Part shown: positions 1 to 64,000 of the stretch, in pieces | How the letters are laid out: each line of letters opens with the position of its first letter | Numbering within the stretch: position 1 is the first letter of the stretch | From: a virus | Taxonomy: Duplodnaviria > Caudoviricetes | DNA: 64,000 bases | Strand: one strand, 5' to 3' | Virus record (IMG/VR): IMGVR_UViG_3300021387_000147 | Made by a program: the position numbers and the translations under genes | The notes under the pieces: model-generated | Database searches by the model: none | What the model saw: the letters and a program-made list of their open reading frames with translations, nothing else | What the model was told of the DNA's origin: nothing

Positions 1-655
1 AATGGCCTAAATAACCAACTATACCACCTACATCTTGTGATACATTGAAAATTAAATTTTGAAATACATAACCATTACCAAATAATAAACCTTCAAATGG
101 TCTATCTGGATAACGACCAATTACAAAATCAATTTTTGTTTTTGCATTTTCTTCGCCAATATCATCACCTAATACAATGGCAATATGATTATTAAAATTG
201 TCACCTCTTTCACCATCATCATTATCACCATTTACTCTATTAGCGCACCATTTTAATTCTTCTTTTGTTTTAATATAATAGAAACCACCATAATTTGAAA
301 AGATACCATTATTAAAAAAGATACCAGCTAAATCACGTTCGTTTGAATTATTTTTTATAAAATCAGAAAAATTATCTTGAGTAATATATGCAGGTTTATT
401 TGAATACTTTACTTCTACTAACTTTGAATATGCATATTCAATTTTATAAAGTTCAGCAATATTTTTACTATAATCACCATTTAAATATGTTTCAATAGAT
501 TGTTTAGTCTTAAACTGTTCAGGCTTGATATTCTCTCCAGATAGATTTTCAATAAAATCTTTCTTAACTGGCTGGAAGAACCACTTCGTGCCATTGTTTT
601 CTACTTCACCGTTTAAGAATCTCTTTTTAAATTCGTTAAAAATAAATGAACTCAT
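1..655 (-). CDS. Putative virion/fibre protein, N-terminal part (runs off window start)
   Basis: Not in ORF track; ATG at 655 directly follows stop of 657-2276 and frame stays open to base 1 (MSSFIFNEFKKRFLNGEV...IGRYPDRPFEGLFYGNGYVFQNL...GGIVGYLG); latter motifs resemble GLUG-type adhesin repeats. Confidence 0.6.
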   Translation of the reverse strand, partial: MSSFIFNEFKKRFLNGEVENNGTKWFFQPVKKDFIENLSGENIKPEQFKTKQSIETYLNGDYSKNIAELYKIEYAYSKLVEVKYSNKPAYITQDNFSDFIKNNSNERDLAGIFFNNGIFSNYGGFYYIKTKEELKWCANRVNGDNDDGERGDNFNNHIAIVLGDDIGEENAKTKIDFVIGRYPDRPFEGLLFGNGYVFQNLIFNVSQDVGGIVGYLGH

Positions 656-656
656 A

Positions 657-2276
657 TTACCACTTTACTGCATAATCAGGTTTCTTTTCTTCTGTAATTT
701 CTACAGCCACATCTTCTGTAGATAATGTCATACTTAGTTTATCTGATGTTGATTTATTTATCTGAGGATTTAATGTTTTATCTAATGATGTTTCATATAA
801 TGTTTGAATATCACCAGATGGTAATTCATCATTTGTATTTATATTATCACCGAACTTCAACCAATGTTGTGCACATGTTTTATTCAATCCATCGCCAAAG
901 AATTCCTTACATATATCATTTAAGAAATTTACAGGTGCTGTATCAAAACCATTACCATGATCACCAAATAATTGCATTACTCCACCATAAACTAACATAG
1001 TTGCTAATGCTAATTCACCTGTTGCTGTTCTAAATATACCAGGATTTCCAGTAGACATACCTTGTCTAACTGCTGCTCTATCTTTTGCAACTTCAAAAGA
1101 TGATCGATCTAAATCTTCCCAATTTGCTGGATAATATGCATACAAAGGTTTACCAAGTCTTCTACATTGAAAACTTGTTTTATCATAGATAGAATAATTT
1201 TTATTTGATTCTAATATAATAGCATGTAAAATTGAAACTGGTGATTGATACCAAGATTCTCCTTTTAATGTTGCTTTTTGTGCTTTTGAATATACTGTCA
1301 CATTTGGATCATAAGAAAAATACCATTGTGGATTTCCATATCCTGTTAAATCTTGTGCAGAATTATAATTATAAACACCTCTATGTTTTGTTATATTACC
1401 ATTAATACTCATTACTGTAGCAGTAATATAATTTTGCATAATAGCAACTTCTTTATATGCTCCATCCATTTGATATGAATTTAATGGTACAAATGCATCA
1501 ACACCATTCCATACACATAATTGTAATGCAGTTTCACCTATATCTTTAAGATATGATAATTCATTATGTGGAACGAAATGATTATTTTCCCAAACAACAG
1601 ATGATCTATAACCAGGAGCAGACGTTGTTTCTTCAACACTATATAAACATGCAGATGATGAAAAATTTTTCATAGCTGTTGCTGCTATAAAATTTCCACT
1701 TGTCCATTTAGATGTATTAGATGTAATATAATCATAAACTGATTGTTTATAATCATTAATAAATTTCTTTTCATCATTATATTCATGATATTCTGCTATA
1801 TCACCAAATTTACCATCATTTGCAGTAAATGTATACTTAAAAGTATAATTATAATAACTTCCTGGACCAGAAGCAGCTCCACCAGAACCAGTTAATCTTA
1901 CAGTCCATTGAATACCATCTATAGTTAATGGACATCCTGCCCATACTCTATATGTACACCAATTTTTTAATTCTTCAACCCAAAAATATTTACTTTGTGT
2001 TGGATCTGATTTTTCTGTACTACCAATTTTTAAATAACCATTATCATTTGGACTACTACAATATTCTGTTTTATTTTGCCAATTATAAGGTTCTACATAT
2101 TCACCATTAGCAATCTTTTCTGCTAATGTTTCTTTTACATCTTCTATTGTTTCACTATTATAAGAAACTTTATCTAAACCAAAATCAATTACTTTACTAC
2201 TATTATGAATACTATTCTGTGTAGTTATTGTTTGATTTCGTTTAGTAGCTTCAACTGTTTTAAAATATCCTATCAT
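657..2276 (-). CDS. Hypothetical late protein, possible lytic transglycosylase-like C-terminal domain
   Basis: 539 aa ORF after TATAAATA box; HAIILES and GGVMQL loosely resemble SLT motifs. Confidence 0.5.
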   Translation of the reverse strand: MIGYFKTVEATKRNQTITTQNSIHNSSKVIDFGLDKVSYNSETIEDVKETLAEKIANGEYVEPYNWQNKTEYCSSPNDNGYLKIGSTEKSDPTQSKYFWVEELKNWCTYRVWAGCPLTIDGIQWTVRLTGSGGAASGPGSYYNYTFKYTFTANDGKFGDIAEYHEYNDEKKFINDYKQSVYDYITSNTSKWTSGNFIAATAMKNFSSSACLYSVEETTSAPGYRSSVVWENNHFVPHNELSYLKDIGETALQLCVWNGVDAFVPLNSYQMDGAYKEVAIMQNYITATVMSINGNITKHRGVYNYNSAQDLTGYGNPQWYFSYDPNVTVYSKAQKATLKGESWYQSPVSILHAIILESNKNYSIYDKTSFQCRRLGKPLYAYYPANWEDLDRSSFEVAKDRAAVRQGMSTGNPGIFRTATGELALATMLVYGGVMQLFGDHGNGFDTAPVNFLNDICKEFFGDGLNKTCAQHWLKFGDNINTNDELPSGDIQTLYETSLDKTLNPQINKSTSDKLSMTLSTEDVAVEITEEKKPDYAVKW

Positions 2277-2291
2277 ACTTTATTTATAAAC

Positions 2292-2315
2292 AAAAAGTGG
2301 CCTTATCGGCCACTT
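2292..2315 (-). terminator. Rho-independent terminator after neck gene
   Basis: AAGTGGCC-ttatc-GGCCACTT stem with T-run on minus strand. Confidence 0.65.
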
Positions 2316-2338
2316 CATAAATTCATCTCTTACCAAAA

Positions 2339-3340
2339 TTATGCTATTTCAAAGAATCCTAATGGAGATTCCAATCTTATCTGTTCTCTACAATCATCCC
2401 ATTCTTCTTTATAAGATGAATACAAAGAATCAGCATTCAAAGAACCACCGCCTGCAATTGATAAAGTATACTTACGCAATGCATTAGTCCATATCATACC
2501 TGCTCTTGCAACTACCATACGTCTAAAGATTACATCATTAAATAACTTACTTGACTTCTGTCTCTTGTATACTTCCATCAATCCTCTTACAGGATGGTCA
2601 GGTTGAGGCCATACAGATAATTCCTTTTCTTTCTCATTATATCTTACGGTATATGATTCACCGAAATCCATCTTAGCCTGTTCCAACCATACAAGTGCAG
2701 CATTCCAATGACCTAGAACATCACCAAATCCACCAGCATTACTATAACAAGAACCTGTAAAGGAACTACCCATACTCATTACTGTGTTATACAAAGCATT
2801 GTGTGGTAGAGTAAACAAATCATTGATTGTTCCCATCCAATCTGAAACTTGGAAATCTACAATAGACTCTAATTCATCACAGATTTTATAGTGTGATTTT
2901 CCTGGTACTAAGTCCATAACAAGATAATCTCTATAATTACCTTCTCTGAAATAATACTTCCACATGTATTTAACTGTATCAGCAATAATGAAATTCAATT
3001 GCTGATCTGAAATTTCAATACAAATTACTGGAGCACCTAACATCATCTTAATGTAGTTTCTCATTTGAGCTACATTCTGAATGTTCATCGCATCCATAAA
3101 CTCATCCCTAACAGGAGGTTTAAATGGAGGATGTGGAGGTGCAGGTGGATGAGGTGGAATTATATCAGGTTTTGGTCCTGTTCCTGGCCATGGTCCATCT
3201 GCTGGAGGGAATGGTCCTCTTATTTCATTTCCTGGAAGCATACCATCCATTGGAGGATGCATTGGAAACATTCCACCTGGAGGTGGAGGAGGTTTTGGAA
3301 ATGGTCCTTTCTTAGTAATTTCTTGTGTTATATTAGCCAT
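2339..3340 (-). CDS. Neck/head-tail adaptor protein (T4 gp13-like) with Pro-rich N-terminal extension
   Basis: YIKMMLGAPVICIEISDQQL and WTNALRKYTLSIAGGGSLNADSLY match gp13-family motifs. Confidence 0.85.
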   Translation of the reverse strand: MANITQEITKKGPFPKPPPPPGGMFPMHPPMDGMLPGNEIRGPFPPADGPWPGTGPKPDIIPPHPPAPPHPPFKPPVRDEFMDAMNIQNVAQMRNYIKMMLGAPVICIEISDQQLNFIIADTVKYMWKYYFREGNYRDYLVMDLVPGKSHYKICDELESIVDFQVSDWMGTINDLFTLPHNALYNTVMSMGSSFTGSCYSNAGGFGDVLGHWNAALVWLEQAKMDFGESYTVRYNEKEKELSVWPQPDHPVRGLMEVYKRQKSSKLFNDVIFRRMVVARAGMIWTNALRKYTLSIAGGGSLNADSLYSSYKEEWDDCREQIRLESPLGFFEIA

Positions 3341-3361
3341 ATACTATTTATAACACAAAAT

Positions 3362-3386
3362 AAAAAAGATGGTATTAACCATCTTT
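3362..3386 (-). terminator. Terminator closing the early gene block
   Basis: AAAGATGGT-atta-ACCATCTTT hairpin with T-run. Confidence 0.6.
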
Positions 3387-3741
3387 ATTTCTTTTTCTTA
3401 GGAGCTCTCTTCCTTTCTGTTGTAATTTTCTTTTGCAACTTCTCATTAGCCTCTTCCATACTCATTGTTTCTAAGGCTGATTTCTGTATAATTGCTTTAG
3501 GCTTATTCTTCTCAATATATTCTTTATCCTCATCATATTCTTGTGGAGTTTCAAATTTTCTCCAATAAGATACTCTGTAGATATTACCAATCTGTTGAGA
3601 CATTGCTAAGAAATTCTTTTTACATTTCTCCTTAAATGCTTGTGCTTCCTTTTCTGTAGCAAACTCTCTATAAGTCGTATCCTCACGAGGGAATGCTAAC
3701 CACTTTGGAGCATATTTGCTCACATATTCTTTATTTGCCAT
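3385..3741 (-). CDS. Hypothetical basic protein
   Basis: 118 aa ORF coupled (TAATG) to upstream gene. Confidence 0.7.
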   Translation of the reverse strand: MANKEYVSKYAPKWLAFPREDTTYREFATEKEAQAFKEKCKKNFLAMSQQIGNIYRVSYWRKFETPQEYDEDKEYIEKNKPKAIIQKSALETMSMEEANEKLQKKITTERKRAPKKKK

Positions 3742-4094
3742 TAGAACTTCTCCTTACAAATGTTTTGAATTTGTCTTCTTTTAATTTCAGCTTTCAATTT
3801 ACGAATATAATCAACTATTGATTGTAAACGATTTACAAGCTTCTTAGGTTTTTTGTAATAATTATATCTATCGTCCATCAAAATAAAATACTTCATAACT
3901 CCTTCAGCATTTCTTTTTTGAGCCATTTTAGGATGATATACCTTACATTCACCATTCGTTTGACATGAAGCAATTAACTTATGACGTGCATTATCATTGT
4001 CAACATAAATTCCAATAGTCTCATCCCATGGAGCTATAGAAAAAGTAGTAAAACCAAACTTTTCTGCTATTTGTTTAAATTCCACTTGAGTCAT
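3741..4094 (-). CDS. C-terminal-motif array protein, soluble class
   Basis: Start moved to MTQVEF (GGAG upstream); ends KRRQIQNICKEKF. Confidence 0.75.
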   Translation of the reverse strand: MTQVEFKQIAEKFGFTTFSIAPWDETIGIYVDNDNARHKLIASCQTNGECKVYHPKMAQKRNAEGVMKYFILMDDRYNYYKKPKKLVNRLQSIVDYIRKLKAEIKRRQIQNICKEKF

Positions 4095-4563
4095 GTATAT
4101 GCTCCTGTAAAGCAATATTCTTTATTTGTGCTTTCTTATAATATCTTGTTCTCTTCTTATATAAATCTTCCAAATGGTCGACCATACTTTTAAAGTTATG
4201 ATATTGTCTTAATTTCAAATTCTTATAGAAAACATCATATCTCCACAGTTTATGTTTCTTATACCAATGATAAAATTCTTTATATGTTTTACAATATTTT
4301 TTATAAATAAGTATTTTAAAATCATCATCCTCTCTTATGTAGATATATGGAACACTATCAAAAGTTAGAGCAGTCTCAAAAAAATTAGAACTGATCATAT
4401 CATCAACATGTGCTAAAGGACATAATTCTTCTAGCTTTAATTTAATTAGATATAAATCATGTTCATTAAAACTTGTTTCTTCTTTAATTCTATAATCACA
4501 TTCAAGTCTTATAGCCCAAATAAAAACAAATACAGCAATAGGTAAAACAGCTATTATAAACAT
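4075..4563 (-). CDS. C-terminal-motif array protein, N-terminal TM class
   Basis: Hydrophobic N-terminus; KKAQIKNIALQE near end. Confidence 0.75.
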   Translation of the reverse strand: MFIIAVLPIAVFVFIWAIRLECDYRIKEETSFNEHDLYLIKLKLEELCPLAHVDDMISSNFFETALTFDSVPYIYIREDDDFKILIYKKYCKTYKEFYHWYKKHKLWRYDVFYKNLKLRQYHNFKSMVDHLEDLYKKRTRYYKKAQIKNIALQEHIHDSSGI

Positions 4564-4898
4564 TATTCATCTTGTCCTATTGATTTAATTAATCTTAATT
4601 TATATTGTTTCTTCCAAAATAATGTGTCTTTTTCAACTCTTTTCAAATGATTTTTAAGTGCTTCTTTTGAAGCCAATGTTCTTCCATTACCTCTTGTACA
4701 AATGGCGCCCATACAATCTAAACGAATATCATAGCATCCACCTCTTTTAGTTTCAGCATCAAGCCATGCAATCAAATTATCTGCAGCTCTTTCATTATTC
4801 AAATAGATAGCTACATAATTTGAATATTCACCATCTGTATCATAACCAAATTCTTTAGCTACTTCTATGAATTCTTCTTTAGTCAATTGTTTCGCCAT
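4563..4898 (-). CDS. C-terminal-motif array protein, soluble class
   Basis: EEFIEVAKEFGY start; ends KLRLIKSIGQDE. Confidence 0.75.
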   Translation of the reverse strand: MAKQLTKEEFIEVAKEFGYDTDGEYSNYVAIYLNNERAADNLIAWLDAETKRGGCYDIRLDCMGAICTRGNGRTLASKEALKNHLKRVEKDTLFWKKQYKLRLIKSIGQDE

Positions 4899-5214
4899 CT
4901 GCAATACTCTTAATTTGATTTAATTTTATAATACGTTTATAAATGTGTATTCTTTCTGTGACTTCATCAAGCCAATCAATAAATTCTTTTTGTGTCTTAA
5001 CTACTTTTGAATTTTGTTCTGTCTCTATAAGATTGATAGCTCTATAAAATATTGGGTTATGTAATTCTACACCATAAGAACAACATATCGCTAAACACAT
5101 TTCATTTGTATAAATGTTATCAATGTGTATACGATAATCTCCCATTGATTCTAATAAAGGATTTAATTCAAATCCATATTGTTTAGCTATATTTTTAAAA
5201 TCTGAGGCTTTCAT
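4879..5214 (-). CDS. C-terminal-motif array protein, soluble class
   Basis: DFKNIAKQYGF start; ends KLNQIKSIADGETID. Confidence 0.75.
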   Translation of the reverse strand: MKASDFKNIAKQYGFELNPLLESMGDYRIHIDNIYTNEMCLAICCSYGVELHNPIFYRAINLIETEQNSKVVKTQKEFIDWLDEVTERIHIYKRIIKLNQIKSIADGETID

Positions 5215-5687
5215 ACATCTTCCTTACATATATTCTTAATAGCTTCAAGTTTCTTTAACTTATTAAGTTTAGTTTCAAATGTAGGAACTTGTTTAATAAA
5301 TTCTTCTAATGTTCGAATACGTGCAAATTCTTTTTGCTTCCATAGTGGATATTCATCAACCTTAACAATAAAGAAATACTTATCTTTAGATTTATGATAT
5401 TTTAACCATTCTTTATATGTTTTAAAATTGTTCTTGTATAACATACAAAAGAAACGAGTATCATTTAGTCCATAACCATGATTTAATCTAGAAATTGTAA
5501 AATAATCTTTGCCTTTACAACTTACTTCTAAACCACATCTACGAATAGACCTATCAATCATTGCAACAATCTTTGTACCTTCTTCATCACTAACAGTAAT
5601 TGGCATTGACATTAAACGTAAGCGTCCTAAAAGATAACTTACATAAAAAATTGCCATAATACCAAATATAATTGCTAAAGGTTCCAT
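5211..5687 (-). CDS. C-terminal-motif array protein, N-terminal TM class
   Basis: TM helix at N-terminus; ends KLEAIKNICKEDV. Confidence 0.75.
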   Translation of the reverse strand: MEPLAIIFGIMAIFYVSYLLGRLRLMSMPITVSDEEGTKIVAMIDRSIRRCGLEVSCKGKDYFTISRLNHGYGLNDTRFFCMLYKNNFKTYKEWLKYHKSKDKYFFIVKVDEYPLWKQKEFARIRTLEEFIKQVPTFETKLNKLKKLEAIKNICKEDV

Positions 5688-6172
5688 TAGTCTTCCTCTT
5701 TACAAATACTTTGAATTTTCATTAATTTTTCTTTTCTAACTGCAAGCTTCATTTGATTTGGTATATCATTAAACATTTGATAAAAATCATCATACTTAGC
5801 AACAGGATTCAAATATTGAAATGCTCTTGCTTCAAATACATACGATAAACTAAATCTCAAATCTGGCATTTTTCTTTTCTTTAAGAAATCAAAAAAACTT
5901 GTATAAGTCAATCTATCAAAAGTATAATATAATTTATCTTCAATATAAAACGCATCTTTATATATTGCAAAGTTCATTTCATATCCATATTTAGTTTCTA
6001 CTTTCTTTTTAATTGTATCAAAAAGAAATTTCCTTGTTTGTTGGTCAAAATATGGTAGCTCATCCTTAATAAGATTATAATGAATTACTTGGTATATCAT
6101 CCAAAGAACGCATAACGTTAATGCGGTCATCAAAATAAAAGCTACACCTATACCAATAATCGGAACTAACAT
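5687..6172 (-). CDS. C-terminal-motif array protein, N-terminal TM class
   Basis: TM helix; ends KLMKIQSICKEED. Confidence 0.75.
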   Translation of the reverse strand: MLVPIIGIGVAFILMTALTLCVLWMIYQVIHYNLIKDELPYFDQQTRKFLFDTIKKKVETKYGYEMNFAIYKDAFYIEDKLYYTFDRLTYTSFFDFLKKRKMPDLRFSLSYVFEARAFQYLNPVAKYDDFYQMFNDIPNQMKLAVRKEKLMKIQSICKEED

Positions 6173-6639
6173 ATATCCTTTTCTTTACAAATACTTTCAA
6201 TCAATAATTTCTTATAAATTTTCTTTCTATCTCTAATAAGTCTTGGAAATTCTTTTTCAAGCTTAAGAATATCAGTGTACACTTCAAATAATGTTTCATC
6301 AGGATATGGACCAGATATGTATTCATTATACGGCATATAAAAAACTGAATAGTAAATATTGGATTTATGCTTAAGAAAATGATCTTTAAAAGAGTAAGGG
6401 TTTTTCTTAAGATAAATAGCCATCTCACCAATTTCTACTTCCTTATAAGACCATCTACTATAGAATGGACCATATTTAACCATATTATACTTTTGATACA
6501 GTCCATGCATGTGCAAATAAAACCAATGCCATTCCTTTTCTGTAATATGATTTTTATCATCTTTATAATACTTCCAAACCATACACAGTACACCGCATAT
6601 AGCAAGAAAATATAATGGTGCAAGCATAACATTAATCAT
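6166..6639 (-). CDS. C-terminal-motif array protein, N-terminal TM class
   Basis: TM helix; ends KKLLIESICKEKDIC. Confidence 0.75.
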   Translation of the reverse strand: MINVMLAPLYFLAICGVLCMVWKYYKDDKNHITEKEWHWFYLHMHGLYQKYNMVKYGPFYSRWSYKEVEIGEMAIYLKKNPYSFKDHFLKHKSNIYYSVFYMPYNEYISGPYPDETLFEVYTDILKLEKEFPRLIRDRKKIYKKLLIESICKEKDIC

Positions 6640-6985
6640 CTTTACAAATACTCTCTATTTGAAATTTCTTAATATCTTTCTTAATAAATTTTACCAATCT
6701 TAAATACAATTCTAAATTCTTTTCAAATTCAGATTCATCTTCAGAATCAAAATACGTTGAAGAGCAACCAGTATCAATTGCTCCATTTGTATAAATTTCA
6801 ATAGCATTCTTTAATTTAATCTGATTACAATTAGTGTTTAATTGCGTAATAACTCTATGATGATCTTCAGGTAAAGAAAAACAAATAAAATGTTTTCCAC
6901 CAATAATCTGTTTACCAACTTCCTCTTCAGTCAGTTGTTCCAAACCATGTTTCTTACAGATCTCAATAAATTTTTCTTCACTCAT
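6632..6985 (-). CDS. C-terminal-motif array protein, soluble class
   Basis: EEKFIEICKKHGL start; ends KKFQIESICKDD. Confidence 0.75.
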   Translation of the reverse strand: MSEEKFIEICKKHGLEQLTEEEVGKQIIGGKHFICFSLPEDHHRVITQLNTNCNQIKLKNAIEIYTNGAIDTGCSSTYFDSEDESEFEKNLELYLRLVKFIKKDIKKFQIESICKDD

Positions 6986-7410
6986 ACTGGATCCTTACAA
7001 ATGTTTCTAATACGACGGAGCTTTTCAGTTATATTAAAAAGCTTAACTTCCTTTGTAATGCTTAACAATTCATCTTTCAAAATTGCAGGGTCAGTAACAG
7101 TAATTCCATTTATTGCAGTTGACAAATAACATTGACCATCGTAATTAACAATTTTTATTTTGTTATAGAGAACACATTCGAATAAAGCATTTCTTAAATG
7201 CTTTTTATTATAATCAATAGTGAAGACAATTACAATATTTGCTTCAGATGCAGTAGTATATGTCGGTGTATTTAAAGAAACTACATACTTTTTGCTTAAA
7301 CTTTTAGTAGTGTCACATTTATCAAAAAGATCTGGCTCATAACCACATTCATGACAAATGTTCAAAAACTTTTCTTCATTTAATGTATCTTCTTTAACGT
7401 GAGAAAACAT
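6982..7410 (-). CDS. C-terminal-motif array protein, soluble class
   Basis: EEKFLNICHECGY; ends KLRRIRNICKDPV. Confidence 0.75.
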   Translation of the reverse strand: MFSHVKEDTLNEEKFLNICHECGYEPDLFDKCDTTKSLSKKYVVSLNTPTYTTASEANIVIVFTIDYNKKHLRNALFECVLYNKIKIVNYDGQCYLSTAINGITVTDPAILKDELLSITKEVKLFNITEKLRRIRNICKDPV

Positions 7411-7411
7411 A

Positions 7412-8131
7412 TTATTCCTTACAAATGTGTTTAATTTCGTAGAGCTTTCTTAAGCGAGCAAACTTCTGTTGTAATTCATTATTCTTTTGAATTTGCTTTT
7501 CAATTTCTTCGTATGCCTTCTTAAATCCATCTACATTCAAACAGTTATCAGTAAACTTAACTGGATATTCTGCGATATATTCCTTTGTTGTAGGAAATGC
7601 TATTTGATATGCATATTTTTCATTACCTTCATAGAAATAAAGAATACGCAATTTCTGCAAAGTCAGTGTCAATGTATGCACAACTTTGTTTGTATACTTT
7701 CTTGTCACTGCATCTTTAACAGTTTCAATCGCAGACGTATACTTGATAAATGGATGCTGTGCTTGATGAGCCCAAGGTTCATTACAATAATGATAAATGA
7801 AAGATGTGCCATCACAATTATGATTGAAAAAACTATTGCGCCATAAATCTTCAAGCGTATACTTTTCAAGATAATCATCATCTTTAAGTGCATCCATCAT
7901 GTTAATAGTATATTTCTTTTGAATACCCATAAATGCACCATTTGACCAATTAGCACAGATCTTATTTTCACTTGGATGTGCAGTAGAACGTGCCAACTCA
8001 GTTCGCACATAAATCTTCAAACATTCAATCATCGCTTGTTTCAATGCATCAGTCATATTCTTTCTATCCTCAATATCTTGCACAACCTTATTAAACTGTT
8101 CAGATACTGACTTCATAAGCAATTCTGTCAT
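7412..8131 (-). CDS. C-terminal-motif array protein
   Basis: 239 aa; ends KLYEIKHICKE. Confidence 0.75.
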   Translation of the reverse strand: MTELLMKSVSEQFNKVVQDIEDRKNMTDALKQAMIECLKIYVRTELARSTAHPSENKICANWSNGAFMGIQKKYTINMMDALKDDDYLEKYTLEDLWRNSFFNHNCDGTSFIYHYCNEPWAHQAQHPFIKYTSAIETVKDAVTRKYTNKVVHTLTLTLQKLRILYFYEGNEKYAYQIAFPTTKEYIAEYPVKFTDNCLNVDGFKKAYEEIEKQIQKNNELQQKFARLRKLYEIKHICKE

Positions 8132-8685
8132 TAATCTTCATCCTTTCCAATAGAATGGATGGCGGCATATTTTGCATTTCGAACAGAAGCCTTAATCATT
8201 GCTTCATTCTTTTCCTGCGTATCTCGAATTAAATCAACTGCCAACTTCCAATCTTCAAAATCTACTTTCTTAGAAAAATCAAAATCATATCTTTCACGAT
8301 AACCACCACATGCAAGCTGAACAGGAAGTTTCTTTTCATCTACATACTGATAAATGAAATTGGGAACCATCATTGTCAAAGAAATTTGCCATGGATGCCA
8401 ATTCTGTCCACTTGCTCTCCAAACACTGCAAGTAATATCCTTATAAGTATACAAATTCCAATAAGTATTATCAGCAATTTCTAAATAATAGGCTTTGCGG
8501 ATTTTTTCGAACTTTTTAATAGGGTCGAAAATCACGTGATAGTCATGATGAAAATCACCATTCAAAATCAGCTTTTCTTCAGACGCTTCATAACGGTCGA
8601 TAATATACAACTGTTTGGAATGCTCCTTAGACAAATACTGGAGCATATCCACGATTTTCATTTGAGCATCCCATTCGTTATACAT
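8131..8685 (-). CDS. C-terminal-motif array protein
   Basis: 184 aa; ends KYAAIHSIGKDED. Confidence 0.75.
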   Translation of the reverse strand: MYNEWDAQMKIVDMLQYLSKEHSKQLYIIDRYEASEEKLILNGDFHHDYHVIFDPIKKFEKIRKAYYLEIADNTYWNLYTYKDITCSVWRASGQNWHPWQISLTMMVPNFIYQYVDEKKLPVQLACGGYRERYDFDFSKKVDFEDWKLAVDLIRDTQEKNEAMIKASVRNAKYAAIHSIGKDED

Positions 8686-8855
8686 TATTCAACTTCTCTT
8701 CCGTCAATTTCAGTGTCAGCCAAGAAAGAACCAAACTTCTTGATAATCTTCTGACGATTTTCCTCGGCCTTAGCCTTGTCATGATACACGCCCCAAATCA
8801 TACGGCGTTCGGGCTTGTCCATAGTGTTATAAGTCAAAACATATACCTTTTCCAT
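8685..8855 (-). CDS. Small hypothetical early protein (56 aa)
   Basis: Below ORF-track cutoff; MEKVYVLTYNTMDKPERR..., GAGGT RBS, TAATG coupling to next gene. Confidence 0.65.
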   Translation of the reverse strand: MEKVYVLTYNTMDKPERRMIWGVYHDKAKAEENRQKIIKKFGSFLADTEIDGREVE

Positions 8856-8869
8856 AATTTACCTCTTAA

Positions 8870-9055
8870 TTATTCAGCAGGCCAAATTGCTTCAATGTGA
8901 TTAATTCCTACGACAATGGTCGTTCCACTAATTCGCAAATCTTTACAATTAACGAATTTTACGAAATGTTCATCCATGGCTTCAATAGTACCGGTAAAAC
9001 GAGCACCCATGTTAAACTTGCCATGCAACCAGTATCTTTTTCCAATTTCAAGCAT
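8870..9055 (-). CDS. Small hypothetical early protein, possible Sm/SH3-like beta fold
   Basis: First gene after early promoter, GAGGT RBS; FTGTIEAMDEHFVKF...IVVGINHIEAIW. Confidence 0.65.
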   Translation of the reverse strand: MLEIGKRYWLHGKFNMGARFTGTIEAMDEHFVKFVNCKDLRISGTTIVVGINHIEAIWPAE

Positions 9056-9082
9056 CTTAACCTCTTTTATTTTAACAAGTAA

Positions 9083-9169
9083 AATATACTAAAAAAGAGG
9101 TTTCTTGGAAACCCCTTTTAATGTAAAATAAAGTTTACAGAACTATAAAATATGTAAATTATAGTTTAC
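9083..9169 (-). promoter_or_regulatory. Sigma70-type early promoter with two upstream GTAAA-N6-TTTAC palindromes
   Basis: Minus strand TTTCCA-17-TATATT; palindromes 9123-9138 and 9154-9169. Confidence 0.7.
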
Positions 9170-17222: not shown

Positions 17223-18563
17223 TTAAACCTCTATATTATTTAATTTTAAATAGAAATGCTTACCTGGAGTTTCTACTGATTTATTTGCAAAGTTAGAATC
17301 TACTGTATAATTTACATTCAAATCTTCAAAATCTTTATTCCACCAATCAGGATAATTTATATAATCGTTAATCTGTGCTTGTGACATATACCATTGTCCT
17401 ACTCTATCCCAGTTATTATTATGATATACAACAAATTCATAATCATACTGGCCACGACCGTTGGGCAACACAGATCCATCTATGTAATATAAGCCTTTAT
17501 CTTGTGGATTTGATGGTAAAGTAGTTAATGCTATTGGTTCATTATTTGTATCAACATCTATATACGATGTATAATCTTTTGCCATTTCAGCGATATTTCC
17601 GTCATAGTCACCTCCATTTGTTAACTGACCATTTTGTAAGATAGTAGTATATTTTTTAATGTTTCCAAATAGTTTTGCTGCTTTATAATGGTCATTGCCT
17701 GAAGTTATACTTACAGTAGTTACATTATTATATGTTTTACTTTTTCTTTTATAAAAATGATTTTGAACTAATCTAGGATCCCAACCAGGAGCATCATTAT
17801 ATCCAAGATACATAAAGCTATCATTTATATTTAATGATAAAAGATAAACTTTATCATCTTTTGTAGGATGTCTGTTCTGAAATAACCCGCCTAAGAAATT
17901 TCCTAATACACTTAAATCACCTACATTAATTTGTGTAGCTGCAGTTGTATTAGAATATAATTTATAATTTCCATCAGTATCTCCTTGGAAATATGCTGGA
18001 TAAAAGGCTTCATTTGTATCACCTTGATATACAAAATAATACTTATGACCTTTATAAAGTGTTATATTTAAACCATTTACTGAGCGTGTTCTACCTGTCA
18101 TTTCATATTTTTCTGTCTCACTTCCTCTATTATCACCATCAATAGCAGCAATAAATACACCACTTTCATGTAGTATTTTTATTTTAGCGCTAGATGTAGA
18201 TGAACTATCTGTAAAAATCTCAATAGAGTTTATGACCAAATCTTCAGTAGCATCAGTCATATCATACTCAATAGCAACATTCTGAGTACCAGCAACCAAT
18301 TTTTTCTGAGATGGAGGTTCTTCCCAATATCTTTCCCAAACATCATATTTACCAGAAGTAAGTTCTGCTAACTGTGCTTCTGTTGTAGATAATGAACTTA
18401 TATAAGATGCATCAGCTGGTGTTAAGAAATATACCTTCTTTATTTCTTGTAAATTACTTTGAACACCATCTGATGAATATACTATTCTATAAGTATCTTG
18501 ATTAGGATTTCCACCTGCATTTGGGAAATGTAAACCTATTTTGCCTTTTATTTTCCAAGTCAT
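17223..18563 (-). CDS. Putative fibre/receptor-binding protein
   Basis: 446 aa, Asn/Tyr/Thr-rich, follows collagen gene in late operon. Confidence 0.5.
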   Translation of the reverse strand: MTWKIKGKIGLHFPNAGGNPNQDTYRIVYSSDGVQSNLQEIKKVYFLTPADASYISSLSTTEAQLAELTSGKYDVWERYWEEPPSQKKLVAGTQNVAIEYDMTDATEDLVINSIEIFTDSSSTSSAKIKILHESGVFIAAIDGDNRGSETEKYEMTGRTRSVNGLNITLYKGHKYYFVYQGDTNEAFYPAYFQGDTDGNYKLYSNTTAATQINVGDLSVLGNFLGGLFQNRHPTKDDKVYLLSLNINDSFMYLGYNDAPGWDPRLVQNHFYKRKSKTYNNVTTVSITSGNDHYKAAKLFGNIKKYTTILQNGQLTNGGDYDGNIAEMAKDYTSYIDVDTNNEPIALTTLPSNPQDKGLYYIDGSVLPNGRGQYDYEFVVYHNNNWDRVGQWYMSQAQINDYINYPDWWNKDFEDLNVNYTVDSNFANKSVETPGKHFYLKLNNIEV

Positions 18564-18564
18564 A

Positions 18565-20493
18565 TTATTGATGTCCGCTAACTACAAAAAATAATGAACC
18601 TTTACCATCACATGCACCGCCATTAACTAAGTTAGTTATTTCAGTATCACCATTAACTACAAATAATTGTTGTGCATTCCAACCAGTATGACCTTCTTTA
18701 TAATTTACAGCTGATATTGCAGAACTATTATTACCATCTGTATACTTTATCAAATTTGTATTTGCATTTATTTCTAATTGTGATTTATTTACAAAATTCT
18801 GTTGATTAACCCAAGATTCTGCTTGATTCAAAGCATTAGCACTAGCATCATTAGCGTAGGTCTTAGTAGCATATTCAGCAGGAACAGCAGTTAGGTAATG
18901 TTTGTTTTCAACCCATGTCTCAGCTTCACTTAAAGCATTAGCACTTGCTGCTTCAACATCAGTTTTTAAAGCATAAGTATTAGGAATAGAAGTTAAATAA
19001 CCTTGTTGTCCTACCCATGTCTGAGCTTGACTTAATGCAGCCGCACTAGCTTCATTTGCATATGTTTTTGTTGCATAGTCAGTTAAATCTGTATTCTTTA
19101 AAAATCCTTGTTCTCCAACCCAATCATGTGTAGCAATTACTTCAGTATTAACACCATAAGGTGAATTTTGAGTACCTTCACCACTAATTGTATTTGGTGT
19201 ATCAAAAACATAACTTGCACCAGTTCCATCAATACCATTTCTTACATCAAATGTTAATGGATGTTCTGCATCATGTGTAGCATCAGTAATTATTACTGTT
19301 GTTCCACCTGGAGTTCCAGGAATTGCTGAATATGAAATAGATGGAGAAACACCATTTGAACCAGGTTCACCTGATACACCACTCATAACATCAATTGATT
19401 CTGTAGAAGGAGTTCCACCATCATCATAAGTAAATGTGACTCTATTACCGCCAGGAATTGCAGATGTTGAAACAGTTGGTGAAATACCATCTTTACCATT
19501 ATCACCATCTAATACAGTAAATGAATCTGTATGTGTTGCATCTGTAATTGATACTGTATGTTGACCTGTGACTGTGTCATCAATTGTTATAATTGGTGAG
19601 AAACCACTTGCACCAGTATCACCTTTAGTGCCGGCATCACCCTTATCACCTTTATCACCTTTTTCACCAGATACACCTTGAGGACCTATTGGGCCTTGTG
19701 GACCAGTTGGACCTTGTGGACCAGTTGGACCTTGTGGACCTCTAGGACCTTCAGGACCTACAGAACCTGCAATACTACTAATATAGATATTATTTAATTT
19801 ATATCTACCTTGTGCTGATTCACCCTTAACTAAGAATTTTAAAGTAGTAGGTACTTCTTTTAAATTAATAATACCAGTTATCCATTCTGACTGCACATCT
19901 ATTTTCTGTGGATTACTTGTAGTATCTTTAATTAAACTATCATCAAATAAAATAAATGTTTGATATAAAGCATCATCAATACTTGTGCTTTTTGAAATAG
20001 CAATATCTAATTTGTTATTGATACTACTCTGTGTAGGTTCATATAATACTTCAATTTTAACATCATAGATACCAGCTGGAATAGTAAGACTCTCAGATAA
20101 TGCGCCAGCTTCATGATTAAAATCAGCTGCAGTTTCTGTATATGTAGCTAATACAGAATCATACTCATTCTGTTTAAATAATGACCATAAAGAATCATCA
20201 CTTGTACTAGATGATTCTATTGGCTGATATGTAACATTAAGACTACCATCAGCATTTTGTTCAATAGTTTGAATAGTCTGGTTTGGTTCACATGACCATG
20301 CAGATGGAGTAATTTCTGGAGTAAAATGTTCCATTGCGGCAGAAACACTTTCAATTGCTTCTGCCAATGTTTTATCATTTTCATTAAATTTCTGTACTGT
20401 ATTTGAATTTAGCCAATTACCATCAGCTACAGTATTTCTACTCCATTGTTTACCAGCATTACTTACAATTTTTCCTACTAAACTTTCAGCCAT
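18565..20493 (-). CDS. Collagen-like tail fibre protein
   Basis: Gly-X-Y run ([12 protein letters not shown]...GDKGDK), three G-x-SP repeats and three ~35-aa YA.KT...AS..AL..A..WV repeats. Confidence 0.85.
19611..19770 (-). repeat. Collagen-coding tandem repeats
   Basis: 18-bp unit ccttgtggaccagttgga twice in tandem and 9-bp GDK units. Confidence 0.8.
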
Positions 20494-20540
20494 TATATTA
20501 CCTCTTATTCTTATTTATAATAAGAAAATGGACAGAAGAT

Positions 20541-21137
20541 TTACTTCTGCCCATAGATTTTACTTAATGGAAATTCATAATTCATCAAAGTTAAATGATA
20601 TTTTATGTCTTCACATTTTACTTTGTCTTGTTTAAGTATATCATTTAAATATCGGTCATCTTCAACTAAATCAATCATCTCTTTCGGTGTCAATTCAAAG
20701 ATATTAGTTTCTTTAAAGTATGTAGGATGATATATTGCTGCAAATCCATGAATCCAATTACCACAAATTCCAGGATTTATTATTTTACCAAAGTTATTTT
20801 CTGCATCATTTACGATTGTTTCTATATAGGTATTATCGTAAACAACGTCATCATCTATTGTTAATATCCAACAATCTTCATCTTTATGTCTTGATAAAAC
20901 AGGTATAAGTTTTTTAAAGGCTTTTGTATTTTCTTTTACCCATATTATCTCAAAGTTTAAAATAGTTTCTAATTCCTTAAGAGATTCTGGTATTTCCTTA
21001 TTTGGAAATTCATCAGTTGATAAAGTTAAATAAATTTTATCTGGTTGTAAAGTTTGTTCTGTTAGATAAAATAAAGTATCACAAACGTGGTGTATTCTTT
21101 TACTCCATGATGTAAAACTTACATATATCTTTCTCAT
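20541..21137 (-). CDS. Glycosyltransferase (GT-A fold)
   Basis: VSFTSWSKRI...QPDKIYLTL...KKLIP...ILTIDDDVVY. Confidence 0.8.
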   Translation of the reverse strand: MRKIYVSFTSWSKRIHHVCDTLFYLTEQTLQPDKIYLTLSTDEFPNKEIPESLKELETILNFEIIWVKENTKAFKKLIPVLSRHKDEDCWILTIDDDVVYDNTYIETIVNDAENNFGKIINPGICGNWIHGFAAIYHPTYFKETNIFELTPKEMIDLVEDDRYLNDILKQDKVKCEDIKYHLTLMNYEFPLSKIYGQK

Positions 21138-21877
21138 AGTTTCTTTGTATACTTTAAATTATGTTCAGGTTTTACTTGCTCATAAGTTGTTGGTGTTATA
21201 TGGTCAGGTGTTAACATTCCCATCTTTCTTTCCATTTCTTTTTTAGATTTTCTCCAATAATGAACGAGTTTAATATCATCATTAGATGGATCTCTTACCT
21301 TAAATGGTTCTTCTGGATTTACCATCAAACCATCTACTGTATTTACCGCACAACTCCAAGTCATAAACGTATGAGGATTCCATTTAAATCCACCTACTTG
21401 TCCTTTTCTTACAAAAGACTTATAGTGAGTTAAGTATTCTCCTTCTGGAGTATATCTAAATGATTGTGACATTGATTGAGTTCTATCTTCTATTTCACAA
21501 CCATCTTTATATGAAGCAAATTGCCAATATACACCAAATACTTTCACATCATTATCTAAAGATGATAAGAATTCATTTATATTCTTCCATTTAGATTTGT
21601 TGATGCGTAAGTATTCGTCATCATCACAAAAGAATATCCAATCATATTCTGTATTTCTTGAATAATGATTGTCATATATCTGTAATTGATTTGGAAATCC
21701 TTTTACTAGATACATAGATACATTCTTATAATTCTCATCTGTCATTTCATATACAGGTTCATAATCATTTAAATACAAAGTAATATGATCGAAACCTAAT
21801 TTTTGATAATGATGAATTAAATCAAGAGTATCTTCTTGACGATATGCTTTTGTTAAAATGACGACTTCACTTTTCAT
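21134..21877 (-). CDS. Glycosyltransferase (GT2/GT92-like)
   Basis: HHYQKLGFDHITLYLN...YDWIFFCDDDEYL...KSFVR...LVHYWRKS. Confidence 0.8.
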   Translation of the reverse strand: MKSEVVILTKAYRQEDTLDLIHHYQKLGFDHITLYLNDYEPVYEMTDENYKNVSMYLVKGFPNQLQIYDNHYSRNTEYDWIFFCDDDEYLRINKSKWKNINEFLSSLDNDVKVFGVYWQFASYKDGCEIEDRTQSMSQSFRYTPEGEYLTHYKSFVRKGQVGGFKWNPHTFMTWSCAVNTVDGLMVNPEEPFKVRDPSNDDIKLVHYWRKSKKEMERKMGMLTPDHITPTTYEQVKPEHNLKYTKKL

Positions 21878-22623
21878 TAGGCCAATTTCTTCAATACTTC
21901 TTCACTCGTAAATAGTTGTTGCTTAACGTTCTCAAATTCTGCATCTTTCTGAAGACCTAATCTAATAAATCCTTGATGACCATGTTCCATGTACCAAGAA
22001 CTACCTTCCTTATGCCAATATGGGAAACGTTCACCTATATCTCCTACAGAACCACGATAACCAATTACATCTTCATACATTGTAGAACCTACATCGTAAT
22101 AAATGAATCGAGGATCGCGAACACTTGCTAACTGCTTAAAGTCATAGAATGACATTGAGTTAGTCATTTGGACACGTTTAAAATCTGTAAATGGGATATT
22201 ATGCTTCTTCAAAAATTCTACATTCATGAAACAATACCAAGGATGAACTCTCTTATGAAGACGATAACCACCACGGTCACCACAAATATCTCCAAATAAA
22301 TCATATCCCTTATTCTTTACATGTTGCAAAATTTCATGTGGATCTGCCAAACAAATACAGTCACTATCCAATAATAAAGCATACTTTGTCTTTACTTCTT
22401 GTAGTGCCTTATTTACTGTATCTGCATGACCACCACCTGGATTGTCAATAAACTTAATTCCATACTTATTCAATAAGTTTCTATTTTCTGAATAATAAGC
22501 TGGAGAATTTTCATAAATCAACAATTCATCTTTAGTAACTCCAAACTGTGCAAGTTGATGCAAGCATAGAGTCAATTCTTTTGTTGCTTTATAAGCACAA
22601 ATTATAATTGTTAAATCTGACAT
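21877..22623 (-). CDS. Glycosyltransferase (GT2-like)
   Basis: LTIIICAYK...LLIYENS...KTKYALLLDSDC. Confidence 0.8.
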   Translation of the reverse strand: MSDLTIIICAYKATKELTLCLHQLAQFGVTKDELLIYENSPAYYSENRNLLNKYGIKFIDNPGGGHADTVNKALQEVKTKYALLLDSDCICLADPHEILQHVKNKGYDLFGDICGDRGGYRLHKRVHPWYCFMNVEFLKKHNIPFTDFKRVQMTNSMSFYDFKQLASVRDPRFIYYDVGSTMYEDVIGYRGSVGDIGERFPYWHKEGSSWYMEHGHQGFIRLGLQKDAEFENVKQQLFTSEEVLKKLA

Positions 22624-22630
22624 TTATACC

Positions 22631-23173
22631 TTACTTCAATTCAACTTCGTAATCGCCAATCTTAAAATCAACAACTACATTCAACTTTTGTGTATCTGTC
22701 ATACTCAAACACAAATCATTCAATTTATCAATTGTGCAATTCTTGAAATGATAAATCATTGTTGACTTCTTACCACCAGTTAGAGTAACATCAAAATCAA
22801 AAGAAATTTTATAATCTTCCTTATTCTGTTTCCATAGAGTCTTATGGAAGAAGTAATACAAATCATATTCTTCACACTTAAAAATCATCTCAAGTGTCTT
22901 TGTATTAAGATCCTTAAAGATTAAATCTTCTTTTTCATTAGCTTCTTCTGTTTTCCATGCTGTTTCTGTTAGAAGACGTTTACTTAGAGGTTTCTTTGCA
23001 ACCTGGAATTTATCGACAAAAATTGTAGAAATATGCTTCTCCATATTTTCTTCAACATTTCCAGGAACAACATTAGAAACCTTAACGTTTAACTTAAACT
23101 GATTTACTGTTGGATATACTGGCTGTTCTTTCTTACCAGTTTCAAATACACTATTATCTACTTCTTGTATCAT
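22631..23173 (-). CDS. Tail-tube-fold (gp19-like) paralogue
   Basis: C-terminal YHFKNC...L..L....D.....VDFK..DYE pattern parallels 35116 and 44095 proteins. Confidence 0.5.
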   Translation of the reverse strand: MIQEVDNSVFETGKKEQPVYPTVNQFKLNVKVSNVVPGNVEENMEKHISTIFVDKFQVAKKPLSKRLLTETAWKTEEANEKEDLIFKDLNTKTLEMIFKCEEYDLYYFFHKTLWKQNKEDYKISFDFDVTLTGGKKSTMIYHFKNCTIDKLNDLCLSMTDTQKLNVVVDFKIGDYEVELK

Positions 23174-23243
23174 ATTTCACCTCACTAATCTTAAATATAA
23201 AAAATATTGCAATTTTGTTATTGCAATATTATATATTTTCATT

Positions 23244-23372
23244 CTAATTTTTCTTTTCTTTTTTGTCAGGCTTTTTGTCGAGCTTTTCTATAATCTCCAT
23301 AAGAATCTCCTGTGTCTTAGCGAGATTAACTTCATCTGACTTCTTTTTCTTTTTATTTTCATTCTTATCCAT
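23244..23372 (-). CDS. Small Lys-rich hypothetical protein (42 aa)
   Basis: Below cutoff; GGAGG RBS, MDKNENKKKKKSDEVNL... Confidence 0.45.
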   Translation of the reverse strand: MDKNENKKKKKSDEVNLAKTQEILMEIIEKLDKKPDKKEKKN

Positions 23373-23401
23373 AAACACCCTCCAAAAAAACCTATACAAA
23401 A

Positions 23402-23962
23402 TTATTCTACTGTTTCAGTTGCTTCAACCACCTTTTTCTTCTTTGACTTTTTCTTTGGTTTAGTTTCAACAATCTGGATTTCTTCACTGTTTTCACTTGT
23501 GGTGTCTGCTTCACTAATAACTTCATCCTTTACCTCTTCAACTGGTTCAGTTTCACCTTCAGTCTCCCATCCTACAAATACTGGTTCATCGACATCAACT
23601 TCAGACGCTGTTGTTTCTGTCTGTTCAGCTGCAGCCTTCATTGCTGCTTCCTTAGCTTCACGTTCAGCTTTTAAACGTCTCTGTTCAGCTATAAATGCTT
23701 CATATTCTTTTTCAAATTCATCTAACTTTGGTTGTGGTGCAATAGCAGGTGCTGATGCTTTATGATTATGAATTGCTTGCAACATTCTTTCTCTTTCATT
23801 TGAACGTTGTGCCTGCTGGTTTCTTAGTGCCTCTCTACGTCTAATTATATCGGCAAGTATTTTATTTGACATTTGATCTCCTTGTTTTAAATTCTCTATT
23901 TCTTTTTCTGCAATTTCTTTAAAGATAATCTTTGATTTTGTTTTTGAAATGTATTTTGACAT
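23402..23962 (-). CDS. Low-complexity charged hypothetical protein
   Basis: Coiled-coil N-half, acidic C-half; alternative start MSNKIL with AGGAG. Confidence 0.65.
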   Translation of the reverse strand: MSKYISKTKSKIIFKEIAEKEIENLKQGDQMSNKILADIIRRREALRNQQAQRSNERERMLQAIHNHKASAPAIAPQPKLDEFEKEYEAFIAEQRRLKAEREAKEAAMKAAAEQTETTASEVDVDEPVFVGWETEGETEPVEEVKDEVISEADTTSENSEEIQIVETKPKKKSKKKKVVEATETVE

Positions 23963-24328
23963 TTATACCTCACAATGATCGATCATCGTTTCAGGAACAT
24001 TCAATATTGTATATCCAACTGGATCTTTTGCTCGTGTAGATATAATTCGTAAATTAAATAATCTTACACCTTGAATTGGATCTGCTTCTGAAACTACTTC
24101 GTAAACACATGTATCTCCTGGTGTTGTTGAATGAACATGCATACCAGGATATAGTTCACAATATTTCTTTTCTACAGCTCCTACTTCATTACCGGTTGGC
24201 TTATATTCCTTTGCTTCTTTTACGGCCGCATTCAACTTATAGGCTACCCAATCTGGGCAACCTTTTGTTTGAACTACAGCTTTCATAGCATGTAATAAAA
24301 TATTGAGTTGTTCTCTATACACTTCCAT
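23963..24328 (-). CDS. Hypothetical protein
   Basis: 121 aa ORF in packed operon. Confidence 0.65.
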   Translation of the reverse strand: MEVYREQLNILLHAMKAVVQTKGCPDWVAYKLNAAVKEAKEYKPTGNEVGAVEKKYCELYPGMHVHSTTPGDTCVYEVVSEADPIQGVRLFNLRIISTRAKDPVGYTILNVPETMIDHCEV

Positions 24329-24488
24329 TTGCTTTTTCCTTAGCCTTCTTCATTAGCTTTTTTATTGCTTCTTCCGATGGCTTTTCCTCTTTATTTATAT
24401 TTTCTTGAGGCTTTTCTTCAACTTTTGGAAGCTGAACTTTTTTAATGACTCTTTTGTAAGCCTTATTATTTCCAATCCACTTTGCCAT
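24315..24488 (-). CDS. Small basic hypothetical protein (57 aa)
   Basis: Below cutoff; MAKWIGNNKAYKRVIKKVQLP... fills the gap between neighbours. Confidence 0.5.
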   Translation of the reverse strand: MAKWIGNNKAYKRVIKKVQLPKVEEKPQENINKEEKPSEEAIKKLMKKAKEKANGSV

Positions 24489-24491
24489 AAA

Positions 24492-25310
24492 CTATCCATT
24501 TAAAAAGTTATATAATTCTCTAGGTACTGCTTGTCTAATTCTTTCTTTATCATAATCAGATAACTGCTTAAAGTCTTGCTTTGCAAAACCTTTAAAAGCC
24601 ATATCATCCATTAAACACTTACATATATATGACTTAGGCATAGCATGTAAATTCAATAGCAAACCTTCATTTCTATCTGGTCTTAATGAATGAACATCCT
24701 TTCCTGTAAATAAAGGAATTAACTGCAATAACCAACGACCATCTTCCCATCCAGCTTCAGAACAGAAATCCCACCAAATTTCATCAGAGAATTCTACGTG
24801 AGGACTTTCAACTAAATAAGATTCTTTTACAACTGGATGAATTAATCTTGGACCTGAATTTTTCTTTGCATTCTTTTCATATTCTTTTGGATCATATTCT
24901 TGACCCTTAGAATCTCCTCTATCACGAGATGCGTTTTGAATTACATACTTTTCTTTATCTCTATCTTTATAATGTAAATCACGAACTTCAGCTCCACGCT
25001 TCTTAATAAGATTTAATTTAGACTTCCATTTAATTAAACCACCCATTTTTCTAGCTAAACTTCTTCTACGACGTTCACCAGCAGTAATCTTCTTTAATTC
25101 CTTAACATTACCTGTTTTAGGGTCAATTACTACTCGATAATTTGGGTCTGATGAAATCCATTTAGCTTTCTTCACAGATGGACCATAAGGGTGACCATTC
25201 TTGTCACGCTTTCTTTGATAGACCCAACGTTTATGCACAGTAGCTTCATCTACTTCATCTGTGCACAAATCTGCAATATCTTCTAAATAGTCATCTAAAT
25301 AATTATCCAT
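24492..25310 (-). CDS. Probable prohead core protein (gp68-like N-half)
   Basis: Acidic leader ending VDE then very basic ...KKITAGERRRRSLARK; internal VKE/LVE sites; late box. Confidence 0.5.
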   Translation of the reverse strand: MDNYLDDYLEDIADLCTDEVDEATVHKRWVYQRKRDKNGHPYGPSVKKAKWISSDPNYRVVIDPKTGNVKELKKITAGERRRRSLARKMGGLIKWKSKLNLIKKRGAEVRDLHYKDRDKEKYVIQNASRDRGDSKGQEYDPKEYEKNAKKNSGPRLIHPVVKESYLVESPHVEFSDEIWWDFCSEAGWEDGRWLLQLIPLFTGKDVHSLRPDRNEGLLLNLHAMPKSYICKCLMDDMAFKGFAKQDFKQLSDYDKERIRQAVPRELYNFLNG

Positions 25311-25349
25311 ATATTATTTATTATAAATATAATATAAAGGAGTAAATTC

Positions 25350-25871
25350 ATGAAATCATTAGTTATTAAATATAAATCAAAAAAGAAAGGTAAAGTTGTC
25401 ACAAAATGGGGAGTTTTGGATCCTCAGAATCCTGGCAAAATTTTACGTTCTTATGATAAGAAGGAAGATGCTGATAAATCAGCTAAGGTCACTAATGTAG
25501 GTAAAGCAACCGATACTCGTTCAATGCATGCAGGTTCCTATAATAACATTATGAAGAAACCTCTAAATGAAGAAATGGGTGAAGGTAAAACTACATGGAA
25601 TGCAAATGAATGGAAACCTAATTTTGAATACTTAGCAGGCAGAGCATCTGAAGCCGCTTCTGAATGGCTAGATGATAATGATGATGCAAATGCTGAAGAA
25701 TTAGGTCATTACATTGCAGATTTTGTTGTTGAACATCAAGACACTGTCTTAAAAGAATTTGGTAAAGCAGTCATATTTGAAATTCTAAATAACTGGTATA
25801 CCGGAGACGATGATGACGTCCATGAATTAGCTGACAGTGTAGATGCTTATGTTGATGATAATTTAGCTTAA
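25350..25871 (+). CDS. Hypothetical late protein, possible head core component
   Basis: Basic N-half, LNE site, acidic C-half; TATAAATA upstream. Confidence 0.6.
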   Translation: MKSLVIKYKSKKKGKVVTKWGVLDPQNPGKILRSYDKKEDADKSAKVTNVGKATDTRSMHAGSYNNIMKKPLNEEMGEGKTTWNANEWKPNFEYLAGRASEAASEWLDDNDDANAEELGHYIADFVVEHQDTVLKEFGKAVIFEILNNWYTGDDDDVHELADSVDAYVDDNLA

Positions 25872-25920
25872 ACAAATAACTAGAGTTTTCATGTTATAAA
25901 TAATTATAGAGGTAATTAAT

Positions 25921-26322
25921 ATGGCAGAAAAAGTACCAGGATTTGAAGAATTTATTAAAGGACTAAAGAAGTCTCTAAACGAAGAAGAAGAAACTACTGA
26001 AACAACTGATAACAAGGAAGATATGTCTGAACTTGACGCTGAAAAAGCTAAGACTTCCGTTCAGTCTATTGTTGATGCTTACATGAACAAGGACCCAAAG
26101 GATGGTCTTAAAGAACTAGGTGAAGATATTGGTAAAGCAATTGTCTACTTCGCTTGTAAAGAATATGTAACTTTCGATATGTTCAACTCTGATGTTGAAC
26201 AAAAGGCATACGAAAAAATCGTTAGAGACAAAATTGAAGAAGCATATAATAAGACTTTAGTGGAATTACTACGTAATATTGGTATTACACTAAAGAACGC
26301 TAAAAATACTTCTACAAACTAA
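25921..26322 (+). CDS. Hypothetical late protein, possible head core component
   Basis: FEEFIKGLKKSLNE leader; TATAAATA and GAGGT upstream. Confidence 0.6.
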   Translation: MAEKVPGFEEFIKGLKKSLNEEEETTETTDNKEDMSELDAEKAKTSVQSIVDAYMNKDPKDGLKELGEDIGKAIVYFACKEYVTFDMFNSDVEQKAYEKIVRDKIEEAYNKTLVELLRNIGITLKNAKNTSTN

Positions 26323-26356
26323 TTACAACCGGGGCAAAGGATTCGTGCAAGGTTGG

Positions 26357-26388
26357 GAATATGGAGGAACACTCCATATTCTTTTTTT
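26357..26388 (+). terminator. Rho-independent terminator
   Basis: GAATATGGAG-gaaca-CTCCATATTC-T7. Confidence 0.75.
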
Positions 26389-26399
26389 ATAAATATAGT

Positions 26400-26807
26400 A
26401 TGCTAACATTAGATAAAAACTCAGATTTTAAACGAATTGAAACTTCCAAGGTCCAATCCAATTATTATGATTTGGATGTTAATATAGTAGATACAGAAGT
26501 ATGGTCTTTTGATGCATTAGACCAAGCTATCGAAAATGTTCTATTAACAAATAAAGGCGAACGCATTTTCAATTATTCTTTTGGAACTCCTTTAATAGAA
26601 CTCTTATTTGAAAATGATGTAAATACAGATTATATCGTTGATAAAGCCTTGGATGTTATAGAAACATGGGTTCCAATAAAAATCATTAGAAGTAAAACAC
26701 AATTACAAAGAGATAAAGAAAACCATGCAATTTCATTCTTTATCTACTATAATTCTAATGACGGAATGATTAGAGACCACTGTTTTGCTAGACGCCTAAG
26801 AAAATAA
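26400..26807 (+). CDS. Baseplate wedge subunit (T4 gp25-like)
   Basis: QAIENVLLTNKGERIFNYSFGT...LLFE; true start MLTLDK at 26400 after terminator and late box. Confidence 0.85.
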   Translation: MLTLDKNSDFKRIETSKVQSNYYDLDVNIVDTEVWSFDALDQAIENVLLTNKGERIFNYSFGTPLIELLFENDVNTDYIVDKALDVIETWVPIKIIRSKTQLQRDKENHAISFFIYYNSNDGMIRDHCFARRLRK

Positions 26808-26884
26808 GAATCTTTTTACTAAGGTCCATTTTACAACTAAATGGATCTTTTTTATATTAACTGCAAAAATCGAGAGATTTATTT

Positions 26885-27420
26885 TATAAATAATAATAAA
26901 ATGGTAAAAGAGAATAGCATATAAATAGCAAATTTTTAGCAACTTTTCTTTTTTCGCAGATTTTTAAGCACATACATAAGCAAATTATCTCTTTTACCTT
27001 AGGTTGATGACTATACCATCTGTTATGTTATTTCAGAAAAATAGTTACCATAGAAGAGGTTTTTTGTAATACGAATCCTTACAAACTATTTTATAAAGTT
27101 TATTTTTATAAAGAGAAAAGGATCCTCGGCTCAACCCAATGAGTTTTAGGTGAAGTGGACCCCAGAAGAAATTCTGAATATAATAACACAAAAGAACAGC
27201 AAGTGTTCAGTGATAAAAGTTTAACGAGCTTTTTATACGCCGTCTTGAGTATTTTTGAATAGTTAAGTCCTTGTACAGGAAGACCACCAGGGTAAAGTCA
27301 AAATGTAAATCTCCTTATACGTGAGAGTCCGATATACTGAAAAGTATTATCCCCATGTTCTATAAGTCTAAAATAGGCTTATAGTTTCAAGGTCCTCTAC
27401 CTGAAAAAATAGTTATCCTA
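26885..27420 (+). ncRNA. Candidate long structured non-coding RNA (or origin transcript)
   Basis: No ORF of 60 aa or more in 26808-27543; TATAAATA at 26885; many stems including 26903-26913/26988-26998. Confidence 0.45.
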
Positions 27421-27447
27421 TAACATTTAATTCTATAATAATTAAAT

Positions 27448-27496
27448 ACATTGGATAACAGAGTTATCCAATGTGTCAATTCCTTAGGAATTGACA
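27448..27496. repeat. Two abutting perfect inverted repeats
   Basis: ACATTGGATAAC-aga-GTTATCCAATGT and TGTCAATTCC-tta-GGAATTGACA. Confidence 0.85.
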
Positions 27497-27543
27497 ATTT
27501 TACTATAATAAATATTCTATAAGAATTATTATATAGGGTTTAT

Positions 27544-29082
27544 ATGTTTAGTGATTATTTGAATAAACAATTTTATTCTTTTATGGATTCTTTAAAGATA
27601 AATTCTTTAAAGAAGAAAAAACATAAACCAATTAATGAAAAGTTTAATTTAATTGGATCAATTGAAATAAGTAAAGATAATCCATATAAAGAAATAGTTT
27701 TATTTAATTTATTAGTTAATCAAACAAAACCTTTAAATGGTTTATATATTCATTTGAATCTAATAGATTATCCTAATAAAGAAAAAGATTTAGAATTATC
27801 ATTACAGTCATTATTACTTGAATTTAGTGATATTATAATAGTCAAATGGCATGATTATCCATCTGAATTTAATGTATTATCAGTCTATCCTTTTCATAGT
27901 GTAGACCATGTTTATCTATTTGACCAATATACAGAATATGATAATGATACAGTCAATTATTTCTTTGAAAATAGAAAAGATAGAGTAATACAGAATTTAA
28001 GTAGTGATAACTTCCATAAAAAAAGAATTTATAAAAATAGTATCTTTCTTTATAATTTAAATGATGATACTTATGAATGTAAAGAAAGAGAAAATGTAAA
28101 AATACCATGTATTGAAAACATGGTCAAAAAAGATGTATTCATTCCAGCATTTACAATAGATGAAAAATTTGATATAGATGCTTTACATAGATTCTATAAT
28201 AATCATATAGAATTGTTTAATATAGTTAATTCATTTAAGAATGAATACAGTATTGCAATTACAGATAAGAATTATAATAACTATAAAGAAAAAGGTCTTG
28301 AAATGGACCTTTATAGAATATTGCATGATAGCGATATAAAAGAAGCTTGGCAAAAAGTATTTCCAGGTTATGATTTTTCTTTATATGGAAATATAAACAT
28401 TCAAGGTATTTTGAATAGTACCATTGAAGTTGCTTCTATTGGATATAATTTCCCAGAATTTTTAATTGAGAATTTAAATACAATTAGACATAAGATAATT
28501 GGTAAGATTGATAAGATAACATTATTGGAAAATAGTCATCATTATCAATTGAGTATGAATAGTAATGTTAGAGATGTATTAGCTCTACGTATGCAAAATA
28601 TCAATTATCTTAATAATATGACTAACCAATATTTTGATAGAACTTGGCCTAATAGAGATGAGAAACCATATTATGGTTTCCACATGTATGAAGATAGTGT
28701 CAAGTATCTTTATGATAACTGTGAACAAGATTATTTGATTATCTTTAATACTAAGGTTATATTAAAGAGTGAATTATTATATGATGAAAATGATGTATAT
28801 TGTGAATATGGCGATTACATCAAAATCTTTAATATGAAAAAGTTGAAAGAATTAAATATAAAATTTGATTCATTTGATCAGTTTTTGAAAGAACTTGAAC
28901 AAAAAGATATAAAGATAACTAAATTGGAAATGGATGCAAAGACAATTACATTGCCAATAGATTTTGATAAATACAATGGTGTAATGTTTATCTTTGCAAG
29001 ATTGAGATATAGAGTAATACAGAAATACTTGCGTGATCATGGAGTGAGCTTAGTTTATGATAAATTTTGGAATAGTCGATAA
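27544..29082 (+). CDS. Degenerate two-domain glycosyltransferase-like protein
   Basis: N-half resembles 20541 GT (QTKPLNGLYIHLNLIDYPNKE), C-half resembles 21877 GT (ITLLENS...QDYLIIFNTK); DxD motifs not recognisable. Confidence 0.55.
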   Translation: MFSDYLNKQFYSFMDSLKINSLKKKKHKPINEKFNLIGSIEISKDNPYKEIVLFNLLVNQTKPLNGLYIHLNLIDYPNKEKDLELSLQSLLLEFSDIIIVKWHDYPSEFNVLSVYPFHSVDHVYLFDQYTEYDNDTVNYFFENRKDRVIQNLSSDNFHKKRIYKNSIFLYNLNDDTYECKERENVKIPCIENMVKKDVFIPAFTIDEKFDIDALHRFYNNHIELFNIVNSFKNEYSIAITDKNYNNYKEKGLEMDLYRILHDSDIKEAWQKVFPGYDFSLYGNINIQGILNSTIEVASIGYNFPEFLIENLNTIRHKIIGKIDKITLLENSHHYQLSMNSNVRDVLALRMQNINYLNNMTNQYFDRTWPNRDEKPYYGFHMYEDSVKYLYDNCEQDYLIIFNTKVILKSELLYDENDVYCEYGDYIKIFNMKKLKELNIKFDSFDQFLKELEQKDIKITKLEMDAKTITLPIDFDKYNGVMFIFARLRYRVIQKYLRDHGVSLVYDKFWNSR

Positions 29083-30190
29083 TGAGAATGCTCAGCAAGT
29101 ATATTACTTGTTGAAGAGTATTAAAAAGAATTGTAAGTTTGATTATACGATAACATTAATAGAATGTAGTAAAAACAATCCTATCAAGAATGTAATTGAT
29201 GGTGTTACAAAATATGTAACTGATTTTGACAAAGCACATTCTACATTAAAATACTATATCAAAGAAAATCTTTGTATTTTAAATCCTAACATCCTAATAA
29301 AGAAAGATTTTAGAATAGAAGACGTGTCAGAGCCATTCATTTTTGGAGAAAATTGTTATTTTTTACCTAGAACAGATGAGCTAGAAGAATATAAAAAGAC
29401 AGTAGATTTACCTGTAGAAATATGGGATAAAGAGTCTAATTATATAGATTGGCTTTATAAACATGAACATGATTGGAAATTCTATTATGAAGATTTTATT
29501 GTGTCTATGACAACATGGCATAAGAGAATTCATGATAATGCAACCTATGAAGCATTAGAGAGTTTTGTAAATCAGAAATGTGATTATACTTATAAAGTTA
29601 TAATTGTTCTTGCTGAAGAAGAATTTGGAAAAGAAGTTCCAGCTAGAATGAAAGAATTTGTAGATAATCATAGTGATAAGGTTGAAATTTTATGGACTTA
29701 TAAAGATACACGTCCATTAAAGAAATTAGACCCTACAATGGAAAAATATCCTGAATGTCCTATTGTTACATTAGACGATGATGATATTCTAGATGAGAAT
29801 GATTTACAAAAGTTATACATACAACACATGGAAGATCCATGGTCTGTATATGGTTCTTTAATTGAGAATGGATATGGAATAGAAAATTTCGATTATGTCT
29901 GTAAATGGGTAGCAAATTGTAGAATATGGCCACCACATTGTTTATATAATTTTCCATTAAATGATTTTTATGAATACTTTGGTGGAATACTTGATGATAA
30001 CTTCAATGCGGTAAGATGTTTATATAAGATGACACCTGTAAAAGAAATAAAGAATATTCTAAGTCATAAGAAGAATGACAGTGAAATTAAGTTGACTTAT
30101 GAATATGCAGATACAGACTGGCCTAATTTGTATTCTAACTTTATTATGCAACATTTAGAAGAGTTGCCACCGGATTTATTGTATGAGTGA
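29057..30190 (+). CDS. Glycosyltransferase, degenerate N-domain plus intact GT-A C-domain
   Basis: IVSMTTWHKRI...PLKKLDP...IVTLDDDDI. Confidence 0.75.
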   Translation: MINFGIVDNENAQQVYYLLKSIKKNCKFDYTITLIECSKNNPIKNVIDGVTKYVTDFDKAHSTLKYYIKENLCILNPNILIKKDFRIEDVSEPFIFGENCYFLPRTDELEEYKKTVDLPVEIWDKESNYIDWLYKHEHDWKFYYEDFIVSMTTWHKRIHDNATYEALESFVNQKCDYTYKVIIVLAEEEFGKEVPARMKEFVDNHSDKVEILWTYKDTRPLKKLDPTMEKYPECPIVTLDDDDILDENDLQKLYIQHMEDPWSVYGSLIENGYGIENFDYVCKWVANCRIWPPHCLYNFPLNDFYEYFGGILDDNFNAVRCLYKMTPVKEIKNILSHKKNDSEIKLTYEYADTDWPNLYSNFIMQHLEELPPDLLYE

Positions 30191-31703
30191 TATAGTTTAT
30201 TTAGAAAAAGTAAATGAAACAGTAGTTAAAGTAGATTGTAATGACGAAGTAGCACATAATTTATATTGTCGTTATTCTGCTTATTCTCCTGGTTATATTT
30301 TCAATCCTAGATATAAGATGCACGTCTGGGATGGTATGATACACATGTATACTCCAAGAAGTAGTACCATTCCTATGGGTCTTTTACCTGACGTTATTCG
30401 TTATTTTGATAAAGAAGGTATTGAATATAAATTATCTAATTTCACCAATATGATTGATGAAAATATAGATGATTGGTTTGAACAACAAATGAAAGCAAAT
30501 ATGGTTAATGCACCATATCCTTTACGTGATTATCAGAAAGAAGCTATTTACGCAGCATTAAAGAATAAGAAAGGTATTCTACTTTCTTGTACTTCTTCTG
30601 GTAAATCCTTAATGATTTTCAATATCATTGTGACTTTATTGACACAAAAGAAATTAAAGAAGACTATGATTGTTGTTCCTAACAAAACCCTAGTTGAACA
30701 GTTGTATAAAGATTTTATTGACTATGGATGGAAGAACATTGATATTTGTGTCACAAAATTATATGATGAAGAAAAGAAGAATGTAGATTTTAGAAAGCCA
30801 GTATTGATTACAACTTGGCAATCAATCTATAAGAAAGAAAAATCTTTCTTTGAAGATTATCAAGCAGTAATATGTGATGAAGCTCACCAGAGTAAAGCAC
30901 AAGCATTATCTACAATCTTAAAATCATGTACAAATGCAAGTTATAAGATTGGTACTACTGGTACTTTATCTACAGAAGCATCAGATAATTTGACTATTCA
31001 GAGTATTTTAGGAGATATTCTATTTGAACTTAGAAGTAAGGATTTGATTGAAAAAGGTTATTTAACAAAGATTACTATTGCAAATATCTTAGTCAAATAT
31101 CCTATGGAGTTTATTAAGACTCATAAGAATTTGCAATATCCTGAAGAAGTTAGATATGTAGAAGAATATCCTGAACGTAATAAAGCGCTAGATTTAATCC
31201 TGGACCATACTCCAGAGACTCATAATATCTTATTGCTAGTAAACCATCGTGATCATGAAAAAAGCCTCCAGGAATACCTGAAAGCGAAATATCCTAATAA
31301 GAAAGTAAGTATTATTGATGGCTCTGTAAAAGCAAAAGAAAGAGAAAGTATTAGAACTGGAATTGAAAATGAAGATGGAACTATTTTGTTAGCAACTTTT
31401 GGAACTATGTCTACTGGTGTTAACATTCCTAAACTTCATGCAGTTGTATTATATTCTAATTCTAAGAGTAAGATTAAGGTTTTACAGAGTATTGGACGTG
31501 GATTGAGAAAGCATAATACAAAGTCTCATGTTATCTTATATGATATTATTGATGATTTGTCTTATTTTACACCAAGAGGTAAACATAAGAAGAATTACTT
31601 ATATCAGCATTGGGAAGAAAGAACAAAGTATTATGTTGAACAAGAATTCCCACAAATTACAACTAATTTAAAGTTGGAGTATCATCCTGAGGATCAGGAA
31701 TAA
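30183..31703 (+). CDS. uvsW: UvsW-like SF2 DNA helicase
   Basis: WDG.IH, LRDYQ, TSSGKS, DEAH, GTTGT, QSIGRGLR. Confidence 0.93.
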   Translation: MSDIVYLEKVNETVVKVDCNDEVAHNLYCRYSAYSPGYIFNPRYKMHVWDGMIHMYTPRSSTIPMGLLPDVIRYFDKEGIEYKLSNFTNMIDENIDDWFEQQMKANMVNAPYPLRDYQKEAIYAALKNKKGILLSCTSSGKSLMIFNIIVTLLTQKKLKKTMIVVPNKTLVEQLYKDFIDYGWKNIDICVTKLYDEEKKNVDFRKPVLITTWQSIYKKEKSFFEDYQAVICDEAHQSKAQALSTILKSCTNASYKIGTTGTLSTEASDNLTIQSILGDILFELRSKDLIEKGYLTKITIANILVKYPMEFIKTHKNLQYPEEVRYVEEYPERNKALDLILDHTPETHNILLLVNHRDHEKSLQEYLKAKYPNKKVSIIDGSVKAKERESIRTGIENEDGTILLATFGTMSTGVNIPKLHAVVLYSNSKSKIKVLQSIGRGLRKHNTKSHVILYDIIDDLSYFTPRGKHKKNYLYQHWEERTKYYVEQEFPQITTNLKLEYHPEDQE

Positions 31704-32025
31704 ACTCTTGATCTGCTATATGTTTGATAGCTTCTAATTTGTGATATTTTTTATTTCTATGATATATTTTAGTTATATCATAGATTTTTTTTGTAAATTT
31801 TTCTTTGTCCCAATTGAATGTATCAATATTGGGTTTATTTGATAATAAATCTACGTAGATAAAGCGGACTACTATATTATCTTTATTTTCACAGATGAAA
31901 CCAAATGTATCATCTTTTTCATATCCAAAATAAAAATAATTGTCACCAAATGGATATACATTTATACCCAATGTTTTTATATAATCAATTACTTCTTGAC
32001 TTGCATTAGAGAAAAAGACGTCCAT
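31663..32025 (-). CDS. Solitary C-terminal-motif protein
   Basis: KYHKLEAIKHIADQE near end; late box 4 nt upstream of ATG. Confidence 0.65.
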   Translation of the reverse strand: MDVFFSNASQEVIDYIKTLGINVYPFGDNYFYFGYEKDDTFGFICENKDNIVVRFIYVDLLSNKPNIDTFNWDKEKFTKKIYDITKIYHRNKKYHKLEAIKHIADQEFIPDPQDDTPTLN

Positions 32026-32036
32026 AAAGTATTTAT

Positions 32037-32069
32037 AAAAAAAGAACCACTCTTGCGAGTGGTCTTTTT
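32037..32069 (-). terminator. Terminator of capsid operon
   Basis: ACCACTC-ttgc-GAGTGGT with flanking A/T runs. Confidence 0.75.
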
Positions 32070-32088
32070 AATTTTGTTTAATCAAAGA

Positions 32089-32538
32089 TTAGACAGTCTT
32101 GTCAACATCTTCCTTAGATGCTACTGGACGGAAAGAAGCTACGTCAATTCCCTGAGGAACTTTTTCAATATCTTCAACCTTGTAGTATGCATCTGTTGGA
32201 GCTTCGAATACCTTTTCTGAAACTGCGGAAGTTGCAGAGAATGGCTGTCCGAAAGATACTGCTGTTGCGTAATCTGGTGAGAACAATGCAGAACCGTCAG
32301 TATCACCTGATAGAGTTTCTACACCCTTGAAATCACCTGGATTCCAACCTGACTGTGGTGTGTTAACAGTACGCTTATTATAACCTTCTGGGTCCTTAAT
32401 ATCGTATGCTAACTTTGTGTAAATACCATCACGCCATGTTGTCTTACCATCTTTTTCTGTAACTACGTACTTCAAATCTTGTTCGTAGTCATTTCCCATT
32501 CCGTATAGACCTGGATTCTGTAATGTTTTGTAAGCCAT
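32089..32538 (-). CDS. Probable capsid accessory/decoration protein
   Basis: Directly after major capsid gene, AGGAGG RBS, same high-expression codon style. Confidence 0.5.
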   Translation of the reverse strand: MAYKTLQNPGLYGMGNDYEQDLKYVVTEKDGKTTWRDGIYTKLAYDIKDPEGYNKRTVNTPQSGWNPGDFKGVETLSGDTDGSALFSPDYATAVSFGQPFSATSAVSEKVFEAPTDAYYKVEDIEKVPQGIDVASFRPVASKEDVDKTV

Positions 32539-32562
32539 TATATATTTCCTCCTACTAAAAAA

Positions 32563-33867
32563 TTACCATACTAGATCTGTAGACATGCCGTCTGAGAATA
32601 GACCATTGAACTTCAATAGACGATAGTAGTTTTCAGCTCCCAACATATTTGTTGCGAATCCATAACGAGACATAATACCAACACGTGGTGAGAAGTCGTT
32701 TGGATCAACTGCCTGGTTGATAACACCAGTTACGTATGGGCAGAATACTACACCAGCATCAGACAATGAAGAACCCTTATATGCTAATAGAACTTCACCG
32801 TTATCAGTTGTACCATCTTCAGATACAGCGTACTGATCACAGTATACCTTGATTGAATTGTTTAGAGTACCGATTTCTGGAGTGACTAGAGAACCGTTAA
32901 CGTCGTGCTGAATCTTGTTGAAGAATGGAGCAGCTGACTGTAGAACTGTAGCCATATCTGGAGAAACTACTGCGATGTTTGCAGCGCCTCTACGAGTAGC
33001 GGTACGAATATCGTTTGCAGCCTTTTGGATCTGTGTAACGATGTTTGAATATCTTTCCTGAGACCAACGTCCGATGATACCATCGTAATTAGACTTATAA
33101 TCTTCACCAGAAGCCTTATTGTAAATCTTTGGTGTACATAGAGACTTACAACGACCGATTGTTTCACGGTCCATTTCTGCGGTCATTTCTGCCTGAAGAA
33201 CGTTAATCATTTCAGACATCATTTCAATACCCTGCATTGCCTTAATATCAGCTGCAGATTCTAGAGAGAATGATGCTGCTAGTTTACGTGTCTTAGCAAC
33301 GATAGACTGTCTTGACAACATTAGGCCTAGTTCTGGCATCTTACGATCACCAGTCTTTGTGATTCCCCAACCTTCACCGGTCTGAGTATCAACACCAGTA
33401 CCTGCATCGTATGCTCCATCAGTGTTCTGTGTAGAACCTGTGAAACCAGAGAAACGAGGAACTGCCTTCCATGCTGCTTCAACTAATTCTGTTGGATCGT
33501 TTGTCTTATAAATGTAACGTAGTGCGAATGCCAAACCAACTGGACCATTCAATGGCTGAACACCAACCAATACGTTAGCGAATAATTGTGGGAATACTCT
33601 ACGTACTAGTGCCATAGAAATAGGTGCAAAAACACCCTTTGCGTCACCACCGTGTGGAATACCCTGGTCTAGACCAAGAGGTGCACCAACACCCTGTGTG
33701 AAATCTTCTGTTAGAAGATTTTCAGAAAGGTTGCCCTTATTCTGGTTTTCTAGTAGACGAGCAGTGTTCATACGAACATTATAATCTTTAATTGAAGAAA
33801 CAGACAAAGAACCTGGTGCCTTTGACCATTTATCCAATAATGATGCTTGTGCTTGACTAATTTTCAT
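32563..33867 (-). CDS. Major capsid protein (T4 gp23-like)
   Basis: ARLLENQ, LVRRVFPQL, VGVQPLNGPVGLAFALRY, AKTRKL, FCPYV, DFSPRVGIMSRYG; start MKISQ with AGGAG. Confidence 0.97.
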   Translation of the reverse strand: MKISQAQASLLDKWSKAPGSLSVSSIKDYNVRMNTARLLENQNKGNLSENLLTEDFTQGVGAPLGLDQGIPHGGDAKGVFAPISMALVRRVFPQLFANVLVGVQPLNGPVGLAFALRYIYKTNDPTELVEAAWKAVPRFSGFTGSTQNTDGAYDAGTGVDTQTGEGWGITKTGDRKMPELGLMLSRQSIVAKTRKLAASFSLESAADIKAMQGIEMMSEMINVLQAEMTAEMDRETIGRCKSLCTPKIYNKASGEDYKSNYDGIIGRWSQERYSNIVTQIQKAANDIRTATRRGAANIAVVSPDMATVLQSAAPFFNKIQHDVNGSLVTPEIGTLNNSIKVYCDQYAVSEDGTTDNGEVLLAYKGSSLSDAGVVFCPYVTGVINQAVDPNDFSPRVGIMSRYGFATNMLGAENYYRLLKFNGLFSDGMSTDLVW

Positions 33868-33945
33868 TTGTTTATCTCCTATAAATAAATTATTTTTTAA
33901 TTTACTTATTATATTTATATAATTAACCAATTATTTTTTGCAAAA

Positions 33946-34920
33946 CTACTCATCGTCGCAATAACGAGCGCTTCTTAGCAAGTCTTCTTCGTTTCTTGAT
34001 AATGGGCGTGGACGTTTGTAGCCTTCGTTAATGTTTTCTGTTTTGTCTTCGACGAATGCTGACTGACGTTTTGCGCGTTGAGCACGTTCAAACAAGCGTT
34101 GACGGTCTTCACGTAGTGCACGGATTTGGTCTGCTTCTTCATCTAGCATTTCAATACAATTGTCGATGTCTTTCTTTGTTTCAGAAAAAGTTTTGTTTTC
34201 AAATAGACGATTGACTTTTGCTTTCTGACGTGGAGTCATTCCTTCAGTCTTTTCAGCAATCAATGCTTTCTTTGAATTAACTTCAGCAACTTCGGCTAAA
34301 CGAAGATTTTCAGACAATTGCTTCTTCAATGACTTTTGAAGTTCTGCATTTTCTGCCTTCATTTCACGAATCTTCTTAGCACCGGTTAAGTCAAGTGGAA
34401 TATACTGTTCTTCAAACAATGACTTAACGCCATCGATGATAGGTGCATACATTTCACTCATAGCTGTCTTCTGAATCAATTTTGGACCAATCTTTTCCTT
34501 GATATTAAATTCTAGATACTTGTCGATACCAGTAATAACTTTGTTTTCGATAGCCTTTAGTTCTTCACCGTATTTTTCTCTGAACTTTTCTTCTAGTTGG
34601 TTGAATACGAATGCTTCTGAAGCTTCATCAAGAGATTTTGCGTATGCCTGAACCTTTTCGTTTGCTTCTTTTTCATACTGGTCTTTGATCTTCTGACAGT
34701 ATAATTTAGCCATTTCTTCAGTTTCAGCGGTAATCTTTTGTTTAGCTTCTGCGATCTGTTTCTTACACCAATCTGCAGATTTTTCGGCTAGAACTCTTGC
34801 TTCTTTATCTGAGTTAATCTTTACTTTAGCTTCAACTGCTTCATCGAATGACTTCTTAATATCATTCAAGTCTTCAGCTTGAACTCCTAAAGTAGCTAGT
34901 TTTTCAAGAATTTTATCCAT
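33946..34920 (-). CDS. Prohead core scaffold (T4 gp22-like)
   Basis: Helical, FDEAV, IDKYLE, VKSLFEEQYI; upstream of capsid gene; start MDKILE with GGAGG. Confidence 0.85.
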   Translation of the reverse strand: MDKILEKLATLGVQAEDLNDIKKSFDEAVEAKVKINSDKEARVLAEKSADWCKKQIAEAKQKITAETEEMAKLYCQKIKDQYEKEANEKVQAYAKSLDEASEAFVFNQLEEKFREKYGEELKAIENKVITGIDKYLEFNIKEKIGPKLIQKTAMSEMYAPIIDGVKSLFEEQYIPLDLTGAKKIREMKAENAELQKSLKKQLSENLRLAEVAEVNSKKALIAEKTEGMTPRQKAKVNRLFENKTFSETKKDIDNCIEMLDEEADQIRALREDRQRLFERAQRAKRQSAFVEDKTENINEGYKRPRPLSRNEEDLLRSARYCDDE

Positions 34921-35003
34921 TTTTGATTCCTCCAAATTTAGAAAATAATTTTATTTTTATTTTCATATCTTATTTATGACTATTATAGAGCCGAATTTTG
35001 CAT

Positions 35004-35078
35004 AAAAAAAGCTCATTGGTTTTCGCGTCCAATGAGCCCGAGAATAGCATTTTCTCTATAGCAATTTAGCAATTTAGC
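35004..35078 (-). ncRNA. Candidate ~75-nt late small RNA with UGCUA repeats
   Basis: TATAAATA at 35083-35090, GCTCATTGG/CCAATGAGC terminator 35011-35037 plus T7, no gene-sized ORF; scaffold has its own late box at 34971-34978. Confidence 0.5.
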
Positions 35079-35115
35079 AATATATTTATAACTTTCGTTT
35101 TGTCACTTTTTGCAA

Positions 35116-35709
35116 TTAGTTTTCAGTTGGGACTACTTCGAATGATGAATAAGAGAATGTAACTGAACGTTGAATCTTACCATCATCTTCCATACCCAAG
35201 TCTACTGAAGATACAGTCTTTGGCCATACTCTATATAGACGCCATTCAACTGGTAGTTTTCTCTTTAAAGTAGAATCGAACAAAACAATCTTCATAGTAC
35301 CACAGTAATCTTTAGCATAATTACTCATAGCACCACCAGTCAAGTTTCCGTTTGCTACGTCAATATCATCACGGAAGCCATGGTTAAAGATTAAGTTCTG
35401 CCAATGGTGGAAAGCTGTAGATACCCATAGGTCTTGGAATTCATCGAAGTTGACAGTTACGTCACCTGCAACGTTTGCCTTACCTGGATAAATTAGCTTT
35501 GAACCCATATATTCAGTAGTCATATCAGTAAATTCCTTCTGAGGAATTGTGACAGTCTTTGCTCTGAACATAAATGGCTGTTGACCAACCATATCTTGTA
35601 ATTGCTGTGATTCGAATTCGATTACAACCTGGAATAGATACTTCTTTGCTAAGTCAGGAAGGTTAGCAATTTCGGTTGTAAATACGCTCATATTATTTTC
35701 TACTGGCAT
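35116..35709 (-). CDS. Tail tube protein (T4 gp19-like)
   Basis: LAKKYLFQV, FRAKTVTIP, YMGSKLIYPG, VWPKTVSSVDL, VTFSY. Confidence 0.9.
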   Translation of the reverse strand: MPVENNMSVFTTEIANLPDLAKKYLFQVVIEFESQQLQDMVGQQPFMFRAKTVTIPQKEFTDMTTEYMGSKLIYPGKANVAGDVTVNFDEFQDLWVSTAFHHWQNLIFNHGFRDDIDVANGNLTGGAMSNYAKDYCGTMKIVLFDSTLKRKLPVEWRLYRVWPKTVSSVDLGMEDDGKIQRSVTFSYSSFEVVPTEN

Positions 35710-35721
35710 TTATAACTCTCC

Positions 35722-36099
35722 TTATTGATGTAGAACAATAGTTGGTGCAACCTGTGGCTGACCTGTTGGATCTTCCAATTTAGCGTCACCGATATGTGTA
35801 TCTGTTGCAACTTGTAATGGTGCGTTTAATGTGTGAGTGTGACCATCACCTGCTGGCCATACTTTACCGTCTACAATTTGGTGAACGTGACCACCGACAC
35901 TTGCTTGACCTTGACAATCTGGTGCGGCGATAGCATCACTAGTATAACCATAGCCAAATTCATTCCAGATAATATAATCGTGTCTATGAGGTCCCATCCA
36001 ATTAGAACCTGAGAATACGTCAGTATATCCTAACTGAGATGTATTCTCATTTAGGGTAGCCTTTTCGCATTCATTTTTCATGTATTCTGCTAAATTCAT
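35722..36099 (-). CDS. His-rich (HxH) putative metal-binding head protein
   Basis: HRH, HVH, HTH motifs; MNLAEY...TLNE leader. Confidence 0.6.
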   Translation of the reverse strand: MNLAEYMKNECEKATLNENTSQLGYTDVFSGSNWMGPHRHDYIIWNEFGYGYTSDAIAAPDCQGQASVGGHVHQIVDGKVWPAGDGHTHTLNAPLQVATDTHIGDAKLEDPTGQPQVAPTIVLHQ

Positions 36100-36109
36100 T
36101 CATTACCTC

Positions 36110-36373
36110 TTAGTCAAGAAAAGAATGAGATTCCAAGAAATTATTTAGCAATTCTTCATTTGTTTCTGATAAGTATGCAATAATTTCCTTAGCAAAATCA
36201 TCACCGTTAATTTCTCCAGCATCGATAGCGTTAATGACAGTTGTTGCCATGTCTAAAGATTCTGCATCGTCATCGAAATCATCGATGCCTTCTAGAATAA
36301 CATCGTAGCCAGCGTCATTTAAAACTTTCTTTGCTTCATCAATTTCTTGCATTGTTTCGCTGAAATTCTTCAT
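36110..36373 (-). CDS. Small acidic prohead core/internal protein with EHGY-like leader
   Basis: IDEAKKVLNDAGYDVILE; directly after portal, the position of T4 gp67. Confidence 0.6.
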   Translation of the reverse strand: MKNFSETMQEIDEAKKVLNDAGYDVILEGIDDFDDDAESLDMATTVINAIDAGEINGDDFAKEIIAYLSETNEELLNNFLESHSFLD

Positions 36374-36407
36374 AATTTTATACTCCTATATTCTATTTAT
36401 ATAGTTA

Positions 36408-38021
36408 TTAGAAACCTAAATCGTCTCCACCTTCATTTTCTTGGTCACCACCTTCTTCCTTAGCGGCATCTGCTTTCTTCTTCATTTCTTCAATTTCTCT
36501 ATCAAGCATTGCCTTATTTAATAGCATTTCTTCAGTAGATAGACCTAACATCTTTTCCATAAAGAACTGTCTTGAGAATAGTGGGCCTAATTCTTCTGCA
36601 TCTGGCTTGATATTAGTTGGAGTTGGTAGGAACTGAGATAGAGTACCAATTGTAGCACCTCTCTTTTCAGCCAAAGCCAAATCTCTCATTCTGTCAAAGT
36701 CAGTTGCTGGACACAAGTCAATATCATAAATTGCTTTATCCAAGAATTTTTCAGGATAATTTCTAACCTTTAGATGGACTAAGAATACTTGTAGAATAAT
36801 ATCAGCAAATCTCTTTCTTAATCTTCTATTCAATTTTTGGAATGCAGCTTCTTCAGAAGGTAAACCATCTACACCTTGAACGTATTGTTTACCAGAAATT
36901 TCATCAGCTTTCCATCTGTCTTGTGGAATTTGTAGAGCATCCATAACCATCTTCTGGAACATATAAAGGTCTTCAATCTGACCATTAAATGTTGCACCAC
37001 CGGTATAAGTATCAATAGTAGTACCATTTCCAGAGTCATCCTTAGGGAAGAAGAAATCTTCTGTCATTGCGGCTACATTCTTATTTGAAATAATCATACC
37101 AGTATTTGGGTCGATGTTCAAATTCTTTCTATATTTGTTTGTAACTTCTTGAACGAATGCTGCAGCTTTTTCAGGTGGCATACGTCCACAATAAATGTTG
37201 AACAATCTCTTTTCAGTTGCACGAGTAATACGGTAAACTGTCAAAGCATCTTCAATATTTCTTAATTGGTTCAATGGACGAATAGCTGACTCTAAGTGTC
37301 CTCTAACGTCATTTCTGTTTGCCCAAGTTCTACCATAGTTTACGTATGCAATCTGTTCAGGTAAGAAACGTTGAACTTCTGGATTTGAATCTCCAGCTTG
37401 TTTTAGATAGTTAATATCTTCAATATAACCTCTAATTAAATCAGAGTCTTTATCATAGATGTTAATCATACAATAAGGTGGAAGAGTATTGATACCTACT
37501 ACCTTATCTCCTTTATCAGAAAGACAAATTTCCCAATAAAGCTCTGCATCTGTCAACCATTTCTTATAGTAGTCCCATAATTGTTCTTTACCAATTACAC
37601 AGTCTACAATATAATTAAATTCTGTCTTTAATGAATTGAATTCATAATCAGTGAAGTTTGCCTTATGATTTTCATTCAATTCGAATTTAGCAACTTTACC
37701 ATCAGCATTAAAACAAACTGCTTCATCTGTCATAACAGTTAGTGCTTTTTGAACAAGTGGATATAGAGCCATATTTCTATACCACATAATTTTTTGATAC
37801 TTATTAGTGAATACAGTATCGAAAATTACATTACTTTGTTCATAAGGTTCACCTGGGTCTACATAACCATCGGTATAACCATTAACTAAAGCACCCCAGT
37901 CGATTTGGTCTTCACCATAACCTACTGAGTTTCTAGCAGTTTCTGTTTTTCTAACAATAGAATGTTCAGGTCCTCTTTGAAGGAACTTGTCTGAGAATGG
38001 GTTTAAGAAATTTAAATTCAT
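36408..38021 (-). CDS. Portal protein (T4 gp20-like)
   Basis: YRNMALYP, AIRPLNQLRNIEDALTVYRITRATEKRLFNI, MTEDFFFP. Confidence 0.96.
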   Translation of the reverse strand: MNLNFLNPFSDKFLQRGPEHSIVRKTETARNSVGYGEDQIDWGALVNGYTDGYVDPGEPYEQSNVIFDTVFTNKYQKIMWYRNMALYPLVQKALTVMTDEAVCFNADGKVAKFELNENHKANFTDYEFNSLKTEFNYIVDCVIGKEQLWDYYKKWLTDAELYWEICLSDKGDKVVGINTLPPYCMINIYDKDSDLIRGYIEDINYLKQAGDSNPEVQRFLPEQIAYVNYGRTWANRNDVRGHLESAIRPLNQLRNIEDALTVYRITRATEKRLFNIYCGRMPPEKAAAFVQEVTNKYRKNLNIDPNTGMIISNKNVAAMTEDFFFPKDDSGNGTTIDTYTGGATFNGQIEDLYMFQKMVMDALQIPQDRWKADEISGKQYVQGVDGLPSEEAAFQKLNRRLRKRFADIILQVFLVHLKVRNYPEKFLDKAIYDIDLCPATDFDRMRDLALAEKRGATIGTLSQFLPTPTNIKPDAEELGPLFSRQFFMEKMLGLSTEEMLLNKAMLDREIEEMKKKADAAKEEGGDQENEGGDDLGF

Positions 38022-38065
38022 ATTAGTTGCCTCTTATTTTGTTAAGTTTTTATTATCCATATAGA

Positions 38066-38083
38066 TATTTATACGCATAAATA
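38066..38083. promoter_or_regulatory. Back-to-back late promoters (portal / gp6)
   Basis: TATTTATA-cg-CATAAATA. Confidence 0.75.
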
Positions 38084-38103
38084 AGATAGAGTAGGTATAC
38101 AAC

Positions 38104-40848
38104 ATGAACTATACAAATATAACATTTGAATCATTATTAGAAGATTTTAAAAATAGATTAGCATCTGATCCAAGATTTGCTAATATCAGTTCTGCATCTA
38201 TCTATCAGATGTTTATGGAAATGATATGTGCATGTATGGATATGACTAACTATTATATGCAGAGAACTGCAGAAGAGTCTTATATTGACACTGCACGTCT
38301 AGATAGTTCTTTAATCAAGTTAGGAAAGAATTTGGGATATAACCCAAGAAGAAGAGTACCAGCTAAGTGTAATCTTCAAATTCAGCTTAAAGGACCTCTT
38401 CCACAGGCAACACAGCCTGGTGATACAGTAGTCTTTAATCAAGATGTTGTCGATTTAGTATTCCAAGGACGTCACTTTATATTAGACTCTTCATATTCAT
38501 ATACTTTCAGTTCTGAAGATATGGAAGGTAAAAACAGTACATCTTGGAAGAAGACACTAGAATTAGCTTGTCCTTCTCAGTATGTACATTATATGCCTCT
38601 ACAGGGTAAGAGTTTATATAACGCTGCAAACCTAGTTCCTATATCATGTTTCCAAGGCGTAAAAGTTGTTAAGGAAATTTTGGGTAATGCAAACCTTGGA
38701 AAGCTAGGTAAGATTGCACAGTATTATGATATTGATGATATTACATTCTCTAACTGGTATGGTAAGAGAGATCCTTATGCATTCTATAAAGGCAATTATG
38801 CACCACGTCTAAGTTGGACTAAGGTTGGTATCGGTGAAAACCAAGATGAAGCTTTAGATGATAAGCATGTATTCGATATTGAAGATACATCAATCTATCT
38901 AAATGAACATCTACAACAGTTAGAAAATATACCTGCATCTCCATTAAAAATTTGTCAGATTGAAACTAACTATGATAAGACTGTAAGAGTTAGATTTGGT
39001 AATGACAACTATATGGTATGTCCAGGTTTGACAAAGAAGAATCAGAATTTGTATGTACAGTATTTGCAGACTGATGGTAAGGAAGCTAATCAGACTGGTA
39101 CAGCTGGTGCACAAATGACAAATAATAATTCATTCTATCTACAACATAAGGGTGAAATTATTGATATTACAAATAACATTACTTTTATTATTGCAACAGA
39201 TATTTATCAGGGTGAAGAGTTCGAATCTCAAGATAGTATTAGAATTAATGCTCCAGCATATTTCTCATCTAGAAATAAGTTAGTTACAAAGGGAGACTTC
39301 ATTTCTTACTTCCGTGGTTTATCTACTCCTATCAATGTTCAAACAGCATTGGTATTTGGTCAGCAAGAAATTGAAGATTTTGATAACAAGCTTTATAAGT
39401 ATGTTCAGAATTATGTATTCTACTCTTTAATCGGTCACATGTATGCAAAACAAGGTGGTAATTATTATCCACGAAATGTATTGACTGATAAGGATGATGT
39501 TGATGATCCATTCTCATTATATTCTGATGAGTATTTGGATCATATTGCAGATTACGTCAAAATGATTAAATCATTTGATGGATATTATAATCAGCAATAT
39601 AATGATACTCCACAAGAACAGTGGTTGAAGAACATTAAGATTATTAGAGATAATTGTCAGGATAGAATGGAAATCAATAGTAGAATTCTATCAATTCCTC
39701 CTATGGTTCAGTATTTCGATTTAGTTGGTAGAGCTAAGGTTAAATCAAATACAAAACTTCAGGAATATAAGACAAATATCGAAAACAAGATTTATGAATA
39801 TCTTGATAATAGAAATGGAACTACTCAGAAGATTTATAAGTCTGATTTGATTAAGTTCTATACAGATGCAGAAGATACAATTTCAGTCGATTTGGATTTG
39901 AAGGTATCAAGTATTATTCGTGCTGATGCAATTCAGTATCACTGGGAAAATCCAACTATCACAGGTCAGACAACTGCTTATGGTGCTGGATATTTAACTC
40001 AAGATACTTCATTAGATTCATTAGCTCAATTTAATCACTCTCCTCAATTAGCTCAACAAGAATGGGGTCAAAACTGGAGAAACGTAATTAGAGTTACACA
40101 AAAAGATTTATATAATGCATTCCTTGATCCTAAAATGTTGGAAGGTTGTAGAGTATTGATTAAGTTAACAAACGTATATAAAAATAATCAGAAAAAGGAT
40201 GAAGAATACATTATTAAGGTTGACAAAGTAATTGAAAAGAATACTGGAGAAGATGAAGCATATTTTGAAATATGTCCTCAGAATGCATTAGTCTTTAATG
40301 CAAATTATGAAGATACTGCAGTAATTACAATCAATGTTCCTAAGGAAACTGACTTCTTTAGTAAATCTTCTTTCTCAACATATAAGACAGATGAATATAA
40401 GTTGAGTCATGCACAAATTACTGGTATTGAAAGAATGTTGAACAATTGGTTAAATCATGGTTTAACAATTGATGAAGCTGACAGAGCAATTCCTCTTCCA
40501 TATAAGGTATATGCAAATGAAACAGTCACTCATGAAGAAACTTATATGAGAAAAGGTTATGAATTGACCAACTATGAAAACACAATTTCAGAAAAGGCAT
40601 TCTGGATGTATTTCGTTCCTAAGATTATTAGAACATATTATTACAAACATATTCAAGAAGATACTGCTATGGATTCTCCTTGGTGGAAAGCAATTACAAT
40701 TCTAATTCAGGATTTGTATTGCTTATGTAAACCAGCATTCTGTGATAATATCTTGGATGAAGGAAATAATATTGTAAACTTCTCAATGTCAAATGAAGTT
40801 GCAGTTGTTAGAATTAATGTTGAATACGGATATGATACAACAGGTTAA
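38104..40848 (+). CDS. Baseplate wedge protein (T4 gp6-like)
   Basis: ESYIDTARLDSS...LGYNPR, VRFGN, YLQTDGKEAN, ESQDSIRINAP...VTKGDF. Confidence 0.9.
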   Translation: MNYTNITFESLLEDFKNRLASDPRFANISSASIYQMFMEMICACMDMTNYYMQRTAEESYIDTARLDSSLIKLGKNLGYNPRRRVPAKCNLQIQLKGPLPQATQPGDTVVFNQDVVDLVFQGRHFILDSSYSYTFSSEDMEGKNSTSWKKTLELACPSQYVHYMPLQGKSLYNAANLVPISCFQGVKVVKEILGNANLGKLGKIAQYYDIDDITFSNWYGKRDPYAFYKGNYAPRLSWTKVGIGENQDEALDDKHVFDIEDTSIYLNEHLQQLENIPASPLKICQIETNYDKTVRVRFGNDNYMVCPGLTKKNQNLYVQYLQTDGKEANQTGTAGAQMTNNNSFYLQHKGEIIDITNNITFIIATDIYQGEEFESQDSIRINAPAYFSSRNKLVTKGDFISYFRGLSTPINVQTALVFGQQEIEDFDNKLYKYVQNYVFYSLIGHMYAKQGGNYYPRNVLTDKDDVDDPFSLYSDEYLDHIADYVKMIKSFDGYYNQQYNDTPQEQWLKNIKIIRDNCQDRMEINSRILSIPPMVQYFDLVGRAKVKSNTKLQEYKTNIENKIYEYLDNRNGTTQKIYKSDLIKFYTDAEDTISVDLDLKVSSIIRADAIQYHWENPTITGQTTAYGAGYLTQDTSLDSLAQFNHSPQLAQQEWGQNWRNVIRVTQKDLYNAFLDPKMLEGCRVLIKLTNVYKNNQKKDEEYIIKVDKVIEKNTGEDEAYFEICPQNALVFNANYEDTAVITINVPKETDFFSKSSFSTYKTDEYKLSHAQITGIERMLNNWLNHGLTIDEADRAIPLPYKVYANETVTHEETYMRKGYELTNYENTISEKAFWMYFVPKIIRTYYYKHIQEDTAMDSPWWKAITILIQDLYCLCKPAFCDNILDEGNNIVNFSMSNEVAVVRINVEYGYDTTG

Positions 40849-40851
40849 TAG

Positions 40852-43800
40852 ATGAATTACACAATCAATGAAACATTTGAAATGAGTGGATATACAGCAG
40901 TAATTGAAGCGGACCAGAATTTGGCTTCGCTTATTACTGATAATTTCCGTATGGAAGTTAGAGATATTCTTACTAACCAAGTTGAAGAAATTACAAAAGA
41001 AGACCTTATGAAATGGGGTACTTCTGTTGATACTAGCTTAGACCCAAGTTTGTGGGAAACTCAATCATGTATCAATAATGGTGGAATGTATATTAACTTC
41101 AATGGAAATACTCTTACATTTAAACAAATTATTCCTTGTTTAAGTGGTGATATTCCAATGGGATATAATTCATCACAAGTAAGTGTTGTTTTTAATGATA
41201 ATGACAGTATAAATTTCTATAGTAAAACTCTTCCTTTCTTTAAAAGAGATTTACCAAAATCAGATAATTATGATGTAGAACCTATTTTACCAGAAGGTTC
41301 TGCTCGTCCTGATTATGACTTCGATAACTTTAGAAATAATATATTGATGAGTGGATGTAAATCCAATTTTGAATATAATACTGTTGGTGACTTATATGTT
41401 AATAATGAACAAGGTCATATTAAGAAATATAACAATAAGAGTTTAACTGAATATACAAGAATTTACGATAATAAACAAACACCTAAATTCTATTCAGATA
41501 TTTCTGCATTCTATATTACAACCAATCAGCTTGGTGGTATTACTCCTTATGAATTTAAGGATGAATATAAAGGCAAACATTGGAAATCAACAATATGGAA
41601 TGAAACTACAGATGAAGAAAGTGATATTCCTGTATCTCAAATAAATTCAGATCCATTATCAGCAACAGTTGAATTTAATGGTTTAACATCTGATGTTGTC
41701 TATAATGTATATAGACAATTTATCAATGATAGATATTTCCCATTAGATTATAGAAAGAATGTTTTAAAATTCTATATTGATTTTGAAAATCATGGTATTC
41801 ATGTAGCTAATGAACCACAACCACTTGATATTAAGATTTTTAGACAAGGTAATGATAAAGTAATTCATGTTAGAATTACAAATCCTAATCAATATGATGG
41901 TGATGAACCACATCCATTGAAGGATGCTAAAATACATTTTGAAGAAATTCAAAAAACTGGTATTAGCGATCCTTATGAAGTTCATCGCGATGGTAATATA
42001 TTAACATTCAAATTAAATGGTGATATTGAATGTGGTTATTCTTTTATTGAAACAGCATGGCTTGAATTAGCATATCCAGGTTATAGCTCAGATTATGTAA
42101 AATTAAGAACTTATGCAGCAGTTGGTGCTGATGATCAACCATCATCTTCAAAACCAGGTTATGAAAAGAATAGTGTATTTGCTACTGTAGTTGGATATAA
42201 AAAATATAATAAAGATACAACTCCTCCTACAAACATAGATGATTTTAATGCTGCTACTAATGCAGAAGACCCAGATTCTCATAATTTGTTATTAGAAGAA
42301 GATGAACGTGGTATTATTTGTTTTGAAATAACAAATAAAAATTATGATAAAGAATGGATAAATACAAATTTAATTCAAGTTATTTTAAATGATGAAAATT
42401 TGCAAGTATCACCATCTGTTCCATTTGATATTTCAAATGAAAAAACATATTTCTTTGTTTATGGTATTACTTGTTCAGAATTAATTGAAACAATAACAAA
42501 TGTCGAAATAACATTTGAAATTACTGGAACAGCAGCATGTTCAGGTGATTGGATTGACCAAGATAAATCTAAATTTTCATCTAAATGGTATTTCTTTAAA
42601 CCAGATGAACCATTACAACAAATTAGATGTTTAACCTGTGAAGATACAGCAGATACAAATCCATGCTATGAATATCTTGGTGCTTCTAGAAATCCAACTA
42701 TTGAAACATCAACACATACATACGACCATATATTAGATGTTTATAGTAGACAAGATGGTACTATCATAATTGAAAAAACTCAATATGGTATTCAGAGATT
42801 TAAGATTGTAAATCCAAACAAAAGAGATTATTCTGATAAAATTAAAATAACAATTTATAAAGATACTTTATCAGAAAGTTTCGAATTTACACTTAATAAT
42901 ATACCAGTTATAGGATATACATTAGAAACATTAGGTTTATTAGTTAAAGATTTTAATGTTATTTATTCAGATCCAAATAATTATGGAACAGTAAAATTTA
43001 ATGTATATGGTATTACTCCATCTAAAATTAAAGCTCATGTAGAAGTTACAACAAATGAGATGCCTATTGCAAGTGATTTCTTTAAAGCAGATTCTTCAAC
43101 AGTGACATGGACAGAAAAATCTTTTATTCCTAAAGAATGGGAAGAATTTAATAACTATGTAATTTTCACAAAATCTAAATTACATTTAGATGGTGCAAAA
43201 ATTGGTGTTCGTTCAATTTATTGTACAGCTATCAATATTGATAACGCATCTACTGTTAATACAAGTTATTCTGATAATCCAGATTTCCCAGCTGGTATAT
43301 ATGTAGATTGTCGTGAACAATGGTCTGATGGTTCTTGTATCATTCTAAATAATGCTAATGTTACCGACCAAGGTTTGCAAGGTAGTGTTAAATATGCAAA
43401 TTTAAATCCACCTATTGATTTGAAAGATAATGGTGAAAATCAAGTTTGGTATAACGCTGCAAGTAAGAATATAATTTATTTAACAAAAAATATTGATAAG
43501 ACACAATACGTCACTGCAGTCAACAATAACTATGTTGGTTCTAAGATGGAAGTTAAATCTATGACAGTTCCTGATTTACCAAGATTTAATATAAATTATG
43601 ATGGAACAGAAAATGTTAATATGAATGACCGTCAATCTATTACATTAAATGCAGGTGGAAATATCCAATCATATAATCAGTTTAGTGCAGGTAATGATTG
43701 TGTATTGACATTAGGTGCAGGTGAATATTACTTCAAATCATTTACTGCAGGTACAAATTTACAGATTGTTATTCCACAATTGCAATCAGGTGAATACGTA

Positions 43801-44082
43801 AGAATTTGTGTTCAAGGTAAAGTTGAAGTAAGTAATGGTGTTAACTTACAAAATAATAATGGTGACTACACAACATTCATGCTTTATTCTGATTATCAAA
43901 GTAATGATGATACTGACTATGCAATTAAATTTGCATCTTATCATGGACAACAACAGAACTATGGTGTTATTGTTGCTCCAGATGGTGGTGTCCGTTTTGA
44001 AAATGGTATTATATGGACAGGCGCAATTTGGTCTAAAGGCTTATCAATGGCAAATGGATGTTCATTACAATCAGTAGTTTAA
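40852..44082 (+). CDS. Large baseplate/receptor-binding protein with C-terminal beta-solenoid adhesin-like domain
   Basis: 1076 aa after gp6; LGAGEYYFKSF...GVIVAPDGGV...WTGAIWSKGL. Confidence 0.6.
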   Translation: MNYTINETFEMSGYTAVIEADQNLASLITDNFRMEVRDILTNQVEEITKEDLMKWGTSVDTSLDPSLWETQSCINNGGMYINFNGNTLTFKQIIPCLSGDIPMGYNSSQVSVVFNDNDSINFYSKTLPFFKRDLPKSDNYDVEPILPEGSARPDYDFDNFRNNILMSGCKSNFEYNTVGDLYVNNEQGHIKKYNNKSLTEYTRIYDNKQTPKFYSDISAFYITTNQLGGITPYEFKDEYKGKHWKSTIWNETTDEESDIPVSQINSDPLSATVEFNGLTSDVVYNVYRQFINDRYFPLDYRKNVLKFYIDFENHGIHVANEPQPLDIKIFRQGNDKVIHVRITNPNQYDGDEPHPLKDAKIHFEEIQKTGISDPYEVHRDGNILTFKLNGDIECGYSFIETAWLELAYPGYSSDYVKLRTYAAVGADDQPSSSKPGYEKNSVFATVVGYKKYNKDTTPPTNIDDFNAATNAEDPDSHNLLLEEDERGIICFEITNKNYDKEWINTNLIQVILNDENLQVSPSVPFDISNEKTYFFVYGITCSELIETITNVEITFEITGTAACSGDWIDQDKSKFSSKWYFFKPDEPLQQIRCLTCEDTADTNPCYEYLGASRNPTIETSTHTYDHILDVYSRQDGTIIIEKTQYGIQRFKIVNPNKRDYSDKIKITIYKDTLSESFEFTLNNIPVIGYTLETLGLLVKDFNVIYSDPNNYGTVKFNVYGITPSKIKAHVEVTTNEMPIASDFFKADSSTVTWTEKSFIPKEWEEFNNYVIFTKSKLHLDGAKIGVRSIYCTAINIDNASTVNTSYSDNPDFPAGIYVDCREQWSDGSCIILNNANVTDQGLQGSVKYANLNPPIDLKDNGENQVWYNAASKNIIYLTKNIDKTQYVTAVNNNYVGSKMEVKSMTVPDLPRFNINYDGTENVNMNDRQSITLNAGGNIQSYNQFSAGNDCVLTLGAGEYYFKSFTAGTNLQIVIPQLQSGEYVRICVQGKVEVSNGVNLQNNNGDYTTFMLYSDYQSNDDTDYAIKFASYHGQQQNYGVIVAPDGGVRFENGIIWTGAIWSKGLSMANGCSLQSVV

Positions 44083-44094
44083 TAGAGGTTTATT

Positions 44095-44643
44095 ATGGCA
44101 GGTGTGACAACTGAGATTAACAATTATAATAAGAACAAATGGATATGTAGATTTTCCAACATGGTAGACTTTACTGACCTTGAATTAGATACTACTGTCC
44201 TTGATAACTATATTCGAACAGTCAATATTCCTGATTTGTCAGTAAATATGTTGACTTCAGAATTCCAACATGAAAGACAATTGCATCCAGATCCACGTGG
44301 TGCTCGTGATTTACAGACCATCAATATGGAATTTAAGATGGATGAAGAAGGTAAAAACTTCTATTATTTCTGGTGTTGGCTAATGAGCATGAGAGCAGGT
44401 AAACCAATTGGAAAAAAGACAGCTCTTGGTGAAAAGCTGTTGAGAATGGACTGTATCGATGCTATAGAAGTTTGTCTATTAAATAACGACAAAGTAATGG
44501 TTTCAAAGATGAAATTCTGGCACTGTATACCTACTAACTTGTCAGCATTGAGTCTAGAAACTGGTCAGGCACAAGAAGCTACATTCATAGTCACATTCGA
44601 TTATGAAAACATGACGCTTCAACCTGTCACTTCTGAAGAATAA
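44095..44643 (+). CDS. Tail-tube-fold protein (gp3 tube terminator-like)
   Basis: VNIPDLS, EFKMDEE..NF...WCWL, FWHCIPTNLSAL, VTFDYE. Confidence 0.75.
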   Translation: MAGVTTEINNYNKNKWICRFSNMVDFTDLELDTTVLDNYIRTVNIPDLSVNMLTSEFQHERQLHPDPRGARDLQTINMEFKMDEEGKNFYYFWCWLMSMRAGKPIGKKTALGEKLLRMDCIDAIEVCLLNNDKVMVSKMKFWHCIPTNLSALSLETGQAQEATFIVTFDYENMTLQPVTSEE

Positions 44644-44671
44644 AAAAAGAGAGACTTTCGTCTCTCTTTTT
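44642..44671. terminator. Bidirectional terminator
   Basis: A7-GAGAGAC-tttc-GTCTCTC-T5 between convergent genes. Confidence 0.85.
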
Positions 44672-44709
44672 CTTTAACATATATTGAATTATCTATGATG
44701 ACATTTTAT

Positions 44710-45354
44710 TTATAATGCGAAGATTTGCGCAGCCTTCTGGATTTTCGCTTCCTTAACAGCAAGCGTATCATTAGTTCCATAAATCTTCAAGCAGAATGCA
44801 AGCCACTTTTCAAAAGCAGTAGAATTCATTGCATCGAACTGAGTGTCCTTCACATCATGCACCTGGATGCCATGACGGAGGAATGCTTTAAGGCGGCGAT
44901 AGAATTTGTCAGTATCACAAATAGCCTTCAACTGATTCTTAGCAGCGCGAACAGGGTCCTTCTTTGTGACGCATGTGTCAGCTCTGAGTTCATCTTTAGA
45001 GTCAGGCGTATGATTGTCGTATCGCTTAGCAAAATCGACCAGGAAGCGCTTCTGTGCTTCATCCATGACGTCTTCATCATTAATATCAAGGCGTTCATTA
45101 CGACCATCAGCACCCTGCACCCAAGCAAACTTCTTACCAATTCCAGAAATTTCAAAGGCCTTCAAATAAGCAGGGAACTTTTCCCACTTAGTACCGAAAA
45201 TATCATCATTACCGGCTTGATACCATATCTGGCGAATTAGATCTGCAGCGCAAACTACGCCTTTTTCCTTCAAGAATTTTGCAAAGTCTTCCTCTGTAAA
45301 GCGTTCGCCATCGAACAGAGTTTCCATTTTTCGATTAAGTTCATTAAAAGTCAT
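44710..45354 (-). CDS. Hypothetical early protein
   Basis: 214 aa, AGGAG RBS, visibly more GC-rich codons. Confidence 0.75.
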   Translation of the reverse strand: MTFNELNRKMETLFDGERFTEEDFAKFLKEKGVVCAADLIRQIWYQAGNDDIFGTKWEKFPAYLKAFEISGIGKKFAWVQGADGRNERLDINDEDVMDEAQKRFLVDFAKRYDNHTPDSKDELRADTCVTKKDPVRAAKNQLKAICDTDKFYRRLKAFLRHGIQVHDVKDTQFDAMNSTAFEKWLAFCLKIYGTNDTLAVKEAKIQKAAQIFAL

Positions 45355-45356
45355 TT

Positions 45357-45536
45357 TTATTCTCCTAAGGCTTCATCAATAGCCATTGAAAGTTTAAGTC
45401 TAATTGGAAGCACATATTTTAAATTACAAGCATTGCAACATTGTCCATTATCAATTACAGGCGCTGCATTATGTGCTTCCTTTTCTGGATATTTATTTCC
45501 GCAGAAACAACAAGTAAAGAGTAAAACATTTTTCAT
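45357..45536 (-). CDS. Small zinc-binding protein (59 aa)
   Basis: Below cutoff; CCFCG...HNAAPV...CCNACN...VLPIR. Confidence 0.7.
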   Translation of the reverse strand: MKNVLLFTCCFCGNKYPEKEAHNAAPVIDNGQCCNACNLKYVLPIRLKLSMAIDEALGE

Positions 45537-45538
45537 AA

Positions 45539-45847
45539 TTATTTCCTATTTTTAGCCCATGGCTTCCAATATCTCATAAATTCTTCTGTAGTCCAATATG
45601 AATATCCATCCATAGGTGAATTCCATATATTTCCAATATAAGTTAATTCTGGTTTTTCAGGGAATTCGAAATTTTCATCACATTCTTCATCAGCAAAATC
45701 AAGACACTTAATTAAATTTCTAGTCCTACGTCTGATATATCGATTGTAATCACGTTTCCATTCATGAATACTATCATGCTTAGTGCAACACATAGGCAGT
45801 CGCACCCAATCAGTTCCTGGAATGTTTTTACGATATGAACGAGACAT
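45539..45847 (-). CDS. Hypothetical phage protein (MSRSYRK type)
   Basis: MSRSYRK...WKRDYNRYIRR. Confidence 0.7.
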   Translation of the reverse strand: MSRSYRKNIPGTDWVRLPMCCTKHDSIHEWKRDYNRYIRRRTRNLIKCLDFADEECDENFEFPEKPELTYIGNIWNSPMDGYSYWTTEEFMRYWKPWAKNRK

Positions 45848-45857
45848 AAATCCTCAA

Positions 45858-46535
45858 TTAAAATTTATATGTAGGCATATTAGGCATTTCTGCATACCAC
45901 TTACAAAGGTCATATACTTCGTCGAGCGTTTTGCACCTAAAGTAAGAATAATTTAAAGACGGAATTCGAACTCTCCAACAATTTTTAGTCAAATCCTTAG
46001 TAGGTTCAAAATACCAGTTAATATCAACTCCACTAAATTCCCAAGTTAACAGCTTATGTTCATCTTCTTTAAAACTGCCATTGTGTTCAATAGCGAGTTT
46101 ATTCATCTTTTCATAAAAGTCAAAGTACTCTGCTCGCTGACTAACAAAGTTAAGATCTTTCTTCTTAGCATCCTTATTTACTTTAGTCGATTTCTTAGCG
46201 AAATAGTCAACAATCATATTGACGTAATCTTGAGCCTTTGAAATATCACTAAAATCACATGCTTTCGGAACTTTCCACTGAGGGCATTTTCCACTAATAT
46301 GATAACTAGCACTAATTCTGTCGAGCGGTTTTTCTGAAAAATCAAATTCGAATGTTTCATCACCACCATACCAATGACGAAATTCGATATAAACATAAGC
46401 AGGATGATCTTCATCATGGCGAGGTGCTTCAATATCAGTCAAAAGATAAAAGCCATCATTGCTATACTTCTGAAATTTCCAACCCTTAAGTTCGCAAATT
46501 TTCTTGAAGACTTTTTCTTGTTTTCTGATACCCAT
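45858..46535 (-). CDS. Hypothetical early protein
   Basis: 225 aa, first after early promoter; VFKKICELKGW resembles array N-termini. Confidence 0.7.
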   Translation of the reverse strand: MGIRKQEKVFKKICELKGWKFQKYSNDGFYLLTDIEAPRHDEDHPAYVYIEFRHWYGGDETFEFDFSEKPLDRISASYHISGKCPQWKVPKACDFSDISKAQDYVNMIVDYFAKKSTKVNKDAKKKDLNFVSQRAEYFDFYEKMNKLAIEHNGSFKEDEHKLLTWEFSGVDINWYFEPTKDLTKNCWRVRIPSLNYSYFRCKTLDEVYDLCKWYAEMPNMPTYKF

Positions 46536-46565
46536 TTGAATAACCTCTTTAATTTTTACATGTAT

Positions 46566-46652
46566 AATATAAGTATTTTGGAATGATTTGTAAACCCTGG
46601 TTATGTAAAAAGAAGTTTACAAAGCGCTCCTGGAATGTAAAATATAGTTTAC
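46566..46652 (-). promoter_or_regulatory. Sigma70-type early promoter with two upstream palindromes
   Basis: TTTACA-17-TATATT; palindromes 46605-46620 and 46637-46652. Confidence 0.7.
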
Positions 46653-46676
46653 AATAAATAGAAATAGAGGTAAACT

Positions 46677-47513
46677 ATGATAGTTTGTAAACTTTGTGGC
46701 AAGGAATTTTCGACTTGGTTTCGTTTTGGTCTTCATTTAAGATTGGACCATGATATGACAACACATGCATATTATGATAAATTCTTTAAAAAAGAAGATG
46801 AAGGAAAATGCGCAATTTGTGGAAAACCTACTAATTTCGTCGATGCAGTAAAAGGATATAGAGAAACATGCTCACCTGCATGTCGTAATACTTTACGTGC
46901 TCAACAAATGATGGGACAAACATTTAAATGTGAATGTGCAGAATGTGGAAAAGAATTTATATCAAATCAGGATGCAGGTTTAATTAAAAAGTTAGGTCAC
47001 CATTTAAATGAAATTCATAATATGTCTTTGAAAGAGTATTATGACAAATACAAAAAGAAAGAAGGTGAAGGTATATGTCCAATTTGTGGAAAAGAAACTC
47101 AATTCTTAGGTTATACTGCAGGATATAATCCTACATGTAGTTTTGAATGTGCAAATAAATTACAGAAACAAAATGGAACTGACCAAGGTTCTAGAGATGC
47201 TGAGATAATAAAACAAGAAGCAATCAATAAACAAATACGAAATGAAGAAGCTAAACGAATTCAAGATTATTATAAGTCAATGGTAGATGATGACGAATGT
47301 AATAATTTTCCTGAAAAAGAGAAAGTTATTTCAGAAGCATGGGGAGCATTGAGTAAAAATCCACGAAGAAAATTACAAGATAGAATTTATACCGAAGTAG
47401 ATACATGTAATTATGATATGCCTGTAGAACATGAATCAACTTCAATGAATCAACGTAGAAGATACTCCTATTTAGATGAAGAATCAACTCCAGCATCCGT
47501 GGAATGGTTATAA
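46677..47513 (+). CDS. Multi-zinc-finger protein
   Basis: Two repeats of C2H2 finger plus YYDK...EG.C.ICGK.T.F...GY..TCS..C. Confidence 0.8.
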   Translation: MIVCKLCGKEFSTWFRFGLHLRLDHDMTTHAYYDKFFKKEDEGKCAICGKPTNFVDAVKGYRETCSPACRNTLRAQQMMGQTFKCECAECGKEFISNQDAGLIKKLGHHLNEIHNMSLKEYYDKYKKKEGEGICPICGKETQFLGYTAGYNPTCSFECANKLQKQNGTDQGSRDAEIIKQEAINKQIRNEEAKRIQDYYKSMVDDDECNNFPEKEKVISEAWGALSKNPRRKLQDRIYTEVDTCNYDMPVEHESTSMNQRRRYSYLDEESTPASVEWL

Positions 47514-47531
47514 ATAATTTAGAGGTAGTAG

Positions 47532-49373
47532 ATGGCCGCAAATGCAATCACACAATGGATAAATTCTAAGTCTGACCAAAGTAATGTGTCAACTAATGCT
47601 GAACTATTAAAGAACAGCAAAATGATGGAAAAAGATCTAACACAGATCTTGTATGCTATTGTGCCTATGGTTGAGGCTTTAAATGAAGCTGAATATGAAT
47701 CTACTACTAAAATTAATGAAACACTAAATAAGATTGGTTATTTAGTTGAATTTGTTGCATCAAGTACTGCTGATGCTCTTGATGAATTAAAACAAGAAGA
47801 AAAAGAACAAAATGAAAAGATTGTTGGTCTATTGAGTTATGAAGATCAAGGTGCTAAAGCATTAGTCACATCAGAACCTACAACAGAAACAAAACCTTTA
47901 ATGATTTCTCATGAATCAATTAATGCTTTAGCTGAAGTAATAACTCCTGAACAAGAAAAGATGACAGAAGCTATTACTAATATGGGTAATAATGTTCAGC
48001 AAATTACAAATCAGACTACTGAAATTATTAAGAATGAAAGAGAAGCAAAGATTGATAGTCTTGTAAAAGCAACTGAAAAACCTAAAGAAATAGTAAAACC
48101 AGAAAAAGAAAAGAAAGGTGGACCAGACTTCTCAGGTTTCTTTAATGGTGTTAAAGCAATGTTAAAGAAGTTCTTATCACCTGTTGCATGGATTGCTGCA
48201 TTTATTCAAGAAATTCTTCCTTGGGTATTAATCTTTGGTGCATTGTTTATTGGTTTCTGGGAAACTGCTTCAGCAAAAGTTAAAGCGTATGCTATAGGTA
48301 TATTCGCTGCTATATTATTATCTTGGCGAGTGTTGACTGGTAAAATCTTTAATGATGTAAAATTACTTATTACATTTGGTAAAAAACTTTGGGCTGGTGC
48401 TATCTGGTTAGTTAATAGTTTACATCTAAAAGAACATGCTTTAAAGTTAGGTAATATAGTAAAAGACTTTGCCATGGCTGTTATTCGTCATACTGCTGAT
48501 ATGGCAAGAATTGCTTATGCTTTAGCTTGTGAACTTGCTAAATTCATTAAAGATATGTTTGTGACTGGATTTAAACTTGTCAAAGCTATCGCTTTGTTCA
48601 TTGCTGATATGGCACGTATTGTATTCCAGATTGCAATGGCTGCAGCTCAGTATCTATTAATCGCTGCTGCAGTTATAGCTATTGTAGCATTAGTTGGTTT
48701 AATCATCTATGGACTTATTAAAGTTATATCAATGATTGTTCCTATGATTGTTAATGCAATTACAACATTCTTATCTGCTGCATGGAATATTATAAAAGAT
48801 ATTGCTGGAACACTTGTTGAATTCTTAGCACCTGTTGGTAAAGCTGTTATCGATTTCTTAATGGCTTTAAATCCAGTTTATTTAGTTGTCAAATTAATTA
48901 CAGGTATTGCAGGAGCAATTAAAGATTTCTTTAGTTCTAATGAAAAAGAAGCTGAAGCTCAAGAAGAACCTGTATCTGAAGAAGCAGCAACTGCATTAGG
49001 TGTTACTGCAGATACGTATAATAATGTTGAACAACAAAAGATGAATTTGTTTGAGTCTAAGATGAATGCTGTATTAAAACAGATTAAAGACTTGAGTGAA
49101 GTAATTTTGTTAAGTGCTACAGCAACTATGGTCACTGCTAAATTCTTTGGTGTAAATCCACAAAATGGTCAAGCTGCACCACAAGGAACTTCTATGTTTG
49201 CACAAACAGTTGCAACAGATGGTTCTACTGCAAGTAAATCAATAGAAAAAGAAAATGAACCTATTGATTATAATAAAGTCTTTGAAAAGATGGTTCAATT
49301 ACTTACCGATATTAAGGATAAGAAGATTGAAATCAAAGATGAAAAGAAGAGTGGATTGTTCAATTTATTCTAA
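47532..49373 (+). CDS. Tape-measure-like protein with hydrophobic helices
   Basis: 613 aa helical, Ala/Ile-rich centre, among baseplate genes, late box. Confidence 0.6.
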   Translation: MAANAITQWINSKSDQSNVSTNAELLKNSKMMEKDLTQILYAIVPMVEALNEAEYESTTKINETLNKIGYLVEFVASSTADALDELKQEEKEQNEKIVGLLSYEDQGAKALVTSEPTTETKPLMISHESINALAEVITPEQEKMTEAITNMGNNVQQITNQTTEIIKNEREAKIDSLVKATEKPKEIVKPEKEKKGGPDFSGFFNGVKAMLKKFLSPVAWIAAFIQEILPWVLIFGALFIGFWETASAKVKAYAIGIFAAILLSWRVLTGKIFNDVKLLITFGKKLWAGAIWLVNSLHLKEHALKLGNIVKDFAMAVIRHTADMARIAYALACELAKFIKDMFVTGFKLVKAIALFIADMARIVFQIAMAAAQYLLIAAAVIAIVALVGLIIYGLIKVISMIVPMIVNAITTFLSAAWNIIKDIAGTLVEFLAPVGKAVIDFLMALNPVYLVVKLITGIAGAIKDFFSSNEKEAEAQEEPVSEEAATALGVTADTYNNVEQQKMNLFESKMNAVLKQIKDLSEVILLSATATMVTAKFFGVNPQNGQAAPQGTSMFAQTVATDGSTASKSIEKENEPIDYNKVFEKMVQLLTDIKDKKIEIKDEKKSGLFNLF

Positions 49374-49381
49374 GGTAAAAA

Positions 49382-50233
49382 ATGTCTTTAAGCATTTATA
49401 CACATGATGAAGATACAACTAATATGAAAAATACACACAAATATCATTCGTGTGCATTTGAAATTGGTTTATCAACAAAATCATTTAATGGTGCGGTAAA
49501 ACAATTACCAGAAATTCAAGGCCGTAGAATTATGGAAATTCACGGTATTGCAGATGATGCAATAGAATTAGGTTATTCAACAGGATGGGGAGAATCTCCA
49601 GGTGCAAAAGCAGTTGCTACTATTAAAGAATTTACACGTTCAGATGCATTTAAAATGTTCTCTGGTGGTGTATTCAATTCTAATGCGGCTACTGATAAAT
49701 GGACACAAATCCTTCCTAAAGATGGTGCTAACATTTCTGTAGGAATAAAATTTAGAGCTTATTTTAAAGCAAATTATACGAATACAAATTCATATATGAC
49801 TATTATTCCATGGCTTACTTTTTTAACATCACCAATGTCAGAATTTTCTCTACAAACAGAAGTAAATAATATTGTAAATGCATTAAGTAATGCTAAAGAA
49901 CAAGGTAATCAATTAGGAAAAGAATTAAATGAAGTAGCAAATAGTAATGGAACAATGACAGAAAAAGCTATAACCGCTCTTCATAAAATTTATGAAAACA
50001 TAGAAGCTTTAACAACATATTCCAGAGGAACTGCTGTTTTTACTTTAAAATTTGGTGATTTAATTAAAAAGGCTGATGCTGTTGACTGGATAATTAAAGA
50101 TTGGAGTTTTACTCCTTCAACACAATGTGGTCCAGATAATAACCCACTATGGGTAGATTTTCAAATCAATATGGAAACTAATGAAAAATTATCATATAAT
50201 AATTTATCATTGATTTTTAATTTTATTGAATAG
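49382..50233 (+). CDS. Baseplate tube-cap/initiator (gp48/gp54-like), paralogue A
   Basis: YSTGW, KFRAY, WIIKDWSFTPS, PLWVDFQINME. Confidence 0.55.
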   Translation: MSLSIYTHDEDTTNMKNTHKYHSCAFEIGLSTKSFNGAVKQLPEIQGRRIMEIHGIADDAIELGYSTGWGESPGAKAVATIKEFTRSDAFKMFSGGVFNSNAATDKWTQILPKDGANISVGIKFRAYFKANYTNTNSYMTIIPWLTFLTSPMSEFSLQTEVNNIVNALSNAKEQGNQLGKELNEVANSNGTMTEKAITALHKIYENIEALTTYSRGTAVFTLKFGDLIKKADAVDWIIKDWSFTPSTQCGPDNNPLWVDFQINMETNEKLSYNNLSLIFNFIE

Positions 50234-51605
50234 TAGGTTGTTGAGCTTCATATTTAATTACTTGTTTCCAACGTTGCAATGATTTTACTTGGTCAGGTCT
50301 ACAAGTAATACTAAAATCATAATAAGCATGAAAACCATCCATCATTTCAAGAGATGGTGTCACTTTCCAGTCAGTTATCGCAACGATAATTGGCTTTTTA
50401 AATATGAAACGGAAAATATCTAATTGCCACAAATTAGATGATAAGAATTTTACTTTCCATCTTTCTTCAGTTGCAAATTGTGATGCAAGAGAATTTTCAA
50501 TTTTCTTAAGTGTATCAGAATCTGCATCCATCAATGTTTGATAATTAGCATTAAAATCTAATTTTGCAGATTTAATTTGTTCATTAACATTTTCTAATAC
50601 ACTTCTAAAATAATTTTCTACTTGATCTTTTCCCCAAACATTATTATCCCAATCACCATCACTTGATAGTGCTCCCATAATTGATTCTACATCCAATGTG
50701 CATGTAGTTGTATCTAATGTTTTATCAGTGACATGTTCAGTAGATGTTGATTTAAATGTATAATCTTGGTCTTTCCATTTAAACTTATATGTAAATGGAG
50801 TTTCATCAGTTAAATCTACTTTTGATTCATAAGTACCTTTTTCACCAGATTCAATCCATAAATCACATGTATTTAAAATATCAGCAATATAAACATTTTC
50901 AGATTTTCTGTCATCATCAGAACCTGACCAAACTTTTATTGGTATACCAGCTTGTGTTGTTAACAATTTATCTTTAACTGTTGCTTTTGCATTATTTGTA
51001 AATTCTACAATTTTAAAAGTAATCTGTGAAATTTTTGTTTTACGTATTTTCTTCATTTCATCAGTTTCAGCATTACCATCAGTACCTGCTGCTAAACTTG
51101 AAAAAGCTTCACCAATTTCAGCACCTTCTCCTTTCATTGCAATTAGAGAATCTTTTATGTTCTGCTCTAAAGTACCAACATTTAAAACACCTGCAGCTGA
51201 TACAGTTGCAAATTTAGAAAGATATTTCATCCATGTTTTAGGGTCATCTTGACCTAATAAATTCTGTGGATAAATTCTGAAGTTCAATGTAATATCTTTA
51301 TTTGTACTACCATTATACATTCTAGATGACCAATGGTCCATTAATAATTGTGTAGTATTAACACCACCAGCTAAGAATGTAGCAGTATTAACTAAATCAC
51401 TCATAAAGAATTCTTGAACCTTCTTACCGAATGTTGCTCTTGGAGCTTCAATCCATTCAGTAGACAATCCGAAACTTGGCATTTCTTTTACAATGCCAGT
51501 TAAAGTAATAGGATTTCCATCCGTATCAATAGTTGTTAAATGGAAACAGTTATTACCAGCAAATTCATTTGGATTGCCATTTGTTTCAAATCGTTTCATT
51601 GCCAT
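50223..51605 (-). CDS. Baseplate tube-cap/initiator (gp48/gp54-like), paralogue B with central insertion
   Basis: LSTEW, YNGS...LNFRIY, AITDWKVTPS; start MAMKRF after late box. Confidence 0.55.
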   Translation of the reverse strand: MAMKRFETNGNPNEFAGNNCFHLTTIDTDGNPITLTGIVKEMPSFGLSTEWIEAPRATFGKKVQEFFMSDLVNTATFLAGGVNTTQLLMDHWSSRMYNGSTNKDITLNFRIYPQNLLGQDDPKTWMKYLSKFATVSAAGVLNVGTLEQNIKDSLIAMKGEGAEIGEAFSSLAAGTDGNAETDEMKKIRKTKISQITFKIVEFTNNAKATVKDKLLTTQAGIPIKVWSGSDDDRKSENVYIADILNTCDLWIESGEKGTYESKVDLTDETPFTYKFKWKDQDYTFKSTSTEHVTDKTLDTTTCTLDVESIMGALSSDGDWDNNVWGKDQVENYFRSVLENVNEQIKSAKLDFNANYQTLMDADSDTLKKIENSLASQFATEERWKVKFLSSNLWQLDIFRFIFKKPIIVAITDWKVTPSLEMMDGFHAYYDFSITCRPDQVKSLQRWKQVIKYEAQQPTIQ

Positions 51606-51609
51606 ACTA

Positions 51610-51627
51610 TATTTATGTTCATAAATA
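51610..51627. promoter_or_regulatory. Back-to-back late promoters
   Basis: TATTTATG-tt-CATAAATA, each 4 nt from an ATG. Confidence 0.8.
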
Positions 51628-51631
51628 GAAT

Positions 51632-51943
51632 ATGGAAAGTATAACTTCAAGAACTAGATATTTAGATAAATATACAACTAATGGAGTAAATGAATATGAT
51701 TTAGGTTCATTTACACAAACTGATTTTGATTTCGGAGATCCAATCTATGTTCAAGTAGAACACGAAGAAGTTGGACGTCCAGATTTGATTTCTCAGAAAT
51801 GTTATGGAACTACTAACTATTGGTGGTTCATTATGTGGTATAATGGAATAAGTGATGTTTGGAATGACTTATGTGATGGAATTATTTTGGAAATTCCACA
51901 AATAGATAAAGTCAGAGAATATTTGAAAACGGTAGGAAAATAA
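51632..51943 (+). CDS. Baseplate wedge subunit (gp53-like, LysM-type)
   Basis: GRPDLISQKCYGTTNYWWFIMWYNGISD...ILEIP. Confidence 0.85.
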   Translation: MESITSRTRYLDKYTTNGVNEYDLGSFTQTDFDFGDPIYVQVEHEEVGRPDLISQKCYGTTNYWWFIMWYNGISDVWNDLCDGIILEIPQIDKVREYLKTVGK

Positions 51944-52737
51944 TGGTAAATTTTAGTGAATTATTTAATGTTAATGCTACAACTCTTCCTATGGATAAAA
52001 AGAGTCTATCCTCTATGATGAATAGAGCTACTCTGGTAGGTTATTATCAGTGTGCTTATAGTTCTTTGATTAGCACATTAAAAATGATCCAGAGCGCTTC
52101 TGAGCTATCCGTTTCATTAAATCCACAATGGCTATGGAATAATGCAAACAATCCTACAAATAAATTGGAATGTATTATTCAAATTGAAGGTATACAGACT
52201 TATTCTGAATTCGTAGATAAAGTTGTTAAAAATGATGATGCAAAAGAATGGACAGATTTCTTAACCTATTCTCCTGAATTCAGAGATGAAATTAAAGATT
52301 TGAAAACAAGAGCTTTTAAGAAGTTCCTTTGGAATTATGATAACATAAACAATTGGATAAATGATAATAACGTAGGAGTTATTAAATCCGGTAAAAATCA
52401 ATTAGCTCTAGATTTCGATTATTTCAAACAACAGATTCTTGATACATCTGACTATGAGTCATTTATCAAATCTGCAAATAAAGAACAAATTCAGAGAGCA
52501 ATCGAATATATGACTAGAGAAGGATGTGCTAAATTAAAGAAGTATCAGAATGAATTAAATTTACACATCAAGAATAATAACAAGAGAGAAGAAAATCTTG
52601 TCTTGAAAAATCCAATTATCAGAAAGATTTATATCCTATCTGGCTTACAAAATCAGTGTAAGAATGATTTTCCAAAGATTAAGTTTGAAGTTCTTGATAA
52701 GAAGAGTTTTGATAGTTTAAGTGTATGGGACGTATAA
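51943..52737 (+). CDS. Hypothetical protein in baseplate operon
   Basis: 264 aa, TAATG-coupled. Confidence 0.65.
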   Translation: MVNFSELFNVNATTLPMDKKSLSSMMNRATLVGYYQCAYSSLISTLKMIQSASELSVSLNPQWLWNNANNPTNKLECIIQIEGIQTYSEFVDKVVKNDDAKEWTDFLTYSPEFRDEIKDLKTRAFKKFLWNYDNINNWINDNNVGVIKSGKNQLALDFDYFKQQILDTSDYESFIKSANKEQIQRAIEYMTREGCAKLKKYQNELNLHIKNNNKREENLVLKNPIIRKIYILSGLQNQCKNDFPKIKFEVLDKKSFDSLSVWDV

Positions 52738-52738
52738 C

Positions 52739-55477
52739 ATGCAGATAAAATATAAAGTTGGTATAATTAAAAAATCTAGATACTTAGATGGTACTTGGAA
52801 CTTCCAATACGTCACACAAAACATGGATGGTAAAGATCAAACTGTCTATGGTGGAGTTGAAGACCAAGATAAATCTCATTATCCAGAAGGTACTATTTTC
52901 TTAGATAGTAGTCTTGATGATATTTACGGATATACAACTTTACAGAATATAATTATTAATTCTGAAGGTCCTTCAATCACAGAAGATAAAACTACTCGTC
53001 AAGTTTTAAATGTAGGTGGAAAAGAAAATCCTACTCCTATTAAAGTCAAGTTAATTTTCAAATCTAAATCTCCATTAGATATAATGGAATTAGAAGCTGT
53101 CTGTGGTGATATAAATTTAATCAAAATCCACAGAAAAGATAATCATGTAGAAATCAATCAACTTGTTTCTAATATCAATCTTGATAAGAATGTTGATGTT
53201 TATACATTATCATTTGATTTAAATCCTTATGCAAATGAATCATTAATGGGTTCTACTTTTATAAAGGCATTAAATGATAATGAAATTACAATTAAAGTTT
53301 TTGACATCAATGCAAATGGTGTTGAATATACAACTTATGGTGAACCTTGGAAATATATTGATACAGAAGAAGAAATTTTTGACTTAGAAAAATTAGTCAT
53401 TCGTTTCTCTAATATAATTCCAGAAGACATGATACTTTCACCAAATGTTGAAGGTGAATGTACTGTCACTGTATACAATCCTAATAGTTATCTTTGGACT
53501 ATTCGTCCTACAATTCAACTAAATGAAGAAAGTATTGGTGAAATTGATGGTTCTATTGATTTCTCAGATTATGCTGACCATGGTATTGCAAAGTTTAAAG
53601 TAAAAAGAATTGTTGAATACGGCAATGTTATTGTAGATGCATGGATTGATTTACAAAACCCAAAAATTCATGATATTGTTTATAATGCAACTTATGCTCA
53701 AGGTATATTAGGTCCTTGGTTAGTTGAAGATGAACGTAATAGAAAAATTAAAATGCTAGACTATCCTCCTGCATATATGCATGATAGAGAATACTGGCAA
53801 TTCGTTAAGTTCACTGAAAAATTCTTGAATACTATGTATATGAGCATGAGTAAGAAAGCAAGTATTGGTATTCTAGAAAAGGTTGCTCGTATCGCAGATT
53901 TCAATTACATCAATGATGTTGAAGCAAAATTATTAAATCACTATAAGGAACATTTCGGTATCGAATTGGATCCTAATATAGATGATTTGAGACATTTCTT
54001 ATTACAAAAGAAAATTGCTTTAACAAATGAAGATGGTGAAATTGTTGGTAATGCTGATGCTTATGAAGATTTAACTGGTAAAGAATTAGACAATTTCATT
54101 AGATATGTTTATCATGAAATTCCTGAATATAACCAATATAAGGGTTCTTATAAAGGTGTTAAGATGGCATTGAATATGTTAGGCCTATGTTGTAAGTTAG
54201 TTGAACTATGGTCTAAGGTAGATGATAAACAAAAAGATGATTTAAGAAGAGCTGATGAAATTAGTGATTTCTTCATGAAGAAAATCGATGAAAATGGTAA
54301 TGAAGTTCCAAGAACAACAAAAGCAGCAGTTGCTAAATTATTCTTAACTTCTAGATTCGATGTGGATATTGAAGAACCATCTATTACATTTAGAGAATTT
54401 AATGATTTAGCAGATAACATTTGTAGACTTATTTTCCAATGTAAGCCTGTCACTCGTCTATTGAGAAAGTTGTCCTACATCTATTATATGTGGACTGGTT
54501 TGAAGTTCAGTTATCTATGGTTCCCATTCTATAATACTCAACAGATACATCACTTCAAATATATTTTCCCATTAGCTTCTGATTATGTAAAGACAAAACA
54601 TAAATTTATTTCTACATTGCCTGATGATTATGATCCTAATATTCCTTCTCAAGGTATGTTCATTGAATTTGATAAATTGTTTATCAATCATGTAGCTAAT
54701 GAAGCTTATGTGACTTATCTACAAAATGAAGCAGAAAAGAAATGGAAAGAAGGAACATTTAGAAATACTGATTTAATTACAAGAACTGCAGTAAAAAATG
54801 CTTACTGTAATTTAAGAAATATTGCTTATTGTGCAAAGCTTTCTACAATGCAGAAATTAAAATTCAGAATTGATTATTGCTATGCATGTATAAAAGATAT
54901 TGAAGAAGATGAAAATTCTGAAACACAAAATAAGTGGGAATTTCATTATACAAAAGATAGTTATGTAGAAAATGTAGATAAAACTCAATATATTCTAATA
55001 CAAGAAAATCCTCTAGAATATAACTTCCCATTGTATAATTGGGTAGAAGGTCCACATGGTGACCCAACTAATACTCAGACAATGACAATTGATGAAGCTA
55101 AAAATGGTTTCTATCTATCCTTCAATAAATCTCTAAATGGTCTATTTAACAATAAACCTATTATGCCTGAATTCTTTATCAATGGTGTAAATCATGAATT
55201 TAAGAGACAACATGGTTCTGGAGAATTGATTGAAAATTATAGATACATTCTACATAATATGGATTTAGAAATTGATTTTGATATTGCTCTAGGAACTAAT
55301 TTCATTGCACAACATCATGATACAGCATTAGATACTAAGTTTATCAATCCTCAAGGATGGAAAAAAGGAGACGATCCAGAAGAAAGTGATTCTCGTGGAA
55401 ACGTCTCCATTGGTAAAGTTAATAAAATTGCTGATCCTTCAGAACCTAAGGGAGCTTATCTTGGTCAAGTTGAGTAG
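52739..55477 (+). CDS. Baseplate wedge protein (gp7/P2 gpI-like domain)
   Basis: YPPAYM...FTEKFLN, YNQYKGSYKGVKMALNMLG, CKPVT. Confidence 0.65.
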   Translation: MQIKYKVGIIKKSRYLDGTWNFQYVTQNMDGKDQTVYGGVEDQDKSHYPEGTIFLDSSLDDIYGYTTLQNIIINSEGPSITEDKTTRQVLNVGGKENPTPIKVKLIFKSKSPLDIMELEAVCGDINLIKIHRKDNHVEINQLVSNINLDKNVDVYTLSFDLNPYANESLMGSTFIKALNDNEITIKVFDINANGVEYTTYGEPWKYIDTEEEIFDLEKLVIRFSNIIPEDMILSPNVEGECTVTVYNPNSYLWTIRPTIQLNEESIGEIDGSIDFSDYADHGIAKFKVKRIVEYGNVIVDAWIDLQNPKIHDIVYNATYAQGILGPWLVEDERNRKIKMLDYPPAYMHDREYWQFVKFTEKFLNTMYMSMSKKASIGILEKVARIADFNYINDVEAKLLNHYKEHFGIELDPNIDDLRHFLLQKKIALTNEDGEIVGNADAYEDLTGKELDNFIRYVYHEIPEYNQYKGSYKGVKMALNMLGLCCKLVELWSKVDDKQKDDLRRADEISDFFMKKIDENGNEVPRTTKAAVAKLFLTSRFDVDIEEPSITFREFNDLADNICRLIFQCKPVTRLLRKLSYIYYMWTGLKFSYLWFPFYNTQQIHHFKYIFPLASDYVKTKHKFISTLPDDYDPNIPSQGMFIEFDKLFINHVANEAYVTYLQNEAEKKWKEGTFRNTDLITRTAVKNAYCNLRNIAYCAKLSTMQKLKFRIDYCYACIKDIEEDENSETQNKWEFHYTKDSYVENVDKTQYILIQENPLEYNFPLYNWVEGPHGDPTNTQTMTIDEAKNGFYLSFNKSLNGLFNNKPIMPEFFINGVNHEFKRQHGSGELIENYRYILHNMDLEIDFDIALGTNFIAQHHDTALDTKFINPQGWKKGDDPEESDSRGNVSIGKVNKIADPSEPKGAYLGQVE

Positions 55478-56699
55478 CATTCTGCACATCATTTAGAATG
55501 TGTGTAGTTGCTTCAAACTCCTTAGTATAATATCCCTTATATGGAGTACCATTAGAATCATATAGACGTTTGTCTTCAATTTTAATTCCAATAGGATTTT
55601 TACCCCAAGCTTCGATATTATAATAGTCGAAGCTTTCATTGTATGCTGAAGTTATATTATCCCAAACTAATGTTCTCTTCTTAACAAGTTTAGTTCCTTC
55701 AGGATAGAACTGATATTCAGGTAATTCTTTATAGAAGAAATCTGTTTCCCATGTAATACTCTTTAATGAACCATCTTCATTATATGCACTTACAGGTATC
55801 TTAACATCTGTTCCAGAAATAGCACTTGCATGAGATAACTTACAATTATATAAGTCTTCAAAATCATAACGATTATTCAAAGAACCATCATAATTACCTT
55901 TAATTTCTTCATGCCATGTTTCATGACCTTTAGCAGCGTTAACATAAACATCAATCTTATCGATGATTGCACTTGTCTTAATAGGCTTATACAAATAAGC
56001 TGCAACTTGGAAACTAAATGTAACAGTAATTTCTCTCTTATCTTCTTCACCCATACTTTCAGATTCAATCTGCCATGATGGGTCTCCAGTCAAAGTAAGC
56101 TTAATACTTCTACGCTTATTAAAGAACCAGAATTCCTTAATATTCAAATAACATTCAGGACTAAAACGTGTGCAAACTTGTTCTACAACATCCATTGCAT
56201 CATTCAATAAATCACATTTCAATTCCATAGAAATGTTTATATTATAAGGAACTGGCTGAACATCTGACCAGAATCTTTCAGTCATTTTCCAGTCAAATCC
56301 CATTTCTTCTAGTGTATCATTATAGAAAACTCTATCTGCATATTGACCAGAAAATCTTTCTGCATCAAAAGACATACCATCAAAACGCCAAGCCAAGTTA
56401 GGATAACTAATATAGTATTCCTTACCACTTTCTTGTTGTTTTCTAAAATCAAAAGATTTCATACGTGGTCCAAATTTAATAGGAACCTGAATACATTTAA
56501 TAGGTTCACCAAATTCATTCTTACGGACTACATGTAAATCATTAAAGAAATTTGTAAAAGCAATTGAGATACTTCTCATTGTTTCTGCACAATAATAATT
56601 CTTAGGCCATCCTTTTGTGACTTTATCATCTGTTACTGCAGTAGTGCCTTTGAAATAATTATTTTCTGATATATCATATCCAGGTTGTTTATAATTCAT
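55446..56699 (-). CDS. Tail sheath stabilizer/terminator (T4 gp15-like)
   Basis: IAFTNFFNDL, IQVPIKFGP, PVPYNINISM, VEQVCTRFSP, AYLYKP. Confidence 0.9.
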   Translation of the reverse strand: MNYKQPGYDISENNYFKGTTAVTDDKVTKGWPKNYYCAETMRSISIAFTNFFNDLHVVRKNEFGEPIKCIQVPIKFGPRMKSFDFRKQQESGKEYYISYPNLAWRFDGMSFDAERFSGQYADRVFYNDTLEEMGFDWKMTERFWSDVQPVPYNINISMELKCDLLNDAMDVVEQVCTRFSPECYLNIKEFWFFNKRRSIKLTLTGDPSWQIESESMGEEDKREITVTFSFQVAAYLYKPIKTSAIIDKIDVYVNAAKGHETWHEEIKGNYDGSLNNRYDFEDLYNCKLSHASAISGTDVKIPVSAYNEDGSLKSITWETDFFYKELPEYQFYPEGTKLVKKRTLVWDNITSAYNESFDYYNIEAWGKNPIGIKIEDKRLYDSNGTPYKGYYTKEFEATTHILNDVQNATQLDQDKLP

Positions 56700-56714
56700 A
56701 ATATTCTCCTGAGA

Positions 56715-56732
56715 TATTTATTGATATAAATA
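56715..56732. promoter_or_regulatory. Back-to-back late promoters (gp15 / gp26)
   Basis: TATTTATT-ga-TATAAATA. Confidence 0.7.
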
Positions 56733-56762
56733 GAGTATAACAATTATTTGTGAGGTGAAAAT

Positions 56763-57551
56763 ATGAAATCAGAAAAATTAGATTTAAATAGTGTTAATCA
56801 ATCAGACTTTAGTGCTGTTGCAAAAGCAGTAGAAAACAGTCTACCAAAAGACGCTATTTTATTAGACAAACATTTATTGCCATCTCGTGGTAGATATTAT
56901 ACAGAAGACATTTATGTTAAGAAGTTATCAACTTTGAACATTAAGAATTTGTCTACTATCAATGAGAAGAATGCAAATTATATCATCAATTCAACAATTT
57001 CATCTTGTGTATTGAATATCGATACAAATAAGATTTTGGTTGGAGATAAGCTATGGTTTATCTTCTATCTAAGAGCATTGACTTATGATGATCTACCATT
57101 CCAGATTAAGCATAAATGTGAACACTGTGAAAATACAGTAAATCTAGAATTCACTCTAAAAAATCTTAAGGTCGATTATCTTGATAAAGACGTTCCTTCT
57201 GAATTTATTACAGAAGCAGGCGACAAGATTAAAACTCGTTTCCCAACAATTGGTATGGAAGCTGTCACAAACCGTATGAAGAACGGCCAGGATAGTTATG
57301 AAACATTCAATGAAGATTTGTTGGAATTCGCAGTAAATATCGAATCAGTAAATGGAAAGAGAATGGATATTTACAATGCATATCAGTATGTAGCAAATAT
57401 GGACGCTAAGAGTTTCTCTAAGCTAGTAAATGATATGACAAATTATATGTTTACAGTTCGTCCTTATGCTGAATTTGTATGTCCAGATTGTAAGGAAACA
57501 GTTGCTGAAAAGGTACCTTTCTCTCCTTCATTCTTCTTACCTAAGCTATAA
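56763..57551 (+). CDS. Baseplate hub assembly protein (T4 gp26-like)
   Basis: LPSRGRYY, LVGDKLWFIFYLRALTY, CEHC, RFPT, CPDC, FFLP. Confidence 0.85.
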   Translation: MKSEKLDLNSVNQSDFSAVAKAVENSLPKDAILLDKHLLPSRGRYYTEDIYVKKLSTLNIKNLSTINEKNANYIINSTISSCVLNIDTNKILVGDKLWFIFYLRALTYDDLPFQIKHKCEHCENTVNLEFTLKNLKVDYLDKDVPSEFITEAGDKIKTRFPTIGMEAVTNRMKNGQDSYETFNEDLLEFAVNIESVNGKRMDIYNAYQYVANMDAKSFSKLVNDMTNYMFTVRPYAEFVCPDCKETVAEKVPFSPSFFLPKL

Positions 57552-57558
57552 ATAGAGT

Positions 57559-57990
57559 ATGAATTTAGTTGAATACGTACAAAATCTTGCAAGTAAATCT
57601 ACAAATGATCAGTTAGAAAACTTGGTTTTTAAAAAAGTCAAGTTAACTGAATCTGTAGGTTTTATAGAAATAATGAAAACAATCAATCCACAAAAGTGGA
57701 CTGCAAGAATTATTCAGGAAGAAAAATACTTATTTTTTAATAATAAATTTCTAAATGTTAGTAAATTTAAACAAGAGATAGATAAGATTTATTCTGAAAA
57801 TGGATATTCAAATTTTGGTTTTGCCAAGATTCCTGCAGAGGATTTGGTTCGTTATAAGAAGATTAAAGATTTGATAATGCCAACATTTTATGATGTCATG
57901 ACAGATGAAATTGATCCTTCTATAGTTGCTAAGATTTTGTATGATAATGAATATAAAGAATTTGATTGGCAACCTGAGGAGGTGCAATGA
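57559..57990 (+). CDS. Hypothetical late protein
   Basis: 143 aa; MNLVEY...KLTE; late box 4 nt upstream. Confidence 0.65.
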   Translation: MNLVEYVQNLASKSTNDQLENLVFKKVKLTESVGFIEIMKTINPQKWTARIIQEEKYLFFNNKFLNVSKFKQEIDKIYSENGYSNFGFAKIPAEDLVRYKKIKDLIMPTFYDVMTDEIDPSIVAKILYDNEYKEFDWQPEEVQ

Positions 57991-58391
57991 ACGAAACATC
58001 TAAATTGTTAGAAATCCGTTTATTAGTCGATCAAAAAGTAATTGAAGAAACTCTTACTAGAATTGGTATTGTTGATAAAAAGAAAAATATAATTTATCAA
58101 TCATGCCACTTATTAAAACATTTTGATACATTTTTCTTAGCACATTTTAAACAGTTGTTTGTTCTAAGTACTGACAAAAATGGTTATCCAGGATTTGGAA
58201 ATGTATCATTAGAAGATATTCAGAGAAGAAATTCTATTGCTTTTCTACTAATGAAATGGAATATGATTACAATAGTTAATCCATCTGAAATTGAACCACA
58301 TACAACAAAAATTGAAGTAGTTCCATATAAAGATAAAAAGAAATATCAACTTGTTAAAAAGTTTAATACTGAAAATTTAAATAATTTTTAA
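57987..58391 (+). CDS. regA: Translational repressor RegA
   Basis: ETLTRIGI...YQSCHLL...HFKQLF...DIQRRNSIAFLLMKW. Confidence 0.9.
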   Translation: MNETSKLLEIRLLVDQKVIEETLTRIGIVDKKKNIIYQSCHLLKHFDTFFLAHFKQLFVLSTDKNGYPGFGNVSLEDIQRRNSIAFLLMKWNMITIVNPSEIEPHTTKIEVVPYKDKKKYQLVKKFNTENLNNF

Positions 58392-58417
58392 TTTATATTA
58401 TTGTGAGGTGAAATTAA

Positions 58418-59587
58418 ATGCTTAATGCTAGAAATGACAAATCTCTTGTCATTATCATAGTGAGAGACCATTCTGGTTGTTCTCATGTTAGATTAAGATG
58501 GAACGCAATGTATTATAATGGTTTTGACCAAATTGGATTTACTCCAATTATTACGCCACAACCTATTTTTGATGCAACTATCTTAAAACAAACAAAAGCA
58601 ATTATCTATCAGCGTCCAATCGGTGACCAAGATATTGCTGTCCTTCAGGAATATAAAATACATCAAAAGAAATTTGGTTATAAAATAGTTTTCGAATGTG
58701 ATGACCAAATTTTTGATATTGATGGTGAAGGTCTTCCTGAATATAATATGGCATCTGAAGGTTTTAATAAAGATATACAAGGTATCAATGAAAGAGTTGC
58801 TAAAGCAGTTTCTCTTTGTGATGAAATTGTAGTCTCTACTGATTATTTAAAAGATGCATTCATTAAAAAATTCAATTGTCAGAATATCAGAGTAATTCGT
58901 AATGTAGTTCCACGCTTCTTGTGGTCCTATCCACGTAAACCTCATATTACTGAAGATCTTAAAAAGCCAAAGATAATCTATACAGGTTCTCCATGTCACT
59001 ATAGAAATCCATGTCCTCCAAAAGTCGATAGAGATCATCCAGATGGAATTCTTGCAGACTTAGGTGACTTTGATTGTGCATGGAAAGACTGGATAATTAA
59101 AATGGTCAAAGAAGATAAAATTGAATTTACTGTAGTTGGCTCTCAACCTTATTTCTTTGCAGAAATTGCAAATAAGATTAAACAACTACCTTGGAAAGAT
59201 ACTACATCCTATCCAAGACAAGTTTTAGAAGAACATGCTGATTTTGCAATTGCTCCAATTGTAGAAAATCAATTCAATAAATGTAAGTCTTCTCTAAGAT
59301 TTATTGAAGCATGTGCAGCAGGTTCTCTTCTTCTTGGAACAGTCTTCAAAGACAATAAATTCTCGCCTTATGAAGATATTGCAGATCCTTGTAAGTTCTA
59401 TCCAGACGTCACCATGAACGAAATAGATGAACGTTTCTGGGCATTATGTAAGAAAGATAATTATAATTCTATTCTTGATTGGCAATATGACCAATTAAAT
59501 AATAATGGCTGGTGGATGGAATCTACAAAACATGCTGACGAATGGATGTCAATGATTGATGGAAATCCAAATGAAAAATTTATTTAA
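58418..59587 (+). CDS. Glycosyltransferase (GT-B fold)
   Basis: GCSHVRLRW, FECDD, VSTDYL, DFAIAPIVENQFNKCKSSLRFIEACAAG. Confidence 0.85.
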   Translation: MLNARNDKSLVIIIVRDHSGCSHVRLRWNAMYYNGFDQIGFTPIITPQPIFDATILKQTKAIIYQRPIGDQDIAVLQEYKIHQKKFGYKIVFECDDQIFDIDGEGLPEYNMASEGFNKDIQGINERVAKAVSLCDEIVVSTDYLKDAFIKKFNCQNIRVIRNVVPRFLWSYPRKPHITEDLKKPKIIYTGSPCHYRNPCPPKVDRDHPDGILADLGDFDCAWKDWIIKMVKEDKIEFTVVGSQPYFFAEIANKIKQLPWKDTTSYPRQVLEEHADFAIAPIVENQFNKCKSSLRFIEACAAGSLLLGTVFKDNKFSPYEDIADPCKFYPDVTMNEIDERFWALCKKDNYNSILDWQYDQLNNNGWWMESTKHADEWMSMIDGNPNEKFI

Positions 59588-59590
59588 GAG

Positions 59591-59806
59591 GTGAATATGT
59601 TAAAACTATTACGTGAAATTTTTGGTTGCTTTAGTGATCCAGAAGTTTATAAAGATCCAATCGAAGATGTTTCTAAGAATATTGTTTTAGAAGTCCAAGA
59701 TGAAATTGAAGATGAACCTGTGGTAAATCTAAATAAAGAAGCTCCCAAAGATGGTTGGTCTGAGGAAGCAATGAGAGCGGTCACAAAACCTTCAAAATTT
59801 TTTTAA
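59591..59806 (+). CDS. Small hypothetical protein
   Basis: 71 aa, GAGGTG RBS. Confidence 0.6.
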   Translation: MNMLKLLREIFGCFSDPEVYKDPIEDVSKNIVLEVQDEIEDEPVVNLNKEAPKDGWSEEAMRAVTKPSKFF

Positions 59807-59808
59807 TT

Positions 59809-59837
59809 AAAAAAGAGAGCGAAAAGCTCTCTTTTTT
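59809..59837. terminator. Bidirectional terminator
   Basis: A6-GAGAGC-gaaaa-GCTCTC-T6. Confidence 0.85.
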
Positions 59838-59844
59838 AACAATA

Positions 59845-60114
59845 TTAGTTTCTCTTCAAATCAAACTTTTCAATGGCTTCATTATCTATAAGTTCATTTA
59901 TGAACTTTTTAACTTGATCGTTTTCATTGAACCAGAAGAAAAGAGTATTACCAAGACTTGAATCTGTACATACATAATCTTCATTTTTGTCCAAATAAAA
60001 GTTAGATGCCGCTTTATTAGTATAGAATATCAAAGTTAATTTGTATTTATAATTAGCTTCTGTTAATAGATAACCATGTTCTTTTAAAACTTCTTTTGCT
60101 TCTGTTAAATTCAT
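59845..60114 (-). CDS. Putative internal head protein with EHGY leader
   Basis: True start MNLTEAKEVLKEHGYLLTE (GAGGG RBS). Confidence 0.7.
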   Translation of the reverse strand: MNLTEAKEVLKEHGYLLTEANYKYKLTLIFYTNKAASNFYLDKNEDYVCTDSSLGNTLFFWFNENDQVKKFINELIDNEAIEKFDLKRN

Positions 60115-60177
60115 ACTTCCCTCTATATTTTGTATAAATATATTATAAATTATATTATATTTATACGAGGTATAAAA

Positions 60178-60873
60178 ATGGAAGTTATACAACCAAAGAA
60201 ATTGTTAAATGAAAATTGTGACGTTGAAGACATCACAATTCTTAAAGAAGCACATGAAGGTCAACAGACTCCTTCATTGTATATTACTGGTCCATTTATT
60301 GGAGCAGAAAAGAAAAACCGTAATGGTAGAATTTATCCTCTACACATTATTGAAAGAGAAGTTAAAAAGTATCAAGATTTGATTAAAACTTGTCAGTCTG
60401 TAGGTGAATTAAACCACCCAGAAACAGGTGAAATCAATCCAGAACGTGCAGCAATCCTTATTACTGAATTAACTATGAATGGTAATTATGGTATGGGTAA
60501 AGCTCGTGTTTGTACTCACACTCCTATGGGTCAATTACTTCAAGGACTAATTCTTGATGGAATCAAAATGGGTGTTTCTACAAGAGGTACTGGTAATTTA
60601 ACAAATGAATCTATTGTTTGTGATGACTATAACCTAATCACTATTGATGCTGTTTATATGCCATCTTGTCCTGATGCTTATGTAGATGCAGTTAATGAAT
60701 CTGCAAAATGGGTCTTAGATGAAAAATCTGGTCTATTAATTGAAAAGAAAATTTCTATTGATCGAGCAAAAGCAGAATTTGATAAGAAATTAGCTAATAA
60801 AGGTAATGCAGAAACATCAAAAATCGTCGCAGAAGCACTAAAACAATATATCTTTGAATTAAAGAAGCTATAA
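60178..60873 (+). CDS. Prohead protease (T4 gp21-like)
   Basis: LYITGPF...KNRNGRIYP, GELNHP, TPMG, GVSTRGTG, DAVYMPSCPDAYV; start MEVIQ with GAGGT. Confidence 0.95.
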   Translation: MEVIQPKKLLNENCDVEDITILKEAHEGQQTPSLYITGPFIGAEKKNRNGRIYPLHIIEREVKKYQDLIKTCQSVGELNHPETGEINPERAAILITELTMNGNYGMGKARVCTHTPMGQLLQGLILDGIKMGVSTRGTGNLTNESIVCDDYNLITIDAVYMPSCPDAYVDAVNESAKWVLDEKSGLLIEKKISIDRAKAEFDKKLANKGNAETSKIVAEALKQYIFELKKL

Positions 60874-60885
60874 TAGGAGTCAATA

Positions 60886-61329
60886 ATGAATTTATCTGAA
60901 GCAAAACAAGAATTACGCGAACACGGATATAAACTTCTAAAAGAAACCAGACGCATTGGCATGCCAAGACAGGTATTCAATGCAGAAGATCTTAAAGATA
61001 ATACTGTAGATAAAGAAGCTGTTTTAGATGCTCTAAATACTGGTTATATTCTAACAAATAAAAAATCCAGAGAAATTGTAGCTAATTATTTCAAACAACT
61101 ATTAAACACTGATGATGTTCAAGTATATAATAGCTACTATACACAGAAAGTTATAAACCACATGACTTATGAAGACGAAGGTGAAAGACAAGAAAAAGGT
61201 ACTTTCCTAGAAGTCAATGGTCAAACATATTTATTCAAACCTAGCTATCTATATTATGGTGTTGAAAAGAATATGTCTTTCCAAGAATTAGTCAAAACAG
61301 GTAAACTTGAACCTAAAAAGCCTAATTAA
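60886..61329 (+). CDS. Putative internal head protein with EHGY leader
   Basis: MNLSEAKQELREHGYKLLKE. Confidence 0.7.
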   Translation: MNLSEAKQELREHGYKLLKETRRIGMPRQVFNAEDLKDNTVDKEAVLDALNTGYILTNKKSREIVANYFKQLLNTDDVQVYNSYYTQKVINHMTYEDEGERQEKGTFLEVNGQTYLFKPSYLYYGVEKNMSFQELVKTGKLEPKKPN

Positions 61330-61360
61330 ACAGTCTTACTAATAAATTTACATATAAAAT

Positions 61361-61387
61361 AAAAGAGAGTCTTAATCGACTCTCTTT
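61361..61387. terminator. Terminator between convergent blocks
   Basis: AAAGAGAGTC-ttaatc-GACTCTCTTT. Confidence 0.75.
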
Positions 61388-61389
61388 CT

Positions 61390-61641
61390 TTATTTTCTTG
61401 GAAATTCACCTTTCTGTATCTTATCCCAATCATAGTGAATATACATTTTACTCATATCCGCCCAATCAGGAATTGCATCATTTAATTTTTCATTGTAATA
61501 ACTTACTTTCTTGTCTAATTCTGGTGTAGAAGTATCATGCGTCATTACATAATACAAAAACAATCCAAACAATAAAGTTATTACTATTGGAATCAATAAC
61601 TTCAAATGTTCAATTATTTGTGCTTTTATTTCTGGTTTCAT
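61390..61641 (-). CDS. Small membrane protein
   Basis: One TM helix. Confidence 0.65.
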   Translation of the reverse strand: MKPEIKAQIIEHLKLLIPIVITLLFGLFLYYVMTHDTSTPELDKKVSYYNEKLNDAIPDWADMSKMYIHYDWDKIQKGEFPRK

Positions 61642-61949
61642 TCTTGCTTTACCTTATAATTATCTGTCAAATAATATATTTTATTCTTTCTTTTTGATTT
61701 TAATTTATTCATTCTATCATGCTCTCTAATAGCATAGATAGCATCATCTATTGTATGAAATCCCCAATAATATTCCATATCATCTCTAGATATTGTAGTT
61801 TTCTTAATTCCCATATCTCTCAGATAATTGTCTACATCTTCTCTAATATCCATTTCATGCCAAAATAATAAATCTCTATATTCTGGCACATATAGATTAT
61901 GAATTGCTCTATATGATATTCTCCACTTTCTCATTTTATCTCCACACAT
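61638..61949 (-). CDS. Hypothetical protein
   Basis: 103 aa; start may be MRKWRI. Confidence 0.65.
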   Translation of the reverse strand: MCGDKMRKWRISYRAIHNLYVPEYRDLLFWHEMDIREDVDNYLRDMGIKKTTISRDDMEYYWGFHTIDDAIYAIREHDRMNKLKSKRKNKIYYLTDNYKVKQE

Positions 61950-62155
61950 TGAAATCTATGTTTTAATCTAATCTTCTGTCTTTCTTCAAATCTTGGAAAT
62001 CCACTAAGCAATACATCTGTTTTAAATTCTTTACCAGCATTTTCGCATGTTTCTTTACTACTAAATCCATTAATGACAGTAGATGTACCCTTATCAACCT
62101 GCCACATATCTCCTGAAGGACATGCAAATACAGTGAATAAAACCAAAGCCCACAT
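61931..62155 (-). CDS. Small secreted/membrane protein
   Basis: MWALVLF...GFSSKETCENAG...FQCV pattern. Confidence 0.6.
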   Translation of the reverse strand: MWALVLFTVFACPSGDMWQVDKGTSTVINGFSSKETCENAGKEFKTDVLLSGFPRFEERQKIRLKHRFQCVEIK

Positions 62156-62518
62156 TTACTTCAATTCCTTCCAGAATGTTATAACCTTTCCAATCCATAA
62201 TGGCATTGTCAATATTCCAAATGCTAACAATAATGGAATAGCAAATATACCGCATCCACTCAATGTTAACATAATCAAGAAATATGCATAATGCGCAATT
62301 ATATGCTTACTATCAATATAATACCATATAAATCCACATAATGCAGCAATCAAATAACATGCAACTGGTACAATCCATCCAATAGCTATATTACATCCTA
62401 TAACTATCCATCCAATTATACCAACAAATGCAATTATAGTCAAAGTACATCCAATTGCATCATCATCTGCATACGTTGGATCTGTAATAAATTCATGTAT
62501 TTCTTTTAAAGCTTCCAT
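62156..62518 (-). CDS. Multi-pass membrane protein
   Basis: Three to four hydrophobic helices. Confidence 0.7.
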   Translation of the reverse strand: MEALKEIHEFITDPTYADDDAIGCTLTIIAFVGIIGWIVIGCNIAIGWIVPVACYLIAALCGFIWYYIDSKHIIAHYAYFLIMLTLSGCGIFAIPLLLAFGILTMPLWIGKVITFWKELK

Positions 62519-62520
62519 TT

Positions 62521-62961
62521 TTATTCCTTTTCAAACTTCTTCTTTAATCTTAAATACTGTTCGTATTCTTTTTGTTCAACTTCTTTCTTCAATCGTGCTT
62601 GTCTTATTTTCTCAGCTTCTAACTTGCGCTTATAATCTTCTGCTTTCTTTTTCTTATCATAATCAACAATTTTATTGATTTCCTCATCTGTTAAACATAA
62701 AGCATATTTATCAATTCGGCATACCCAACTATCATCATTATCATAACATTCCATTCCTAGAAACAATGTAGGAGAATTATTAGAATTCTCTATAAAGTCT
62801 TCCTTATCATAAGCACCATTAGAAAAACACTGTTTAACATGAGGCGTAATAGCGCTTATTGATGATGAATCTACATCCTGTAATGCATGACTAATCTGGA
62901 CAATACGATTCTTAATCTTATTATCCAAATCAATATATTGTTCAATTTCTTCTTTAGTCAT
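62521..62961 (-). CDS. Hypothetical protein with coiled-coil tail
   Basis: Ends EYEQYLRLKKKFE; AGGAG RBS. Confidence 0.7.
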   Translation of the reverse strand: MTKEEIEQYIDLDNKIKNRIVQISHALQDVDSSSISAITPHVKQCFSNGAYDKEDFIENSNNSPTLFLGMECYDNDDSWVCRIDKYALCLTDEEINKIVDYDKKKKAEDYKRKLEAEKIRQARLKKEVEQKEYEQYLRLKKKFEKE

Positions 62962-62972
62962 TTCAATATCTC

Positions 62973-63137
62973 CTACTTTTTCATTTCATAGATAAATGCT
63001 TCTCTATTATTTGGTGCAGAACGACACCATTCATCTGCTAATCTTTTTGCTTCATCACGTGTAGGTATACAATCTACATGATCTATTGTTTCTGCTACTT
63101 GCATACTCGGTCTACTTGTTATTATAACTCCATACAT
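62973..63137 (-). CDS. Small hypothetical protein (54 aa)
   Basis: Below cutoff; MYGVIITSRPS...TRDEAKRLADEW. Confidence 0.55.
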   Translation of the reverse strand: MYGVIITSRPSMQVAETIDHVDCIPTRDEAKRLADEWCRSAPNNREAFIYEMKK

Positions 63138-63142
63138 ATCTT

Positions 63143-63625
63143 CTATTCCTCATTATTCTTAATATAATTCTTATCGTATACTATCTTTTCATTAAGACCT
63201 ATACATTGAATTTCACTATATTTAGCTATCTTTTTCGTTATAGCTTTTACTTCTTCTTTCTTACTTCTATACAATTCTAGTAATTTCTTTCTTTCTTCAA
63301 ATAATTCAATCACTTTATCTTCATTACATTCAATTCTTCCATCATTACTAAAATGTACTACAGGTCTCTTTATCCAATCTATTATATCCTCTACATCAAT
63401 ATGAAATTCAAAATAATAAAATAACCATCTATTCCATTCATGATTATATTTTATTTGAGTAATTACAGTACATCCATCCAATATAGCATAACTAATTTCT
63501 CTTCCATATCCAGTACTTATAGAAAATTCATATCCATTCTTTTTACAATAATTATTTAAAATCTTTTCTACATTATGCGTATAATACTCATATCCGTGGA
63601 ATTTTTTTCCATATTCATATTTCAT
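63143..63625 (-). CDS. Hypothetical protein with C-terminal-motif variant
   Basis: Start MKYEYG (AGGAG); YCKKNGY near N-terminus, KYSEIQCIG near C-terminus. Confidence 0.65.
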   Translation of the reverse strand: MKYEYGKKFHGYEYYTHNVEKILNNYCKKNGYEFSISTGYGREISYAILDGCTVITQIKYNHEWNRWLFYYFEFHIDVEDIIDWIKRPVVHFSNDGRIECNEDKVIELFEERKKLLELYRSKKEEVKAITKKIAKYSEIQCIGLNEKIVYDKNYIKNNEE

Positions 63626-63641
63626 ATTTTCTCCTAGGGAC

Positions 63642-64000
63642 AAAAAATTTCCCCCGAAAATTTTTTCAAAGGCAACTTTTCAAAAAACTAATTTCATTCC
63701 AGGATTCTGGCCTGTGTCAAAATTTTCCCGGAAAAATTTTTTAGGGCGCATACAGACGCAGACAAAAATCGCCTCATATAGCCCAGGGGCCAGTAGCAGG
63801 CCCCGGAATGGATAGAAAATGCTCCTATACTATAATTTTGAACAATCAAAATTATTACTTTGCACAGGGCCGTCAGGCAGGGGGCCCCTGGGACGTCCTG
63901 GGAGGGGGCCCCTGGTAGGCCGGCAGGTTGTCATTATAGTTGACAATATGCGCTTATATTGTCATTGAAAATGTCATTATATAGTGTCAATAAAAATGTC
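63642..64000. other. GC-richer non-coding repeat region (origin/terminus candidate)
   Basis: A/T-arm hairpins, AGGGGGCCCCTGG at 63879 and 63903, TGTCA repeats. Confidence 0.5.

What the first reader, a model, noticed from the sequence alone, without database searches (positions are those of the whole stretch)
3741..8685. Eleven consecutive divergent genes share one C-terminal peptide tag
Seen: every gene from 8685 to 3741 has K-x-x-x-I-x-[SNH]-I-[CAG] at or near its end after a basic amphipathic helix: KRRQIQNICKE, KKAQIKNIALQE, KLRLIKSIGQDE, KLNQIKSIADGE, KLEAIKNICKED, KLMKIQSICKEE, KKLLIESICKEK, KKFQIESICKDD, KLRRIRNICKDP, KLYEIKHICKE, KYAAIHSIGKDE. Bodies share little else. They are stop/start-coupled behind an early promoter. 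Caveat: the K-[ED] codons (AAG GA) often double as the next gene's Shine-Dalgarno, but this cannot explain the K...I..I core. Inference: a plug-in docking system in which variable effector domains are recruited to one hub (host or phage complex, protease adaptor, or each other through the helix).
Basis: partly seen in the sequence, partly recalled or inferred. Interest (0 to 1): 0.82.

Follow-up and report, generated by a model that had tools for sequence, protein, structure and literature searches.

The report
Phage gene array sharing one tail
An uncultured giant T4-like phage from the sheep or cattle gut carries 11 back-to-back (13 in all) fast-evolving small genes whose proteins all end in the same strictly kept stretch of helix, most likely a common contact surface, but no partner has been found.

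Summary
All 11 genes from 8685 to 3741 (minus strand) end in K-x3-I-x-[SNH]-I-[CAG]. A 12th copy lies at 31663-32025 and a diverged 13th at 63143-63643. Shuffles give 0.58 such ends; 13 are seen.

Conservation is at protein level. Codon identity in the motif equals the codon-usage expectation (0.518 vs 0.519). Against three relatives, dN/dS is 0.15 in the motif and 0.45 in the bodies, with equal dS. K and both I are invariant in 236-237 of 237 metagenomic relatives.

The motif is not a loose tag on unrelated domains. It is the last three turns of a roughly 30-residue C-terminal helix, in register in all 12 clear copies. Six members are soluble and clearly related. Four are membrane-anchored and related. 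Models of one of each show the same helix, sheet, long-helix sandwich. Two larger members stand alone.

No Pfam, PHROG or PDB relative exists, and a tail profile against 1.84 billion proteins finds only this phage lineage. Relatives lose, truncate and frameshift members.

Best reading (about 0.4): a shared interaction handle. Near-equal rival: a structural helix closure.

This scan noted similar shared tails before on other DNA (other rumen T4-like jumbo phages; T4 e.3-e.5).

The parts
9083..9111 (-). Sigma-70-like promoter candidate (TTTCCA-17-TATATT) at the head of the operon. A GGTTTC/GAAACC stem-loop overlaps its -35 hexamer, and GTAAA-N6-TTTAC palindromes lie upstream.
   Evidence: The same hexamers recur at 11003..10975. 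RNA-library contigs from three sheep-gut studies end at 9065-9086, which is only a weak hint.
8870..9055 (-). First operon gene, 61 aa, no tail motif.
   Evidence: no family found.
8685..8855 (-). Second operon gene, 56 aa, no tail motif. It is kept in relatives even where the array decays.
   Evidence: (PHROG 3002, E 4e-5).
8131..8685 (-). g01, 184 aa, larger singleton body; tail KYAAIHSIG-KDED.
   Evidence: 45.5 bits.
7412..8131 (-). g02, 239 aa, larger singleton body; tail KLYEIKHIC-KE.
   Evidence: 55.0 bits.
6982..7410 (-). g03, 142 aa, soluble class; tail KLRRIRNIC-KDPV.
6632..6985 (-). g04, 117 aa, soluble class; tail KKFQIESIC-KDD.
6166..6639 (-). g05, 157 aa, membrane-anchored class (N-terminal hydrophobic helix); tail KKLLIESIC-KEKDIC.
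5687..6172 (-). g06, 161 aa, membrane-anchored class; tail KLMKIQSIC-KEED.
5211..5687 (-). g07, 158 aa, membrane-anchored class; tail KLEAIKNIC-KEDV. Model: TM helix 3-27, helix 34-49, five strands plus an inserted helix at 91-99, and a C-terminal helix at 127-157.
   Evidence: 114 ortholog clusters; pLDDT 74.5.
4879..5214 (-). g08, 111 aa, soluble class; tail KLNQIKSIA-DGETID. The end overlaps the start of g09.
4563..4898 (-). g09, 111 aa from the ATG at 4898, soluble class; tail KLRLIKSIG-QDE. Model: helix 7-16, four strands, and a C-terminal helix at 78-110.
   Evidence: 80 ortholog clusters; pLDDT 92, pTM 0.83.
4075..4563 (-). g10, 162 aa, membrane-anchored class; tail KKAQIKNIA followed by 11 residues that overlap the start of g11.
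3741..4094 (-). g11, 117 aa from the ATG at 4094, soluble class; tail KRRQIQNIC-KEKF.
3385..3741 (-). Last operon gene, 118 aa, no tail motif, basic C-terminus. Retained in most relatives.
   Evidence: dN/dS 0.24.
3365..3386 (-). Intrinsic-terminator-like hairpin (9-bp stem plus a T run) closing the operon, just before the gp13-like neck gene.
31663..32025 (-). g12, 120 aa, a lone soluble-class copy two genes downstream of the major capsid gene; tail KLEAIKHIA followed by 16 residues. TATAAATA lies 4 nt before its ATG. No gene follows on the same strand.
   Evidence: (62.0 bits).
63143..63643 (-). Probable diverged 13th member, 166 aa: a long basic helix, then KYSEIQCIG 17 residues before the stop. 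Its tail closely resembles that of g01.
   Evidence: The match to the tail profile is weak (E 4.2).

Best explanation
Shown:
- This is a lineage-specific, fast-evolving multigene family of small accessory proteins in a giant T4-like gut or rumen phage.
- Eleven members are translationally coupled in one operon.
- The two members I modelled, one soluble and one membrane-anchored, are built as an N-terminal helix, a four- to five-strand sheet and a C-terminal helix of 30-33 residues.
- The shared motif is the last three turns of that C-terminal helix.
- The motif is under purifying selection at protein level about as strong as that on a virion protein, while the bodies diversify and individual members are lost in nature.

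Inferred mechanism:
- The helix end projects past the compact sandwich. It presents K0, I4, I7 and a small residue at +8 on a face turned away from the sheet-packing stripe.
- This face serves as a common handle by which every member, free in the cytoplasm or tethered to the inner face of the membrane, contacts one and the same partner (host or phage).
- The variable body gives each member its own specificity. Early host take-over, exclusion or counter-defence roles are the most likely setting.
For: Protein-level selection:
- Identical residues in the motif use the same codon in 0.518 of pairs, against 0.519 expected from codon usage.
- Against three relatives, dN/dS is 0.146 in the motif, 0.275 in the preceding helix, 0.451 in the bodies and 0.077 in gp13. 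dS is 0.29 in the motif and 0.32 in the bodies.
- The motif is the least variable segment among 108 g07 and 69 g09 orthologs.
- K0 is kept in 237/237, I4 in 237/237 and I7 in 236/237 family proteins from metagenomes.
- g12 keeps the motif with no downstream gene on its strand.

More than core packing:
- The other hydrophobic helix positions (-19, -15, -12, -8, -5, -1) keep only their hydrophobic class. The stripe then shifts to +1, +4, +7/+8, about 100-160 degrees around the helix.
- The best structural neighbours align only up to residues 93-95 of g09 (K0 = 100) and 142-148 of g07 (K0 = 146).
- The N-terminal helix, the obvious intramolecular partner, is not conserved between the classes.

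One architecture:
- AF2 models of g09 (pLDDT 92) and g07 (pLDDT 74.5) show the same order of elements.
- The two models share 14 of their top 50 PDB neighbours.
- An Atlas shape search finds three viral clusters at TM 0.74-0.76.

Accessory, fast turnover:
- Relatives show frameshifts, truncations and deletions of members.

Novel family:
- No Pfam, PHROG or PADLOC family matches.
- The tail profile against 1.84 billion representatives gives 22 hits, all from this lineage.
Against: - No partner is known.
- The motif is part of a continuous helix with no linker and no indels, unlike a classical docking peptide.
- AF2 places the helix end confidently in a monomer (pLDDT 82-94), so it may simply pack on the N-terminal helix. 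I could not inspect coordinates.
- The tail was not found on any trustworthy foreign fold.
- A 411-kb relative has its own large families ending in hydrophobic-x-x-L-[G/P/D]. That looks like a generic helix closure, and a founder effect could explain it.
- Homology between the soluble and membrane classes is not detectable by sequence. 'One family' therefore rests on two models, one of them only moderately confident.
- g01 and g02 were not modelled.
Confidence: 0.4

Rival explanations
1. Structural closure. The family is an ordinary runaway paralog expansion. The conserved helix end is needed only to finish and stabilise the fold, either by clasping the N-terminal helix or as a C-cap with a hydrophobic staple. 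It has no transferable activity and is simply the slowest-evolving part inherited from one founder gene.
For: - The helix is continuous and in register, without a linker.
- In the soluble class, the N-terminal helix and the tail are the two most conserved segments.
- The 411-kb relative has about 35 small proteins ending in hydrophobic-x-x-L-[G/P/D](G). This includes a probable homologue of g12, about 0.6 kb from the position I infer for the capsid gene; its own tail is ENILSVLD.
- The monomer model is confident at the tail.
Against: - Strict identity of K, I and I in 236-237 of 237 proteins contrasts with class-only conservation at the sheet-packing positions.
- An invariant lysine is not expected for packing.
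- The hydrophobic face is rotated away from the sheet stripe.
- Structural neighbours' cores end before the motif.
- The N-terminal helix varies between classes.
Confidence: 0.35
2. Mutual assembly. The tails bind each other, so that co-expressed members form homo- or hetero-oligomers, for example soluble members recruited to membrane-anchored ones.
For: - The genes are translationally coupled in one operon.
- Soluble and anchored members are interleaved.
- The helix end is amphipathic and its hydrophobic positions have heptad-like spacing.
- Several weak structural neighbours are dimerisation modules: Med17C, capping protein and type III secretion chaperones.
Against: - There is no positive evidence.
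- g12 is expressed apart from the array, behind a late-type promoter box.
- Relatives keep single members after losing their neighbours.
Confidence: 0.12
3. Turnover or timing signal. The helix end is recognised by a protease or chaperone, so that all members are degraded or handled together.
For: Indirect only: all members share the helix end, and most lie in one operon behind a sigma-70-like (early-type) promoter candidate.
Against: - The distance from the motif to the free C-terminus varies from 2 to 17 residues and the final residues are not conserved. A C-terminal-carboxylate degron is therefore unlikely.
- The motif is helical, not disordered.
Confidence: 0.08
4. Nucleic-acid-level element. 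The repeat is kept for translational coupling, for a promoter, or by gene conversion.
For: The K-[DE] codons after the motif do overlap the next gene's AAGGA ribosome-binding site.
Against: - Synonymous sites in the motif are fully randomised among paralogs (0.518 vs 0.519).
- Those sites evolve as fast as in the bodies among orthologs (dS 0.29 vs 0.32).
- Ser is encoded by TCT, TCA and AGT.
- g12 has no downstream gene.
Confidence: 0.02

Closest known systems
Bacteriophage T4 early genes e.3, e.4 and e.5 (NC_000866, 67957-69270), uncharacterised
   Same: They are adjacent, overlapping small early genes of a T4-type phage. Their otherwise dissimilar products share a near-C-terminal motif: KEFVIDCRK, MKFVKESRCK and KFVKECRE, read directly from the T4 record. 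Their function is also unknown.
   Different: There is no sequence relation (tail profile 3.6 bits or less). T4 has three members, against 11-13 here. The motif differs, and no soluble/anchored class structure has been shown for the T4 genes.
Hyperplastic regions and PeSL (promoter-early stem-loop) cassettes of T4-type phages (PMC2839356, PMC4122927)
   Same: Both are blocks of variable, mostly ORFan early genes set between conserved core genes. A promoter-plus-stem-loop motif sits at the head, and genes are gained and lost between close relatives.
   Different: In the published cases each cassette carries its own PeSL, and the ORFs are unrelated. Here 14 genes run stop-to-start behind a single such motif, and 11 of them are paralogs with a common helix end.
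Small alpha/beta sandwich modules in the PDB: Med17 C-terminal domain (5n9j_W, 4h62_Q, 7emf_Q), TriTu immunity protein (7zhm_D), RWD/UBC-like domains, type III secretion chaperones, MotA C-terminal domain
   Same: All have an N-terminal helix, an antiparallel sheet and a C-terminal helix on one face. The same entries are the best neighbours for both the soluble and the anchored model. Z is 5.4-7.1, with rmsd 3.1-4.3 Å over 80-90 residues.
   Different: Z is below the level that distinguishes kinship from a common arrangement. There is no sequence similarity. These domains lack the 12-16-residue helix extension that carries the motif.
Viral multigene families with a variable body and a constant C-terminal docking module, such as poxvirus ankyrin/PRANC proteins, and adaptors with a short C-terminal docking peptide, such as SspB (from general knowledge; analogy only)
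   Same: The logic proposed here is the same: many diversified bodies and one constant C-terminal element that engages a single machine.
   Different: There is no homology. In those systems the docking element is a separate domain or a flexible peptide with a known receptor. Here it is the end of a fold-integral helix, and no receptor is known.
Tail-sharing small-protein families of a 411-kb rumen relative (IMGVR_UViG_3300023371_000061)
   Same: It is a related jumbo T4-like phage (gp13 69% identical). It has a 15-gene tandem array and about 20 dispersed small proteins that share a C-terminal helix end. One of them is a probable g12 homologue about 0.6 kb from where I infer the capsid gene.
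   Different: The consensus is different (hydrophobic-x-x-L-[G/P/D]). Its main array has an unrelated, mostly beta body (hhalign probability below 1%). It gives no match to this family's tail profile.

Membership tests
Single paralogous family with one fold | Detectable sequence similarity of the bodies once the tails are removed | tested here: inconclusive
   Similarity is found within classes: g09-g11 E 1e-5, g08-g11 4e-4, g07-g10 1e-4 and g03-g04 6e-3, and the alignments agree. None is found between the soluble and anchored classes (hhalign probability below 1%). g01 and g02 have no partner.
Single paralogous family with one fold | Same predicted architecture in different classes | tested here: met
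   g09 has helix 7-16, four strands and helix 78-110 (pLDDT 92). g07 has a TM helix, helix 34-49, five strands plus one inserted helix, and helix 127-157 (pLDDT 74.5). The two models share 14 of their top 50 PDB neighbours. g01 and g02 were not modelled.
Portable docking tag (short linear motif) on unrelated domains | The motif occurs on demonstrably unrelated folds | tested here: inconclusive
   Every trustworthy carrier belongs to this family. P0206 lies on a 1.4-kb scaffold and is a likely assembly chimera. P0212 (Bro-N plus the g08 tail) was seen on one contig only.
Portable docking tag (short linear motif) on unrelated domains | The motif is separated from the body by a flexible or variable linker | tested here: not met
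   The helix is continuous in both models. Hydrophobic positions from -19 to +8 are in register in all 12 paralogs without indels.
Portable docking tag (short linear motif) on unrelated domains | Protein-level purifying selection that is stronger than on the body and independent of DNA-level constraint | tested here: met
Portable docking tag (short linear motif) on unrelated domains | An identified reader or hub that binds the motif | not testable with these tools
   The host genome is not held and no candidate reader was found. The only lead to a host is one NCBI label, 'Succinivibrionaceae bacterium', on a binned contig.
PeSL-flanked ORFan cassettes of T4-type phages | A promoter-plus-stem-loop motif on each side of each cassette | tested here: not met
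   There is one such motif, at 9056-9165, at the operon head. Genes g01-g11 abut or overlap with no intergenic space.
RWD/UBC-like or Med17C-like alpha/beta sandwich | Structural match clearly above background | tested here: inconclusive
   The best Z is 5.9 for g09 and 7.1 for g07. Foldseek gives no hit at E 1e-3 or better in the PDB or BFVD.
Known Pfam / PHROG / PADLOC families | A profile match at or above the curated or a significant threshold | tested here: not met
   No family comes near its threshold for any member.

The most novel reading that the evidence does not exclude
The helix end is a genuine docking epitope read by one hub protein of the host or the phage. Under this reading, rumen jumbo T4-like phages run a plug-in system: dozens of rapidly diversifying soluble and membrane-tethered adaptor bodies are coupled to a single machine through a lineage-specific handle that co-evolves with its reader. 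This would explain why a probable g12 homologue carries K-L-E-A-I-K-H-I-A here but E-N-I-L-S-V-L-D in the 411-kb relative, matching each genome's own family consensus.
Probability: 0.3. Interest if true: 0.8.

Novelty: new variant of a known kind. Interest (0 to 1): 0.5.

Why it matters
Large uncultured gut and rumen phages devote much of their coding capacity to fast-evolving small early proteins of unknown function. Here one short helix end is as constrained as a virion protein, while everything around it changes or is lost. That makes it a precise, cheap experimental entry point: a handful of point mutants and one pull-down could reveal either a new hub of phage-host interaction or a minimal rule for closing a very plastic fold. 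The phage lineage is abundant in public sheep-gut and wastewater data, with more than 100 sequence clusters per member, so natural variation is already available for analysis.

Tried and rejected
Searches that found nothing useful:
- blastn of the array against INPHARED phages: no match. The capsid protein is only about 33% identical to any listed phage.
- Pfam, PHROGs and PADLOC on all members: nothing near threshold.
- PDB sequence profiles: nothing.
- Foldseek against the PDB and BFVD: no hit at E 1e-3 or better.
- Atlas feature search: nothing usable.
- Tail profile on the 411-kb and 291-kb relatives: no match.
- Body profiles and single sequences on the 411-kb relative: only two marginal hits. 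One (g10) falls on what looks like a non-coding-frame ORF.
- The profile search with the soluble-class alignment listed only orthologs of the input paralogs among its best 120 hits. The weaker 88 hits were not shown.
- Literature searches found the PeSL papers but nothing on this family.

Tests without a result:
- Complex prediction on two copies of g09: no verdict, score 0.00, controls not run. This is not evidence either way.
- hhalign of the soluble class against the LEVLG family of the relative aligned only the 17-column helix-G-Y motif.

Observations not counted as evidence:
- P0206 as proof of tail portability: rejected, because it sits on a 1.4-kb scaffold with a bacterial DUF3048_C body.
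- Contigs from RNA libraries cover the array. DNA carry-over cannot be excluded and contigs cannot show strand or level, so I do not count this as proof of transcription.

Ideas considered and set aside:
- Membrane-targeting amphipathic helix. The tail ends in acidic residues, has a narrow aliphatic face, and four members already have a TM helix.
- C-terminal-carboxylate degron. The distance from the motif to the end varies from 2 to 17 residues.
- T4-type clamp-binding tail and prohead-protease site. By my recollection of those motifs there is no resemblance; I did not test this.
- HicA-like fold suggested by the helix-G-Y start. There is no Pfam hit, and the model has four strands rather than three.

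Full report
**What the window is**

The window comes from a T4-type myovirus. It encodes:
- a gp23-type major head protein at 32563-33930(-), PHROG 138, E 1.5e-71;
- a portal at 36408-38021(-);
- a baseplate wedge protein and a gp2-like DNA end protector;
- a gp13-like neck protein at 2339-3340(-).

G+C is about 30%. The capsid protein is only about 33% identical to anything in INPHARED, and the array has no DNA match there.

The lineage is nevertheless common in public data. One member has 114 clusters at 90% identity and another has 80, drawn from ENA, Logan and JGI. Contigs of four sheep-gut RNA libraries cover the array at 90-99% identity. One binned contig is labelled Succinivibrionaceae at NCBI. 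Earlier notes of this scan describe the genome as a giant T4-like gut phage.

**The observation**

Eleven consecutive minus-strand genes (8685 to 3741) end in K-x3-I-x-[SNH]-I-[CAG], followed mostly by K-[DE]-[DE]. K, I and I are the only invariant columns, and the paralogs are only 14-23% identical to the first member.

A profile of the last 51 positions separates exactly 12 window ORFs (45-62 bits) from all others (9.7 bits or less). The 12th is at 31663-32025(-). Relaxing one position of the motif adds a probable 13th at 63143-63643(-), with a tail very like that of g01. Shuffling gives 0.58 near-end matches on average and never more than 3; 13 are observed.

Two gene starts should be moved, g09 to 4898 and g11 to 4094. 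This explains why g08 and g10 run on past the motif.

**Protein level or DNA level**

Among paralogs, residues that are identical in the motif use the same codon in 51.8% of pairs. Codon usage predicts 51.9%. Serine is written as TCT, TCA and AGT.

I compared the array with three related contigs, pooling all comparable genes:

| Region | dN/dS | dS |
|---|---|---|
| Motif | 0.146 | 0.29 |
| 20 helix residues before the motif | 0.275 | not reported here |
| Bodies | 0.451 | 0.32 |
| Neighbouring gp13 gene | 0.077 | 0.156 |

The motif is also the least variable stretch among 108 and 69 orthologs of two members. In 237 family proteins retrieved from metagenomes, K0 and I4 never vary and I7 varies once. 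g12 keeps the motif although no gene follows it on the same strand.

The 'DNA-level only' refutation is therefore excluded.

**What the proteins are**

No member matches Pfam, PHROGs, PADLOC or PDB sequences.

- **Soluble class.** Six members (g03, g04, g08, g09, g11, g12) align over their whole length and start with a helix followed by G-[YFLI].
- **Membrane-anchored class.** Four members (g05, g06, g07, g10) start with a hydrophobic helix followed by basic residues. By the positive-inside rule this places the rest of the protein in the cytoplasm (my inference). They share an internal helix motif.
- **Singletons.** g01 and g02 are larger and stand alone.

With tails removed, the soluble and anchored classes show no significant profile-profile similarity. 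The models, however, agree:
- g09 (pLDDT 92, pTM 0.83) has helix 7-16, four strands and a helix at 78-110.
- g07 (pLDDT 74.5) has a TM helix, helix 34-49, five strands with one inserted helix, and a helix at 127-157.

Both models pick the same weak PDB neighbours: Med17 C-terminal domain, capping protein alpha, type III secretion chaperones, MotA C-terminal domain and frataxin. Fourteen entries are shared between the two top-50 lists, with Z up to 5.9 and 7.1. A shape search of the ESM Atlas finds three viral 'hypothetical' clusters at TM 0.74-0.76.

I conclude that the modelled classes share one simple alpha/beta sandwich. It has no clear known relative, and I did not test g01 or g02.

**What the 'tag' is**

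The motif is not a flexible appendage. Anchoring all 12 sequences on K0 without gaps puts the hydrophobic positions -19, -15, -12, -8, -5 and -1 in register (58-100% hydrophobic at -19 to -5, 50% at -1). This is the sheet-packing stripe of the long helix. The stripe then jumps to +1, +4 and +7/+8, about 100-160 degrees around the helix.

The stripe positions keep only their hydrophobic class, whereas +4 and +7 are always isoleucine and position 0 is always lysine. The best structural neighbours superpose only up to residues 93-95 of g09 (K0 = 100) and 142-148 of g07 (K0 = 146). A helix of 33 residues (about 50 Å) cannot lie wholly on a four-strand sheet of 5-9-residue strands; this is a geometric inference of mine. 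I could not read the model coordinates, so whether I4 and I7 are exposed or pack on helix 1 remains open.

**Distribution and dynamics**

The tail profile, searched against 1.84 billion representative proteins, finds 22 hits at E 1e-3 or better. All are orthologs or fragments of the window's own 12 members.

Related contigs show rapid turnover:
- One relative (L035) has all 11 genes, but g04 and g08 are only 51-53% identical.
- Others have frameshifted tails (g03 and g11 in L036), split genes (g05 in L005), deletions (g04, g06, g08) or wholesale decay. In L008 only g01 and g07 stay intact and g09 survives N-terminally truncated; the remaining members are truncated or absent.

Two apparent 'new body plus old tail' proteins exist. 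One sits on a 1.4-kb scaffold with a bacterial domain and is probably an assembly artefact. The other, a Bro-N domain with the g08 tail, was seen on one 16.9-kb contig. I do not use either as evidence that the tail is portable.

**A more distant relative**

A 411-kb IMG/VR phage (gp13 69% identical) has no member of this family by the tail profile and none by body profiles apart from marginal hits. It does have its own tail-sharing families:
- a 15-gene tandem array at 18859-24765(-) with a mostly beta body, ending in A-[IL]-[DE]-x-L-P;
- about 20 further small proteins ending in L-E-V-L-G and similar.

One of its genes, at 277194-277478, aligns with g12 over 78-84 residues (phmmer E 4e-4 in that proteome; pairwise BLASTP E 2e-5). 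It lies about 0.6 kb from the position I infer for the capsid gene, next to the homologue of window ORF 33946-34935; the capsid homologue itself was not recovered there by BLAST. In the window, g12 lies two genes from the capsid gene. Its tail reads E-N-I-L-S-V-L-D, that genome's flavour, where g12 has K-L-E-A-I-K-H-I-A-D.

This fits two models equally well: a handle that co-evolves with a genome-specific reader, or expansions in each lineage seeded by a g12-like founder.

**Operon frame**

The only intergenic gap upstream, 9056-9165, holds a sigma-70-like site (TTTCCA-17-TATATT) overlapped by a stem-loop and preceded by GTAAA-N6-TTTAC palindromes. The same hexamers recur at 11003..10975. A strong terminator-like hairpin follows the last gene, at 3386..3365. 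RNA-library contigs from three studies end at 9065-9086, which is a weak hint of a start there.

The layout resembles the promoter-early stem-loop motifs that bound variable cassettes in T4-type phages (PMC2839356, PMC4122927). Here, though, a single motif heads 14 coupled genes.

**Explanations**

I rank a shared interaction handle first, at about 0.4. The identity-level invariance of K, I and I, the rotated face, the position beyond the neighbours' cores and the lack of a conserved intramolecular partner all exceed what core packing needs.

A structural closure is almost as likely, at about 0.35. The helix is continuous, there is no linker, the relative's families end in cap-like motifs, and a founder effect would explain the sharing.

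Mutual assembly (0.12) and a turnover signal (0.08) remain possible. A nucleic-acid element is effectively excluded (0.02). The one complex prediction I could run, a g09 homodimer, returned no verdict and counts for nothing.

**Comparison and novelty**

The nearest thing in a model phage is T4 e.3-e.5, three adjacent early genes with a shared near-C-terminal K-x-F-V-x-x-C-R motif. I read this from the T4 record. It is unrelated in sequence and equally unexplained.

Earlier notes of this scan report comparable shared tails in other rumen T4-like jumbo phages, and a second array with K-x-x-I-x-x-I(G) ends elsewhere in this same genome. I could not read that DNA.

The protein family is new to the databases I searched. 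The kind, a lineage-specific expansion of small early genes in a variable region of a T4-type phage, is known. The strictly conserved helix end spanning soluble and anchored classes is the new twist.

Noticed in passing
window 63143-63643 (-): A 166-aa protein with a long basic C-terminal helix ending KYSEIQCIG, 17 residues before the stop. The tail is very like that of g01 (NAKYAAIHSIG). It is a probable diverged 13th family member, near the window's end.
   Followed up: partly
window 9056-9165 and 10975-11078 (-): Both places carry identical promoter-like hexamers (TTTCCA-17-TATATT). Each is overlapped by a short GC stem-loop and preceded by GTAAA-N6-TTTAC palindromes, which is PeSL-like. 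RNA-library contigs of several strains diverge exactly at 9057-9060, as if this were a recombination boundary.
   Followed up: partly
window 11194-11619 (-), 59845-60117 (-), 60886-61329 (+); L025:10566-11132: Several otherwise different proteins start with M-N-L-x-E-A-K-x-x-L-x-x-H-G-Y. The soluble members of the array start with a similar helix-G-[YF] element (E-E-F-I-E-V-A-K-E-F-G-Y), and so do several small proteins of the 411-kb relative. This may be a widespread N-terminal module in this phage group.
   Followed up: partly
L011-L012 (IMGVR_UViG_3300023371_000061, 18859-24765, minus strand) and dispersed: The 411-kb relative has a 15-gene tandem array of proteins of about 95-115 aa (M-I-K-V-Y start, Y-I-E-I-N-x-x-x-F-x-Y-K-D-I centre) ending A-[IL]-[DE]-x-L-P(G). 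About 20 further small proteins end in L-E-V-L-G, D-V-L-P-G or L-E-V-L-D-G. This is an independent tail-sharing expansion.
   Followed up: partly
window 31663-32040 (-): g12 follows a strong terminator hairpin. TATAAATA lies only 4 nt before its ATG and there is no Shine-Dalgarno sequence, so the mRNA would be nearly leaderless, or the start or promoter assignment is wrong.
   Followed up: no
L034:1-879 (ERZ28657526 scaffold_1019): In one relative the upstream half of the array is replaced. A Bro-N domain is fused in frame to the last 28 or so residues of g08, and the 118-aa gene before gp13 is missing.
   Followed up: partly
L001:7253-10822: In the 411-kb and 291-kb relatives the gp13-like gene is inverted relative to the tail-fibre-like genes that flank it in the window, and no array lies next to it.
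   Followed up: no
window 3741-8685 vs 2339-3340: Synonymous divergence from the same relatives is about twice as high in the array (dS 0.32) as in the adjacent gp13 gene (0.156). This suggests recombination with more distant alleles, or weaker codon constraint, in the variable block.
   Followed up: no

Follow-up and report, generated by a model that had tools for sequence, protein, structure and literature searches.

A putative large structured RNA gene of a T4-like phage with a diverged cow-rumen-2 core

The longest internal ORF-free gap (26808-27543, 736 nt) of the window, by which we mean the whole stretch of 64,000 nt of phage DNA that was analyzed, very probably carries a gene for a large structured non-coding RNA on the plus strand. 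That this is an RNA of an uncultured T4-like phage which acts in trans is, as a whole statement, held with moderate confidence; the mode of action in itself, a trans-acting folded scaffold or decoy, was chosen by exclusion and is put forward tentatively as the most likely reading. Its length would be no less than about 300 nt (27100-27405), and 400-600 nt is probable. A large plus-strand structured RNA in this gap had already been proposed from the letters of the sequence, and homology together with strong covariation upholds this main idea. The gap also keeps its place as the longest internal one, as that sequence-only reading had it, when ORFs are listed at cut-offs of at least 60 aa and at least 80 aa.

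Folding energy alone is weak evidence for a structured RNA, whereas homology combined with covariation is strong evidence. The plus strand of 26885-27420 folds with a z of −2.76, a value that 1 of 100 shuffles equals, and the minus strand with a z of −1.76; the better predicted fold of the plus strand relative to the shuffles and the opposite strand is suggestive only. A protein-coding reading of the gap was rejected because no reading frame is open throughout the family. A BLAST search of the gap against phage GenBank records gave no match, and ARAGORN found neither a tRNA nor a tmRNA in the whole window. The features on which the following argument is based are collected in Table 1.

Table 1. 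Features of the gap, in window coordinates
Feature	Position	Strand	Basis
Intrinsic-terminator-like hairpin (26821-26849) and T run, ending the gp25-like baseplate gene	26821-26857	+	Scan
T4-type late-promoter box TATAAATA, copy 1	26885-26892	+	Exact match; invariant in six relatives
TATAAATA box, copy 2, within the predicted 5' fold	26920-26927	+	Exact match; kept in six relatives
Possible 5' extension of the RNA: inverted repeat and helix 27008-27014/27041-27047	26897-27096	+	Repeat search; changes in relatives
Weak candidate host-type (early) promoter: GGTTTTTTGTAA, 17 nt, TATTTTAT	27058-27094	+	Likeness to early promoters
5'-domain signature: TCCTCGG, hairpin CUCA-ACCCAA-UGAG, GGUGAAG	27123-27155	+	Signature search; class A alignment
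Hairpin CAGAA-GAAA-UUCUG	27163-27176	+	Position of class A second hairpin
Hairpin GAACA-GCAAG-UGUUC	27194-27208	+	Position of class A third hairpin; read from sequence
Diverged cow-rumen-2 core with P1 (hairpin), P2 (long stem) and P3 (inner stem)	27209-27317	+	RF02947 model positions 1-106
Pseudoknot 2: G27210 and U27211 with A27286 and C27287	27210-27287	+	Class A alignment columns
Pseudoknot 1: 27242-27246 (GUCUU) with 27280-27284 (AAGAC)	27242-27284	+	Covariation, 60 distinct sequences
Hairpin GAUAUACU-GAAA-AGUAUUAUC	27331-27351	+	Matches optional UAURC...AAAAG element of longer class A RNAs
3' hairpin CUAUAAGUCUA-AAA-UAGGCUUAUAG	27360-27384	+	Covariation with L164; loop changes
Conserved 3' tail GGUCCUCUACC (class A: GUCUCUAC)	27391-27401	+	Alignment
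Two perfect hairpins (27448-27474 and 27474-27496), then ATTTT	27448-27503	+	Scan; repeats; loop-only changes in relatives
Late-promoter-like box and leader of the 512-aa ORF	27504-27543	+	Box comparison with relatives

The core and its two pseudoknots

A scan of the whole window against the 4227 families of Rfam gave a single match, to cow-rumen-2 (RF02947), at 27209-27317 of the plus strand with 52.1 bits and an E-value of 9.5e-7 (1.4e-8 when the region is taken by itself). The score lies below the gathering cut-off of this family (66 bits), and at gathering thresholds nothing was found in the window. The window forms four of the four aligned pairs of P1, six of the seven of P2 and four of the four of P3, mostly with other pair types than those of its relatives (helices 7 and 8: 6/7 and 4/4). 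The low score despite a full-length match is therefore explained by core helices that are built from different base pairs. The bases GCCGYC, UACAGGANGACC and GUAA stand at the right spacing at 27239-27295, and the six close relatives show no substitution in 27200-27329. Judged by this match, the centre of the gap RNA belongs to the cow-rumen-2 family as a diverged member. The sequence-only reading could not match the gap to a tRNA, tmRNA, RNase P or intron consensus; a catalogued family, RF02947, does match it, below the threshold of that family. An Rfam scan including ROOL and GOLLD, which had been suggested at that stage, returned RF02947 only; with E-values of up to 10 allowed, no match was obtained to the models of RNase P, tmRNA, group I and II introns, 6S, ROOL, GOLLD and self-cleaving ribozymes, nor, in 26700-27650, to Polynucleobacter-1 (RF01718).

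Covariation was examined in an alignment of 29 sequences, composed of the class A loci described below and the window. Pairing holds in 94.0% of the alignment cells compared with 75.3% in shuffles, and 27 of the 42 pairs have compensatory changes. The covariation score is 0.483, compared with 0.133 in shuffles (none of 500 reaches the observed value) and 0.06-0.08 when the partners are slid, so that the check for covariation among homologues, which had also been suggested, came out positive.

Pseudoknot 1 has the general form of GYCNU after GCC paired with ANGAC within ACAGGANGACC, and the window forms five of its five pairs. Among 60 distinct sequences, the variable pair (U27245-A27281 in the window), whose N positions were left unconstrained in the search pattern, is A-U in 52, G-C in six and U-A in two, namely the window and L218. 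None of the 60 has a mismatch, and each of the minority types occurs on two different sequence backgrounds. Pseudoknot 2 joins two bases of the linker before P1 to two bases after GACC. Columns 183/262 of the class A alignment form a pair in all 28 sequences (three pair types), and columns 182/264 do so in 26 of them (four types); the corresponding bases of the window were placed by eye. About 25 near-invariant bases lie in the junctions and loops around the two pseudoknots.

The covariation also bears on whether the gap might act as DNA, for example as a replication origin, a packaging site or a recombination hotspot. The gap is AT-rich and dense in repeats, and the related class B loci adjoin a SegE-type homing endonuclease gene, both of which would suit such an element. 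However, the covariation preserves pairing including G-U pairs, which would be C-A mismatches on the opposite strand, the covariation of a pseudoknot has no meaning for duplex DNA, and both the Rfam match and the better fold are strand specific. We consider a DNA-level element scarcely credible.

All the stems that the sequence-only reading had listed are present, namely GGTAAAAGAGA/TCTCTTTTACC, CAGAA/TTCTG (27163-27176), GATATACT-GAAA-AGTATTATC (27331-27351), CTATAAGTCTA/TAGGCTTATAG (27360-27384) and GTCTT/AAGAC (27242-27246/27280-27284). CAGAA/TTCTG, the hairpin at 27360 and GTCTT/AAGAC, the last of which is pseudoknot 1, are conserved or compensated in relatives. The pair TCCT/AGGA that was thought to nest within GTCTT/AAGAC fared otherwise: it is not conserved, and its bases take part in other helices of the family. 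The proposed alternative pairing of AACTATTTT (27084) with AAAATAGTT at either 27038 or 27406 is not supported either. The segments are complementary, but in L233 and L234 both copies of AAAATAGTT are mutated while AACTATTTT is unchanged, with no compensation, and the copy at 27038 instead pairs with 27008-27014, where an A-U pair is replaced by G-C in a compensatory manner. A closing helix of 27084-27099 with 27399-27414 is likewise broken in relatives and was dropped, together with the pairing of 27038 with 27084.

Three further readings of the core and its surroundings were tried and rejected. In an RNase P-like reading, 5' AAAGUC and 3' UAGGCUU would form P4; UAGGCU belongs to a local covarying hairpin, and no RNase P model matches. 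A group I intron was considered on account of the resemblance of AGAUAUAGCC to element S and of the homing endonuclease of class B, but the order of the elements is wrong, no intron model matches and there is no split host gene. Lastly, GUACAGGAUGA resembles the SELEX consensus of CsrA sites, but its U belongs to pseudoknot 1 and covaries.

Extent, boundaries and transcription of the RNA

As judged from the alignment, the window RNA is probably homologous to the class A family over at least 27123-27401. When the window was left out of the class A sequence profile, the only match of the profile in the window was at 27123-27388 (E 4.2e-6), and the nhmmer envelope on the window ends at 27391. At the 5' side, 27123-27155 aligns to the class A 5' domain, and the combined signature TCCTCGG ... 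CAACCCAATG ... GGTGAAG occurs once in the window and in none of 100 shuffles. A covariance model of the class A 5' half reached 7.3 bits on the window (E 0.17) with the filters off and gave no match at default filters, a low score that we attribute to the absence of one helix and a different outer helix in the window. Homology of the 5' domain to class A is thus likely but not proven.

The hairpins that follow occupy the same places as those of class A. At the position of the second hairpin, which covaries in class A, L234 has CAGAU-UUUU-AUCUG, a flip of A-U to U-A; the third (helix 4) has compensatory changes at four of four pairs in class A. The hairpin at 27331-27351 is invariant in close relatives. 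The 3' hairpins of class A covary too, and L164, whose core is nearer to that of the window, carries GUGCUUGUCUA-AAA-UAGGCAAGCAC, that is, a GUCUA-AAA-UAGGC hairpin with the outer pairs flipped. L233 and L234 alter this hairpin in the loop only, to UCC, and thereby resemble class A with its loop UUCCU. In the window, the hairpin ends with UAGGCU and is followed by the GUCUCU-like tail.

The six near relatives, which were obtained from one metagenome scan with the window-type 5' signature, differ from the window in loops and linkers or by compensated changes. The hairpins at 27448-27496 vary in their loops only, and a single loop base of the terminator hairpin at 26821-26857 varies. Between the window and its nearest record, the gap has 5 differences in 736 positions compared with 445 in 8,488 over 8.5 kb, a low divergence which does not prove selection, as some coding stretches are equally conserved. 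Two of the records call for a remark. L234 (LXOW01212239.1) contains, at about 1830-1900, a duplicated segment joined by a Nextera adapter (CTGTCTCTTATACACATCT) and Ns, which is an assembly artefact within the RNA locus. L228 (ENA UPTA01000722, 38 kb), which is nearly identical to the window, is labelled as activated-sludge metagenome, in contrast with the ruminant-gut labels of the contigs L236 and L237 from goat-gut MAGs.

The RNA locus is flanked by a terminator on its 5' side and by two hairpins on its 3' side. The gene 5' of the gap encodes a gp25-like baseplate wedge protein (Pfam PF04965; PHROG baseplate wedge), and the 512-aa ORF 3' of the gap, which starts at 27544, matched no known family. 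The terminator-like hairpin noticed in the sequence-only reading was recovered by the scan with its T run, and the region has four terminator-like sites compared with 0.4 expected. The hairpins at 27448-27496 and the following ATTTT are likely to be the end of the transcription unit, at which the proposed transcript would stop. The box in the leader of the 512-aa ORF is exactly TATAAATA in L233 and L234 and has one mismatch in the window. Farther upstream, the gp25-like gene probably starts at ATG 26400 rather than at 26361; a TATAAATA box at 26388-26395 lies 4 nt 5' of this in-frame ATG, and a hairpin at 26355-26383 ends the preceding gene.

The two TATAAATA boxes within the gap are exact at 26885 and 26920, where they had been reported, and are conserved in all six close relatives, which makes an RNA gene behind a late promoter plausible. 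The window contains 26 copies of TATAAATA compared with 15.3 expected, several of them directly 5' of ATG codons. The RNA is proposed to have its own transcript, made from the late box at 26885 and/or from the weak host-type promoter at 27058-27094. A start from the former would put the 5' end near 26898. The latter, which would give an alternative start near 27100, is a weak candidate: it resembles the early promoters of the phage (GGGTTTCCAA, 16 nt, TATATTTTAC) and the conserved class A promoter, and its −7 box is a poor match. The early promoters of the phage at 9083-9111, 10975-11003 and 46566-46594 (minus strand) share GGGTTTMCAA, 16-17 nt and TATATTWTAC. They are close to the class A RNA promoter and fit a Bacteroidota-type host promoter (TAnnTTTG), which we take to be the type of both.

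Where the RNA begins depends on the status of the 200 nt upstream of the class A-like part. In this stretch, GGTAAAAGAGA/TCTCTTTTACC form a perfect 11-nt inverted repeat (26903-26913/26988-26998), and 26897-27096 folds with a z of −1.99. At 27010-27045, four sequences have an A-U pair where L233 and L234 have G-C, and position 26911 changes from A to G in relatives with a G-U pair retained. These two changes in close relatives, the first of them compensatory, suggest that this stretch is folded too, although they amount to few events in one lineage. We therefore favor a fold beginning near 26900, by which the RNA may be 500-600 nt long and start at the late promoter.

Alternatively, the gap might hold two units, 26885-27095 being either a short late transcript in its own right or a gene-start remnant and the cow-rumen-2-type RNA starting only near 27100. 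The rumen-type (class A) homologues have no counterpart of 26897-27096, and class A, L164 and L218, which are without an upstream equivalent, start at their own promoter. The order of terminator, TATAAATA and ATG is the usual layout of a gene start in this phage, and a remnant would consist here of TATAAATA, 8 nt, ATG and a seven-codon ORF; the phage also has another small late-promoter RNA unit, at 35004-35090. However, there is no terminator between 26900 and 27100, the upstream stretch carries the compensatory and G-U changes described above and is as conserved as the flanks of the core, and the host-type promoter that a second unit would use is weak. We regard the division into two units as a doubtful but serious alternative. 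The small unit at 35004-35090 (minus strand) has UUGCUA repeats and an 11-nt segment, AUGCUAUUCUC, that is perfectly complementary to GAGAAUAGCAU at 26910-26920 (plus strand), a region with UAGCA repeats; a match of this length is near chance level for 64 kb.

Relatives of the RNA and its possible mode of action

The core was searched for with the pattern GCCGNC, 20-36 nt, TACAGGANGACC, 5-8 nt and GTAA, which matches 92 IMG/VR contigs against a rough chance expectation of about 7, and the matches fall into two classes. The class A loci are true cow-rumen-2 RNAs (90-110 bits) in phage contigs. They can be aligned over 295-350 nt, of which the Rfam motif is the middle, in the order of a 5' domain with the invariant loop CAAYCCAAUG, two variable hairpins, the Rfam core, an optional element, the 3' hairpin with UAGGCU and the GUCUCU tail. 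Their conserved promoter consists of TTTACAAAA, about 14 nt and TATATTTGA, the RNA starts within about 10-25 nt of it, and the gene that follows has a separate late promoter.

The class B loci (L069, L074, L141, L145, L146, L148, L153-L158, L166, L171, L175, L182, L191, L199, L203, L214, L215) are not recognized by RF02947. They share with class A the signature GCCGYC ... GGUACAGGANGACC ... GUAA and the covariation of pseudoknot 1, and Polynucleobacter-1 (RF01718) lies about 75 nt 5' of the core on the same strand at 20 of the 20 loci tested. From this constant placement 5' of a like core, Polynucleobacter-1 would be the 5' part of a sister RNA. The core of class B is followed by a further conserved 3' region, the real RNA being about 450-500 nt, and the P1 loop covaries with the segment after P2, which amounts to an extra pseudoknot. 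In the aligned class B loci, a gene for a SegE-type GIY-YIG homing endonuclease lies directly upstream of Polynucleobacter-1.

In 185,579 genomes of prokaryote species, the same pattern gave five matches, of which three were chance matches in GC-rich coding DNA. The other two are class A copies on contigs of 191 kb (L236, JAFQXD010000042.1) and 173 kb (L237, JAFRFB010000097.1) binned as Methanobrevibacter from goat gut. Both have a class A RNA, a phage-type promoter and a TATAAATA box, and they are probably misbinned T4-like phage genomes. By this search, the RNA family is almost restricted to phage genomes. Several copies can occur in one record (4, 3, 2 and 3, including 4 in a complete 424-kb phage and 3 in a 411-kb phage). 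No tRNA gene adjoins 47 of 48 related loci; a 136-kb phage contig (L170, 4369-4722, minus strand) with two cow-rumen-2 copies also has a tmRNA (tag ANTYAMAA).

We suggest that the RNA would fold into a compact knotted body which, during infection, would work in trans by specifically binding a protein or another RNA, either as a platform or as a decoy, and that it would be neither an antisense regulator nor the leader of the next gene. There is no conserved neighbor gene; the window, class A and class B have unrelated proteins encoded downstream, and the contexts have in common only a loose association with baseplate genes. These unrelated contexts, the own promoter of class A, the separate late promoter of the next gene and the convergent downstream gene of some class B loci point to an independent RNA gene rather than a leader.

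It could also be supposed that the RNA is a cis-acting element of long phage transcripts, either a mark for processing or stability or a promoter-proximal antitermination element that carries transcription past the hairpins at 27448-27496. The copies in the window and class A are always oriented like the flanking genes, and several copies stand in different intergenic places of one genome, both of which would also suit a cis-acting element. The class A RNA starts only about 10-25 nt from its promoter, and strong hairpins separate the window RNA from the next gene. However, the element precedes unrelated genes that usually carry a late promoter of their own, a convergent gene lies after it at some class B loci, and an RNA of at least 300 nt with two pseudoknots far exceeds the known antitermination RNAs, of which the put RNA of HK022 has about 70 nt. 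A cis-acting element is, in our judgment, unlikely.

Another possibility is that the RNA is catalytic or self-assembling, its knotted core being the active site of a ribozyme or its copies forming RNA-only multimers like those of ROOL and GOLLD. No ribozyme, ROOL or GOLLD model matches at E-values of up to 10, no cleavage site or symmetry was identified, and there are no tRNA genes nearby, in contrast to ROOL and GOLLD. On the other hand, the RNA is large and phage restricted and has some 25 near-invariant bases around its pseudoknots, large ornate bacterial RNAs tend toward unusual biochemical roles (PMC5737381), and RNA-only complexes are described for ROOL and GOLLD (bioRxiv 10.1101/2024.12.08.627333). 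We consider a catalytic or assembling RNA very unlikely, and a trans-acting scaffold or decoy remains our preferred reading.

A wider and quite improbable proposal is that of a phage-specific RNA superfamily in which one doubly pseudoknotted core has a new biochemical activity, cow-rumen-2 and Polynucleobacter-1 being united as fragments of its larger genes; this activity might be that of a ribozyme, of a module binding a ligand or tRNA, or of an RNA-only assembly of large T4-like phages during infection.

Each of two Rfam motifs, orphans since 2010 and 2017 respectively, appears to be a piece of a much larger phage RNA gene, and the genes have one knotted core in common. The conservation of these RNAs reaches from phages of the ruminant gut to the class B contigs. 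Up to four copies occur in 400-kb phages, and cellular genomes have practically none. Their conservation, copy number and near-absence from cells make them good candidates for a new RNA function in infection; our literature search found no functional study. The locus in the window offers defined boundaries, helices and two pseudoknots that are amenable to direct testing.

Comparison with known systems

Cow-rumen-2 reportedly comes from the set of 224 RNA candidates published by Weinberg et al. 2017. The main text of that paper (PMC5737381) does not mention it. The window RNA agrees with the 106-nt Rfam model in a full-model match on the plus strand, in the three helices and in the core bases. 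It differs in that it scores 52 bits against the 66-bit cut-off, many of its base pairs are replaced and one helix of the 5' domain is absent. The printed model covers only the middle third of the real RNA; it has neither of the pseudoknots, includes no 5' domain, 3' hairpin or promoter, and gives no indication of the phage setting.

Polynucleobacter-1 was described as a possible cis-regulator of Burkholderiales and fresh water (Weinberg et al. 2010, PMC2864571). It has no match in the window, whose 5' domain is probably that of the rumen-type (class A) RNAs. ROOL and GOLLD resemble the window RNA in being large, intricate RNAs of phages or prophages from rumen or lake samples. However, they show no match to it in sequence or structure, and the window RNA is smaller, with several diverged copies per genome. 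ROOL and GOLLD lie near tRNA genes, whereas the window RNA does not adjoin any.

The rnaC and rnaD genes of T4 (NC_000866, 70908-71171) had been considered as relatives, and no sequence likeness was seen on reading. They lie in a tRNA cluster and are shorter, at 119-139 nt. They are non-coding RNAs of a T4-type phage that adjoin segB, a gene for a Seg homing endonuclease, just as the class B RNAs adjoin a SegE-like gene.

Follow-up and report, generated by a model that had tools for sequence, protein, structure and literature searches.

The window analysed here, a 64-kb stretch of DNA with a G+C content of 31%, comes from an uncultured giant T4-like gut phage, whose relatives are IMG/VR contigs of 240-424 kb with capsid proteins of 56-78% identity. 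Between 32.5 and 38 kb the minus strand carries the genes for a tail-tube-like protein, the scaffold, a gp23-type major capsid protein (MCP) and the portal. The tail-tube-like gene (35116..35709, minus strand) encodes a protein of 197 aa that matches the tail tube family phrog_45 (E 6.5e-18) and gave no match in a Pfam search. Its stop codon (35118-35116, minus strand) lies 1 nt ahead of an intergenic module, in which the order on the minus strand is: tube stop, a TGCAAAA element, a spacer, the octamer TATAAATA, short repeats, a 5-bp hairpin and a terminator, followed by the promoter (P2), leader and coding sequence of the scaffold gene. The minus-strand elements that the original prediction had described are all present at their coordinates. 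Scans of IMG/VR and metagenomes recovered seven loci near-identical to this one, two of which are the same 25,202-nt contig, together with one more distinct relative, G003; a search of the 'phages' collection gave 0 matches.

The octamer TATAAATA occurs 26 times in the window, where 15.3 occurrences are expected, and mostly directly upstream of genes; judged from this enrichment and placement, it is the late promoter of the present phage. Its intergenic copies nearly always have a gene downstream, frequently in the arrangement TATAAATA-N4-ATG. Many late genes begin with (T/C)ATAAATA-N4-ATG (e.g., at 2288, 3352, 26388, 32037, 51617, 51620 and 57547), so that their mRNAs would be leaderless or near-leaderless, and the true start of the gene called at 26361-26807 is probably the in-frame ATG at 26400. 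The copy that belongs to the module, hereafter P1, is an intergenic T4-type late promoter octamer (35083..35090, minus strand) oriented toward the module, with the element TGCAAAA (35108..35114, minus strand) ahead of it, across a spacer of 18 nt. TGCAAAA by itself is not enriched in the window. Followed after 17-18 nt by (T/C)ATAAATA, it is found at four sites, against an expectation of 0.03, and none of 100 shuffles reached four. Besides P1, these bipartite sites are the MCP promoter (33912-33942, minus strand), the scaffold promoter P2 (34971..35002, minus strand; TGCAAAA-N18-CATAAATA), which is homologous to the scaffold promoter of G003, and the promoter of a large-RNA locus (26862..26892, plus strand), which is kept in G003. 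In this relative TGCAAAA is likewise present at the MCP, scaffold and large-RNA promoters, and in more distant ones the capsid or scaffold promoters have degenerate forms ahead of them (TGCGAAA, TACAAAA, TACGAAA); the exact bipartite pattern has a single site in five large relatives, the MCP promoter of G004.

These sites suggest, from their sequence and positions, a distinct class of late promoters with a -35-like element, which is new here and, although a side result, maybe of wider use than the small RNA discussed below. At the correct distance from P1, TGCAAAA would occur by chance with a probability of ~0.001 for this site, or 0.02 over the 23 other octamers. Because the only other promoters with this spacing are those of the capsid, the scaffold and the large RNA, P1 is probably a real and strong late promoter; the 33 nt of its region show no change among four strains. 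The spacers of the four promoters are mutually unrelated in sequence, and thus P1 is not a recent duplicate of any of the other three. Its 3' flank departs from the NNNTAT(G/A) pattern common to most late promoters here, a pattern that owes part of its conservation to leaderless start codons, and a weight matrix of the flanks, built from 20 training sites, is too noisy to judge P1. From the promoter class that they share, the two non-coding loci, the module and the large-RNA locus, are probably highly expressed. Downstream of P2, the segment 34918-34978 (minus strand) reads CATAAATA-AGAT-ATG and then a 17-codon upstream open reading frame, with a stop that overlaps the scaffold start (ATGGATAA). 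An 18-codon version is kept in G003, and more distant relatives have ATA in place of the ATG; this arrangement may reflect translational coupling or mere conservation of the promoter context.

Behind P1, the minus strand carries two TTGCTAAA units (35080-35073 and 35072-35065) and TTGCTAT (35064-58). In the RNA this stretch (35058..35080) would read as two UUGCUAAA units and UUGCUAU, and it is predicted to form a single-stranded 5' tail. It is followed by a small hairpin (35040..35056, minus strand), for which RNAfold predicts a 5-bp stem GAGAA/TTCTC and the loop AATGCTA, and which contains the 11-mer ATGCTATTCTC (35050-35040, minus strand), invariant among strains. The intrinsic terminator (35004..35039, minus strand), common to the tube mRNA, has a 9-nt loop and ends in U7. 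It had been predicted as a 9-bp stem with a T7 run; the run (35010-35004) is there, and the stem (35039-35029 / 35019-35009) is longer, with 11 pairs including two G-U in the RNAfold structure. The unit thus ends, as is characteristic of intrinsic (Rho-independent) terminators, in a G+C-rich stem-loop with a U-run directly behind it. A simple terminator scan, which allows loops of <=8 nt, missed it because of the 9-nt loop. The 36 nt of the terminator show 0 changes among the four strains. The fold of the whole predicted RNA has an energy of -19.6 kcal/mol (z -2.5) and, like a classic sRNA, consists of an unpaired 22-nt tail, the 5-bp hairpin and the terminator. The Rfam search of the module returned no match at gathering score, the best sub-threshold one having an E value of 0.14. 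A 26-codon open reading frame from the ATG of ATGCTATTCTC, which was set aside, crosses the terminator; its Shine-Dalgarno sequence is weak, and G003 lacks it.

The best reading of this arrangement, held with rather less than even confidence, is a lineage-specific late small RNA that has its terminator in common with the tube mRNA. The tail-tube gene would harbour, in its 3' untranslated region, a short late transcription unit: the capsid-class promoter P1 would fire about 5-7 nt downstream of its octamer, and RNA polymerase would halt at the tube mRNA's own intrinsic terminator. The product would be a non-coding RNA of 72-75 nt, late and probably abundant, in which repeats of the UUGCUAAA type would form an unpaired 5' tail, followed by a hairpin whose loop reads AAUGCUA and by the terminator hairpin and its U7. 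An RNA of ~75 nt ending at the tube terminator is also the likeliest product of P1. The small late RNA of the original prediction has thereby gained a rare capsid-class upstream element and a good terminator, both strain-invariant, all of this being evidence at the level of the sequence. A terminator so close to a late octamer is uncommon: in the 400 kb of G004, it lies <=130 nt after TATAAATA at 2 of 142 sites, neither of which is sRNA-like. The only other such arrangement in the window is at 44640-44714 (minus strand), where TATAAATA at 44714 overlaps the stop of gene 44710-45354 and a strong terminator (GAGAGAC/GTCTCTC plus a T-run) follows 35 nt on; it could be a second short late transcript embedded in a 3' untranslated region, or chance.

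The seven near-identical loci carry the module in three alleles, whose differences are confined to the repeat tail or an A-run and leave the 11-mer unchanged. Among four strains, divergence in the repeat segment is 4.7-9.3%, compared with 1.5-2.4% in the tube gene, which indicates that the repeat tail is drifting at a roughly neutral rate. A 20-mer of the tandem repeat has 10 matches elsewhere in viral contigs, and was dismissed as a lead, since the seven outside the lineage are unrelated microsatellite-like repeats. G003, the nearest distinct relative (tube protein 79% identical), has only a different terminator after the tube gene. A terminator directly after this gene is present in every relative examined, and in those with 61% tube identity the junction runs terminator, late promoter, another gene. 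Four distant relatives (L017, L019, L028 and L035) carry an extra late gene in the ~1.2 kb between the tube-like and scaffold genes, which is missing from the present lineage and from G003. Judged from these comparisons, genes have been gained or lost at the tube-scaffold junction.

The second non-coding locus with a capsid-class promoter lies about 8 kb away, in a 736-bp gene-free gap. Its core (27209..27317, plus strand) matches the cow-rumen-2 motif (RF02947) over model positions 1-106 of 106 with E 1.1e-8, at a sub-threshold 52.1 bits against a gathering score of 66, and G003 shares a highly conserved block with it at 27230-27400. We know of no role for the large cow-rumen-2-type RNA. The proposed pairing site (26910..26942, plus strand) is in the leader of this RNA, ~270 nt upstream of the core. 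The original prediction had noticed here a match to the reverse complement of the module, and this match is confirmed: the plus-strand 11-mer GAGAATAGCAT has exactly two occurrences in the window, at 26910 and 35040, and at 26.9 kb it is followed by ATAGCAA and then TTTAGCAA. The site also overlaps, as had been claimed, the 5' arm of a stem, since an 11-bp inverted repeat exists at 26903-26913 / 26988-26998; by a rough estimate, chance alone would give an AT-rich sequence of 64 kb about five perfect 11-bp inverted repeats spanning no more than 100 nt. A reading of 26903-26998 as a MITE or other mobile element found no support: its arms are found nowhere else, and the leader fold has a z of -0.2. 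A longer stretch of homology, reaching into the promoter, was rejected (the best match of an 80-nt query is coding sequence at ~4.2 kb and at chance level, p 0.06-0.22), and so was a sense match of the hairpin-terminator half to 27104-27150, which falls outside the top alignments and whose score is equalled by 95% of random segments.

The significance of the pairing depends on the space that is searched. Window-wide, the complementarity is at chance level: among control 43-mers, 35% of the shuffled and 46% of the random ones attain the Smith-Waterman score of 28, and the duplex energy at 26.9 kb is -27.6 kcal/mol, compared with -27.9 kcal/mol for the best non-self duplex, at 18841 (plus strand), which is probably a chance one. 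If the comparison is restricted to the pre-specified pair, a natural choice because only two non-coding units have capsid-class promoters, the best duplex between the small RNA and the 650-nt large-RNA locus has -28.3 kcal/mol. As low an energy came up in 1 of 300 shuffles of the small RNA, and in none of 191 random segments of 650 nt and none of 200 shuffles of the target; the pairwise p is about 0.003. The cofold ddG, net of unfolding costs, is -11.8 kcal/mol, and 0 of 200 shuffles reach it. Against the 74 translation-start regions of the window, the large-RNA locus has a lead of 6.5 kcal/mol, the best of these gene 5' regions having -21.8 kcal/mol (mean -11.9, sd 3.6). Once this 5'-region target space is allowed for, the estimated p is about 0.03, and because the pairing was noticed post hoc, the statistics are only suggestive.

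If the candidate RNA acts at all, trans pairing with the large-RNA leader is its most likely activity, though a doubtful one on this evidence. It may base-pair with the leader of the cow-rumen-2-type late RNA, with the loop and the exact 11-nt match as the starting point and two further helices to follow. Full pairing would total about 26 bp, with a net energy of about -12 kcal/mol, and would open the 26903/26988 stem, altering the folding, processing or stability of the large RNA. In the same terms, it is conceivable but on balance unlikely that two late promoters of capsid strength make a small antisense RNA and a large cow-rumen-2-type RNA that pair as a regulatory couple. Both parts would then have arisen together in one lineage, as both are missing in the nearest distinct relative: the large-RNA leader of G003 is ~100 nt shorter and lacks the pairing site, while its promoter and RNA core are kept. 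Module and target site are hence together present or together missing, in what amounts to one comparison. At the strain level, target-side alleles were taken from strains other than L087, L088 and L090. In one of them, G001, TTTAGCAA is changed to TTAAGCAA, and all combinations of small-RNA and target alleles give between -26 and -29 kcal/mol; with energies so alike, there is neither covariation nor disruption. Neither conservation of the pairing nor compensatory change, which the original prediction had proposed to look for in related phages, was found among the allele pairs and the two informative genomes available. Its trans RNA-RNA switch is no more than suggestive, the complementarity being significant pairwise and at chance level window-wide, with no covariation and with both partners missing in G003.

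The main rival to the small RNA is that the transcript is a by-product of a fossil promoter and slippage repeats. The segment would serve termination only, P1 being incidental or left over, for example, from a gene lost between tube and scaffold, the repeats mere slippage filler and the match at 26.9 kb a matter of chance; this is quite possible. Termination after the tube gene is what all relatives share, the nearest distinct one managing without P1 and the repeats, and the junction has been rearranged, as more distant relatives carry an extra gene there. The drift of the repeats, the occurrence of the same 20-mer tandem repeat in unrelated viral contigs, the chance level of the window-wide match and the second octamer-plus-terminator at 44714, with its overlapping stop codon, point in the same direction. 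This account leaves aside, however, the low probability of TGCAAAA at the right spacing, a P1 that is unchanged among strains and the pairwise pairing statistics. In another version of events, the scaffold and capsid genes have P1 as an additional upstream promoter and are attenuated at the terminator, so that the short RNA would be what remains of a long 5' leader after premature termination. A protein with the periodic UUGCUAAA units as its binding sites might control this step. TRAP and HutP are oligomeric attenuation proteins with periodic binding sites of this kind, which the repeats resemble. P1 belongs with the scaffold and MCP promoters in one promoter class, and P2 follows it at a distance of 112 nt. 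In six phages of Pseudomonas, one of them the jumbo phage phiKZ, ONT-cappable-seq has pointed to 29 candidate ncRNAs derived from 5' untranslated regions by premature termination (PMC10914365). Attenuation is nevertheless improbable here, and was rejected as a function of the module: the predicted fold consists of two hairpins only, with no alternative antiterminator to compete; P2 needs no help, since its CATAAATA variant is used at three other genes; and G003 expresses its scaffold gene without such a leader.

It has also been proposed that the GCTA-type repeats are protein sites, either DNA sites shared with the 26.9-kb locus, through which one regulator would act on both non-coding late units, or RNA decoys for RegA, a translational repressor, and the scan for TAGCA clusters that had been suggested was run on the 64-kb window. 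At least three TAGCA within 45 nt are found at three places only, 18837, 26915 and 35045, two of them at the proposed partners, and each of the two intergenic clusters has a capsid-class promoter no more than ~50 nt upstream. The remaining cluster (18837-18871, plus strand) is inside gene 18565-20493, on the non-coding strand. As for RegA, AAAUUGCUA is one base off the core AAAUUGUUA of the T4 RegA SELEX consensus (PMC3014915), a resemblance that is the only lead to an operator or decoy. The regA gene is encoded in the window (57987-58391; PF01818, E 5e-25), although 23 kb from the module and so not nearby, as had been thought. Protein sites of either kind are very unlikely. A sponge for RegA finds no support in the 74 start regions, in which ATTGNTA occurs at 0 and TGCTA at 2, and no single RNA-binding protein can bind both loci, because their RNA motifs are complementary, not identical. 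Sites in DNA would lie on different helix faces, given their spacing of 8 bp; the 26.9-kb cluster is missing in G003, and the claim of shared DNA sites is weakened further because the third TAGCA there is gone in G001, a strain 96% identical in this region. The genes that flank the regA block have near-identical start regions (56735-56765 and 58390-58420, plus strand), TTATT(T)GTGAGGTGAAA...ATG, which could be a common operator or merely a strong ribosome-binding site.

To our knowledge, hardly any functional small RNA has been described from a lytic phage. If the candidate small RNA is real and pairs with the leader, it would offer a handle for perturbing the large RNA. The module is also confined to one narrow lineage and its tail evolves freely, so it may be a by-product of intergenic rearrangement. 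Among known systems, the partner locus resembles cow-rumen-2 RNA (RF02947) in matching the full 106-position model, and differs from it in scoring below the gathering score and in the position of the pairing site, which is upstream of the motif, in the leader segment missing from G003. In the antisense control of ColE1, RNA I and RNA II interact by pairing that is initiated at loops. The candidate is alike in having a hairpin loop and a single-stranded tail whose complement lies in the 5' part of a longer, structured RNA and overlaps one arm of a stem; unlike ColE1, the module and its partner are trans-encoded, 8 kb apart, the duplex is imperfect, with helices of 11, 7 and 8 bp, and there is neither a replication context nor conservation.

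A 2010 review of T4 described no functionally characterised trans-acting regulatory RNA from this phage (PMC3014915). In the virulent phage PAK_P3, abundant late sRNAs of ~100 nt have been found, whose function is unknown and whose candidate phage targets are only 11-nt perfect matches (PMC4933390). The candidate RNA shares with them its short length, intergenic origin in a lytic phage, predicted late timing, unknown function and an 11-nt match to the target; the PAK_P3 sRNAs were seen experimentally, whereas the candidate is predicted from sequence, and there is no kinship between them in sequence or Rfam family. MicL and DapZ are bacterial small RNAs of the type I 3' untranslated region class, which have their own promoter and use the terminator of the upstream mRNA. 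The promoter of the module differs from theirs in being a T4-type late phage promoter with an upstream element, and the proposed target is a non-coding RNA rather than the start region of an mRNA. In its architecture, however, the candidate is of the same type, with a promoter at the end of the upstream gene, a terminator in common with it, and a predicted single-stranded seed followed by a terminator hairpin and a U-tail.
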